A stretch of DNA of 56,891 nucleotides, counting the filler, from Jimgerdemannia flammicorona (taxonomy: Eukaryota), in assembly GCA_003990765.1 (NCBI GenBank). It is 2 parts of 2 records of this genome, joined end to end, with 100 filler letters (N's around TTAATTAATTAA, not from the genome) between each part and the next. Parts side by side here need not be neighbours in the genome. Positions count along the whole stretch, not along the records: positions 1 to 28,407 come from RBNJ01000564.1; 1 more part is not named here. One strand, given 5' to 3'. The position numbers and the translations under genes were made by a program. The notes beneath the pieces were generated by a model. It saw nothing but the letters and a program-made list of their open reading frames with translations, did no database searches and was not told where the DNA came from. The first letter of the stretch is position 1. Every line of letters begins with the position of its first letter. This document shows positions 1-56,891 of the stretch, one piece after another.

Positions 1-1231
1 AAAAAAAAAAAAAAAAAAAAAAAAAAATGTGGCAGTTGAGAAGAACAAATTAGGCCATCGCCTGACGCGCAGCTGGGTAGTCCGAAGTTCGATCCGTGAG
101 CTCCTTGAGGTAAATCTCCAATTGCTGATGACTTTTTTTTTTAGATTTACGATTTGATCCCACGTGGCCCACCTCGCATCATCCTGTACCGCCCAAGATC
201 GTCGTGCGTCTGTGGGACGAGGAGGGTTCAGGCGGTTAGGTCTTTGGTCTGCACGGGATCTCTGCGCCAGCTTGAAAAATTTGGCATGCTTGCGCGATAG
301 GTGAAGGCGGCGAGGTTTCTCGACACAAAAGCTAGAATGCCTATAGGCTCAACCTAGTGGCAAGCATGTATCAGATATACGGAAAACAGGTTCACGCCCC
401 CGATGTATGCCAGCAACCTTTGGGCTACCCTACGCTGTGATGGTGAAGTTGAATAACGATTTGCTTTAAATCGACGGATATGTGATATCCTATCCTCTAG
501 GTAACTCGTGCCTCGCCTTTGGCGCATTCGTGGCTCCCATCCACCTCCTTTATATACGATTTCGACTCTCCAGGTTCGTACGAACTGACGGATTGCACGC
601 ATTTGAGTTCCCTATCATGCAACGCATACGCCCAATAAATCTACGTTGTTCTACAAAGAAAAGAGACGAGCCTTTAACACCTTGTCCACAAAGGAAGAAG
701 GAGTGATTACATTCTCCCAGTGTTAATTATAATGCGATTGCTGGATTTTGCACAGGTATTTCTATACCTACTTTTTAACGATTTATAACTATCTTTCCAA
801 TAATAAACTAACAAATCTGGGCACAGGCGCGATTTCGTTGAGTATTAAAAATAATCTCTTATTTCTTCACACCACTCCCTGTCATTGTCGTGGTCAACAA
901 CATTCCATATATCTGAATATTTTTGGAATATCGACCGTTCCACCCATCAAAATCTGAGTGGTCAGCAACACCACAACCGAGCAACGCTTACATTCACTAT
1001 ATAGGGCCCTGTTAACTTTATGCGGGTGGATATATAACCAATTCGGCGAGAATCCCTTCTATTCGGTATATGCTTACAATTCTCAGGTCCTCTGGCATCT
1101 GACGCCTTGTTTTTGATGTAAAAGGTGATGAATTTATTTTATTTTATCCATTTAAGTTTTTTGAAACATTTTTAACTCGAGTATGATGTTCCGAACACGG
1201 CGTTGTGTTGCTGGCAATGGAGTTCTGCCGT

Positions 1232-2167
1232 TCAGTACCCTTGGCCATAGTACCCGGGGTGACCATATGAATATTTGTAGGGATAGTAATAATAATCGAC
1301 CTTCTTGTAATCGTCCTTCTTGTAATAATCATCTTTGTAGTTGTCCTTCTTGTAATAGTCGTCCATCTTGTAATAGTCGTCCTTCTTGTAATAGTCATCC
1401 TTCTTGTAATAGTCGTCCATCTTGTAATAGTCGTCCTTCTTGTAATAGTCGTCCTTCTTGTAATAGTCGTATGTCTTGTAATAGTCGTATGTCTTGTAGT
1501 CGTCCCTCTTGTAATAATCGCTCTTCTTGTAGTCGTCCTTCTTGTAATCGTCGTATGTCTTGTAGTCGTCCTCCTTGTAATAGTCGTCCTTCTTGTAATA
1601 GTCGTCCTTCTTGTAATAGTCGTCCTTCTTGTAATAGTCGTCCTTCTTGTAATAGTCGTCCTTCTTGTAATAGTCGTCCTTCTTATAATAGTCATCCTTC
1701 TTATAATAGTCATTCTTCTTATAATAGTCATTCTTCTTGTAATCATCGTCCTCCTTCTTGTAATCATCGTCCTCCTTCTTGTAATCATCGTCCTCCTTCT
1801 TGTAATCGTCATCCTTCTTGTAATCTTCATCCTTCTTGTAATCTTCATCCTTCTTGTAATCTTCATCCTTCTTGTAATCTTCATCCTTCTTGTAATCTTC
1901 ATCCTTTTTGTAATCTTCATCCTTCTAGTAATTGTAGGGAAGTGTCACAAAAACCGAATAGGATATCCACAAGCGCCCCCAGAACTCAAGCAAAGGCCAA
2001 ATTAACTATACCTTGTACTCCTTCGCCGAGTACTGATGGTAATAGTCCGGGTAATAAGAACCCTCACTATCCGAGCGCTTAGCAATCCCGCGGCGGGCTT
2101 TGGGAGCGGCAGAGGCAGCCTGGATGGCGACGCCAGCGACCAGAATGGCAAGGAGAATTTTGGTCAT
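1232..2167 (-). CDS. Secreted Asp/Tyr/Lys hexapeptide-repeat protein, copy 1 (exons 2167-2012 and 1924-1232; about 282 aa)
   Basis: ATG at 2167 gives signal-peptide-like MTKILLAILVAGVAIQAASA, then APKARRGIAKR (dibasic sites) and SDSEGSYYPDYYHQYSAKEYK. An 87-nt GT..TAG phase-0 intron (2011-1925) joins in frame to (DEDYKK/DDDYKK/DDYYKK)n and the tail VDYYYYPYKYSYGHPGYYGQGY*. The same architecture occurs in two paralogs. Confidence 0.9.
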
Positions 2168-2289
2168 TTTTCTGGTATGGTTGTATTTTGTTTAGTATGT
2201 TGTTTAGTTGGGAGTTTTGGAAGTTTGTATTTATTTTGCTGGATTGGTGTGTGCTTGATGAAGGTTTAGAAGAGTGTGAATTGTGTCAC

Positions 2290-2297
2290 CTTTTATA
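2290..2297 (-). promoter_or_regulatory. TATA box (TATAAAAG) of repeat-protein gene copy 1; equivalents at 5298-5305 and 7896-7903
   Basis: Canonical TATAAAAG about 125 nt upstream of the ATG, conserved in all three paralogs even where the copy 3 flank has diverged. Confidence 0.65.
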
Positions 2298-4065
2298 CGC
2301 GTGGAGTTCGTAAGACGTTTCCGTCTCCTTACTTCCTACATCTCACGGTAAAGGGCGAATTTGCAATGTTGCAGCCATTGGTGTTGTACAGGTGATATAA
2401 CTCTGGCGCGTTCGTTACCACGAAGACATATGCGCCATGTGCCTCAACTCAATTATTTTGTGTTCAATCACAAACAAAGGGGAATTTAATATATGTAGTG
2501 CTTTGCAACTTGGCCTGAGGAACTTTGGTGCAAGCACCACATGAGAGAGCATCAACATCAGGGACTTCAAGATCGGTTGGCACGAACCTGAAGCTCCCTC
2601 GTTCTTCCCAGCTTCAGAATATCAGTCTCAATTTTTGCCATCATATGGAAGTGATTACAAACCATATATCCCGCGTTGCCACACCATCTCAAACATCTCC
2701 ACTTGATATAAGAATTCATAACCAAAATCGCTTCAGACATTTGGGTGTTGGAGGAATGTTCCACAACCTCAAATATCGCTGACACCACACGGGCTCGCCA
2801 GGGGGTTGGAGCACGTAACAAAAGCAAAAAAAAAAAAAAAAAAAAAAAAAAGTGTGGCAGTTATGAAGAACAATATAGGACATCGCCTGACGCGCATTCA
2901 TTCACCATCTGAGTAGTCCGGAGCTCGATCCTTGAGCTTCTTGAGGCAATTGTTGATGAGGTTTTTTTTTAAAAAATCCTGATTTATGATTTGATCCTGC
3001 GTGGCCCGTCCAAAACCATCATGCGTCTGTTGGTTAATGTTTTCAGCCGTCAAACTTAATACGTAAGCTCTGGCTCGTTTAGAGCCAAGGGCGTGGCGGT
3101 TAGATCTTTGGTCTGCACGGGACGTCTGCGCAAGCTGGAAATTTGGCATGCTTGCGCGATAGAAGCGAGGATTCTTGACACAATGGCCAGACTGCTTACT
3201 GGCTTTAAGCAGTGATAGGTTGTACATTCATCATATCAGATATTCCGAAAACAGGTTCGCGCACTGGATGTGGCTGTGATGACGTTGAATAATGGAAGGG
3301 ATAGAGCGTCACGATTAGCTTTAAATCGACGGATATGTGATATATCCCATCCTCTCGATAATTCGAGCTTCGCCTTTGGCACATTCCGGCTCCCACCCAC
3401 TCCTTTATATGTATACCCTACATCCAGGTTCTTACGAACTGACTGATTGCACGCATTCGAGATCCCTCCTACCAATGCCTAGCCCAATAGATCTACTTTG
3501 TTCTTCAAAGAAAGTAGACAAGCCTTTAACACGATGTCCACAAAGGGCAGAAGTGATCACATTCTCCTGGTGTTAATTATAATGCGAGTTCTGGATTTGG
3601 CATAGGTATTTGTGTGTTGCTGAATTCAATTATTTTAGCCATCTTATCCAACAATAAACTAACAAATCTTGGCATAGGTGCGAACTTTCGCCGAGTCTTC
3701 AAAATGGTCTCTTATTTCTTCATGCCATTCCCTGACATTGTCAACATCAGGGCGTAACAATTTGAATATCAATCACCTTAGTTCATTCCACCACCCGTCA
3801 AAATCCGAGTGGTCAGCAACATCACAACTGAGCAAGACTTATACTCACTATACTGGGTCCTGTTAGATATATAACCAATTCAGCGAGAATCACTTAAATT
3901 CGTTATATGCTTTAAAATCTCCAGGTCCTTCAAAACCAGTGTTGTTTTTGATGTAAAAGGTGATGAGTTTATTTATTTTATCCATTTTAAGTTTTTTGAA
4001 TTTTTTTTAACTCGAGTATGACGTTCAGAACATGGTGTTGTGTTCTGGCAATGAAGTTCCGCCAT

Positions 4066-5175
4066 TCAGTACCCTTGGCCGTAGTACCTGGGGTGACCAT
4101 ATGAATATTTGTAGGGATAGTAATAATAATCGACCTTCTTGTAATAATCATTTTTGTAGTCGTCCTTCTTGTAATAGTCGTCCTTCTTGTAATAGTCGTT
4201 CTTTTTATAATAGTCATCCTTGTAGTAGTCATCCTTCTTGTAATAGTCATATGTCTTGTAGTCATCCCTCTTGTAATAATCGCTCTTCTTATAGTCATCC
4301 TTCTTGTAGTCGTCGTCCTTCTTGTAATCGTCGTCCTTCTTGTAATAGTCATCCTTCTTGTAATCGTCGTCCTTCTTGTAATAGTCATCCTTCTTGTAAT
4401 AGTCATCCTTCTTGTAATAGTCATCCTTCTTGTAATCATCGTCCTTCTTGTAATCATCGTTCTTCTTGTAATCGTCATCCTTCTTGTAATCGTCATCCTT
4501 CTTGTAATCGTCATCCTTCTTGTAATCGTCATCCTTCTTGTAATCGTCGTCCTTCTTGTAATCGTCGTCCTTCTTGTAATCGTCATCCTTCTTGTAATCT
4601 TCGTCCTTCTTGTAATCTTCGTCCTTCTTGTAATCTTCGTCCTTATTGTAATCGTCATCCTTCTTGTAATCGTCATCCTTCTTGTAATCGTCATCCTTCT
4701 TGTAATCGTCATCCTTCTTGTAATCGTCATCCTTCTTGTAATCGTCATCCTTCTTGTAATATTCGTCCTTCTTGTAATCGTCATCCTTCTTGTAATCGGC
4801 ATCCTTCTTGTAATCGTCATCCTTCTTGTAATCGTCATCCTTCTTGTAGTCGGCATCCTTCTTGTAGTCGTCATCATTCTTGTAATCGTCATCCTTCTTG
4901 TAATCGTCATCCTTCTTGTAATCTTCATCCTTCTAGTAATTGTAGGGAAGTGTCACAAAAACCGAATAGGGTATCCACAAGCGCCCCCAGAACTCAAGCA
5001 AAGGCCAAATTAACAATACCTTGTACTCCTTCGCCGAGTACTGACGGTAATAATCCGGGTAATAAGAACCCTCACTATCCGAGCGCTTAGCAATCCCGCG
5101 GCGGGCTTTGGGAGCGGCAGAGGCAGCCTGGATGGCGACGCCAGCGACCAGAATGGTGAGGAGAATTTTGGTCAT
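4066..5175 (-). CDS. Secreted Asp/Tyr/Lys hexapeptide-repeat protein, copy 2 (exons 5175-5020 and 4932-4066; about 340 aa)
   Basis: ORF 4933..5175 gives MTKILLTILVAGVAIQAASAAPKARRGIAKR...EYK. GT donor at 5019 and TAG acceptor at 4935-4933. Exon 2 is 867 nt of DDDYKK repeats ending YYGQGY*. Confidence 0.9.
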
Positions 5176-7052
5176 TTTTCTGGTATGGTTGTATTTTGTT
5201 TAGTATGTTGTTTAGTTGGGAGTTTTGGAAGTTTGTATTGATTTTGCTGGATTGGTGTGTGCTTGATGAAGGTTCAGAAGAGTGTGAATTGGATCATCTT
5301 TTATACGCGTGGAGTTCGCAAGATGTTTCCGTCTCCTTACTTCCCACATCTCACGGTAAAGGGCGTATATACTTGCAATGTTGCAGCCATTGGTGTTGTA
5401 CGATATAACTCTGGCGCGCTCGTTACCACGAAGACATATGCTCCATGTGCCTCGACTCAATTATTTTGTGTTCAATCACAAACAAAGGGGAATTAATATA
5501 TGTAGTGCTCTGCAACTTGGCCCGAGGAACTTTGATGCAAGCCCCACATGAGATAGCATCAACATCAGGGACTTCAAGATCGGTTGGCACGAGCCTGAAG
5601 CTCCCTCGTTCTTCCCAGCTTCAGAATATTAGTCTCAATTTTTCCCATGTACAATGCTGACGACTGACCATCATATGGAAGTGATTGCCAACCATATATC
5701 CCGCGTTGCCACACCATCTCAAACATCTCCACTTGATATAAGAATTCATAACCAAAATCGCTTCAAAATTGGGCGTTGGAGGAATGTTCCACAACCTCAA
5801 ACATCGCTGACACCACACGGGCTCGCCAGGGGGTTGAAGCACGTAACACAAGCAAAAAAAAAAAAAAAATCGCCTGATGCGCATTCACTGACCATCTGGG
5901 TAGTCCGGAGCTCGATCCTTGAGCTTGTTGAGGTATAAAAAAATCCTGATTTATGATTTGATCCTACGTGGCCTACCTCGCGTCACCCTGGACCATTCAA
6001 AACCATCGTGCGTCTGTTGGTTAATATTTTCAGCCATCGAACTTAATACAAGTTCTGGTTTGTTTAGAGCCAAGGGCGTGGCGGTTAGAACCCCGGTCTG
6101 CACGGGACCTCTGCGCAAGCTGGAAAAATTGGCATGCTTGCGCGATAGAAGATGAAGGCAGCGAGGATTCTTGACACAACGACCAGACTGCTTACGGGCT
6201 TTAAGCACCGAAAACAGGTTCACGCGCCCGATGTATGCCAGCAAACCTTTGCACCACCCTGCACGAGATGTGCTGTGATGACATTGAATAATGAAAGGGA
6301 TAGCGCATCACAATTCACTTTAAATGCGATATATCCCATCCTCTCGATAATTCGAGCCTCACATTTGGTGCATTCATGGCTCCCACCCACTCCTTTATAT
6401 ACTCTACATCCAGGTTCTTTCCAACTGACAGATTTCATGCATTTGAGATCCCACTTACCAACGCCTACGCCCAATAAATCTACTTTGTTCTTCAAAGAAA
6501 ATAGAGAAGCATTTAACACATTGTCCACAAAGGGCAGAAGTGATCACATTCTCCTGGTGTTAATTGTAATGTGAGTTCTGGATTTGGTACAGGTATTTGT
6601 GTAGCCGAATTCCATGATTTTTGCCATCTTTTCAAATAATAAACTAACAAATCTGGGCATAGGTGCGAACTTTCACCAAGTCTTCAAAATTATCTCTTAT
6701 TTCGTCATGCCATTCCTGATATTGTCAACATCAGGACGTAACAATTTGAATATCAATCACCTCTAGTTCATTCCACCACCCGTCAAAATCCGAGTGATCA
6801 GCAACATCACAACTGAGCAAGACTTATACTCACTATACAGGGTCCTGTTAGATATATAACCAATTCAGCGAGAATCACTTAAATTCGTTATATGCTTTAA
6901 AATCTCCAGGTCCTTCAACATCAGTGTTGTTTTTGATGTAAAAGGTGATGAATTTATTTTATTTTATCCATTTTAAGTTTTTTGAAATTTTTTTAACTCG
7001 AGTATGACATTCAGAACACAGCATTGTGTTGCTGGCAATGAAGTTCCGCCAT

Positions 7053-7773
7053 TCAGTACCCTTGGCCGTAGTACTGGGTGTGACCATATGAATATTTGTA
7101 GGGATAGTAATAATAATCGACCTTCTTGTAATAGTCATTCTTCTTATAATAGTCGTTCTTATAGTAGTCATCCTTCTTGTGATAGTCGTATGTTTTGTAG
7201 GCATCCCTCTTGTAATAATCGCTCTTCTTGTAGTCATCCTTCTTGTAATCGTCATCCTTCTTGTAATCGTCGTCGTCCTTCTTGTAATCGTCGTCGTCCT
7301 TCTTGTAATCGTCGTCCTTCTTGTAATCGTCGTCCTTCTTGTAATCGTCGTCCTTCTTGTAATCGTCGTCCTTCTTGTAATCGTCGTCCTTCTTGTAATC
7401 GTCGTCCTTCTTGTAATCGTCGTCCTTCTTGTAATCGTCGTCCTTCTTGTAATCGTCGTCCTTCTTGTAATCGGCATCCTTCTTATAATCGTCATCCTTC
7501 TTGTAATCGTCATCCTTCTTGTAATCGTCATAGCTCTGGTAATTCCGAGATAGAGAATAATTATTTGCACATCCAGAAAATTTTTCCCATAACAAAGGCA
7601 ACAGGTCAAATTCACAATACCTTGTATTCCTTCGACGGGTAATAATGGTAATCCGGGGAGTAATAGGACTCTCTGCCCAAGCGCTTGTCGAGCCCGCGGC
7701 GGGGTTGAGGAGCGGCGGAGGCGGCCTGAATGGCGGCGCCAGCGACCAGGATGGTGAGGAGAAGCTTGGTCAT
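7053..7773 (-). CDS. Secreted Asp/Tyr/Lys hexapeptide-repeat protein, copy 3, more diverged (exons 7773-7621 and 7535-7053; about 211 aa)
   Basis: MTKLLLTILVAGAAIQAASAAPQPRRGLDKRLGRESYYSPDYHYYPSKEYK, then an 85-nt GT..CAG intron at the same position as in copies 1 and 2. ORF 7053..7601 shows the DDDYKK repeats and tail VDYYYYPYKYSYGHTQYYGQGY*. Confidence 0.9.
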
Positions 7774-8841
7774 TTTTTTTGTTAGTGTTGTGTTTTGTTT
7801 GGAGAGATGGTTGGTTGGGGTTTTTGAAAGCTTGTGTTGACTTTTGTTGAATTGGTGTGCTTGATGAGGGTTCAGAGGAATGTGCATTGGGTCGTCTTTT
7901 ATATGCGTGAAATTCAGCTGTCTCATGGTAAAGGGTGTGCCCAGTGCCGCAGCCGTTGGTGTTGTCTTGGCCACGTAACTCTAACGCTAGTTGTCACGAG
8001 GATTTGGGCTTCATCTCCCTCAACATGAATATTTCTGTGCTCAATCATAAGAAAGGGGGGCTGAGACCTTTGGTGCAAGTACCACATGAGACATGAACCG
8101 TGTCAGCCACATCAGAGACTGCAAGATTAATCATTTCAACATTGCCATGAATAGTATTAATGATGGACCACCATAAATAAACTTTTGCTGACCATATTTT
8201 CCGCGTAGTCAAACATCTCTCAACGATCTCGCTTGATACTCGAATTCATGGTGAAAATCCTACCCAAATTGCTTTTGTTAGAAGAATGTTGCACAATCCC
8301 AAAACCCGCCGACTCAACGTCAGCTCGCCAAGAGTTGGGACAGGCAACATAGGTAAAAAAAAAAAAAAAAAAAAAAAAAAAGCCTGATTTATGTCATGAC
8401 CCTGCGCTGCCCACCTCGCATCATCCCATTATTGTCCAGAGTTCTGAACATCCCCAACGCGCATCCCGTATATGTCTATCTGTTGGACAAAGAGAGTTCA
8501 GGTCGAATTGGATATGCAAGTTCTAGCGGAGGATCCCAATTCGAAAACTGCGTTTAGGGTCAAGGGCGTAGCGGCTAGATATTTGATATTCACAAGATCC
8601 TTGCAAAAGCTGATAATGCACGGCCAATATTGGGCATGATTCAAAAGGTGAGACAACGCCATCGAAAATTTCAGCGGGTCTTGCACTGGTGGTAGTGGAG
8701 ATGCGTTCCGAGGACGCAATTGTCGCTGACTTGTAAATCGTATGACTGGGTTGGAGTGTATAATTCACCCTAAATTCGTATATGTTAAATCAGACACTGA
8801 ACTAGTGACAAAATTGAAAGGCACTGCCTCTTTAGAACTAT

Positions 8842-10596
8842 TCAAGACATTGGCGATTCGTTCCAATGATGCTCCCATACAATCTCCACACTGTCTAACC
8901 TGCCCATACCCTCGCTCAACAAGTGATTCCCGACGCGCGCCCGGCACTCTATCTCTCCCGTCAACCCATCCTCTATCACTACAAAAATCGCCTCCTTGTA
9001 ACTACCCTCCCGCTCCTCGACATCGTACTCCGCAAAGCAGGCAGCTATTTCTTCGGGGTCAACCAAATGACTTTCTTCGATATCACGATTTGTACACCGC
9101 GCGACCCTATCTTTTAAGTACTTGTCTGGAATGTAAGGCAGCGGCAACAATACTATATTCCAGTCCCCTCGCAACACGTCAGTCAGGATCAACGTCCATG
9201 GAGTAGCGCGCAATTTCTTTGAGCAGGCGCCCACCTCCCGCCTGTACTCGGCCAGCATTGTGTTCGCTTTATCCAACTCCGGGCGGATGGCTGCATGCAT
9301 GGCGACTCCACGACTGACTAGGAACGGAACAAAACCATCAAGCATGTATGCGGTTTCCCACCACTCTTCTTTTGGGAACTCTTCACTTGCCCACCTCTGC
9401 ATTAGAGTTTCGTTAGCGTCGAAATGCACGGAGTACCGGCCCGAGTCGAGAAGCAGTCGCGCCTTCGGGATATTGCTCTCCTCGACGGCGAAGAGCATGA
9501 CGAGCTTCCACGAGATGGTGGAGGGAGCGCGTTGGAGGACATGACGGTAGAGGTTGGGGAGATCCATCGATACGTAGAGGTAGTCTTCGGTTACGGCAAA
9601 GTCGTCACCCCAGAGCCAGTCCCATAACTCCTGGTCCTTTCTATCGTACTCGCCGGTTTTGTTGATTTCATACTGACGACGTTTATGGGCCCTGACGTAC
9701 GCGTGCATATGCATGACCGAACGCTCCTTTTCGACGCCGTATTCTTCCACGAGCACTTTCATCAACCCGGTAGACCCGCCGCATTCGTGTGCATGCGTCC
9801 ACAACCTTTTTGTGTTGATTGTGTCGAATTCGCCATTTTCACGGTACAAGTCAAGCAAATATCTCGTGGCTTGCAGATTACCAAATTCGATGGCTCGGAA
9901 GACGAGAGGGCTTCCGTGGTAGTCTAGCAATAATTTGGCTTTGTCGCAGGTGACCAGGTACTTGGTCAGATCGCCATAATCGTTGTGCTGCACAAGTACG
10001 GCAGCAAGGACATTGTTCACGAGGTGGTCCGAAGGGTACACACTCGCACCGTAACGATGAATAAGGTCACCGATCATTGCAAGATGGTAGGCGTCTGGAC
10101 GGCAAGCAAAACGCGCGAGGACCCAGCCGTCGTCGTGATCTACGAGCGCCCCTTGCTCGATCATGAAGATGGTTTCTTCCTCCTTATACCAGAAGGCGAC
10201 ATGCATCAGCACGCCATCGCGAAGTTCGAGAAACTTATGCTGATGTCGAGAATGGAGCATGCGGAGGACGGACAGGTCAAAGAAGTCCGGGTTGTGCGGA
10301 GCAGGGACTTTGAGGTACGCGCGGGACGGCGGCTCCAATCCACCGAGGTGGCAGGCTCCAAAGGCGTTTTTCCAAGAGGATTCATCCGTCTGATCGGTGA
10401 GTAATGCCGACAGAAACAACTCCTCCGATTGACGCACCGGCAGCTGTAGCAGGGGCTGCAGGGCTAGCCATTCGGTTTTGACCCAAGGAGTGTTGGCAAG
10501 TTTGAGAAATGTGTGTGATACGAGGCGCCATGCTCTCAGGTCAGATAGGACGATGATTTCTTCGAAGACTGTTATGGGTAGTTGGGTGAATTGCAT
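8842..10596 (-). CDS. Single-exon protein (about 584 aa) with F-box-like N-terminus and degenerate ankyrin-like repeats
   Basis: Long ORF 8842..10680 with probable ATG at 10596. MQFTQLPITVFEEIIVLSDLRAWRLVSHTFLKLA fits the F-box pattern (LP..v...I.......L.LVS..F). SPLVFRAIEFGNLQATRYLLD and LFAVEESNIPKARLLLDSG resemble ankyrin repeats. Confidence 0.7.
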   Translation of the reverse strand: MQFTQLPITVFEEIIVLSDLRAWRLVSHTFLKLANTPWVKTEWLALQPLLQLPVRQSEELFLSALLTDQTDESSWKNAFGACHLGGLEPPSRAYLKVPAPHNPDFFDLSVLRMLHSRHQHKFLELRDGVLMHVAFWYKEEETIFMIEQGALVDHDDGWVLARFACRPDAYHLAMIGDLIHRYGASVYPSDHLVNNVLAAVLVQHNDYGDLTKYLVTCDKAKLLLDYHGSPLVFRAIEFGNLQATRYLLDLYRENGEFDTINTKRLWTHAHECGGSTGLMKVLVEEYGVEKERSVMHMHAYVRAHKRRQYEINKTGEYDRKDQELWDWLWGDDFAVTEDYLYVSMDLPNLYRHVLQRAPSTISWKLVMLFAVEESNIPKARLLLDSGRYSVHFDANETLMQRWASEEFPKEEWWETAYMLDGFVPFLVSRGVAMHAAIRPELDKANTMLAEYRREVGACSKKLRATPWTLILTDVLRGDWNIVLLPLPYIPDKYLKDRVARCTNRDIEESHLVDPEEIAACFAEYDVEEREGSYKEAIFVVIEDGLTGEIECRARVGNHLLSEGMGRLDSVEIVWEHHWNESPMS

Positions 10597-11639
10597 AGAA
10601 GTGGTGATTGATGCGGGAATAAAGACGAATTGATCTGAAACATGTGTTAGGCAACAGGACCCTGTACATATCTTGAGCACTGCGCCATCCTGTCATAAGT
10701 AATCTGAGAGTTAGCAGCCGCTATTGTTCCGTTGGATGGCGGCTACGACCTTACGCCATGCTTAATTGGTTAGGTGCCGCCACCCAGTAACTGGATGAAA
10801 ATTTGACATTTACGAAATTACCGTGACGTCACATTTCCTTTCGTTCAGACGCAGATATTTTTTGTTTTCGTCGCAGCTACCATTGGATACGATCCCACCC
10901 CAACCGAAATGGCCTGCCGCCTGGCTACAGCCACCAGAATCCGAACGTTACGCCTCCGGGCAGTGACATCACATAATCATTCCTGCTTACGCATGAGAGA
11001 AAAATTTTAAGATTTATATATATACATGTTGGTACCCGAAAAATTTAAATACAAAATTTTAATATTCTGCTGTTGTACATTTGTGAATTCTTATAAAGTA
11101 ACAATTCTACCCTGAATGAGACAATAACAAAATGGGTTACAACTATAATATTTTGAAATTTCTTTTATAAAAGTAACTCAAAAATTTCCAGTCATTACAT
11201 TTCATTTCTTATTTAAGATTGACTATTTGATATTTTAACAACTAAATATATATTCTATTAACTTTAAGTTTAAATCTATAGAGTTACTATTTAGAAAGTC
11301 CGAGATAGGTAGAATAGTTTATTTTTAAAATCTAATAAAAGATAAGCCTTTATTCTATTTTGCCATCGTCTTCGTCGACATCATGTAATCGTTTTCATTG
11401 TCATTACATAGTGGCCGTTTCGTAGCCGTGGTCGCTTTGTAATTGTCTTCGTTGTCTGAAGCATCGTCATTCTGTAATCGTCTTTGTTCTACAATATTCT
11501 TTGTTCTGTAATCACCTTCTTTCCGGAATTGTTGTCATCCTTTATGATAGTTAGTCAGCATTCCGTAATTGTTTTAACGGTGAGGTCCCCGTTTTGTTGG
11601 TTCTTAATCGAGATGTCTCCTTCGGAGCGTCATATAGGG

Positions 11640-11696
<57 letters not shown>

Positions 11697-12003
11697 TGTT
11701 TTTTTTTTTTTTTTTTTTTTTGTGGAAATTACTGATATTAAACCCGAGATTTACCTCTAATCAGATAGTGATTTCACATTTAATTGATGGTAATTCCTAG
11801 GTTGTGATGGCTCTCTATGTACGTGCAATTTGCGGGTTATTTGGAAGGTGGTTTGTTTATTCAATTTCTTCCAGTGGATTGATCAGCACAATATTTGTCT
11901 TTTATTTTTTCTATATATTTTTAACTTGGATATGAAACTAATCTCCATTTTGTCAGCCTATTCGGCACGACGACTTCAATGATGCGGCATATAATGAGAC
12001 GCG

Positions 12004-13669
12004 TCACTTTTGGCGTTTCTGCTCGTCGTCACGGCCGCGCCTGCTATCATCACCCCTGAACTCGTCGCGGTGCTCTTTGAAAAACTGTCCAAGTGACTCG
12101 GGCTCCTCGTCAATGATGTCGCGGAGATCACCTGGGCGTAAATAGCAATGATAGAATTTAATGAAGATATTCATGAATGCGAACATAACCAACGCAACGG
12201 AACTCACCAGAAGAGAAATCAGCGCGGCCCATCTTGACATATTCGAAGAAATCGAGTATCGTTTCGATCTTGGTCTCATTAAGATGTTTTCTCAATGGCT
12301 TGCGATGACGGAACTTGTCGTCGTGGCGCCTGTCGTCATTGCGATCGTTCTTACCGTCTTCGCGACGTTTGTAGTCACGACCCTCATCCTTGCGTTCAGC
12401 GGCCTGAGCGATAGCACCAACGGCCTGTTCCTCGCGCCTACCGCGCCTACCGCCATCCTCATCGCGAATCCTCTCAAGCTCCTTCCTCATCTCTGAGCGG
12501 GACACAGCCTCAAACCGGATATCGCGCTCGTCGATTGCGTCGCTGAGAGTGCGCGCCGTTTCTTCACCGTTCAAGGGCTCGGCACCGGTCAGGCGATACA
12601 CGCGGCGGTGGTGGCGCTCATCAAGTGGTTCCCAACGGAAGCCCTGTGGGTCGCGCTGGCCCTGTGGCTGACCCTGGGAATGGGTCTGCGACTGAGCGCG
12701 GTTGCGGTCATCGTCGCGGCCATGGTCACCGCGATGGCCATGATCACCGCGACGGCCGCGGGTCAGGGCAACATAAGTGGCCCGGCAGACGTCGTTGAGG
12801 TTGACAGCGGCAAAGCGGCCATCACGACCGGTGCTCATTTTGAGGACGCGTTCATTTTCGATCATGGGAGCCCACAGCAGAAATAGCTGTTGGACGAAGC
12901 CGAGTCTGTGTTTTCGAGGATAGTGAGATGTGTGCTTGCCATCGAATGTTCGAGAAAATGTGAAAGGAGACATTGTGTACCTGAAAATGCACCACCTCCC
13001 CCTGGTGAACCTGTCCTCAAGGTACTTTTCGAGCTCTCTGAACTCGCAGAGGTTCCTGAGCTCCCTATCCCTGGCCTCGGCGCCAATCCTGTAGAGGGAA
13101 TCAATGGAACGTTTAAATTCATTACCAAACCATTGAATATCATAAAGTATGAAGAGTTATGAACTCACGTGGACATCATGAGGACGTGGCGGACATCCTC
13201 ACGTTCCATGGCATCAATTGCGCACTCGCCGTGGCGGACACGGTTGCGGGTATTCTCTGGGATGAAGACGACGTACTGACAGTTGCGGAAGGCGTGACGG
13301 AGAGATTTGCGGTCCTCGTAGTCGGTTTCCTATCAAGATTACCGATATTAGTATATATCTAGGATTTAATCTGCCTAAAATGACGATAATAGGCCGATGA
13401 AGTTCACTCACGACAATCTCTGCGCCCAAGTCGCGCAACTCAGAGCAGTCCTTCTCGCGACGGCACAGGACGCGAATGCGGCAATCGCCGTGACGATCGC
13501 GACCATTGCGGTCGGACTCGCGGAGCAGGTACATGGCGATGCAGTGGCCGAGATAGGTATCACCGCCTGTGATGGCGAGAACATGCTTGCGGGTGGTAGT
13601 GGTGCTGGCGTTGTTGGCGCTGGCGTTGGCGCTGGTGTTGGCGCTGGTGTTGGAGGAGCGGGATTCCAT
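12004..13669 (-). CDS. NmrA-like / atypical SDR NAD(P)-binding Rossmann-fold protein, 5 exons
   Basis: HVLAITGGDTYLGHCIA (variant TGxxGxxG motif), RIRVLCR, LRDLGAEIV|ETDYEDRKSLRHAFRNCQYVVFIP, IDAMEREDVRHVLMMS, AAVNLNDVCRA and RVYRLTGAEPLNGEETARTLS. GT-AG introns join the fragments in frame. Confidence 0.8.
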
Positions 13670-15369
13670 TTTGGTTTTTTTTTTGGTTTGTGTTTGAAAG
13701 TGTTGGTTAATTTGTTTAGAGGTGATCGGTCGCTTGGTTGTTGTGTAGAACACGATGGAGAGGGAATGAGGTGGTTCTTATAGTGCTTTGGGCAACTCGA
13801 TGTCGTGTTAGGATGATCTTGGTGCATACCGTCAAACCGGTATAGGTGCAGAATATTCTGCTTGCCCAACTGCATCGGCAGGCTCCTTTTGTGTTCCCCT
13901 TTCCCACATCACAAAATCCTTGTCCCGCATATGCATTGTGTAGCTGCATATAACGTGGTTTTATGATGCATGCCCCTTTCGCATGCCAAAATCATTGAAG
14001 GTTTCACCCTTTTCCGCAGGACGCTGTCTTACACAGACTGCACAATGACATGTATCATATGATCTTTGATCGAATATTCGGCCGTCTTTTTACGCCGCGT
14101 GTCGAACTGGAAATGAAAGTCATGTCATGACGTCACCCTCTCGTTGAACGCGAATTTTCATCCGAAATGTGGTGAATGAGATCATGTGACATCTGATTGA
14201 GGATAGACCAAGTTACGGTCAACCATTCAGCAGGCTATTCGTCCATCGTCGTCCTCAGCGACCAACCATCCTCAAAGGCTAATATCTTCCGGCGACTACT
14301 CCCATCGAGGTCAGCGATAATACATTGCCCTTCAATGTCAATCACTGCGCAGCGGTAATGCATCGCCCATAGTGGCAAGATGTTTCCCAGCTGCAAACAT
14401 TCATCCAACAACACGCTCCCGGAGATTTGGCTCTGCAGATCCTTAATCTGGCATTAAACAACTGCACCATCAGCACATGTAAGAGTTTTATCTGTCCAAC
14501 AACCAGCTCACCATTTTGACGGCCAATGATGCCGAGACGATTTTATGGCTGATGTTAACGCCCTTTTCATATTGAATAGTGTAGTTAGAGGAGATTGTGT
14601 GGCAAAATTTATGTCGTATTGAAGGGGGGATCCAGGTACGTCAATGAGAGTGCCACTGGATAGAAAGGGGCTCGATATATGTTCCCTGCATACACGGCAA
14701 ACTTACAACTTCTACAAGCGATCTTGTCAAACATGAATTATGAGAGAATGTTGGTGCACGGGATGAAACGCAAACGTGTCAACAACCCGCTTTTTGCAAA
14801 GCGAGGGTTTTCTCAACCTTAATAATACTGTGCTTGCCGGAAGAGCCGCATCAGAACCTACAAATACATTTGTTTCGATATGTCGACAACATCTCACTGG
14901 CGTTGGACAAGGTGTGTTTGACCCTTTCCTGCCATACAACCCTAGATTTTTCTCCGGACGGTGTTCTTAAAGGTTTATTTATTGCCGACCGACACTTTAT
15001 CCCGGGCCTCTCTTTAATACCGGAGGACAGTTTTAAAGAATATAAACACTATATATCTAACTTCACAATATGTACAATTTCGTAAAATAATGAAAATTGT
15101 AATACCGACATGTCACCTGCCTGATCGTAGACACCACCGAAGTTTACCGTCGCGACCACAAAGAGGGCGAGGACAATGCTCGCTAGGGGAGTGAAGGAGG
15201 TAGGCGCCTGATGTTTCTTGCCTTTGGACACGTTGTCGAGCGGCAAATCGAGCTAGCAGATCGTAGACGAAGTCGAGGTTAATCACCCCAAATTTCGTGC
15301 CAGAAAGATTGGAGTCGATACCCAATATTGTATTGGGTATCAGAACTGGGAAGGGGATGGACACTGCCC

Positions 15370-15622
15370 GAACGGACGGGTTGCCGTGAAAATCCTCGAA
15401 AAAGGCGGTTGCACTGCCGAGGGGATGATGATATTAGGAGACCATCGTATCCTGCTTATAATGGATTGCGCCGACGAAAACTCCCCAATGATATCCGCCG
15501 TAAGGATTTCGCCCACACCATGTATATACCCCCAAATATTGAGAGCGGTACAGGTCCTTCACTCCCAAAACTTACAGCACAACGATCTCAAGTGTGAAAA
15601 GCTCGTGTTGTAGACTTCGGGG
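15370..15622 (+). pseudogene. Ser/Thr protein kinase fragment (subdomains II-VII)
   Basis: GRVAVKILEK, ILLIMDCADE and QILRAVQVLHSQNLQHNDLKCEKLVL, then a stop with a frameshifted DFG. Confidence 0.7.
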
Positions 15623-15670
15623 AGGAACGTGTAAAGCCCAGGTCGCTACGGGACTCCCCAGATATCTCAA

Positions 15671-15950
15671 CACCAGGAGGTTCACGCACTTGAGATTGTT
15701 ATGTTGTAAGCTTTGAGAGTGAAGGACGTGTACCGCTCGCAAGATTTGGGGGTTGTCGTCATTGGAGAGATGCTCGTCGGCGTTCTCTATGATGTGCAGG
15801 AGACGATGGTTATTCTCGATGACACCAGAAATGGCAATCGCGCCCAGATGTTCCTGATTTTAAGAAATTGCGACCTACCTAGTTCCATTATGCCTCGGTA
15901 GTGCAACCGTTTTAGTCGGGGGTTTTCACAGCTACCCGTCCGTTGGGGCC
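15671..15950 (-). pseudogene. Second, inverted kinase fragment paralogous to 15370-15622
   Basis: Reverse complement reads GRVAVKT... and QILRAVHVLHSQSLQHNNLKCVNLLV, with clear nucleotide similarity to the plus-strand copy. Confidence 0.7.
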
Positions 15951-18299
15951 GTATGCCTCGTACATCAATGCAATATTGAGTATCATTGGCACGACAGCGC
16001 AACCTGTTGGAGTGCGAATAGCAGAGTTTACAGTTAATATTGCAACAGTTTAATATATTGCTCGACAATATTTTTAAGTCAAGGAATAGCAGGCTCCTAC
16101 CACCTTCACTCCCTTGACGTCTTGAGCATAATCCTCGCCCTTTTTAGCGTTGCGGCGGTGATCGTCGTGAATGTCGGTGGAGTCTACGATCAAGCATGTA
16201 TAATAATTGAATTCAGAAGAGAGGTGTGACACCATGCCGATATTTCACGTCTAGGGTATGAAGTTGTTTACTTACTATCATAGCCAGAAAGTTTGGGTGG
16301 CTATTAGGAAAGCTCGAAGAAAGAAAGGTTCTAGGTATTGGCGGCGTGTACTCATTTGGACCTTGTTCGCTCCTAAACTTCACATACAAACAAATTCACT
16401 ATGCTTTGCGGCTACGGACTCCTCAACTCACCGTGTTGTGTGTGTTGTATCAAGCGGAAGGGAAGAATGCGGGCAAGATTGTGTATATACGACCAAAATG
16501 CACATGGCAGTCACAATCAATGACCTCAGTGGCGAACCTTTTGAAACAGACGTCTGAAACACAGTAAAGAACGTCATTGACGGGAACACGGATTAAGGCG
16601 TAAAACAGTCACCAGGCGTGTGTCTCGCCTTATCGCGAACGAGACCGAGACATGTGGCAGATTTACACCACTAGCGCGAAGGGACCCCGTGAGCTTTGTA
16701 CGGGGTGGTAGCAAGTAATTGGCAGACGACACGATCACGTGTCGTCACATCATTCTTGCTATAAGTAAGGACCACAAGTGTGTGGGCATTTTTTTTAATT
16801 TGATGCCACATGATTTAAATTCGCTTCTTTGTGCTCCGCCAACATCTCCCATCAGATCAATCACTGATAACGCCACATGTGCAGTAACATCATGTGCATC
16901 ATTATATCAATCAAAAACAGTTTTGCAAGCCTCTTTGTTGCGTTTAAGTCGAATCTGGGTGTGTCGACGTATGCGAAAGCATAGCAATGCTCGCACGGGT
17001 TAGGTGCCAAAAAACATAGACCCTATTTATTGTTTAGCCCCGAAGATCGCCAACGGCGTCTAGATATCTTGGTGTGTATATTTGGGTGTGTATTGTTTTG
17101 GTGTGTATAGATCTAGGTCATAGAATGGGAACATCGTCACGTCATAAAGCCGAAAGGACTGGTTCAAATTTAATTAATTTAATTGATGTTCACGTGGTTG
17201 CCTTGCACTTCGACAACAGGCTTGAATGAAATGGAACGTCCCCCATTATAATCTGACCCATGATCGATACGTGAGTTCTATTATTATTTGGCTGCGCCAT
17301 TTGAACAAAAGCACGACCTCCAAACAACGTAACGATCCGCTGGCGTTGTCCCCGTCTTTGATGTTCAACCAGGAAACCACTGACTAAGATGGTCAGCGTG
17401 AATAGTCGAACTCCATTTTAGTCCTTGTAATCAAAAAACGACCATTATATAGTTATCCATCTGTACCATCTGGTATAACTTCTACCGTCTGTATAATGTA
17501 CCGTCTTAGCTTGATTAGTTTAGCTTAGCTAGTATTTCCGACCTGAAGATGACACATCCCGTTGGCGGTGACGTCATGCCAATTTCCGACATACTCTTAA
17601 CTACCCAGCAGGAGACCCACATGACAACTGCAGCCATACCTGGAAAGACCACAATACGGCCCAAGTATTTATACCCGAAGGCACGCCTATTAGTCACCCT
17701 TAGCATAAGGTATTTGTATAATAATACCCCAGTAGTTTGAATTTGAATAAAACAGTTCGTCCGAAAGCCAATATCGATTTATTTCCTTTGTCTTCAAAGT
17801 GACATTGTGAGAATCTATTTGCCATTATTGCAGAAAGTTGAAGTGATCTTTGTGAACAACTATTGTATAACCTGCACTTGAGCCGGTGCGTCGTTGTAAT
17901 AAGTCTACCCGTTAGCCAATTGGCATCAATCGCTGGATGCGTGCCCTCGGCTCAGTGGCAGATCGACACATTTAAAATGATTCTTTTGCAGTGCAAACAG
18001 TGCAAACAATTACCATGTCCGACACATTCAATGACGCCAATGCCATGTTGGCGGTCGAAGATGACGCTGTAGAGCAAATCCCGCTGTCGTTAACTATTCT
18101 CGAAATTGCTTTTCCGAATAGAGACCTGAACGAGTCGATATGCAGGTCGGGGCGCTGTGCCGTCCGTTGGCCAATGGATTATTGAGTGTCTCGTCATAAC
18201 GTGGGAGATCAAGAAATCGGACGCGCCCAACGCATACACGCGGAATTTATATATGCGTTATCTTAGATACGAAAGGGGCGAATCTATAACCTGCATAAA

Positions 18300-19699
18300 T
18301 TTAGATTCATTGTGATTGATTGATTTTCTACAAATAGCCAAGAGAGCTGAAAATGTTGGCGCACCACCTAAAAGTTAAAGGCTACGCCCGAAACACAACC
18401 TGATTAATTAAATATCTATCTACGGCACGGGATGATGTATATACGACATATTCCAGTGAACTTAAATCATGCCTCCCTGCCATATTCCCTAAAACAGATC
18501 CACTAACAAGAGTCAGTTGACAAAGCATCTTTGAGCAATATTAAAAGTTAAAAATTACATATCATGTGTTGTACAGTCTCGGTGTTGTTGTGTCTGAAAG
18601 GTTCGGTGTTCAAAATGACGTGGTCGCGCGATTTGGTATGTATAGTGATGAAGGATGGGAGTTAGTGCACTTCGTTGATTGATGACTGCGATTTGTTGTT
18701 TTTACGATTACCGAGAAATACAAATTGCTGATCAGAAATGGCTTCAACGGTTTGAAATTAATGCATGTGTGCGATGATGGATGGACGATAGCGGAAAAGA
18801 CAGGTTTTAACAAAATAGCGGTATAAAGCAGGCCACAAGCATTTTCATGCCTGCCGAACTGTAGACTATATTAACCCAGTGCAGCTAAAGTGACATATAT
18901 ATATTTAAGCTCTCAGGGCTAATTTCTCTACCCTTGTATCTCACCCTGTGCTCTCACACTTCGACATCATTCATCGCACCCTTTAGCACTATATAGCCGT
19001 GCCGAGATGACGCGTCTGGCGGTCGCGGCCGCGGTCGTGGTCGTAACCGTGGTAGGCTTAGATTGTGAATTTAGGTTGAAGAGTGGTTCAGCGTTGCGGT
19101 CATATATGCATTTCTTACAGGCCTGGATTCCCGACACCCAGAATTTGGCGGCAGTCACACTATTTAGTCACGTGGTGTGGTTTATAGATTCGCCGAACTG
19201 TAGATCCATGTTGTCGACAACTCGTTGCCAGAATTAGCGATGGCAACGCAACGACGACAAGGCAGATGCCACAAGTTTGCTCCGATCTGCATTTTTCCGC
19301 CAATTAGCTCAATCGATGTATATACAAAATATATTTTTACACATATTTGTTACAAGAAAATAAATACAAACGACAACATGCGGCCAGCGCATGGAACACG
19401 CATCAACGCGCGGAACGATTGCAGGTGCTCGGACAATACAATTATTTCAACCACAAGGACTATGCAGGAATCATGTCAATCACGCCGCGTCTTTCTGCAC
19501 CACAACGTGGCAACCCTTGCGTCCGATGTTGTCGACGCTAAATAAATTCACATCGATGTTGCTGCCAAAAGAGTAGTTGATTCATAAATATTCATTGGTA
19601 AGTGCTATCTTGAATTAAATTTTGTTATTGCGCGGTTTGTGACACTCAATAGGTAGAAAATATTTCATATATATATATCTGGCTTGTAATTATGTTTCT

Positions 19700-19744
<45 letters not shown>

Positions 19745-21800
19745 CTCAATATGCTAAAGATGCGAATACATATTTTGAATAGCTGCCGGAAGATGGTTAG
19801 TCGCTGAGGTATGGCTAGTCGTTGAGATATGATTAACCACTGAGGACGATGGACCACGGGACTTCAATAAGTTATTTCATTCGCCACATTTCCTCTGAGG
19901 CATTGGTTATTTAATAAAGTCGCCAGAACAGCAGATTTTTAAACTGATATCATTTCGTGATGCTTGTCAATTATATCTTCCAAACGATAGTGCAGAAAAT
20001 AAATTATTGGTTACCAGGCGAGCGCAAGTTGAGTGGACGCGTACCAGATCTCCAAATAAACAAGCACTTTCGCTTTATTCAAGAGTTGGATCCGCGAGCT
20101 TTGAAGTACATGAGATACTTCAGATGTATAGGTCACAAATTTATAAGGTATAAGCCATTATAAATGTTCCCTCAGGCCCATCGCAATCATGACTTATTTT
20201 TGTCATATCAAAGCCATAGTACACCAATTCTTGCGCCACACTGTAATGCACTTGCGCTGGAACATGCAACGTGCCCTGGTTGCGGTAGAAATTCAGCACA
20301 TATTGAAAGAGCTCGCCATTACGGTCGATGAATATCTCCTGGAAGTTGGGGTTCGGCTCAGACACCAAGCGCGCCAAAAGGGTTTCCGGGTAGACGTTGA
20401 TGGTCGCGCGGGTAGTTTTGTATCGCTTCCCTGTGCGATGTTCACGGGGGGGATAAATATAGTTGTCACAAATGAAAGATGTAAAGGTCAACATAATTGT
20501 GAGATCTACCGCCGACGTCGAAAACTATTCTGTCTGGGTGAAATGGGTCCATTTGAAGATGGTAGCAATGCGTTCAAAGCCAGAGGGCTGGAATTTATAT
20601 ATGGTTGTCTTATTTGTGTCACAAACGAAGGAGGCGCATCCTATGTTTTGAACACAAGTGACTGTATGTTCACGTGCTCTACCTTCAAATATTGACTGAT
20701 TTGTTTTCTACAACTGGAAATGTTGGCGCAACACCCAAAGTATAAAGTTCACGCACCAAACACAACCTGATTGATTATATATCTATGGCGTGTGAGGATG
20801 TACGACTTGATTGATTATACATCTATGGCAATCACATTTATCAAAAGAAAATAAGGTCGGCTTTTGATTTGAACACTTAATCACCTCTGTCATATTTCCC
20901 ACTAACGGTGATGGGTGGGAGTTAGTGCTTGATAAGAAATATCTGAATCTGAAAATCGAGGTAAATTATACGAGCTGTGCTGGCCCGCTGTCTTTGCAAT
21001 TAAAGGGTAAACTATTGAACATTTTGAAATATGGGATGTATCACTCTGTCCCTGATTTAAAGCCAATTGTGCAGCTTGTGGTCTCTGACTTAATTTGCAA
21101 TTTGACATGCCAGTGGTATGCGATGATGGATGGACGTTAGCCGAAAAGACAGGTTTAACAAAACAGCGGTATAGATTTGTTACAAGAAAAATAAATACAA
21201 ACGACAACATGCGGCCCGCGCACGGAACACACATAAACACGCGGAGCGATTGCGGGTGCTCGGGCAATATGATTGTTTCAACCACAAGGACTATGTAGGG
21301 ATCATGTCCATCACGTCGTGTCTCTGTGCGCCGCAACGCCTCATCCGCAGACAAGCCGGTAGATCTAGATATGCGGTCCGGTATTTTCGACGCTAAAAAA
21401 TCCACATCCTCGCTTTCTGTTTTCCGTATTGATGTCGCTGCAAAAGAGTAGTTGGCTGATAAATATTCATTCGTAAGTGCTATCTCGGATCAAATAATGT
21501 TATTGCACGTATTGTGAAACTCGATCGGTGAAAAATATTTATATTTGTTATATTTTTGGCTTGTGAGATTCCCCTTTTTTTATTTTTCTTTTTCTTTTTC
21601 AAAAAGTGCAATTTGTCAAAGATGTGAATACATGCACTATATTTAATTTTGGGCGACGAATTGCCGCTGGGCAGCAATTGCCTTTGATGGGAATGGCGAA
21701 TAACAGCCGGAAGATAGTTAGTCGCTGTGGAAGGCTAGCCCTTCGTCTGTTTTCAATAAAGCCAAAGTTACGGGATGTCATTCGCCACAATTCCTCCGAA
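18300..21800. repeat. Degenerate direct duplication: about 18300-19900 vs about 20690-21800, flanking the BTB gene
   Basis: Shared collinear blocks: GAAATGTTGGCGCA..AAACACAACCTGATT (18350 and 20717), GCGATGATGGATGGACG..GAAAAGACAGGTTT (18771 and 21120), and TTTGTTACAAGAAAATAAATACAAACGACAACATGCGGCC (19346 and 21176). Confidence 0.8.
20141..20552 (-). CDS. Small stand-alone BTB/POZ (KCTD/T1-type) protein, 2 exons (20552-20510 and 20430-20141; about 110 aa)
   Basis: Spliced product MDPFHPDRIVFDVG-GKRYKTTRATINVYPETLLARLV..EIFIDRNGELFQYVLNFYRNQ..AQELVYYG matches the BTB_2 motifs (NVGG, FIDRdg..F..ILnyLR, EA.yy). Confidence 0.85.
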
Positions 21801-23222
21801 GTCTGCGACAGTAAATCGAATAACATCCTACGCAATAAATTGACCTTCAATGGTAAAAAATAACCGGTAGATTTACCAAAACAAGACTACCAAAATGGAG
21901 AGACAACGCTGAAGAGTCTATGAAACAGTTGGGTTCAAGAGCAAAGTGGCTATCTGCTCGAAAATTCCTGGCGGCCGCTCTCTCTTCCTCGGCGAGCGAA
22001 ATTGCCTTGTTCGAGTTCCTTTTTCCTGCATCCACGCTTATTTCTTCGGCCCGGGAAATTATATTCTTGCATCTCCATACCGAGCTCTGGGATCACGACG
22101 TTCTGCTACTTCGGTGAGTTCACGGGTTTAACTTAAAAACTCCCGTCTTTATCTCTCATTTCGACCCTGCATTCCCTATTTGTGCTACCACATCCTCCTT
22201 CGGCAAATAATTATATGGACACACCCTTCAACAGCTCAACAAGCCTCTAGCCCCGCCATCCGGGTACCATTGATCCTCAATGAGATGTTTCAACCTGCCG
22301 AACAGAACTGCCGTTAGTCTCCCATACTGTTGGGCGGAACGAAAGAATGCAATTCTAGTACTGGACGCTTCTCCCGAAGATCTGTGCTTGTAGCTCTATC
22401 TCTTCACAGCTGGCAGCGGAGGAACCTATCGCTGTAGATGGTGAGTAACGCCTTGTCATTTTTTTTTTATCAAACTTCTTTAGCATACCACAGAAGCAAT
22501 TGCAGGCCAGACATCGGAAAAACAGAGATGATGCGGAGCTGGGCGGTTTTTTTTTTTTTTTTTTTTTTCAAAATAACAATGAACAGCAGTGAGAAATGAT
22601 AAGCACAAGTGAGCAGTAAATGATGGGCTTGAAGAATCTTATTTTAAGTTGGCTTTTAGTTAGGGTGATGATTTTGACAGTGCGACCAATGCTGGGTCCT
22701 TACAACACCCTCTTGTGGTGTGGAACCATCGCAAAAGCGAGAGACCTGCAGCATCGTTTTTGGATACATGATGCATTCCAGGTACTGTATTCAATTTGAT
22801 TGCTCCCGTCAGTGCTATGAACACGACGAATAATATCTGATGCCAATCGTGAACTCCGCTGACAACTGTCACAAAAGTTCGTGCGACAGTTGCAAGTGCT
22901 CCCATGTGTTGTTCACGCCCAACGAAAGACCCAAGTGGTGACATTATATTGAGCATTGAAAACCGATTTAGTTCATTAATAAATAAACAAATTAACAGAG
23001 AAAAGAGAATAAAATAATATGTGCTGGAGATACGGAGATGAGGTAAATCACCTCTCAATGGTCGACGCAAATTGTGAGACTGCCTAATAAGGCAAGTCGC
23101 ATAAACTCCAGCCTCCATAAAGGCTTTCCCGCGTCTTGCTCTGAACCTCACCTCCCCAGTCCCCTCATCTCATCTACCTCACACGTCCTCGTCCTCCAAT
23201 TCCTTACCCTCTCTTTTTTAAA

Positions 23223-23978
23223 ATGAAGTTCACCACCGTTGCCATCGTCATCGCCGCTGCCCTTGTCGGCCAGAGCCAAGCCGCCCCCAAGTTCAATGCT
23301 GACTGCAAGCGCTTCCACACCGGTATGTTGAAGTGGTATGGCCTGGCTCTGCTGAACACAGCAACAATTGACCACTCTTTCTGACTTCCACATTTTTTTC
23401 CCTATAGTCGGCGCCGGCGACAGCTGCGCCAGCGTTGCGACTCAATACGGCATCACCACCACTCAGCTTTTCTCCTGGAACGGCGGTCTCCACACGACCT
23501 GCGACAACCTCGACAACGGCAGCCTTGTGTGCGTTTCCCTTACCGGCCCCATGACCACCGATGGTCCCTCCGGCGTCGTAGCTCCTAGTGGCTCTGCTAA
23601 TCCTTCCGCCTCGTAAGCTCGCCTCTCCTGCTTCCCAATTTCATTTCTAAGTTTGCCACATTCATTTCGCTTGAATGCGACTGGTCCTGAACCTATCTTT
23701 CCGATGCCTCCAGCAGTAGTGCCAAGCCTGCCTCCGTTTCCGGCAGCAAGGCTACCTCCAGCGCCCCCCCGGCTGCCAGCGCGTCCGCCTCCGATGCGAG
23801 CGCCGCCCCCAGCTCCCCGTCGGAGGCGGCCAGCTCCGCGGCGGCCTCCGCCTCCGCCTCCATCGCCTCCACGAGCCCCTCAACTTCCACCGTCAAGCCC
23901 AACGCTGGTGCCCGCGAATCCGTCCCCATTGCCCTTCTCCTGGTGTCGGTGGTCGCTGCCAGTGCCTTGGTTCTGTAA
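23223..23978 (+). CDS. Secreted LysM-domain protein with Ser/Ala-rich stalk and GPI-signal-like C-terminus, 3 exons (23223-23322, 23408-23612, 23714-23978; about 189 aa)
   Basis: Signal peptide MKFTTVAIVIAAALVGQSQA. Fungal-type LysM CKRFHTVGAGDSCASVATQYGITTTQLFSWNGGLHTTCDNLDNGSLVCV. C-terminus KPNAGARESVPIALLLVSVVAASALVL*. Confidence 0.9.
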
Positions 23979-24303
23979 ATTTGGGAGTAATGGGAGTAAT
24001 GAAAGGGGGGTTTTTTTTTCTTTTTCCCGGACATGCGCGTGCGCACTAGTCCCTGTCTTAGTATATAGTATATCACGACCTGTAATTGTTTCAGCACAAA
24101 TAGATGCACATAATAGAAAATTTCTTCATGGTATCACAAGGCTGACTTTCAAACTGAGTAGGAATGTTGCGTTGAAAAGTGGCAAAATACATGACATCAA
24201 AAAAAAAAATACAAGTTAACCAAAGCCTGTTATGCCCAACTCCCTTAATTCCAATATTTGATCTATGGTTTGCATTTATAACTCTCATCTTTCCTCTCCT
24301 CAC

Positions 24304-25541
24304 TCACGTATCCATTTCTGTCTCGTCTCCAACGCTCGCCACAAACACTACCCTCCTCTCCTTGAACGCCCGTTCCACCATGCCCTTTACATCCCCATAC
24401 CTCGCTCTCGCCCTCTGTATACACTCCTTCAATACATCCGGCGTAGCGGTATTGGACCCCCCTCCGACCTTCCATATATGGCACAGCCGGCCGCGTTCGT
24501 CGATAGTAACGGTAACCTGCTCGTCTGCGAGAGACTCCTCGGCGTCGCTGGGGTCGGAGAGGAGACGCTTTGCGAGTAGGGATAGGGTCGTCGAGACAGG
24601 GATGCGGTAGAGGGTGAGGCGCGTGACGGGCTCGTCTGCCAAGGCGCGGACAATACCCTCGGAGTAGGTGACTTTGGGGAGTTGGACTAGTGGTGGGAAA
24701 GAGTTAGATACGGATGGGGCTCGGTTAGCCATTGGATATGGAAGTGACATTATCCCGGCTTAATATTCAAATACAGGCTCTGTGGTGAAACCCTAACCAC
24801 AAAAAAATTTGATGCTTACGATCTAATAAGGCCGATACCAAGGCTAATAAGCTCGCATCGAGCACATTTCCATCGTAGGAGAGGCAGAGGACATCAGCGT
24901 AGAGGACCCAGACGGCTTTGGAAGGTTCTATACAGAGGTCTGTGAGGGAGAGGACTTTGGAGCTATGTTACCGTTGGGGTAGAGCAGCATTCCCAAATGA
25001 ATACGACCAATGTCAGCAAATAATGAAACAAAATTACACGACGGGAAAAAAAAAAATAGCGTGCTCACATTTTAATGATTTTGTTAAGGAACTCGGACGC
25101 AACCTGGGCCTGTTCGGATGGCGGGCCAGAGCGGAATTTAGGAGAACAGATTGGGGAGAGCTCGACGTTGGGAACTGAGATATATGCATGTTGCGTAGCA
25201 TATGAGCTATGTGCTTGAACATGAGCAGGATCTTGTATATAATGACCAAACACCATATATCAGATTTCCCAACCATTTTTTTCAAACTTACCAAGGAATC
25301 CCTCGTCTGGCGTACTTATTTTCGGTTCTGCCACTTCTGCCTTTATCCCACAAATGACGGTTGTCCCACCTATGCGAACCATGGCGCTCCCGTTGGCCGT
25401 AGAGATGGCGCCGACGTTAAGGGTTGTCTTTCTGAACTTGTGAAGTTGACGACCATCAGGACGAACGTTCTGCTCGATAAAGCGACGAAAGTATTCATGC
25501 GGCTGAATGCGACGGAATACGTCCGCGTTGTCGGTGGCCAT
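24304..25541 (-). CDS. RRP43: Exosome complex RNase PH-like subunit Rrp43 (EXOSC8), multi-exon
   Basis: [102 protein letters not shown] and [11 protein letters not shown]. Confidence 0.92.
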
Positions 25542-25980
25542 TGGAAGAGTGAGGGTGGCTTGGGTAACTTTCGTGTTTTCGAGGATGTGTGACGTCTCTC
25601 GGCCTATGCCGGGGGGGGAGACGTCATCTAAGGTCAAGTCACGGTATCTGCTGTGCTTGTTCTGTTTTCGTCCTCGCAAGCTCGAGTTAAGCTCGCTCTC
25701 TTCGACGCGTTTCTCAGCCCTCCTCCTCTGACTGATACAATAACTACAAACAGAGTCCTTGCGCACAGAGGTTAGTACAAACCTATTTGCACTGTCGGGA
25801 AAAACACCCACAGCTGAAGACTAACAGCAACGCGTCGATAAGGTTATCCCTTGAAAGCACGACAAAGCTTCGTTTCGAACACAACGTCAATATAGCCATC
25901 TCAGACACTTCAGAACCTTCGCAAAACATCTAATCATAAACTCACTTCTACATCCTACCAAAATCTCCCTCAGCCATTCT
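25542..25980. promoter_or_regulatory. Probable bidirectional promoter between RRP43 and CSN3
   Basis: Head-to-head start codons about 440 bp apart. Confidence 0.55.
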
Positions 25981-28280
25981 ATGTCCATGTCCGCCCCCAA
26001 CGTCTCGGGTTCCATCTCGGGCATCAGCCCCAACTGTGACGAGCTTCTGGCCGTCATTGTCTCGAGCGCCGGCGCTCCTCCGGACGTGATTCCTAAGCGT
26101 CTGCTGCCCGCCCTCAAAAATGCCAGCTCGCAGATATTTCTGCTCTCGACCTCAGACGGCAAGGATCCCCTGACCGTACTAGATCCTGAGAAAAATACCA
26201 TCGGATTCTTGTATTTCGTGTGAGTATTGGAAAAGGAGAGATTTATAATTGGGTTATGAGGGAAATCTGGAGAAGTCTTAGGAATCACGTTAGTGGTGTT
26301 GCGTGTTCCGTCAATTTTCAATTCATGAAATCTGTCAGGCCAACGAGGGTAGTTAATGAATCCTTACGTGGACATTGTTCTTATATGAGCTTCATTGGTT
26401 TTGTCTCGCAAAATTTATCGTCATTCCCCCGCCTCTGGCATCCATAGGACAACTCGTTCCTACATAGACCGGCCCAATAACGTTCCCGGTTTGATCCAGC
26501 ATCTGGTCAATTTCATCAACAAGTTTGATCCAGAAGAGGCGAAGTTGGCGATTGACCGATGTGAGTCAATTGATTATTTGCTTTGAATGGTATGGGATAA
26601 CAGGGAGTGGGGAGATACTTGAAGCGTAATTCTGAGTGCCAATCGCCAGATGATTTGTGAGAATATTGGGTGATTAGAGAAAATGGTTTGTGTTCAATCT
26701 TGGCCTACAAAATATTTCTTTTGTTTACCCTTCACTATTGTCCAGTTACGGCTATCCCAGAGGCATTGAGCAGGCTTGCATCCGGCATTGGGAAGGTAAA
26801 AATTTTCGAGAGTTTTATCTCCCTCATTTCAACCTGCGCCTCAATCTGAATCAGGACGACTAAATAGTGGACATACGCTATCCATCACTCCTCAGCCCGT
26901 TCTAGCCATCCGCCCACTCGTCACCGCCATCCAGAGGCTCGCGCCCACGCCAGCACACTTGACGACATTACATTACAGATTCATCAAGGTAATTTGGGTT
27001 GAATTCTGTATTGGAAGTTGTTGAAGTCTGAACATGACTGAAGGAAGGCCAGAAATGTAAAGACCTGTATGTGGGTCGCCGTATACTAGAATGGAATACA
27101 AACCTCATCACATGATGTTGCATTTCTTTTTCGTTCTTATCATGATATAATTAGATCTGCCTTCTGTCCAAGCACTATAAGGACGCACTCGCGGTGCTCG
27201 ATAACGATATTGAGGAGGTGGATCCGCAGGTGCGTAACCTAGGTTGTTGCTTCCAATCTGACTTCCAATCTGAAGACCAGGTGGTTCGGAACGTGCTGGT
27301 TGAATAACTGTGTGTTTACTATCCTCGAAACATGCCAGAGGCTTTCCATCAACGTTGAAGACGTCCTACTATACCACTACTACGGTGGTATGGCCTACAT
27401 CGGCATGAAGCGGTTCGATCGCGCGCTCGAGTTCTTCAGCTTGGTAATAATCCTAATGATGGCATGATGTTGCGAAATATATGGTGTTCATGTGCTGAGG
27501 TTGACTGACTGACATGAGATGTCATGTTTCGTTGGCCCTGTGTACTGAAGAAACACGAGCCACACAATGCGTTTTTCATGTGATTGAATATGAACTGATC
27601 ATCGCGGCATCGTATAGGTGATTTCTTCTCCGTCGCAAGTGACGAGCGCGATTCAGATAGAAGCGCACAAGAAATATGTTCTCGTGTCGCTTCTTGAGCA
27701 TGGCAAGGTTAATGATTCCTGCTTTAGTTTTCATTCCCCGGTGGGCCTGTCATATCAGTTAATGCTACAGAGGTTCAGGAACGTCAGCTCTAAACTTCTC
27801 GATACTCTTGTTGCAGCTTCTCCCGCTCCCCAAATACACCACACAGGTCGTGCTGCGTGTTTTCAAGAACAACTGCGGCGGATATCTGGAATTCGCGCAA
27901 GCTTTCGAGAGCCTGAACGTGACGAGAGTGAAGAATGAATTTGCAAAAGTGGCGGATATGTTTACAAAGGTAGGTCTACATTGAGTATTTTATATCTGAA
28001 TTACTTCTGCAATGTCATTTGCTTTGGATGGAACAACAATATCGACTCGCCACCATTATGTTGCAAAACGGCATAACTTCTGGGTTTCCTCATCCTGACG
28101 AATCGCTCATAGGACAAGAACCTTGGCCTCGCCCGCCAAGTCCTGCAAGCGCTCTACTGCCGCAATATCCAGCAGCTGACACAAACGTACATGACTCTCA
28201 GCTTGGCAGACATCGCTAAGCAGGTTGGATTGGAGGGGCCTAGGGCGGTGCACGAGGCAGAGGAGCTTGTGGTGCAAATG
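25981..28280 (+). CDS. CSN3: COP9 signalosome subunit 3, multi-exon, 3' end lost at the assembly gap
   Basis: LDPEKNTIGFLYFV, HLTTLH, LLYHYYGGMAYIGMKRFDRALEFF, TSAIQIEAHKKYVLVSLLEHGK, LPKYT and the PCI domain DKNLGLARQV..NIQQLTQTYMTLSLADIA..EAEELVVQM, followed by a GT donor. Confidence 0.9.
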
Positions 28281-28327
28281 GTGAGATTGTATTGATGAAC
28301 ATCGAGCTTTCGTCCTCTTTCCCCCCC

Positions 28328-28367
<40 letters not shown>

Positions 28368-28407
28368 TGTTTTTTTTTTTTTTTTTTTTTTTGTGGAAAT
28401 TACTGAT

Positions 28408-28507
28408 NNNNNNNNNNNNNNNNNNNNNNNNNNNNNNNNNNNNNNNNNNNNTTAATTAATTAANNNNNNNNNNNNNNNNNNNNNNNNNNNNNNNNNNNNN
28501 NNNNNNN
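28408..28507. other. Assembly gap with artificial TTAATTAATTAA linker
   Basis: N runs flank a 12-mer that has stops in all six frames. Confidence 0.95.
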
Positions 28508-29568
28508 CACATAGTAACCAGATAGCAACCAACTTGTATAAATTACCCCAGAGGCAAGAGTGAATAAAACCTCAGTCCGAATTGAAGTGCAAACCAAAGA
28601 AGCCTCTAAAGATTGAGCAATTGGTCCCCTTATTTCCACTCCGGTCCACTTTCCGATACAAAGAAGAGTCTGATACATTTTTGGTTCGCTTACCAGATAA
28701 GCCTGAAGAATTCGAGTTTGCCGCCTAAGTTCAAGGAAGAACTTTGCCGCCTTTGGAATTATTGTTATTGGTTCGCTTGCCAGATAAGCCTGAAGATTTC
28801 CGCTGTCTTTCTTGCCACAAGCCAGTCTTTCTGATGCAACTTCACAGTGGAGCCAGTCTATGATGTAATTCCGCGCAAATGAAGCCAGTCTTTGACGTAA
28901 CTTGCCAAGAATCCGAGTAGTATTCCCAGTTGAAGCCGATTCAGGAAGAATCCGCACCACCCGAGTTATCTGAATTATCCGCCATATTCCCAGTTAAGCC
29001 ACCATTTTCAAGAAGTCTGCCAATTCAGGAAGAATCCATGTCGTCCGCCATTTTCAAGTTACCTGCATTCTCAAAAGAACTATCCGAGTTATTTGTCATT
29101 CCTAGTGAGCCCAAGTCAGTGAGTTATCCACCTCCCAAGATAATTCCCAGTGAACCCGGTATAGAAGAAACCATGCCAAATATTCCCAGTGAGCCAAATC
29201 GAGTTATCCGCCGAAATTATCAGAACGTCCCACATAAGGAACCTATCGTGCTACACAGAGATCATCATGCAGAAATCGCATAAGGAGAACTGCTAAATTG
29301 CCAGACCATCATGCACAAGATCGTCATGCTACACAAATTGTACCATTCCCAGTTGACCTAAGAAGGAAGTCCTTTTACACACAAATCGCTGCTACACCCA
29401 GAGAACCATTCCAAAAAGGAAACCGCTTGCATAGTATCCAGATCTTGACTATTATACCACTAAACACCAAGAACATTTTGTTGCTTTTAACAAAGTAACT
29501 GGGGGCTCAAGCCAAACTACATCAACCTCCAACCTTGTAATTTGCCTCCATTGAGCTGGCATGTTACA
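28508..29568 (+). mobile_element. Probable LTR fragment (3' part) with internal short direct repeats
   Basis: TGTATAAAT..AGAGTGAATAAAACCTCAG motif shared with the 418-bp LTR family. Direct repeat TTGGTTCGCTT(A/G)CCAGATAAGCCTGAAGA at about 28681 and 28768. Ends in TGTTACA. Confidence 0.45.
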
Positions 29569-31071
29569 ATATATAAATATGCAAACACACATATTGATAG
29601 ATCAGTCTTTAATAGTTCATAGTACTGATGATACTTCAAGTTAAATATCCTCAATAGTTCCACACCTTCCATACAATCCTCACTTCAAAATCTGGTAACA
29701 ATAGAAGATGATATTGTTTATAACTATTATAGATAAAAAAATAAAAAATAAAAAAATACACCTATGATATAACTGATACTTTGTTTGATATATACATAAT
29801 ACTATTTCATCTACCTCTATAAACTGTACAGTGAGAAGTTCAAAATGCTTAGTAGTTCAACTTTGAATATATATCAACATATAAAAGACAAATACTCTAA
29901 TAAAATCAAAAAGAATATAAAGATAAATAAAATCAATATCCAAGCTGTAGTGGGTACATTTATCTGATTATCTAACTATTTCTATACTAATAACCCCATT
30001 TAATCAAAAATATTTAGCCATACTCTTCAGTAGAATTTCGAAATTAGCTCATTTACTAGATTGTATATATAGACCAGTCATTCACAACTATTGAGAGTAA
30101 TTAATTACATAGTATCTTTAGCTTTCTCAAGTATGATTTATATTTGCTAAGTACTAATACTATTCATAAAGATATTCTAGAGATCTATAGGAAGGAGTAT
30201 AACAATCTTTGCCAGATACTTTAGATAAAATAAAGACAGTACTATGACTTTTACAAGCTAAATTATATATATATATTTATAAAGAGCTCACTAATTTAAT
30301 CTCACATTCAATAAGCAGAATCTGGTAGATAAAATTTTGTTTACAATTGATATATGGATATTCCCCAATGCAATTTTATTCCTGAATATTACCAGTTATT
30401 GAATTTCTCAATTAGCAGCTTAAATATCTCATTCTTAATTTTATCAAACTTGCTGGCCCTCATTCTGGAGAAAACATCACAGATGTTTTTATTAATTATA
30501 TCCAGGAGTTTGAGATCACAACCAAGATAAAAAAGGGGGGCTTGCAATCAGGTCAGTATTTTGAGAAAAGTTCTTAAACAAAACAGATTTTATTGGTTAT
30601 TTATTTTTGTATAAATTTGCTGACTAAATATTTTAAGTACAGATTTTGGCCATTATAATAGACAATACTATAAACAACTCAACATTTTTCCAAGTTTTAG
30701 CAGCTAGCCTCAAATAGGAAAATGTGGTCTTTGGTATAGAAAGCTACTGTGTGTGATACTGAACCCATATACTGAATCTCACTGTTCAGGACTATCTTAT
30801 GTACATAGACAAAACATCTGAGAGAGGAGGGGCCCTGAGTATAGTTTTAAAGCTATACAAACTGGTTATATTGATCTGATCATCTCTACAATAATGGGAC
30901 AAATTTACTGTATAATATAGAGCAAACAGTTTAGTCCTGAAAGAGCTAATATTGGATATCTGTATATATTGGAATATAATATTTGCAATGATCCAGCATA
31001 TTCTGGAGTTTGCTATAGTATGTATTCTTTTTTTCAGTCAGCTGAAGCAACTTATTTCAGATAATTAAAGA

Positions 31072-31102
<31 letters not shown>

Positions 31103-31722
31103 AACAAAATAAAAAAAACCAATAGATTCAATGGTTGCTGTCAACAAGAAAATGCAGGGTGAGGCTATAGGTGAAAGTGAGTGAGATGTACTTAGGAATA
31201 TATTTAGAGTTTTGGAAGTAAGTGGTGATTGCTCTAGCCCTATACTCATTTTGTCTGTCTCTATACAATATAATATCTTACTATACATAACTACCAGTGT
31301 TTCAATGATTGTATAAAGGATATAGTCAAATAAATGACTCTGACAATAAGCTCTGCAATACCAGTATATAACCTTTTGATTGACTGACTAGAGGACAAGC
31401 TTGAGGATAGGCTAGAGAGTTATAGTAATTTATGATTAAGCTCAGATCAGAGAGACATCATAGAGGTTGCTCTAAGTAAGCTCAGAAAATACTACTCTAA
31501 AACAGATGCTGCTATATACTCAATCAGTATAGGTATATTGGCATGTGGCTATTACCCCTTTCAAAACAGAGAAATCTCTACAAAACTCACTCTTTTTCTC
31601 TGAACAGTACTAGATCTATGCTTAAAGCTACAATACTATAAATATTAGAGCTGGAAGCAGTACTATTGAGGAAATCAAGCAGGCCATAATCAAAATATAT
31701 TGAAAAAACTATGCACTATTGT

Positions 31723-33750
31723 TGTAAGCACACAACCTCCAAGCCACCAAAAGTTACATGTCACTCTCTGAACAAGCCACCAAAAGTACACACGATCTCT
31801 GAACAAATCTGGAAATCACCTGCTTGATCATGAAGCTGAGTCAAACCGAAGTCACAGTGCACAAAGCTGAGTCAATACGAAGTCACGGAACACAAGATCT
31901 ACACAAACGGAATCTTACCAATTAGGACCAAATGCATATATACCGAGCACTGAGACGTGTTGAATCAGAGAACCAAAACAAAACGACAACCACAACTTCC
32001 AAACACACAAACATGACCACTGAGATCTACAACTGCATCCGCGCTGACATTTGGAATGCCATTGTCAACCGAGCCACACCCCCTCTGCCCCTCATGAATA
32101 TCCATAGCCTGGCACCCCTCTACTTCGTGGAAGCCCGATGGAATGCCCTGAACATGCTTAGTGAGGCCCACCGAATTGGACAAATCTCAAGCTACTACCA
32201 GATCGGCCGCCTCCTGGAAGACATGGTCGAACACCACTATGATACAGACATTACCCAGATGTCTCAATACCAGAAGCTCATCACCCGCAAACATCGAGAA
32301 CTCTTCTATGAGTATAACACCTTTATTCTCTACCTCTGAGTCACTACCAGTGAAATGATTGCTACCCTGTCCTATGGCCAAATCGATGACATGATACAAG
32401 AACTCAACCACAAGTACCTCAAGTATGTCGAAACCACAGACAGAACCTTCCCACACCCTGATGACCACATTCTGCAAATGCCTCAAGTCAGATATGCCAT
32501 GAAGGACATCTATGATATAATCCATTTCGACAAAGATGAAGCAGAAGACAATGATCCCTCTGATACCGACATGACCTCTAGCCAAGGATCTCTGCCAACC
32601 CTGATCACTCCGCCAACCTTGCCGATGAACTTACAACAGTTCATAACAGCATATGAGACTTATTGGGACAATGACCACTGGTACGAATACCAACCTGCGT
32701 TCACCCCCGATTACTTCAATTACAATGAAGAGACCAGAGAACACAACCTGTACCTTCAGACAACCCTTGAGATCGAACCAACCACTCCACTACCCGAGTA
32801 TGAGTGACATGAACCACAGCCGCCAGCATACTATAACCCCACAACTCATAGTGCTGTAACCTATAGAAGGTATGCAGATAGTGAATCTGATGAAAGCGAA
32901 GACAATACACCCAACCTTTGTCCATCAACACCTTATCCAGCCTACGAGACAGATGATGCTATCCTGTGGGATGGAGATGAAGTCCCAATATATTACTACC
33001 TCAGCTAACAAGGAGAAGTAATCCGCGAACTGCTCTTCCTAGATGACTACTTCATCAGAGATGATGCAATCGATGGTGATGTCATTGAAGACTACCCAGA
33101 TAGTGCCTAAACTTATAAATAGTCTAGCAGTCATAAGTATAGATAGATTAGCCTTGTACGACGTGACTGTGAACTGACTCAGCAGTCAGACGATCTCTTG
33201 ATATGTCAGATCACACTTGTACTACGTGACTGTATTCCGACTTAGCAAGGCACTTAGTGCTACATCCATATCTAGCCTAGTCCAGATAGCCCCTTACTAG
33301 TATAAATACCCCCTCCCCCAGACCTCAGAATCTCAGACTTGAACAATCCGAACACAACTTCTGAATAGCAATATCATGAATAGCAAATAAACCTATTCCA
33401 TAACCCACAAACCACTCTTAAGTAAATCTGCTCCCTGTTAGGTCCTACTCCTAACCCCATCATGAAATTTCCTAATTGGGTATTGTCTGCAGCGATACGC
33501 CAATTCAACTAAGCTGGTCTTAGTTTCTTGAACTTCCTAAAATATGGAAAATCCTGAACATCCAGAACTAGTCCAGAAAAGGACTTTGGTTGAGACGTCA
33601 ACCTGATCTTGAAATCAATAAGCATAGAGGACGTACTCCATACGAAATTGATCTTGACCATAAAGAAAACAGTCTTCCAGAATATCCAGAATATCCAGAA
33701 AACTCTTTCAGAACTATGTAACGGCTACTCTAAAAAGTAACCCTCTTACA
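31723..33750 (+). mobile_element. 2,028-bp solo-LTR-like element with 5-bp TSD
   Basis: Begins TGTAAG and ends CTTACA, flanked by ATTGT at 31718-31722 and 33751-33755. TATAAATA at 33301. A second copy starts at 56333 on the minus strand. Confidence 0.88.
32013..33110 (+). pseudogene. 365-codon ORF of unknown function inside the LTR-like element, with 3 in-frame stops
   Basis: ORFs 31932..32339 and 32355..32807 and the downstream sequence share one frame with no frameshift. The stops TGA 32337, TGA 32805 and TAA 33006 are each one C-to-T change from CGA/CAA. The C-terminal half is acidic and Tyr/Pro-rich. Confidence 0.75.
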
Positions 33751-34249
33751 ATTGTAAGGTTTCAGCTGAAGTCTGGATGAATATACTGAGGGATCTCTCC
33801 TATCTCATATTTACTTCAGTAGAAAGAGAAAGAGGGAGCCATCAGTGGAAGAGCTGCCATCAATAGATGAACTTACTATTTACCTCACCAGTGACCATGT
33901 GATCCTGCTGGAGGACACAGAGGTGCTCAACTGGTGGAAGATGAGTCATTAGACAGTTGGTTATATTGGACCAATTTAATCTACCAACCTAATTACCATT
34001 CTAACTACTGCTCTATCTATCAGAGCATATGACCACAGCTACATCAAACAGACTTTCTCAGCCTGTGTGGTATAGCTTGGGACTACCTGGCAATTTCTGC
34101 CACCAGTGCTTCCATTAAGTTAGTATTCTCAGGTGGAGTAGATCTTATTATCCCTAAGAGGTGTATGCTGAATACTGAGACAAAATGAGTATATATATAT
34201 CTGAAATCTTGGTGGAGTATGGACTGCTAAAATTCAGTGGGTCCTGAGC

Positions 34250-36208
34250 AGTCTGTTTATATGTTATCTTAGGCAGTTTATATATAATGTCTTCAATTCT
34301 GCAATCAAAAGTAGGGTGGCATTCTTCAAATAATTAACTTGGGTGACATCTTTTAATTCTCCTAGGCAGTCTGTTCATATGTTGTCTCAGGTGGTTTATA
34401 TATGATATCTTCAATTCTGCAGTCAAAAGTAGAGCAGCATTCTTCAAATAATTAACTCAGATGATGTCTTTTAATTCTCCTGGGCAGTCTGTTCCATTTG
34501 TATGTTGTCAAAAGCTGAATGACAGTTCATATGTTCTATTCTCAATGGTAGTCCATTCATATATCATAGGATATTCTTCAAAAGTCAGATGGTGGTGGTA
34601 TTTGGCATAGTGGTTTATTTGGCATTTTTTCAGTAATTAATTCTTATAATGTTGTCCCTCAAACTAAGGAGCAATCCAGCTATTAACTCAATGATGCAAT
34701 CTTTTACAAAGCATCTATTATTCAATACCAATAGTTCACAGAAATAAGGCTGACAATCAGAACAACTAATTAACAGCAGATGGTATAGAGATGAACAATG
34801 TCTTCTAATTCAAGAGGTTCATAAATTATATGTCACAGGACAGGTCATATCTTCAAAAGTCAGGCAGTGGTGGTATTTGGCATGGTAGTTTGTTTGGTAT
34901 TTTTTTGGCAATTAATTCTTGTAAGGTTGTCCTTTGAACTCAGAAGTGATCTAGCTATTAACTTAATAATGTGGCCCTTTGCAGAGCATCTATTGTTCAA
35001 TACTAACAGTTCACAGAAATGAGGCTGACAACTGGAACAACCAATTAACAGCAGATGGCACAGAGATGAATAATGTCTTCTAATTCAAGAGGTTTATAAA
35101 TCATATGTCATGGAATAGATCATATCTTCAAAAGTCAGGTTGGCAAATCATATGTCACAGGATTCTTTAGTCTGTACAGCAGTCTTGTTTAGTATAATAG
35201 TTCATTCAGTATTTTTCAGCAATTAATTCTTATAATGTTGTCCCTCAAACTAAGGAGCAACCTAACTATTAACTCAATAATACAGTCCTTTGCAGAGTAT
35301 CTATTGTTCAATACTGATGGTTTATAGAAATGAGGCTGACAACCAGAACAACCAATTAACAGCAGATGGTACAGAGATGAACAATATCTTCTAATTTGAG
35401 AGGTTCATAAATCATATATCATGGGATAAATCATATCTTCAAAAGTTGGGTTGATAAATTATATATCATGGGATGGCTTTGGTCTATACAGCAGTTTTGT
35501 TTGACATAGTGGTTCATTTAGTATTTTTCAGCAATTAATTCTTGAATGTTGTCTCTTGAAGTAAGAAGTAACTCAGCTATTAACTCAATGATGCAGTCCT
35601 TTGCAGAGTGTCTATTATTCAATACTGATGGTTCATAGAAATGAGGCTGACAACCAGAATAAGCAATTAATAGCAGATGGTGTAAACAAACACCATGTAT
35701 AACATGATAGTCTATATGGCAGTCCAGCAGTCTAGCAGTCTGATAGTCTGACAGTTGTTCATTTTTTAGCTTAAAAGTAAGGATTCATCTTGAATCACCA
35801 GCCAATAGACACTAAGTTATAATATAGCAGATGCAGAACTTGATGAGTTGGTAGGATTTTGTGTGAGGGGAAGGGTATGTAAAGAAGACTTGTTTTGGAA
35901 TTAAACTAACTTGATCTGACTGAGGTTTATTCACTCTAAAATACTGGGTTATTTATACAGATTTGTGTACTAATTCTGCTACTAAATATGTAGCTAAATA
36001 TTAAGTCTTTTCATGTAAAATTCTCAGATAGAATCTCATGTGAAATTCTATCTGAAATTTGTGAAAGTAATAAGAGTTTCACTGATAATGTTTTAGATAT
36101 AGTGTCCATAGTAAAGATAATTTTCTACACTATACTAAATTGGAATTCAGATTCAGATACTATGATCAAATGTCTATTTCCTATTTCTATTTTATACCAT
36201 ACATTATA
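34250..36208 (-). mobile_element. Truncated copy of the non-autonomous LTR element (5' LTR 36208-35818 plus internal tandem repeats)
   Basis: Reverse-complement match to 45766-47400, including the LTR, the adjoining AAGATGAATCCT(C/T)ACTTTTAAGCTAAAAAATGAACAACTG, and four units of about 275-312 bp at about 34635, 34910, 35221 and 35533. Confidence 0.8.
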
Positions 36209-36498
36209 ATATATAAGTATTCAGTATATAGCTTATATTGGCATTGGTGCTGAAACTAGTAGAACTAGTAGTTGGAGCATTTTTTGTTAGTGTAAAAATA
36301 TTTTCCAAATTTACTTCTATATCTTCTTCTGTATAGATAGGTTGTCACTTTTATAAAGAATAGATCTCTGCTACCACTTTCATTATTATTATTAGTATTT
36401 ACAATATTCATCTGTCTATATTGTTTGTCTTTTTCTTTTTTCTTATAGTTGTAGTCTTACTTACAGTATCTATACTTATCACAGTAAAAGTATTTATT

Positions 36499-39400
36499 TT
36501 ATTTTTTTTGTTTTTTGTTTTTTGTTTATAGTCACTTGGACTTCTCTTTATTATGATCATCTATAATATTAATACAATATCACCCCATCCTCTCAACTGA
36601 TATCCCTCAGATCCTCTTCACTACTCTCCACACCCCCCTGCTGGAGGATAACCCAGTCACCCACCATCCAAATCTTCTTACTACTTTTCTGGGAAATATA
36701 ATATACCATATCCCAGTGGCTCCCCCCACTCAGCCTCCATCCTCTCCACCAGCCATTCAAAATATTCAGTAAAAGTCATTTCCAATATGCCACCTTATCT
36801 CCAATCCCAACCCACTGGCCCTCTCTAAATACATATAACCAATGTCTGGCCAGCCCAATCTATATGGCCAGAACCTAACTGAGGGTCAGCCATTCATCCC
36901 CAATCTCTCCCACAAGCCTTCAGCTGAGCTTACCCCATCTCTCTCCTTCCCCTCTCACCAGGGCTTGTAGCTCTAGCTAGTCTGCAATATGGTACCAAAA
37001 CACCCCTAAAATATCATACTCACCAAGCCAATGTTCAGGCATCTGCACCACACCCCCTTCCTGCCCAATATCTAAACATTTCTTACACTCAAACATACCA
37101 TCTGCCACCAAGTGCCCAGACTGATAGTTCAATATCACATTTTACCATAGAATCCACTACTATACCACCCAGAACTTGGGGGGTAGCCATCACATCACCT
37201 ACTTGCTCCAGAGTCAGAGACCATTCCAATCCCACTCCTTACCAATTCCAACCCTCTGCCAGGCTATAGGCCAAAGGTCCTCCCCTAAATCCTGCAAATA
37301 CTCCATCTCATTGTTGAGCTGAAAATCCTCCACCAAAACACTACCCAGCAGCAGCCTGTCCTATCTCCACATCTGCAGGTCCCAATCCTCCTCTCCCTCA
37401 TCACCCTGCCACCAAAGTCCAATCTTCCAGGCACCATCTACCACCCCCCACTAAAAGCTCTTATACTACATCCTCTTACTTCCATCCATGGCCACCATTG
37501 CCAGCAAATTGTCAGAAGTACCACAGGGGGAATACTGGGCCTCCCACACCCTCCTCATGAGTAGTACCCACTCCTGGCCCCTCAGCTTGCTTACTCTCTT
37601 CAGCCACCATACTCTCAAGCAATGAAGATATTTAGCAAAGTCCACTAAGCCCAGCCCACCTCTTTCCACTGATAGAGTCAGAATCTCTCATCCTATCTGA
37701 CTTTGCCACCCTGCCCAGATCCACAATCTTGCCAACTTAAATAGTCTCCTGACTACCCAGACTGGGAAGTCAAGATGGTATCCCATATACCACAGCTTTA
37801 GTAGCCAATATACATTCAGCATTATTACTCTTTCTACCAAGGATATATACTGACCACCCTACTGTAAAAACACATTTCCCCATGCTAGTAGATGCTGTTC
37901 CCACCAAACATAGGGTAGAAGAGATCCATATACTGAAAAGTAGATCCCCAAGTAATGAACTGGTTCCCCAGCCAGCACCACTATTCCAATCACATCACCA
38001 CCAATGATTCTGCCACCTAGCACCAGAGTTTTACACTTGTGCCCATTAATTTTAGCACTGGAGCCCCTCTCATACTATTCCACAGACCTCCTTAACTCCT
38101 CCACATCTACCAACAAGTTCAGTCCAACCACCATATCATCCACAAAGACCCCCACTTTCCAATTTATCTCTAGAATATCCAAACCCCCAACTTGATGCCA
38201 GATCCTATCCAGTAGGGACTCTAGGGAAAGAGCATATAAGATGAGTGATAAAAGATCTTCTTGTGGCACCCCTCTACTAAGAGGAAAGGTTATACCCCTG
38301 TAACTATTGATAACCAATGCAGTCTGACTGTTTTCCAAAAGACTGATCAATGACCTCCTGAACTCTGGGGAAACACTAACCTGTTTCAGTACTCCCTCTA
38401 GCCAGACCCTCCTCACTCTATCATATGCCTTCTCCTGATCCAGAAAAACCAATCTACCATCTACCTCTGCAGCCTGGGTCTCTATAATTACACCATATAC
38501 CTAAGCCATTCCATCTCAGATCAACCAGCCACCAACAAATCCTCTTTGCTCCACACCAAGTACCTGCTGAGCAATTCTCTGCAACCTAGTCACCAATATC
38601 TTTGTCACCAGTTTGTGGTCCATGTTGAGTAGCATGATTGGCTGCCAGTTCTTCCAATCTTCCCATCTCCTCTTATCCTTGTAGAGTAAGGAGATCAGTC
38701 CTAAGTGCTGGCCCTCAATCCAATTTCCAGACCAAAGAACCTCACCACACATTACCATCATTTCCTCCAATACCACTGCCACCTCAGCTATCTTCTTCCA
38801 AAAATCCCAGAGAAATCCATCCTCTTCTGGAGCCATCCCTTTGCTTGTTATAGCCAAGACCTTGCAAATTTCCTCCCCCCTCACTGGATCCCCCAGAGTT
38901 TCCAGGCCCATTGCTGGGTCCAGATGCCAATCCTCTAGCTGACTCTCAATAACTGAGGCTTCTACCCACCCTTCTTTCTTGCTCCATAGATTCCCCTAAT
39001 GGGTTCTCAGCAATCTCAGAATTGCTGGAGTCCCTACTACCATCTCTCTATCTACATTCAATAGCTCATCCCACTGCTGCTTAGTTCTCTGTGCTTGTAA
39101 TATCTATAATAAAAACCTAGTGGGCCTCTCTCCCTCCTCTAGCCCTTACTATCTCAACTATGCCACCATCTCCTTCAGTCTAATCTCTTCCTCCCTTTGT
39201 AATACTTCCTTAAGCTTTTCGACTTCCATCTGAATCCTCACAATATGCTAGTCAGCTGCCTCCCAGTCCTCTAGCACCCCTGCCCATCTCTCCAGGAGCA
39301 CTGCCAGTTGTTGTGAGGCCCATAGTACCCTCTGCTGCTGCTGAGCACTCTTTCTTTTCCCTGCTTCTCTCTAGTATCTCTGAGCACTTGCTTTCAGCCT

Positions 39401-42282
39401 CCTCCAATGGTCCCCAATCATCATGCCCTGTTCCTGCCACCTATCAATCTTTCCAGTAATCTCCCTCTCCCAGTCTGCCCATAAAGCCCCATCCTCTAAC
39501 AAAGAAGAATTCAGATGCCAATGTCCAGGTCCATCCCTACTTCCCCCAAACCTCCCCCCTTCTAGCAGACCCCAGTGATCTGACCAAGGACACTAAACCA
39601 CCTCCAGTGTTGCCCAGACATCCACTCCCCAGCATTCTGCTGTCAATATTCAGTCAATCCTTGAGCCTAGCCCTATTGCCCAGCAAGTATAAATTCAATA
39701 ATCTTCTCAAAACTGTCTCCCCAAATCAATCAAAGAACTCAGCCTCTCTATCTCCAACTAATCATCCAACTCTCTACTTCTGCATCTCATTCCTCTCTCT
39801 CTATCAGTTCTGTCCTTATCCCATACCATATTGAAGTCACCCCCCAAGCAGTCAATCCCAACCTCCCCCAAGACACTGGTCTCTTTCAAACTTCAAATCC
39901 AATCCACCTGCTCCCCCTGCTCTGCTGGACAGTAACATAATCCAATCATCAAAGAGCTCCATCCAGGCCTCTTTCACACACCCTACACCAACTGATTTTC
40001 CCAATGTCCAATGTCCCCAATGTCCCCCATCCCCTTTTGAACTAGAATACCCACTCTCCCCATCTACACCACTGCCCCCCCCCATTTCTTAGTCTAATCC
40101 TGTAAGTCCACCTCTATCTTATAATGGATATCCTGCAGTAAGAAGAGATCTGCATCCAGTCCCTTTAGCCATCCAAATATGTACTTCTGCCTAGCTGTCT
40201 CCTATAACCCATTCACATTTAAAGAGAATATTCTAGTTATACTGTTCATATTGAATAATGTTTGAATCAGAGACCCCAGTCTAGTATTTTATGCTCATCT
40301 CATCCCCAGCCAGATCCAATTGCTGCTCTGCTTCCAAGTCACCCTCTTCTATAGCCTAAGCATCCAATGCCTCCAAGATTTCTTGACATTCCACCCTATC
40401 CACCACTTCCATTTCTGCCTGATAGTCCATACAGACCACTCTCTACTTCTCCAATCCCTTTCTCGATCCCCACAAGTATGCCACCCTATCATTCGCAATC
40501 CCTCTGAGTTCCTCCTCTCTCTGATCATCAACCTGATATTCAACTGATTTCAATAGTACTGCCAGGATCTCATTTCTAACCTTCCTTGGTATCTCCTCTC
40601 AATGAAGAATTTCCTCTCAATGTCTTTCTTCCATAATCTGGAAGTCCTCTCCCCCCAGCTCCTCTGCTGCCACTCCTTCCAGAGTCTTCCACAGCTACTT
40701 CTCCTCATCTATCACCTCTGCCATATCCTGGGTGACCTAATCACCCCCCACCTCCAGGTCTACCAAAGTGCTCCTCTTCACCAACTCATCCCACTTCTCA
40801 TCTAGTATATCCAGTAATTCCTCCTCACCCTCTGCCCCACCCAGGACACTATATTGAGGACATACTCCTTTGCTCATTTCTGTATCTGCCTTCATACTGC
40901 CCTGCCTCTCCTCCTTTGGTCCATCCTGGGCCCCACTTTGGGCTATCTCACTTTCCCCTGCCCAGGCACTCTCACACAATCCTGCTCTCCCATTCCCTGT
41001 GCTGCTGTCAGCCCCACTGCCACCCAACTTCTCCAGCAGCTCCTTCTGGATTCTCCTCCCTTGCATCTTCTCTCAGGTCACCCAGTCCACTCTGGTCCTC
41101 TTCCCCTTAACTACTTCTATCACTGTCTTTGCTTCATACTCCTTCTAAGCCAATCTCCTCCTCTTGACTGCCCCCACCAGGTCCTCTAGAGCCTCAAGTA
41201 AATCTTTCTCCTCTTCCTGAGTCCCCTTCATCTGCATGACCTTGCACTCCACTGGTCTCCACTTCAGAGTTGCCAGCCAATCCCTCATCTTCCCTATGTT
41301 CTCCTTTCCAGCCAGTCTTACCTGGACATCAACATCACTAGTCCGGAGCTCCATTCCTTCCCAGACCTTGAACCTGATGTCCACAATCTCCCCATACTCC
41401 TTGACTGCTCCCACAATCAACTCTCTGGTCCTCTCCCTCAACACCATAGAAAAATCCAATACTGTCAACTATATCACTTGGGGGTCCCAGTACATATACC
41501 TGACCATAGAGACCACGACTCTGCCCACTGTCACCCCCTTCTCCATGGCAGCCAATAATGCTTCCTCTTTCTCAAACCCCACCTCAATCCCTTCTTTCCC
41601 CTTCAAAAACTTCACCGAAGCTACCCCCTTCACCTCCTGCACCACCAGCCTCAAGATCATTTTTGCAGTTACTGCTAAGCCCCTGAAACATAATGTGACA
41701 GTGAATTCTGACCTTGATTTCTTGAGTAATGGTGCCAACACCATGCCCATCACCCCATCTGCCAGGTCTCTAGGCCTCATGCCCACCCTCTGTCCTGAAC
41801 CATCAACTACCATCATATCTGGATTTATTTCCAGATTCCCAGTCATGGCCCCATCAACTGTCATATCTCCAGCCCCTACTCCCCCCCCCTCCACTACTAC
41901 TCAATGCTCCCCTGGATGCTCCTCTCAGTCCCCTAGCAGTAGCTATTGATGCCTTCCCTAGGCCCAGCCAACTATCCAGACCAGAGGCCATTCTCTCCAT
42001 CTTGACCTTATTAGCAAAGATTGACCTCTCCCCTCCTTATTGCCTCAGACCACCCTTCCCTCTACCACCAGTGCCCCAGCCAGCCATAGAGGTCCCTGGT
42101 ATCCCCAAACCATCTCTCCACCTTCTCACTTAATGTCAGCTAAAGGCACTACTGTCCCCCTGACCAGCATACTCACCAGTGCAATTATTGCTGTCTATGT
42201 CAATAGTCTTCTTTCACCAAAAACATTGTAAAAAGTATCATCCGAGTCTTATGTCACCTGAATGGTACCAGTGAAAGATGTG
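36499..42282 (-). mobile_element. Full-length but inactivated L1/Tx1-type LINE (ORF1 plus APE endonuclease-RT ORF2) with 15-bp TSD
   Basis: TSD GTAAAAGTATTTATT at 36484-36498 and 42283-42297. A-rich tail at about 36499-36527. RT motifs LISLLYK..W.NWQPIMLLNMDHK, FLDQEKAYDRV, RGVPQEDLLS, FVDDM and ERGGLGL. EN motifs SLNVNG, DLFLLQD, GGDFN and SDH. Confidence 0.92.
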
Positions 42283-43518
42283 GTAAAAGTATTTATTATT
42301 AAATTTGGCTCATTGATCACCATACTACTAGTTTTGCTCTCATTCTTTGTTTAGCTTATCTTTGCCTTATCTATGTACTCTGTAGAATACTTTTTTATCA
42401 TCTTCATTATCATTGCCACCCAGCCTTAATTCCTCATTTAGGAGGCTTGTGACAATATACTTATAGTCTGATAGTTTACTAAATTCTCTCATAGTAGTAA
42501 CAACTATGTTATATATCTTAAGAAGGTCATATATAAGTATCAGAACCTTGTCTTCATTCTTAATGAGATCTATCAGTATAGAAAGAGAATTCAATTGATT
42601 TGTCAGATCATTGATATGGTTGACATAGTCCCAGATACTCTCTTTAGGCTTTATTTAGAGATTGAATAGTTATACTTTCAGATGATATAGATATCTGCTA
42701 ATAGTGATTATATAAGATCTCCTAGACTTTATTTATTATTATAGTATTGATTACAAGTTTCATTTGTATATTTGAAAGAGTGAACATAATCTTCTTTAGT
42801 GCTTTATAATCTCTTATAGTATCATATCTTATTATTTATATCTATAGCTTTCAGTAGTTCTCCAGACCACATTCTTCTAAAAGATTCTTTATATAGTATA
42901 TCCATATGGTATAATCCTTACCATCAAAGACAGAAATCATTCTCTTTACTATTATTATTGTTAGCACTATTGTAGAAATAGTCATAGTTATAATACTTAT
43001 ACTATTAGTACTCATTCTGGATCTCATTTTGCTTATACTACTTGTTAGACTTATGTTTGTATATCTTATAGGTGTGGTATCTTCACATAGTGTAGCATAT
43101 ATATTAGAGAGATATTTTTGTTTTTGTTATCTACTTTTGCTAGCAGGGCTTATAATCTTTTGTTATAGAATACTTGGAAGATAAGTAGAGAGAATAAAGA
43201 TAGTATTTATTTATTGATAGCTTATATACTTTTATACATATTGATGATATTTATACATATAATGATATAGTCAGACTGTACTACTATATATCAAGTTGCT
43301 ATAACTAAGATATTTTAATATTTCAATAATATTCACTAAGCAGAGCTTATAATCTTTAATTATAGAATACTTGAGGAAAGACAAGTAGAGAAAAGTAATG
43401 ATTGTTTATTGATACTAGCTTATATACTTTTATATATACTGATGATGTTTACAGGATGATATAATCAGGCTGTATCACTATATATCAAGTTGCTATATAT
43501 AACTAGGATATTTTAACA
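42283..43518 (-). mobile_element. Decayed Ty1/copia 5' end: two tandem LTRs of about 160 bp (43161-43320 and 43357-43518), PBS relics and gag. The gag zinc knuckle continues at about 36440-36498 beyond the LINE
   Basis: Each LTR is followed on the minus strand by a PBS-like motif (AGATTATAAGCCCTGC, second copy AGATTATAAGCTCTGC), a G-to-A decayed form of the copia-type GGTTATGAGCCC PBS. Gag-like LFNL.IKPKESIWDYVNHINDLTNQLNSL..IVTSLLNEELRL. Knuckle relic YFYCDKYRYCK*DY. Confidence 0.7.
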
Positions 43519-45765
43519 TCTTTTCTTTAAATAATATATATATCTAATTCTAAATGTAGTTTTTCTTTTTTTATTTCAAAGAGATCTTCTACTGAAAGTT
43601 CAGATTTAGAATTTGAATATCTATCTTCTAATTTAAGTTCTGGTCCTAAGTATAGAATAGATATTAAGTATAAAAGTGTATAAAGTTCTGAGGTAAGAGT
43701 TTTAAGTAATTCTCTAACTTCTAATAGTCTTATACTAGATTTTGGACTTATTAATTCTGAAGGTTATCTTTCTACTGATATTTATTGTCTAGCAGATAAA
43801 TACTCTGATTGATCTCTCTTAGAACTAAGTATAAAAGAGGTGTCTGGTTTTTATTGAGTATCAAAATAAATTATATATCTTTCTTATAAAATCTCTTGAG
43901 TAGTTATCTCAAAAGTTCCTAGTCTTTATAATTCTTATGTATATATAGTTAGTCTTATAGCTTAAATATTCTAAAGTAAAGGTGACTCTTTTTTTTTTTA
44001 GTAAAGTAGTACTTGGAGAAAATAATCTACTGAAGAGTAGTAGTTTTTAGTTTAACAGATATTAATTCAAGAAATTATTCTATTGTTATAGTAACTAATT
44101 TAGATATTTATGCTCTATAAATATGTTATCTTATAAGTCTGTAAAATCTTTTTTGAAGATCTTTATCTCTTCTTAATATTGGATATAGTTTACAGAATTC
44201 TGAATATAAGTTTTAAGCAAGTATTTAGCAAGTTCTGTTACTATTCTTTATATTGATTTTCTTAGTCAATAATAGTCTTTATATCTTGTTTTTCTCTTGT
44301 TTGAGAATTCAGAGTATCTAGTTACTTTCTAAAGAATATATTCAGTAATAGCTTATAGACTATTTAATAATTCTTTATCTTTTCTTATATCAGATTGGTG
44401 TATAGATTCTACTACTACTAATTATAATAGTATACTTTACTATTATTGTAATCATACTCTTTAAGTTGATGATTCTTAGTATTAAATAACTTAAAGATAC
44501 TTATATTAGATATCTTTAGCTTAAGAAAGCAGCTGTCTTAATGTCTATGTATAGTCTGTTATATATATACTTTTAATTGATCTAGTCTTTTTCTAGTAGA
44601 CTTAAATAACAATTTGATAATTATGAACTTTAATTTTTTAAAGTCTAAGTACTTTAGTATATTCTTTTCAGATATAGTTTAGTTCTGAGAATTATATATA
44701 TTCTTCAGAGTATAAGTATTTATAGAGTTCAGAATATCTAATTTTAGATATTATTTTTATTTTAAATAATTTAAAGACTTATCTATAAATTATAGATCTA
44801 AGTATTAATTATTTTCTTATTAACTATAAGATAAAGATTCTATCTTTTATTAAGTTATATTTCTGGAGATATTTATACATTTTAAAGGTCTTTTAACTTT
44901 AGCTAACTATTGGCTAAAAGATATAAGATATAAAGTTACTAGAATATAATATAAAGATTACACTATAATGATATTATTACTAAGTCATAATAATGCTATT
45001 TAATAATATTATTTTCATATATTAACTATGAGGTAATTATTCTAAATTTTGCTATAAACTTATAATATATTATAATATATTATATATATAGTAATAGTAG
45101 ACTTCTATATAAGGAGCTAGAGGTCTATTATTTATCTCTGTACTAGAAGAAAAATAAGTTGACTCATCTGAGCTAGTCTCTAACCTCATGGTCTCAGATG
45201 ATATAGATGGCCAATCAGAGATTAGTCTGACATTAAAAAGAATAAAGTAATCAGATGGTCAGATACTGATAGAGATTATGACTTATATAATTAGTCTTTG
45301 AAAGAAACTAATAATAGAGTTAAATTTCTCATTCTCATATAGCTAAGTATTATTTTTACAGTAGTCTTAAAGGTTAAAGTTATTTGTAAGATTTAACTCT
45401 ATTTATATAATATAAGTACTATTGAGACTATCAATTTCAATAAGAGTAATATATTATATATTATTAATAGCAAAGATCATTTTTTCAAAATAATTAGTAA
45501 ATATGAAGCAGAATATACTGTCTAAAAGTAGAGATATTATAATCATTCAAAATCTCTAAGATATTTATATCACTCTTAAGAATAAGTCTATCTGCTTGAT
45601 AGTTTCTTAATATTATAAAATATCTAGTAATCTATTATATTCTAGATATAACTTTATTAGCAACTTATAAATATTATTTAAGATTATATATATCTAAATT
45701 AATATATTTTCAGATAAACTAGTATTAATAGTCAAAAATAATATTTTAGAATATATGATATATAT
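43519..45765. mobile_element. Extremely AT-rich, hypermutated repeat-derived sequence of unassignable family
   Basis: No ORFs, almost no CpG, abundant TA, and lies between recognisable TE relics. A purine tract adjoins the copia LTR edge at 43519. Confidence 0.5.
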
Positions 45766-48293
45766 TATGATATATGATATAAAATAGAAACAGGAAATAG
45801 ATATTTGATTATAGTATCTGAATCTGGTTTCCTGTTTTATTATAGTGTAGAAATTACCTTTATTATAAACATTATATCTAAAATATTATCAGTAAAACTA
45901 TTGTTACTTTTACAAACTTTAGATAGGATTTCACATAAGATTCTACTTAAGATATAGATGGAATTCTACTTGGAATTTCATATAAAATAACTTATTACTT
46001 AGTCTTATATTTAGTAGTAGAATTAATATATAAATCTGTATAAATAACTCAGTATTTTAGAGTGAATAAACCTCAATTAGTTCAGCTCAGTCAAAAAAGT
46101 CTTCTTTATATATTATTTCTCCTTCTTTTATATAAAATCTAGAATTCTACCAACTTACTAAGATCTATGTCTACTATGTTACAACTTAATGCCCATTGAC
46201 TGATAATTCAAGATGAATCCTCACTTTTAAGCTAAAAAATGAACAACTGCTACTGTCTGATTTTGAAGACATATAGATCACTATACAAACTATTATATAT
46301 AGTATTCATCTCTATACTATCTGCTATTAATTAGTTATTCTAGTTATCAGCCTTATTTTTATAAACTATCAGTATTGAAAAATAGATACTCTGTAAAGAA
46401 CTATATCATTAAGTTAATAGCTGAGTCACTTCTTAGTTCAAGGGACAATATTACAAGAATTAATTGCTGAATATACTGAACAAACCACTATGCCAAATGA
46501 ACTACTATATAAATATCCAAAGAAAACAATATATAGACTACTATATGGACAATTACTATCCAATTTTGAAGAAGATGAACAGATCACTATATAGACTACC
46601 ACTCAAAGAAAACTACTGTACAAACTACTACTACTCAAATTTTGAAGACATTGTTTATCTCTATATCATCTGCTATTAATTGGTTATTTTAGTTGTTAGC
46701 CTTATTTCTATAAACTATTAGTATTAAACAATAAATGCTCTATAAAGAACTATATCATTGAGTTAATAGCTATGTCACTCCTTAGTTTGAGAGATAACAT
46801 TATAAGAATTAATTGCTAAATATACTGAACAAACCATTATGTGAATGGACTGCTATATAGACCATCACCTAATTTTGAAGACATTGTTTATCTGTGCTAT
46901 CTACTGTTAATTAGTTATTCTAGTTATCAGCCTTATTTCTATAAACTATCAGTATTGAACAATAGATGTTCTGGAAGAATATATCATTGAGTTAATAGCC
47001 AGGTTGCTCTTTAGTTTGAGAGATAACATTATAAGATTTAATTATCAAAAATGTTGAACAAACCACTATGTGAAGGACTGTCATAGAGAATAGAACATAC
47101 AAACTATTATCCAACTTTAATAATATATGAATACTATCTATTATATAAATGACACTTATTGTAAATAAACCACCCATCTAATATATAAATGAACTGCCCT
47201 AAAGAATTGAAGATATCATATACAAACTATCCGAGTGAAGAATGTAGCCCAACTTTTGAAGATGCCATTGTCTGACTCTTGATAACATACAAATAGACTG
47301 TCACAGAGAATTAAAAAGACATTATATATAAACTGCTCAAGTGAAGAATACTGTCCAACTTTTGAAGATACTATTATCTGACTTTTAATGACATATATAT
47401 AAATGAACCACTATGGAGAATAGAATATATAAACTGTTATCTAATTTTTGATAATATATAAATGCCTTTTAATATATAAATACTACTCATCATAAATAAA
47501 CCACCTGCCTGACATATAAATGGACCACTCTGAAGAGTTAAAGATATCATATATCTAACTTTAAGATAACTTATGAACTATTAAAACAATGAACAAATAG
47601 ACTACCTTGAAAAATTAAAGATATGAACTATTATTATCTATTAAAGATGATATATAAAAATATAATCACTTGCTCAACTTTTGAAGATACTGTTACTTGA
47701 CTTTTGAATATGAACTATCATTCAAGATTTTTTAGGACCTCAAAAAATATTTTGACAATTACTTAGATACAATATTATAAATATGTCTATATAGAGAGAA
47801 TAAATATATAAATATTATAATATAGAAATTTGAATAGGTATTTTTGTGTCAAAAATAACCTATTTAGAGAGAAGATATAATATATAGTATAAAATAGAAA
47901 CAGAAAATAGACATTTGATCATAGTATTTAAATCTGATTTTCTATTTTATTATAGTATAGAAATTATCTTTACTGTGGACATTATATCTAAACCATTATC
48001 AGTGAAACTGTTGTTACTTTTACAAACTTTAAATAGGATTTTACATGAGATTTTATCTAAGATACAGATGGAATTCTACTTGGAATTTCACATAAAATAA
48101 CTTATTACTTAGTCTCATATTTAGTAGCAGAATTAGTGTATAAATCTATATAAATAACTCAGTATTTTAGAGTGAATAAATCTCAGTCAGTTCAGCTTAG
48201 TCAAAAAAGTCTTCTTTATATATCCTTCTCTCCTCTTATATATGAAATCCAGAATCCTACCAACTTACTAAGATCTACATCTACTATATTATA
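45766..48293 (+). mobile_element. Non-autonomous LTR retroelement (about 2.5 kb): two 418-bp LTRs (45766-46183 and 47876-48293) around a non-coding internal tandem-repeat region
   Basis: The direct repeats align end to end. The first ends TGTTACA and the second TATTATA. Polypurine tract AGAGAGAAGA lies immediately before the 3' LTR. No gag/pol motifs seen inside. Confidence 0.8.
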
Positions 48294-49524
48294 ATATATT
48301 TAGAGGAGAAGAATATAATTTATTTATATTTTAGTTTATTTTTAAGATTGGGTTTTGAATTAAATTTTTTTTAGTCTTTAGCTATTTATTTTTTTAGAAC
48401 TAATTGCTATCTTTATATTTATTTTATAAAGTAGACCATTTTAGTATATATCAACTATGATATTATAGCTTATTATAGTCTAATTTAGCTTATATCTAAT
48501 ATCATTAGTTCTAAAGATCTTACTGGCTTATGATATTAGTGGACTAATAACATTAGTAGTTAATTTTAATATACTTTAGTTCTTATGATATTATAGACTA
48601 TTTTAGTCTATAATATTAATAAGATTATAAACTAATTTAGTCTTATAATGTCAAGGACACCAATAGCCTATTTTTAGATATAACTATAGTAATATTTGTG
48701 AGATTATATACTAAACTAGTACTGAAGCTAGTGTGATTACAATGATATCATAGACTGAAATTAGTGTAAAATTATTAATATTTCTGAATCTTATAGTGTA
48801 TAACCCTGCTGGTAACACAGATCCAATAATGTCACACTTAGTGATGTCATCCTTATGATATTAGAGTATAATTTTATTATATTATATAATTTTATATTTA
48901 AAATAAACTATTGATATTAATATTTAAAACTTTATAAAAATAATTAATAATATTATATAAAATCTAAATACTTTAGTAATTTATAATAATATCAAGTAAG
49001 TACTTAATATATATAGCACTCAGATAGTAAGAAGTATATCTTATAATAAATTAACTTAATTTTTATAATATTTAAAAGTACTATTTATTTTATAAAAAAT
49101 TATATATAAAAAAGTTAATAAATTATATACTGTAGCATCTGGTAGTTGACATCCTTGGATAAAGTTATACAGACTCAAAGCCAAAAGATGCAGGAATAAA
49201 ATAGCTTCTGCAATGACTGATGATATATCACATATTTGCTCCAACATGTTTAAATGTGCGTTCTCGGAATTACTGGTCTTACTAACATGTATTAAACATA
49301 CGTTTATTGTTTCTTCATTACATAAATTATAGGGCAGACAATTTTGTGATGCAGGCCGTGTTGTCTCTGTATTTCTGCAAAGACACACACGAAGTATATA
49401 TGGGTATTTATTTGATGAATACAAGATATAGTAGACGGAAGGCTTATCGTCTTGGATTGAATCGGTCGCATGCAATGTAATTAATTAAAAGGTGGACTTC
49501 AAATTTGCGGTGGAGCAAGATCTA

Positions 49525-50417
49525 TTACAAGATTCTCATAAGAGTCAGGAGCATGGGCACAAGAAGGACGAAAGGTGAAGGAATAAAACCACGGTTAGCA
49601 GTGCCGGTGACCGTAGGCGTTGGGAACTTTATGGGACCGTACGAGGCGGCGGTGTTGATCGAGGATGCAGCGGGGGAAATGTTCGGGACGGAGATGACGG
49701 AGCTGACCGGGGCGGAGCTGACCGGGGCAGAGATGACCGGGGCGGAAATGACCGAGGCGGAGATGACCGCAGCGGACGTGACCAGGTCGGAGGTGACCGC
49801 GGCAGATGTGCTTGTCTCGGTCACAGCTTTATAGGTAGTCAATGTGTATGTGGTGTCCGTAACGCAAAGGTTTAGGGCCGCATCACATCTTTGCCCGGTT
49901 CTGCAGCAACCGCCGGTGCTGCAAGGTATGTCGTTAAGGCTGCAACCTGTATTGCAACGATTATTGGTAAGACAGGTCACACCAGTGGGGCAGCAGTAGG
50001 TATTACCAGGGCAGGCAGAATAGCCAGCACTGCATCTGGCGCACTGTAGATAGCCCACACACTTGACGAGATGAACAAAACATTGTGTGGTTTGTGCGAG
50101 AACGGGGGAAGGGAGTGAGGGAACAAAGAGAACCATTATCATGTTAGGAATCCAAAACCACGAAGTTGCGTTTGTTGAGATTTTTTGTGGCAACAAAGAA
50201 ATTCAAATCCATTTACCGTGGATCCTGTAGGACAGCAGGTGGCTCCATCGCTACAAGCGTAATATCCGAAGTCGCAGCCATAAACGGCGGCTGGCGAGGT
50301 GCCATTGGAGCCGATGGCTTGAAAAGGTCCCGAAATGAGCTGAAGACCTGCGACATCTTCGGAAGCCACAACATGAACGAGAGCAACGATGAGTGTCAGG
50401 AGACGGATCGAAGTCAT
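49525..50417 (-). CDS. Secreted Cys-rich protein with Ser/Thr/Val-rich stalk and GPI-signal-like tail, 2 exons (50417-50217 and 50043-49525; about 239 aa)
   Basis: Signal peptide MTSIRLLTLIVALVHVVA. Three C-x6-C-x4/5-CC-x2-G-x2-C modules. 15-nt repeats encoding VISAP/VSSAP. Hydrophobic end PFVLLVPMLLTLMRIL*. Phase-0 GT..CAG intron. Confidence 0.85.
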
Positions 50418-51158
50418 TTTGCTAAGCTACTTCAATGGATGAAGAAAAAAAAACCCCCCGTAGAACCCACCGCCAATTTATACAAAAATGCTTGTGCTAG
50501 TGAAAACGCCAAACGTTGTAAAATATTCAACAGATACACGGCTCTCACACCCGGGAACGAATAATTCTTTTGGTCATGTGGAACCTTGGATCTGGTTATC
50601 AATAAATAGTTCTCGGTACGTGTAACAATAGTCTACAGTATTTGCGTGTGACACGACTGCGGTGCGTAGCTGAACGACTGCGCGCGATTGCCGTGCAAAA
50701 CTGAATCATACCAATTAATACTAATTGAATTATTGATTGTCGGCCATAAATAATACCCCCAGGGCCCAAGTTCTTGCTACATCCCCTATTCACACTTATT
50801 GACAGACTCCATATATTTCAGATTAGCGAGGCCAGTCTGAATTCTTCACATTATGTATACAACGGTGCCCTCTGTGACCTGGTGCGAACCAGAATTGTGG
50901 AAGCCACAGACAATGGTTTCTATGGAACGATCGGTCGCACGATCGCCATCGGACATCCGGTATCCACTCCCCTGTATGTATGGCGTCGCAGCATAACCCA
51001 AATGATTGCCTGTACATTGCTGTCCGCTTAACACACCCAAACCACCATCAAATTGGGCGAATGTATCATTGACAACAATAAGTCAACATATTTTCCACCA
51101 AGGTTCTATGTGTCAAACGAAATGATCGGAATATAAAAATGACACCCTCTGGGGTATG

Positions 51159-54100
51159 TTTTTTTTTTTTTTTTTTTTTTTTATAGTCACTTGGACTCTA
51201 CCATTTATTACCCATCTATTAATAATTTTACAATTTACCCTTGCACTACCCAATCCCCATAGGAGTACCACTCCTCCTACATACACAAACAAAGACCACT
51301 TTTGCACTCACTACCCCAACTCTCCCCCCACTCTGCCTACAGATTTATTCTACCAAATGATGCCTTCGACCCCCCTTCAACCCCCAACCCAGCCACCAGC
51401 CTGTCAAGGTGTCTTCCATAAGGCTATGCCATCTCATCAGCCTGACCTCGGAGCCAAGTTTCCTCCCATCTTCAAAAACAAATAGCCAGTGACTGGCCAG
51501 TCCCACCCAAATGGCCAAAGCCCACCCTAATATCAGCTATTCCTTTCCCACCCCCCCCTCCAGTCTACTTCTTAAATCCTCCCAATGCCCCTGCACATTA
51601 GCTCTCCTGCACACTACTCCCAGATGATCTCTAATGTCCTGCCAAAAGGTACTAAGTACCTCATACTCTCCTAGCCAATGTTCAGGCATCTGTATATCTC
51701 CCTTCCTGCCCCACATCATAACACTCTTCACAGTCAAACCTCCCTCGATAAGGTGACAGGAGCAGAAGTTGAGCATGACATTTTGCCTCAGCATATGCCA
51801 CCAAACCACTCAGTACTTCGGCAGCAACCATCTCCTCATCTTGGCACTTCAGGCCCATATACTATATCAGTTCCACTCCTTGCTGATTCCTACACCCTAC
51901 CAACTGCTAGGCCACAGATCCTGGCCTGGTCCCTGTTGGCATTCGATCCCATCACCAATGTCAAACTCAAATAAGGGAATGCCACCTAGTAACACTTGGT
52001 CCCATCACCACATCGCTGGGTCCCAAGTCTCCTCCCCTTTATTTCCCTGCCACCTAATCCCAATGTGGCATGCTCCCTCTGCCACTCCCTACCAGAAGCC
52101 TTTGTATCATAATTGTCCAGAGTTCTGAAAGCCCATAAGCACTAGGAGATCACCTATCAAACCTCTCAGAGAGGACCTCATCTCCCAGACCTTCTGCAGT
52201 AGGGGAACCCAACCACTCCCTCACAACTCCACTGCTCTCTTCAGCCACCAAGCTCTCAAGCAGTGCAGCCTCTTAGGAAAGTCGACCAGCCCTAGTCCCC
52301 CACTTGCCACTAGTAAGGACAAGACCTCCCAGTTGATCTGACTCTGCCTTCCAGCCCAGATCCACTCCTTGGTCAGCTTCATCAATCACTTCATCATCCA
52401 AGCTGGGAAGTCTAGATAATAAGCCAGATACCACACCTTCGGCAGCCAATAGACATTCAGAATGGAAATACATCCTGCCAGAGACAATTGATGGCCCCCC
52501 CAGCTCCGCAGGGCCTCCTCCCAAATACCAACCTACTGTTCCCACCAAAGTCTGGGCAGAACTGACCCATATACTGACAGATAGATACCCAAATACCATA
52601 CTGTCTCACCAGCAGGAACAATTGTACCAATAATCTCTCTGCCCACTAGACTATTGCCTAACACCATTGTTTCGTACTTATGCCAATTAAGCCTAGCCCC
52701 AGAGTTCATCTCATACCACTCCACTGTCTCCTTGAGCTCCTCAACATCTACAACTGATCCCAGACTGACCACCATGTCATCTGCAAATGCCCCTACTTTC
52801 CACCTGATGCCAAAGATAGAGAGCTCCACTATCTTCTACCTGATTCTGTCCATGAAGGGCTCCAGAGACAAAGTGTACAAAATGGGGGACAGTGGGTCCC
52901 CTTGGGGCCCCCCCTACCCAGGGGAAATACTATCCCTCTATGTCTATTATACATGAGTGCTGCTCTACTCTCTTCCAGTAGGCTGACTATAGCAGTCCTG
53001 AACTGTCACAGGACTCCAATTCTGTCTAAAACTTTTGCCAACCAGACCCGCAACACTCTATCATAGGTCTTCTCCTGGTCCAAAAAGACCAGATGCCCAT
53101 CCAGTCCACTGGCTCATGCTCCTTCAATAATGCCATATACCCATGCTGTACCATCCCTGATGAGCCTGCCTCCAACAAAGCCCTGCTGCTCCTCACCCAA
53201 GACTTGCTGGGCCATCTTTTGCAACCTTGCGACCACCACTTTGGTAACCAACTTTCTGTCTATATCCAGTAGCATAATCGGCCTCCAGTTCTTCTAGTCC
53301 TCTCGGCTTCCTTTGTTCTTATAAAGCAATGTCACCAACCCTAGATCCTGTTCTCCCACCTATCTTCCCATCTGTAGAACCCAATCACACAGTGCCATCA
53401 TCTCTCCCACTATTCCAGGGACTCCCACCATCCTTTTCCAAAAGTCCCAGGGCAGACTATTCTCTCCAGATGTCATACCCAAGGTTGTCACAGCAAGAAC
53501 CTGGTGGATCTCCTCCTCTAGCACGGTAGTACTAAGTCATCCAACCCAGCTACTTAAGTAGGGTACCAATCCTCCAAAGCTTGATCAATGTCCTCAGCAC
53601 CTGCTCCACCCTTCTCCTCACTCCACAATCCACTCCAATGCTCCTTTAACAATCCAAGAATGTCTTGCACCCCATGTACCAATGAACCATCAGCATTAAG
53701 CACCCCCTCCTACCTTTGCTACACCCTTCTCGCCTGAAGGGCCCTTGTAAGAAACTTTGAGGGCTGCTCTCCTTCCTCTGCCCCTGCCAATGAAGCTGTG
53801 CTGCCAGACCCTGGACCCTTGCCTCTTCCTCATTCCACAGCACCTGTTATAGTTCAGCCACCTCCATTTGTAGCCTTATCAATCGCCAGTCCTCCTCTCT
53901 CTCCAATGTCGCCAGTCTTGCCCAGTCCTCCAAGAGTCTAGATAATCTATGCAATGCCCACCACACCTGCTGCTTCCTCTGTCTCTCCGCCTCTATACCA
54001 GTCTCACTCTAGAAGGCCCTGGCCATCTCCTTCATCCTCATCCACTAAATATCAACTATTACACCTCCCTGCCTCCAATACTCCACTTGCATTTGAATGA

Positions 54101-55950
54101 CTTTGGCCCATTTACTCCACAGGATCATATCATCTAGTAGAGAGGAATTGAGACACCAATGTCCAGGCCCATCCCCACTTCCCCCAAAATGTCCCTGCCC
54201 CAAAAGCCCCTAATGATCTGACCAAGGGCACCATTCTACCTCCAGTGACTTCCAAACATCTAGGCCCCAGCAGCTGGCTGTCAGAATCCAATCAATCCTC
54301 ATCCCCAGGCCTCCGGCCTAGTGCATGTATACCCTCCTATTCCCCCAACATTCCCTACCCACATCTACCAGAGCACTAAGTCTTTCCACTTCCTCCCATG
54401 CTGCCAGTCCTCTACTCCACCCCACAGCACCTCATCCTCCATCAGTTCTATCCCTCAATATGTCTCAGACCATATTGAAGTCCCTGCTGAGTACATCTAT
54501 CCCAACCTCCACAAGAATCTCACTCTTCTATAAGCCTGTCACCCAATTCACCCGCTTGCCCCATACTACCAGGCAGTAACAGGAGCCCACCATGACTGGC
54601 TCTCAACCTGCGCATATCTACTCTCCCCAGACCAATCTATCCCCCCAGCTCCACACATCCCATATCTCCTCTCTGCCCTTCTACACCAGAATTCCAACCT
54701 TGTCCTTCCAAACTGCCTCATCTCCCCACTCCTTCGTCCATTCCAGTCTATCAAGTCATTCTCACACCTGACATTCTGCAAGAGAAAGAGATCAGCCTCC
54801 AATCTCTTCAGCCAAATAAAAATGTTCTTATGTCAATAAGCGCCCCATAACCCATTCACATTCAATGAAAAAATGTTGGTTGTACTATTCATAAGAGAAA
54901 TTATATAGTTTCAGATGCGACCCCTACTGCTCCATGTCTACTTCCTCCTGTGCCCTATCCAGGTTGTGCTCAGCAATAGCTTCTGCTTCCTCAGTCCTCT
55001 TAGCCTCCAATTCAGCCAGAATTTCCACCATCTCCCCATTCTTCTTTTCCTCAAACTCCTCACAGTACTCCAAACAAGCCTCCTGCCAGAGCTGCAGTCC
55101 ATGTCTCTTAGTCCAATAGTGGGCAGCCCACTCATCTGCCACAACCACCAGAGCAGCTTTCCTCTCCTTATCTACCTCATACCCCTCCTCCTCCAAGTAT
55201 ACTGCTAGAATTTCTACCTTCAATGCTGCCACCACTCCATCTCCTTGCAGGATCCTTGCCCAATGCTCATCACTCATTACTTGGAGGTCAACTTCCCCCA
55301 GCTCTTCTGCTGCCAAGTTGTTCATCATCCGGCATACCTAGAGCAAGTTTCCCACCTCCTTCCCTCCTGGGGTTGCTGGCCTCCCTCTATCCAACATCAT
55401 AGTATCCACCCCTACACTTGCTGACTCATTCCATCCCTCCTCCAGGACATCTACCAATTCCTCTTCCCCAGTCACCTCTACCAATCCCCCCTTCTCTACA
55501 TTTGGAACTCCAAAGTGTACCTGCTGAGCACTGTGCATTGGCACATTCTCCATCACTCTACCTTTTGCTGCTGGACCCCTTCTGATAAGGAGAGAGAGAG
55601 AAGGTAAATCCTCCCAGGTTTCCTCCCAAACCTCCAGTGTGCTATCTTTATATGGATTCTTGCTTAACACCTTCATGGCCTCCACCTGCCCCCCCTCCTC
55701 ATTCTATCCACTACTAGCAGCCCAGACACTCGCCTCTGCACCTCTAGTGGTTGCACTATCGCTTACCTTTCTCATTACCTCTGCCTCCATTTTTGCCAAC
55801 AATTCCCTCTATCTTCTATACCCTTGGGACCTCTCCCACACCTCCTTGTTGATGTGGACTTGCTTTCCTCCAACCACTTCAAGATATATCGCTGCCTCGA
55901 ATGCCTTCCATGCTTTCACCCTCCTCTCAACTGCTACACTCAACTCTTCC
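51159..55950 (-). mobile_element. Second L1/Tx1-type LINE, inactivated, 5' end truncated or disrupted
   Basis: Poly-A tail 51159-51182. It shares the 3' terminus AGTCCAAGTGACTATAAA with LINE 1. RT motifs FLDQEKTYDRV, GDPLSPILY and VGAFADDMVV. EN motifs FSLNVNGL, EADLFLLQ and GDFN. Confidence 0.88.
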
Positions 55951-56332
55951 AGCACTTATATAGTTATCTCTCATAATATTTAATTCAAAGAGACCAAAAA
56001 GTAGAAAATTCATATGAAAATTTATCTCAACCAATCTAATAATATAGCTAATTTCAAAGATAAGCAGAATAGCACCTATATCAGTACTAGTATAATATAT
56101 ATATATACCAATAAGACTATTAGAGCCAAGAATTACAGAAATTATAGATGAGGATAACAATGAGAATACCTCTCTAAAAGATAAGAAAAAGTATAAATAT
56201 AGACTACAAAATGAAGTCAAAGTAGATTTAGGAGATTATTGAGATCAGTTTAAGATATTCTTTTATAAATAATATTATATAAACTATGTCTATAAGTATA
56301 TCTATATAGTAATGACTGATGAGCTAGCAAAC

Positions 56333-56891
56333 TGTAAGAGGGTTGCTTTTTAGGGTAACCGTTACGTAGTTCTGGAAGGGTTTTCTGGAAGTTCTGGATA
56401 TTCTGGAAGACCGTTTTCTTATGGTCAAGATCAATTTCGTATGGAGTACGTCCTCTACGCTTATTGATTTCAAGATCGGGTTGACGTCTCAACCAAAGTC
56501 CTTTTCTGGACTAGTTCTGGATGTTCAGGATTTTCCATATTTCAGGAAGTTCAAGAAACTAAGACCAGCTTAGTTGAATCGGCGTATCGCTGCAGACAAT
56601 ACCCAATTAGGAAATTTCGTGACAGGGTTAGGAGTAGAACCTAACAGAGAGCGGATTTACTTAAGAGTGGTTTGTGGGTTATGAAATAGGTTTATTCGCT
56701 ATTCATGATATTGCTATACTAGGAGTATTTGTGTGAAGGAGTATTGTTGGGAAGTATTCAGGAATGTTCTTGTGTGTTCGAGTCTTTTTTTGTCTGAGAT
56801 TCTGAGGTCTGGGGGAGGGGGTATTTATACTAGTGAGGGGCTATCTGGACTATGCTAGATATGGATGTAGCACTTAGTGCTTTGCTGAGTC
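56333..56891 (-). mobile_element. Second copy (3' part) of the 2-kb LTR-like element, running off the window end
   Basis: Starts TGTAAGAGGG, the reverse complement of CCCTCTTACA at 33741-33750, and shows high identity to about 33235-33750. Confidence 0.92.

Follow-up and report, generated by a model that had tools for sequence, protein, structure and literature searches.

A tandemly duplicated family of predicted secreted proteins built from an acidic Tyr/Lys hexapeptide repeat in Jimgerdemannia flammicorona

We identified three neighbouring two-exon paralogs (g1, g2 and g3), all on the minus strand, between positions 1232 and 7773 of the window, the whole 56,891-nucleotide stretch of Jimgerdemannia flammicorona DNA analysed, filler included. 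They encode proteins of 282, 340 and 211 aa, respectively, and in each exon 1 carries the signal peptide and is separated by a phase-0 intron from exon 2, which consists of an array with an 18-nt period and a tail. Exon 1 of g1 (2012..2167) encodes 52 aa comprising the signal peptide, RR and KR pro-sites and a Tyr-rich linker. Its 87-nt, phase-0 intron (1925..2011, GTATAG...CTAG) begins at the sole donor, within the range tested, from which exon 1 can be spliced to an open frame, and an in-frame TAG directly follows the donor GTA. Exon 2 (1232..1924, stop codon at 1232-1234) is open from the intron acceptor to the TGA and encodes 36 D/Y/K units and a Tyr/Gly tail. In g2, exon 1 (5020..5175, 52 aa) is followed by an 87-nt intron (4933..5019, GTATTG...CTAG), identical to that of g1 at 85 of 87 nt, and by 46 units plus tail in exon 2 (4066..4932, stop included). 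The corresponding parts of g3 are exon 1 (7621..7773, 51 aa), an 85-nt intron (7536..7620, GTATTG...CCAG; matching the g1 or g2 intron at only 53 of 82 aligned nt) and exon 2 with 24 units plus tail (7053..7535, stop included). The second exons of g2 and g3 were delimited by open frame, unit list and Tandem Repeats Finder (TRF) array. Three spliced paralogs with introns of 85-87 nt had been proposed here in a preliminary description, all elements of which are present; its statement that the frame gains an ATG only through removal of the intron applies strictly to g2 and g3, but not to g1, where exon 2 contains two in-frame ATG codons in MDDYYKK units.

All three copies share an A-rich context before the ATG, a TATAAAAG box 130 nt upstream of it (2290..2297, 5298..5305 and 7896..7903 for g1, g2 and g3, minus strand) and an AATAAA 89-90 nt past the stop (1138..1143 and 3972..3977, both at 89 nt, and 6958..6963 at 90 nt, minus strand). 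TRF delimited three arrays of 18-nt period at 1290-1932 (36.2 copies), 4134-4940 (45.7) and 7117-7529 (23.1), with scores of 499-1117. Earlier counts of about 35, 44 and 23 units were approximately right, the number of K-terminated units being 36, 46 and 24. Units are conserved in composition and not in sequence, with variants including DDDY, DDYY, DEDY, NDYY and DADY, and several end in a single K. Exon 2 ends in a C-terminal tail, YYYYPYKYSYGH..YYGQGY, in all three genes; the tail previously described as conserved, VDYYYYPYKYSYGH..YYGQGY, is the same in all three except for two residues, and a 35-nt string encoding the tail occurs exactly three times, against 0.00 expected (100 shuffles).

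The N-terminal features noted previously, a signal peptide with RR and KR sites, are also borne out. Judged by simple rules (n/h/c regions, -3/-1 rule), the predicted signal peptide has an MTK n-region, a 13-residue h-region with a mean Kyte-Doolittle value of 2.25-2.68, and an A-A-S-A c-region placing Ala at -3 and -1. Residues R25, R26, G27, K30 and R31 are invariant across the three proteins while adjacent residues vary. KR and RR are confined to three conserved positions (RR25-26, KR30-31 and a hinge, SDYYKR|D), and array units end in KK; the three proteins together contain 88 KK dipeptides. The KR sites are followed by acidic residues (S-D-S-E and D-D), and cleaved Kex2 sites show an excess of such residues at P1', P2' and P4' (Bader et al., PMC2515848).

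The mature proteins would be extreme in composition, with D+Y+K accounting for 83-88% of residues, a charged-residue fraction of 0.60-0.68 and GRAVY of -2.7 to -2.9; their pI is 4.6-4.8 because 25-33% of residues are Asp. They contain no Cys, Trp or N-x-S/T (N-glycosylation) sites. A GPI-type hydrophobic C-terminus is absent from all three proteins, which have only 10-11 Ser+Thr, and nothing in the sequence ties the protein to the wall. A single-sequence AF2 model, which is weak evidence, gave no secondary structure and a mean pLDDT of 55.

The genes lie within a duplicated unit of ~2.5-3 kb. Spacer A, between g1 and g2 (2168..4065, poly-A landmark at 2826-2851), belongs to this unit and is 91.8% identical (1661/1810 aligned nt) to spacer B, between g2 and g3 (5176..7052, poly-A landmark at 5854-5869); no Pfam domain was found in spacer A ORFs. 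The 3' flank of g1 (1..1231) has a spacer-like layout, with poly-A at 1-27 and then ~1.2 kb to the stop, and is ~77% identical to the corresponding part of spacers A and B. As positions 231-1695 also match 6080-7531 by BLAST, the start of the window probably lies inside a further repeat unit. The 5' flank, exon 1 and intron of g2 are 95-98% identical to those of g1 and 65-80% to those of g3, whereas in the 3' flank it shares 95.5% identity with g3 and 79.7% with g1, and DNA unit variants are shared in line with this pattern. Thus, g2 is a hybrid formed by unequal crossover, of g1 type in its 5' half and of g3 type in its 3' half. Array size would change through slippage together with unequal crossover.

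Several observations support coding function, and we consider it highly probable that g1-g3 are real genes for secreted proteins. Exon-1 dN/dS is 0.31-0.42 in paralog comparisons (g1 versus g3: pS 0.375, pN 0.156), and the intron is more diverged than the exons, with g1-g3 identity of 64.6% in the intron, 79.7% in exon 1 and 87.5% in the tail region. Introns differ in length (87 versus 85 nt), and the frame is nonetheless retained on both sides. Unit lengths are 12, 15, 18, 21 or 27 nt, all 106 being multiples of three although 35 differ from 18 nt, which likewise supports coding. Synonymous codons are well mixed (GAC 123, GAT 113; TAC 114, TAT 60), and the peptide-to-DNA variant ratio of the D/Y/K frame (0.58) is the lowest among open frames (others 0.73-0.89), with one closed antisense frame still lower at 0.48. 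It is very unlikely that the locus is instead a nonfunctional, segmentally duplicated 18-nt minisatellite, or a set of decaying pseudogenes, with the open frame a by-product of a stop-free unit. Such an origin would fit the lack of a homolog or Pfam family and the fact that four to five of the six frames run through the arrays without a stop, so that openness of the D/Y/K frame alone says little. It would also fit the weak splice donors; GTATAG and GTATTG have no G at +5, and introns of the neighbouring RRP43-like gene, read by eye, begin GTAAGT, GTGAGC and GTAAGC. However, the dN/dS values and the 35 length-variant units speak against decay, and ATG, signal peptide, pro-sites, splice junctions, frame, tail, stop, TATA box and AATAAA are kept in all three copies despite intron divergence of up to ~35%.

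To judge from these sequences, the genes constitute a tandemly duplicated, lineage-restricted, unannotated family of predicted secreted pre-pro-proteins. It had been remarked that they match no named family, and we likewise found no homolog or Pfam family in searches that are weak for such sequence. With roughly even confidence, we propose that the products are essentially intact, disordered, acidic polyampholytes that could be cross-linked through Tyr and serve as extracellular material. Under the -3/-1 rule the signal peptide would be removed after A-S-A, between residues 20 and 21, and a Kex2-type kexin would then trim a short pro-piece at RR25-26 and KR30-31, possibly with a single cut at the hinge SDYYKR|D. 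The remainder would be exported essentially intact as a 23-40 kDa protein, with 24-46 D-D-D/Y-Y-K-K units between Tyr-rich ends, and may act in a matrix, a coating or a glue. Its Asp and Lys side chains would serve to bind charged surfaces and divalent cations. Cohesion would come from cation-pi contacts of the regularly spaced Tyr-Lys pairs and the Tyr-rich termini, which would also be where oxidative cross-links of dityrosine or Dopa type could form. Among the three functions suggested previously, we favour this cross-linkable, cation-binding polymer as the best fit to the sequence features.

We prefer an intact polymer to a peptide-releasing polyprotein because KR/RR occur only at three conserved positions and units end in KK. 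A KEP-type polyprotein is possible but doubtful; a kexin or yapsin-like aspartic protease would cut after each KK and a Kex1-type carboxypeptidase would trim Lys, releasing ~20-45 acidic tetra- or pentapeptides per protein (DDDY, DDYY, DEDY) as signals, chelators or aggregation factors, roles like those suggested for the DSDW peptides of MiSSP8. If every K/R run were cut, g2 would release 21 DDDY and g1 12 DDYY. However, Kex2 strongly requires Arg at P1, and P1 is Lys in 88 of 88 array dibasic pairs, although these proteins do use KR/RR at their three conserved sites. In addition, many units vary in length or end in a single K, and the would-be core sequence is not conserved. As described for KEPs such as alpha-factor precursors, U. 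maydis Rep1/Rsp1 and ustiloxin precursors, the proteins combine a signal peptide, a KR/RR pro-region and dibasic-separated tandem units (PMC6339444, PMC9769878, PMC4617103). With many short dibasic-ended units behind a signal peptide and pro-region, they fall within the operational KEP definition with its KK fallback (PMC6339444) and 15% repeat-coverage criterion; KK is listed among precursor separators (PMC9769878), and every KK precedes acidic residues, favoured at P1' and P2' (PMC2515848). They differ from KEPs in having units separated by KK only, in a unit of only 4 aa before the KK, close to the minimum of the 3-352 aa span reported for such motifs, and in reaching 46 copies, more than all but one protein of a 250-genome survey (maximum 129, next 38). 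Judging from its Methods text, the published KEP pipeline would send these proteins to the KR/RR branch and miss them. The closest analogue, in unit layout and not by any known sequence homology, is the DSDWRR repeat of MiSSP8 from Laccaria bicolor, which has the same acid-x-acid-aromatic-dibasic arrangement and is cut by Kex2 in vitro (10.1101/218131). MiSSP8 and the DW[K/R]R-repeat proteins of Agaricomycetes also follow a signal peptide with unstructured six-residue units (DSDWRR versus DDDYKK), are lineage-restricted, vary in repeat number between members and have been proposed to act in the aggregation of hyphae and in the extracellular matrix (10.1101/218131). In contrast, MiSSP8 has Trp where our Trp-free proteins have Tyr, true Kex2 sites (RR/KR) instead of KK, and 4 repeats (3-17 in its family) versus 24-46; DW[KR]R has no match in the g1-g3 proteins, and the predicted MiSSP8 peptides were themselves reported as not detected in vivo (10.1101/218131).

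A host- or partner-directed effector, for example one that would coat hyphae, sequester Ca2+ in the apoplast or enter host cells in an SP7-like manner, seems to us unlikely. Repeat-containing effectors are common (PMC4617103), and tandem duplication with rapid array turnover is typical of effector loci. The SP7-like architecture had been correctly described as a signal peptide paired with hydrophilic repeats; in SP7-like genes the repeats are imperfect and in tandem, and a conserved intron lies shortly before the first of them (PMC11333574), an arrangement that g1-g3 share. Membership in that family did not hold up; our proteins have no match to Y[KR]Rx[AP]x[AP], the motif island that defines it, and SP7 proteins, described as specific to Glomeromycotina, carry 6-11 repeats of greater length (PMC11333574). 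A dikaritin-type (ustiloxin-like) RiPP precursor, with Tyr cores excised and then cyclised by UstYa-family oxidases, is extremely unlikely, although a signal peptide and many short Tyr cores between dibasic residues match descriptions of dikaritin precursors (PMC9769878). No DUF3328/UstYa, tyrosinase or methyltransferase match was found in the visible flank, of which the left part spans 1.2 kb only, either among 105 ORFs of at least 90 aa (E up to 0.01) or, for the spacers and 7.9-28 kb, among 150 of the 159 ORFs that are 55-89 aa long (E up to 0.001). Neighbouring genes are housekeeping-like (RRP43-like, COP9 subunit 3, BTB), and each core is made up of four residues, charged or aromatic, and offers no hydrophobic partner. 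The earlier option of a Kex2-processed polyprotein or RiPP precursor is thus weakly supported, in view of the KK-ended units, the restriction of KR/RR to three places and the lack of tailoring domains in these ORFs.

The preferred reading of an intact extracellular polymer has parallels in animal adhesives. Mussel foot proteins (MFP-1, -3 and -5) and sandcastle-worm cement are secreted, disordered and built of short tandem repeats with Tyr beside Lys, as in the Y-K pair of every unit here, and their chemistry suits pi-cation cohesion, coacervation and oxidative cross-linking (PMC9999432). Dopa-Lys (Y*K) dipeptides are numerous in MFP-3 and MFP-5, pi-cation contacts drive self-coacervation of the Tyr/Lys decapeptide repeats in MFP-1, and peroxidase cross-links resilin via dityrosine; sandcastle-worm cement further resembles our proteins in combining polyanionic and polycationic components (PMC9999432). 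However, all MFPs have a pI >8 (PMC9999432), against the acidic values found here. They are also animal proteins with no homology to ours, in which Dopa would be purely hypothetical. Among fungal surface proteins, CspA of Aspergillus fumigatus is a Ser/Pro-rich, GPI-anchored wall protein with an 18-bp/hexapeptide VNTR. The g1-g3 products differ in lacking a GPI-type C-terminus and in being nearly free of Ser, Thr and Pro, but in both cases the body of the protein is encoded by a variable 18-nt coding minisatellite.

The D/Y/K-repeat locus comprises three two-exon paralogs on the minus strand (g1, g2 and g3, within 1232-7773), and the preliminary description of three spliced repeat-protein paralogs is borne out. 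Tandem Repeats Finder places the arrays at 1290-1932 (g1; 36.2 copies, 86% matches), 4134-4940 (g2; 45.7 copies, 88% matches) and 7117-7529 (g3; 23.1 copies, 85% matches), with no further period-18 array in the window. Every gene begins with ATGACCAA, at 2167, 5175 and 7773 respectively, and a 35-nt string that codes for the beginning of the tail is present 3 times, no more, against 0.00 expected. When every GT..AG pair linking a first exon to a tail-reaching open frame was considered, one splice solution was common to all three genes: a phase-0 intron directly after ...EYK, at 1925-2011 in g1 (87 nt), 4933-5019 in g2 (87 nt) and 7536-7620 in g3 (85 nt), all on the minus strand. The spliced proteins are 282, 340 and 211 aa long, and ORF finders miss these genes because of the intron. 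Unspliced read-through is ruled out, as g1 has TAG directly after donor GTA, g2 meets the acceptor TAG and the g3 frame shifts. A candidate TATA-type box, TATAAAAG, lies exactly 130 nt before the ATG in all three genes, each of which also has an A-rich stretch preceding the ATG and AATAAA 89-90 nt past the stop.

Within the older pair, g1 and g3, identity is 79.7% in exon 1 and 87.5% over the last 40 codons, against only 64.6% in the intron (8 gapped columns) and 72.5% in the 5' flank. By Nei-Gojobori counting, exon 1 of this pair has a pS of 0.375 and a pN of 0.156, so that synonymous divergence approximates intron divergence, and exon-1 dN/dS is 0.31-0.42 across the three gene pairs. Splitting the arrays after each Lys run yields 106 units, with 2, 17, 71, 13 and 3 units of 12, 15, 18, 21 and 27 nt, and in each of the 35 that are not 18 nt long the difference is divisible by 3. 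The arrays mix synonymous codons (GAC 123/GAT 113, TAC 114/TAT 60, AAG 186/AAA 8). Of the open frames, D/Y/K is the one in which DNA variants most often encode one and the same hexapeptide (ratio 0.58 versus 0.73-0.89); this test is supportive rather than decisive, because a closed antisense frame with the same wobble positions scores lower still (0.48). Two observations weigh on the other side. The arrays are open in four or five of six frames, which counts against openness as evidence of coding, and the donors (GTATAG/GTATTG) have no G at +5. Three introns of the neighbouring RRP43-like gene, delimited by eye, begin GTAAGT, GTGAGC and GTAAGC. Judged from these sequence features together, g1-g3 are probably functional genes for secreted proteins, and it is distinctly improbable that the loci are not genes.

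Exon 1 opens with MTK and a 13-residue hydrophobic core (mean hydropathy 2.25-2.68) followed by A-A-S-A, and by the -3/-1 rule for signal-peptide cleavage it encodes a standard predicted signal peptide, cut before A21. In the pro-piece that follows, R25, R26, G27, K30 and R31 are invariant while neighbouring residues vary, and a Tyr-rich linker comes next (in g1 and g2, SDSEGSYYPDYY.QYSAKEYK). Exon 2 encodes 36 (g1), 46 (g2) and 24 (g3) units of about six residues ending in Lys, chiefly DDDYKK (33 over the three genes), DDYYKK (15) and DEDYKK (10), with minor types that include EDDDYKK, NDYYKK, DADYKK, DDYYK and DDYKK. A block, DDYKK-SDYYK-R-D[DA]YK-TYDY, is kept in all three copies and contains the sole KR inside the repeat region, at residue 191 (g1), 273 (g2) or 160 (g3). 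The C-terminal tail, VDYYYYPYKYSYGH..YYGQGY, is invariant apart from two residues.

After KR31 the mature chains would have masses of 33.0, 39.9 and 23.1 kDa (g1, g2 and g3), a pI of 4.6-4.8, a GRAVY of -2.7 to -2.9, a charged-residue fraction of 0.60-0.68 and a net charge of -13 to -27 at pH 7. Tyr accounts for 21-26% of residues, with a Y-K pair in every unit; Cys, Trp and N-x-S/T are absent from the mature proteins, and Ser plus Thr number only 10-11 in each. With three residue types (D, Y and K) making up 83-88% of the mature chain, these proteins, if expressed, rank with the most extreme cases of low complexity that a secreted protein could encode. For g3 exon 2, an AlphaFold2 model built from the single sequence (mean pLDDT 55, pTM 0.11, no secondary structure) is compatible with, and weakly suggestive of, disorder. 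Asp and Lys spaced at i to i+3/i+4 also raised the reading of a single alpha-helix of the ER/K type; this single-sequence, low-confidence model contains no helix.

With middling confidence, we favour a reading in which the protein is processed to a limited extent and then leaves the cell as an intact D/Y/K polymer. This reading draws on the distribution of candidate kexin sites: KR or RR occurs at only three conserved positions, and the arrays have 88 dibasic pairs, every one of them KK. Kex2 requires Arg at P1, and the arrays offer Lys. Additionally, what the units conserve is their composition and their pattern of charges, not a constant core, and several end in a single Lys, which would suit a polymer left whole. 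Acidic residues come after the KR sites of g1-g3, matching the over-representation of acidic residues at P1', P2' and P4' of cleaved Kex2 sites in the excerpted text of Bader et al. (PMC2515848), which argues for limited processing at KR.

It is rather unlikely that the KK-separated units are instead processed into peptides, as the preliminary description envisaged and as is the case for repeat proteins processed by KEX2 (KEPs). Le Marquer et al. (2019) define KEPs operationally by a signal peptide, no transmembrane segment, and three or more similar motifs that have KR, RR or fallback KK between them and cover at least 15% of the protein (PMC6339444). The N-terminus of the D/Y/K proteins has the canonical look of a signal peptide (MTK, then 13 hydrophobic core residues, with A-x-A ahead of the predicted cut). 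The proteins fall under the motif definition only through the KK fallback: each has 20-40 units that end in KK, and D+Y+K units form most of its length. KEP surveys do allow KK as a fallback site (PMC6339444; likewise in the excerpted text of PMC9769878). MiSSP8 of Laccaria bicolor, whose four DSDWRR units follow a similar logic of acid-x-acid-aromatic-dibasic, is cut by Kex2 in vitro, although according to the same excerpted source its authors did not detect the peptides in vivo (10.1101/218131). Against peptide release, P1 is Lys throughout the D/Y/K arrays. The published pipeline would probably miss these proteins, because under its published Methods their four KR/RR fragments would send them into the KR/RR branch, which would detect no repeat in them; D/Y/K motifs occur 0 times in the four supplementary files available for PMC6339444 (89,120 characters), which may omit the full KEP table. 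The KEP surveys do not decide the fate of fungal repeats with KK separators, cleavage or survival in one piece, and this family offers a clean natural test of it.

A role as effectors is less probable again. Membership of the MiSSP8 group, defined by at least two copies of DW[K/R]R, fails, with 0 motifs and no Trp in the g1-g3 proteins. The excerpted description of SP7-like effectors gives them a Glomeromycotina origin and 6-11 imperfect hydrophilic repeats, each of which ends in a conserved motif island (Y[KR]Rx[AP]x[AP]; PMC11333574). The suggested kinship with this family did not hold up: the island has 0 matches in all three proteins, which carry 24-46 six-residue units versus 6-11. An intron before the first repeat is common to SP7-like genes and g1-g3 (85-87 nt), a feature that on its own is generic. 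The proposal of a ustiloxin-type (dikaritin) RiPP precursor is barely credible here. The tailoring domains UstYa/DUF3328, tyrosinase and methyltransferase have no Pfam match in 105 ORFs of at least 90 aa from the whole window outside the genes, or in 150 of the 159 ORFs of 55-89 aa in the spacers, the 1.2-kb left flank and 7.9-28 kb.

If the polymer is exported intact, it would be an acidic polyampholyte, disordered, with Tyr-Lys pairs spaced six residues apart and with Tyr-rich ends. In plant extensins, YXY motifs are isodityrosine sites, and the D/Y/K tail likewise has YKY and YSY. No wall anchor was seen in the protein sequences, and on two features, the C-terminus (...YGH..YYGQGY) and a Ser+Thr count of 10-11 per protein, they do not conform to GPI or PIR wall proteins, whose marks are a hydrophobic GPI signal at the C-terminus or PIR repeats, and an O-glycosylated stalk rich in Ser/Thr. 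A cut at the hinge, the conserved site between SDYYKR and D in the repeat region, would leave an N-terminal piece of pI 4.5-4.7 and a C-terminal piece of pI 5.3, 7.9 or 8.6 in the three paralogs, with 37-38% Tyr.

We infer the entire material mechanism by analogy with mussel foot proteins (MFPs), resilin and sandcastle-worm cement. In the excerpted account of these materials, MFP-3 and MFP-5 contain Dopa-Lys dipeptides, the Tyr/Lys decapeptide repeats of MFP-1 self-coacervate through pi-cation interactions, peroxidase makes the dityrosine of resilin, and sandcastle-worm cement has components of opposite charge (PMC9999432). Dopa/Lys adhesives, a functional class rather than a homologous family, are marked by high Tyr with adjacent Lys, a basic pI and conversion of Tyr to Dopa. 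The D/Y/K proteins are rich in Tyr-Lys pairs, and Dopa formation in them is hypothetical; the MFPs all have a pI above 8 in the same account, whereas the D/Y/K proteins are acidic at 4.6-4.8 (PMC9999432). Tentatively, and well short of even confidence, we suggest an undescribed, probably fungal, class of extracellular material: a (DDD/Y-Y-KK)n polyampholyte. Kex2 would split it at the hinge into an acidic N-terminal piece and a Tyr-richer piece, near-neutral to basic in two of three paralogs; the two might coacervate mutually or with Ca2+, and oxidative Tyr/Lys cross-linking could then harden the coacervate. Unequal crossover in the 18-nt coding minisatellite would rapidly tune protein length. 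Such a material would be a fungal counterpart to the marine Dopa-Lys glues, and the family's compact sequence design (acid block, Tyr, Lys pair) is relevant to biomaterials that coacervate or can be cross-linked.

The duplicated unit that carries the genes is 2.5-3 kb long. The spacers between g1 and g2 (2168-4065) and between g2 and g3 (5176-7052) are 91.8% identical, contain no domain recognisable by Pfam, and a poly-A landmark marks each unit (2826-2851, 5854-5869 and 8355-8381). The g1 3' flank is laid out like the spacers, with poly-A at 1-27, about 1.2 kb to the stop and about 77% identity to them, so that the window probably begins inside a further repeat unit and a fourth gene may lie to its left. 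All four poly-A runs occupy the same position in the ~2.5-3 kb unit. The 5' flank, exon 1 and intron of g2 are 95.3%, 97.4% and 97.7% identical to those of g1 versus only 65-80% to g3, whereas its 3' flank is 95.5% identical to g3 and 79.7% to g1. The g2 array opens with a g1-type DEDYKK DNA variant and also holds two DNA variants common only to g2 and g3. By these sequence comparisons, g2 is a mosaic of the kind expected from one unequal crossover between arrays of an ancestral g3-g1 pair, and the locus reads as a clear case of a new paralog born by unequal crossover within coding minisatellites. Runs of identical DNA units (nine in g3; five, five and three in g1) point to continuing local amplification of the arrays. 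A diverged open plus-strand stretch (2519-2860 and 8045-8387) recurs in the spacers, upstream of g1/g2 and again upstream of g3; it ends in a Lys run encoded by the poly-A, has no Pfam match and may be a remnant of something co-duplicated with the D/Y/K genes.

Searches for relatives returned little. The five exon translations matched 0 Pfam families at E <=10; a word-seeded HMMER protein search with g1 exon 2 scored 7999 candidates, none at E <=0.001, and one with exon 1 against longer proteins gave 32 candidates, none at E <=10. A profile of the three exon-1 peptides, run exhaustively against 1.84 billion representatives, had 3 matches at E <=0.001. Two of these, P0002 and P0003, were rejected as homologs, being unrelated repeat proteins that match over short stretches such as ..PDGRRGIAGS..; the third, P0001, is 3628 aa long. 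A metagenome scan with the tail alignment yielded 599 pattern matches, of which tblastn confirmed 0, and a degenerate back-translation of YYYYPYKYSYGH matched neither metagenome contigs nor contigs of prokaryotic genomes (0 in each). Literature searches by full-text motif strings and keywords found no paper on such a protein, with motif matches judged by title and the start of the abstract. The lack of homologs carries little weight, because HMMER composition correction presumably leaves a sequence of three letters with next to no score, so that HMMER-based searches most likely miss such proteins, and because the contig scans covered metagenomes and prokaryotes and the lineage is barely represented. 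Poor sampling of the lineage is also indicated by a neighbouring 616-aa single open frame (8845-10692, minus strand; sub-threshold ankyrin match), for which 5.8 billion protein clusters contained just one relative, a protein of 561 aa with 35% identity. From sequence, the D/Y/K family appears to belong among secreted fungal tandem-repeat pro-proteins, with an unusually extreme composition and a well-resolved origin by unequal crossover.

The D/Y/K genes are accompanied by the 616-aa frame, which matches ankyrin weakly, a BTB protein, a LysM exon, the RRP43-like exosome subunit and COP9 subunit 3, with retroelements further right in the window. Short introns carrying CTGAC and CTAAC branch-like motifs, the presence of LysM and gene structure at large point to a fungus; Rfam gave no match, and the PDB matches of the RRP43-like ORF did not help to place the taxon. 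A or T homopolymers are frequent (15 runs of at least 15 nt in 57 kb; lengths 15-54 nt), and beyond the D/Y/K units they occur at 11642-11721, 19702-19743, 22547-22568, 28331-28392, 31072-31095 and 51159-51182. Two 44-N runs (28408-28451 and 28464-28507), at the filler position between the two parts, adjoin a T homopolymer. The retroelement-bearing regions 36001-42000 and 50001-56000 have 33% C versus 12-15% G on the plus strand, with RVT_1 matches at 38078-38995 and 52536-52835 (both minus) and a copia-type gag fragment at 42370-42654. Because RVT_1 lies on the minus strand and the plus strand is C-rich, the sense strand of the first region's element is G-rich and C-poor; with A and T near parity, simple deamination is no obvious explanation. 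Between them, 42001-48000 is an AT-rich block (GC 21-29%) with several tandem duplications of 190-230 nt (43142-43497, 46638-47080), and is possibly a repeat in decay or a region resembling RIP. At 23356-24216 (plus strand), a LysM-domain ORF (E 6e-7) has immediately after it an open frame very rich in Pro, Arg and Ala, possibly another secreted low-complexity protein. The ORF at 49528-50202 (minus strand) has a Cys-rich N-terminal half, a Ser/Ala/Val/Pro-rich stretch encoded by a 15-nt, 7-copy tandem repeat (49698-49803), a hydrophobic C-terminus and a weak DUF5885 match under the curated cut-off; by its sequence it looks like a GPI-type wall protein.
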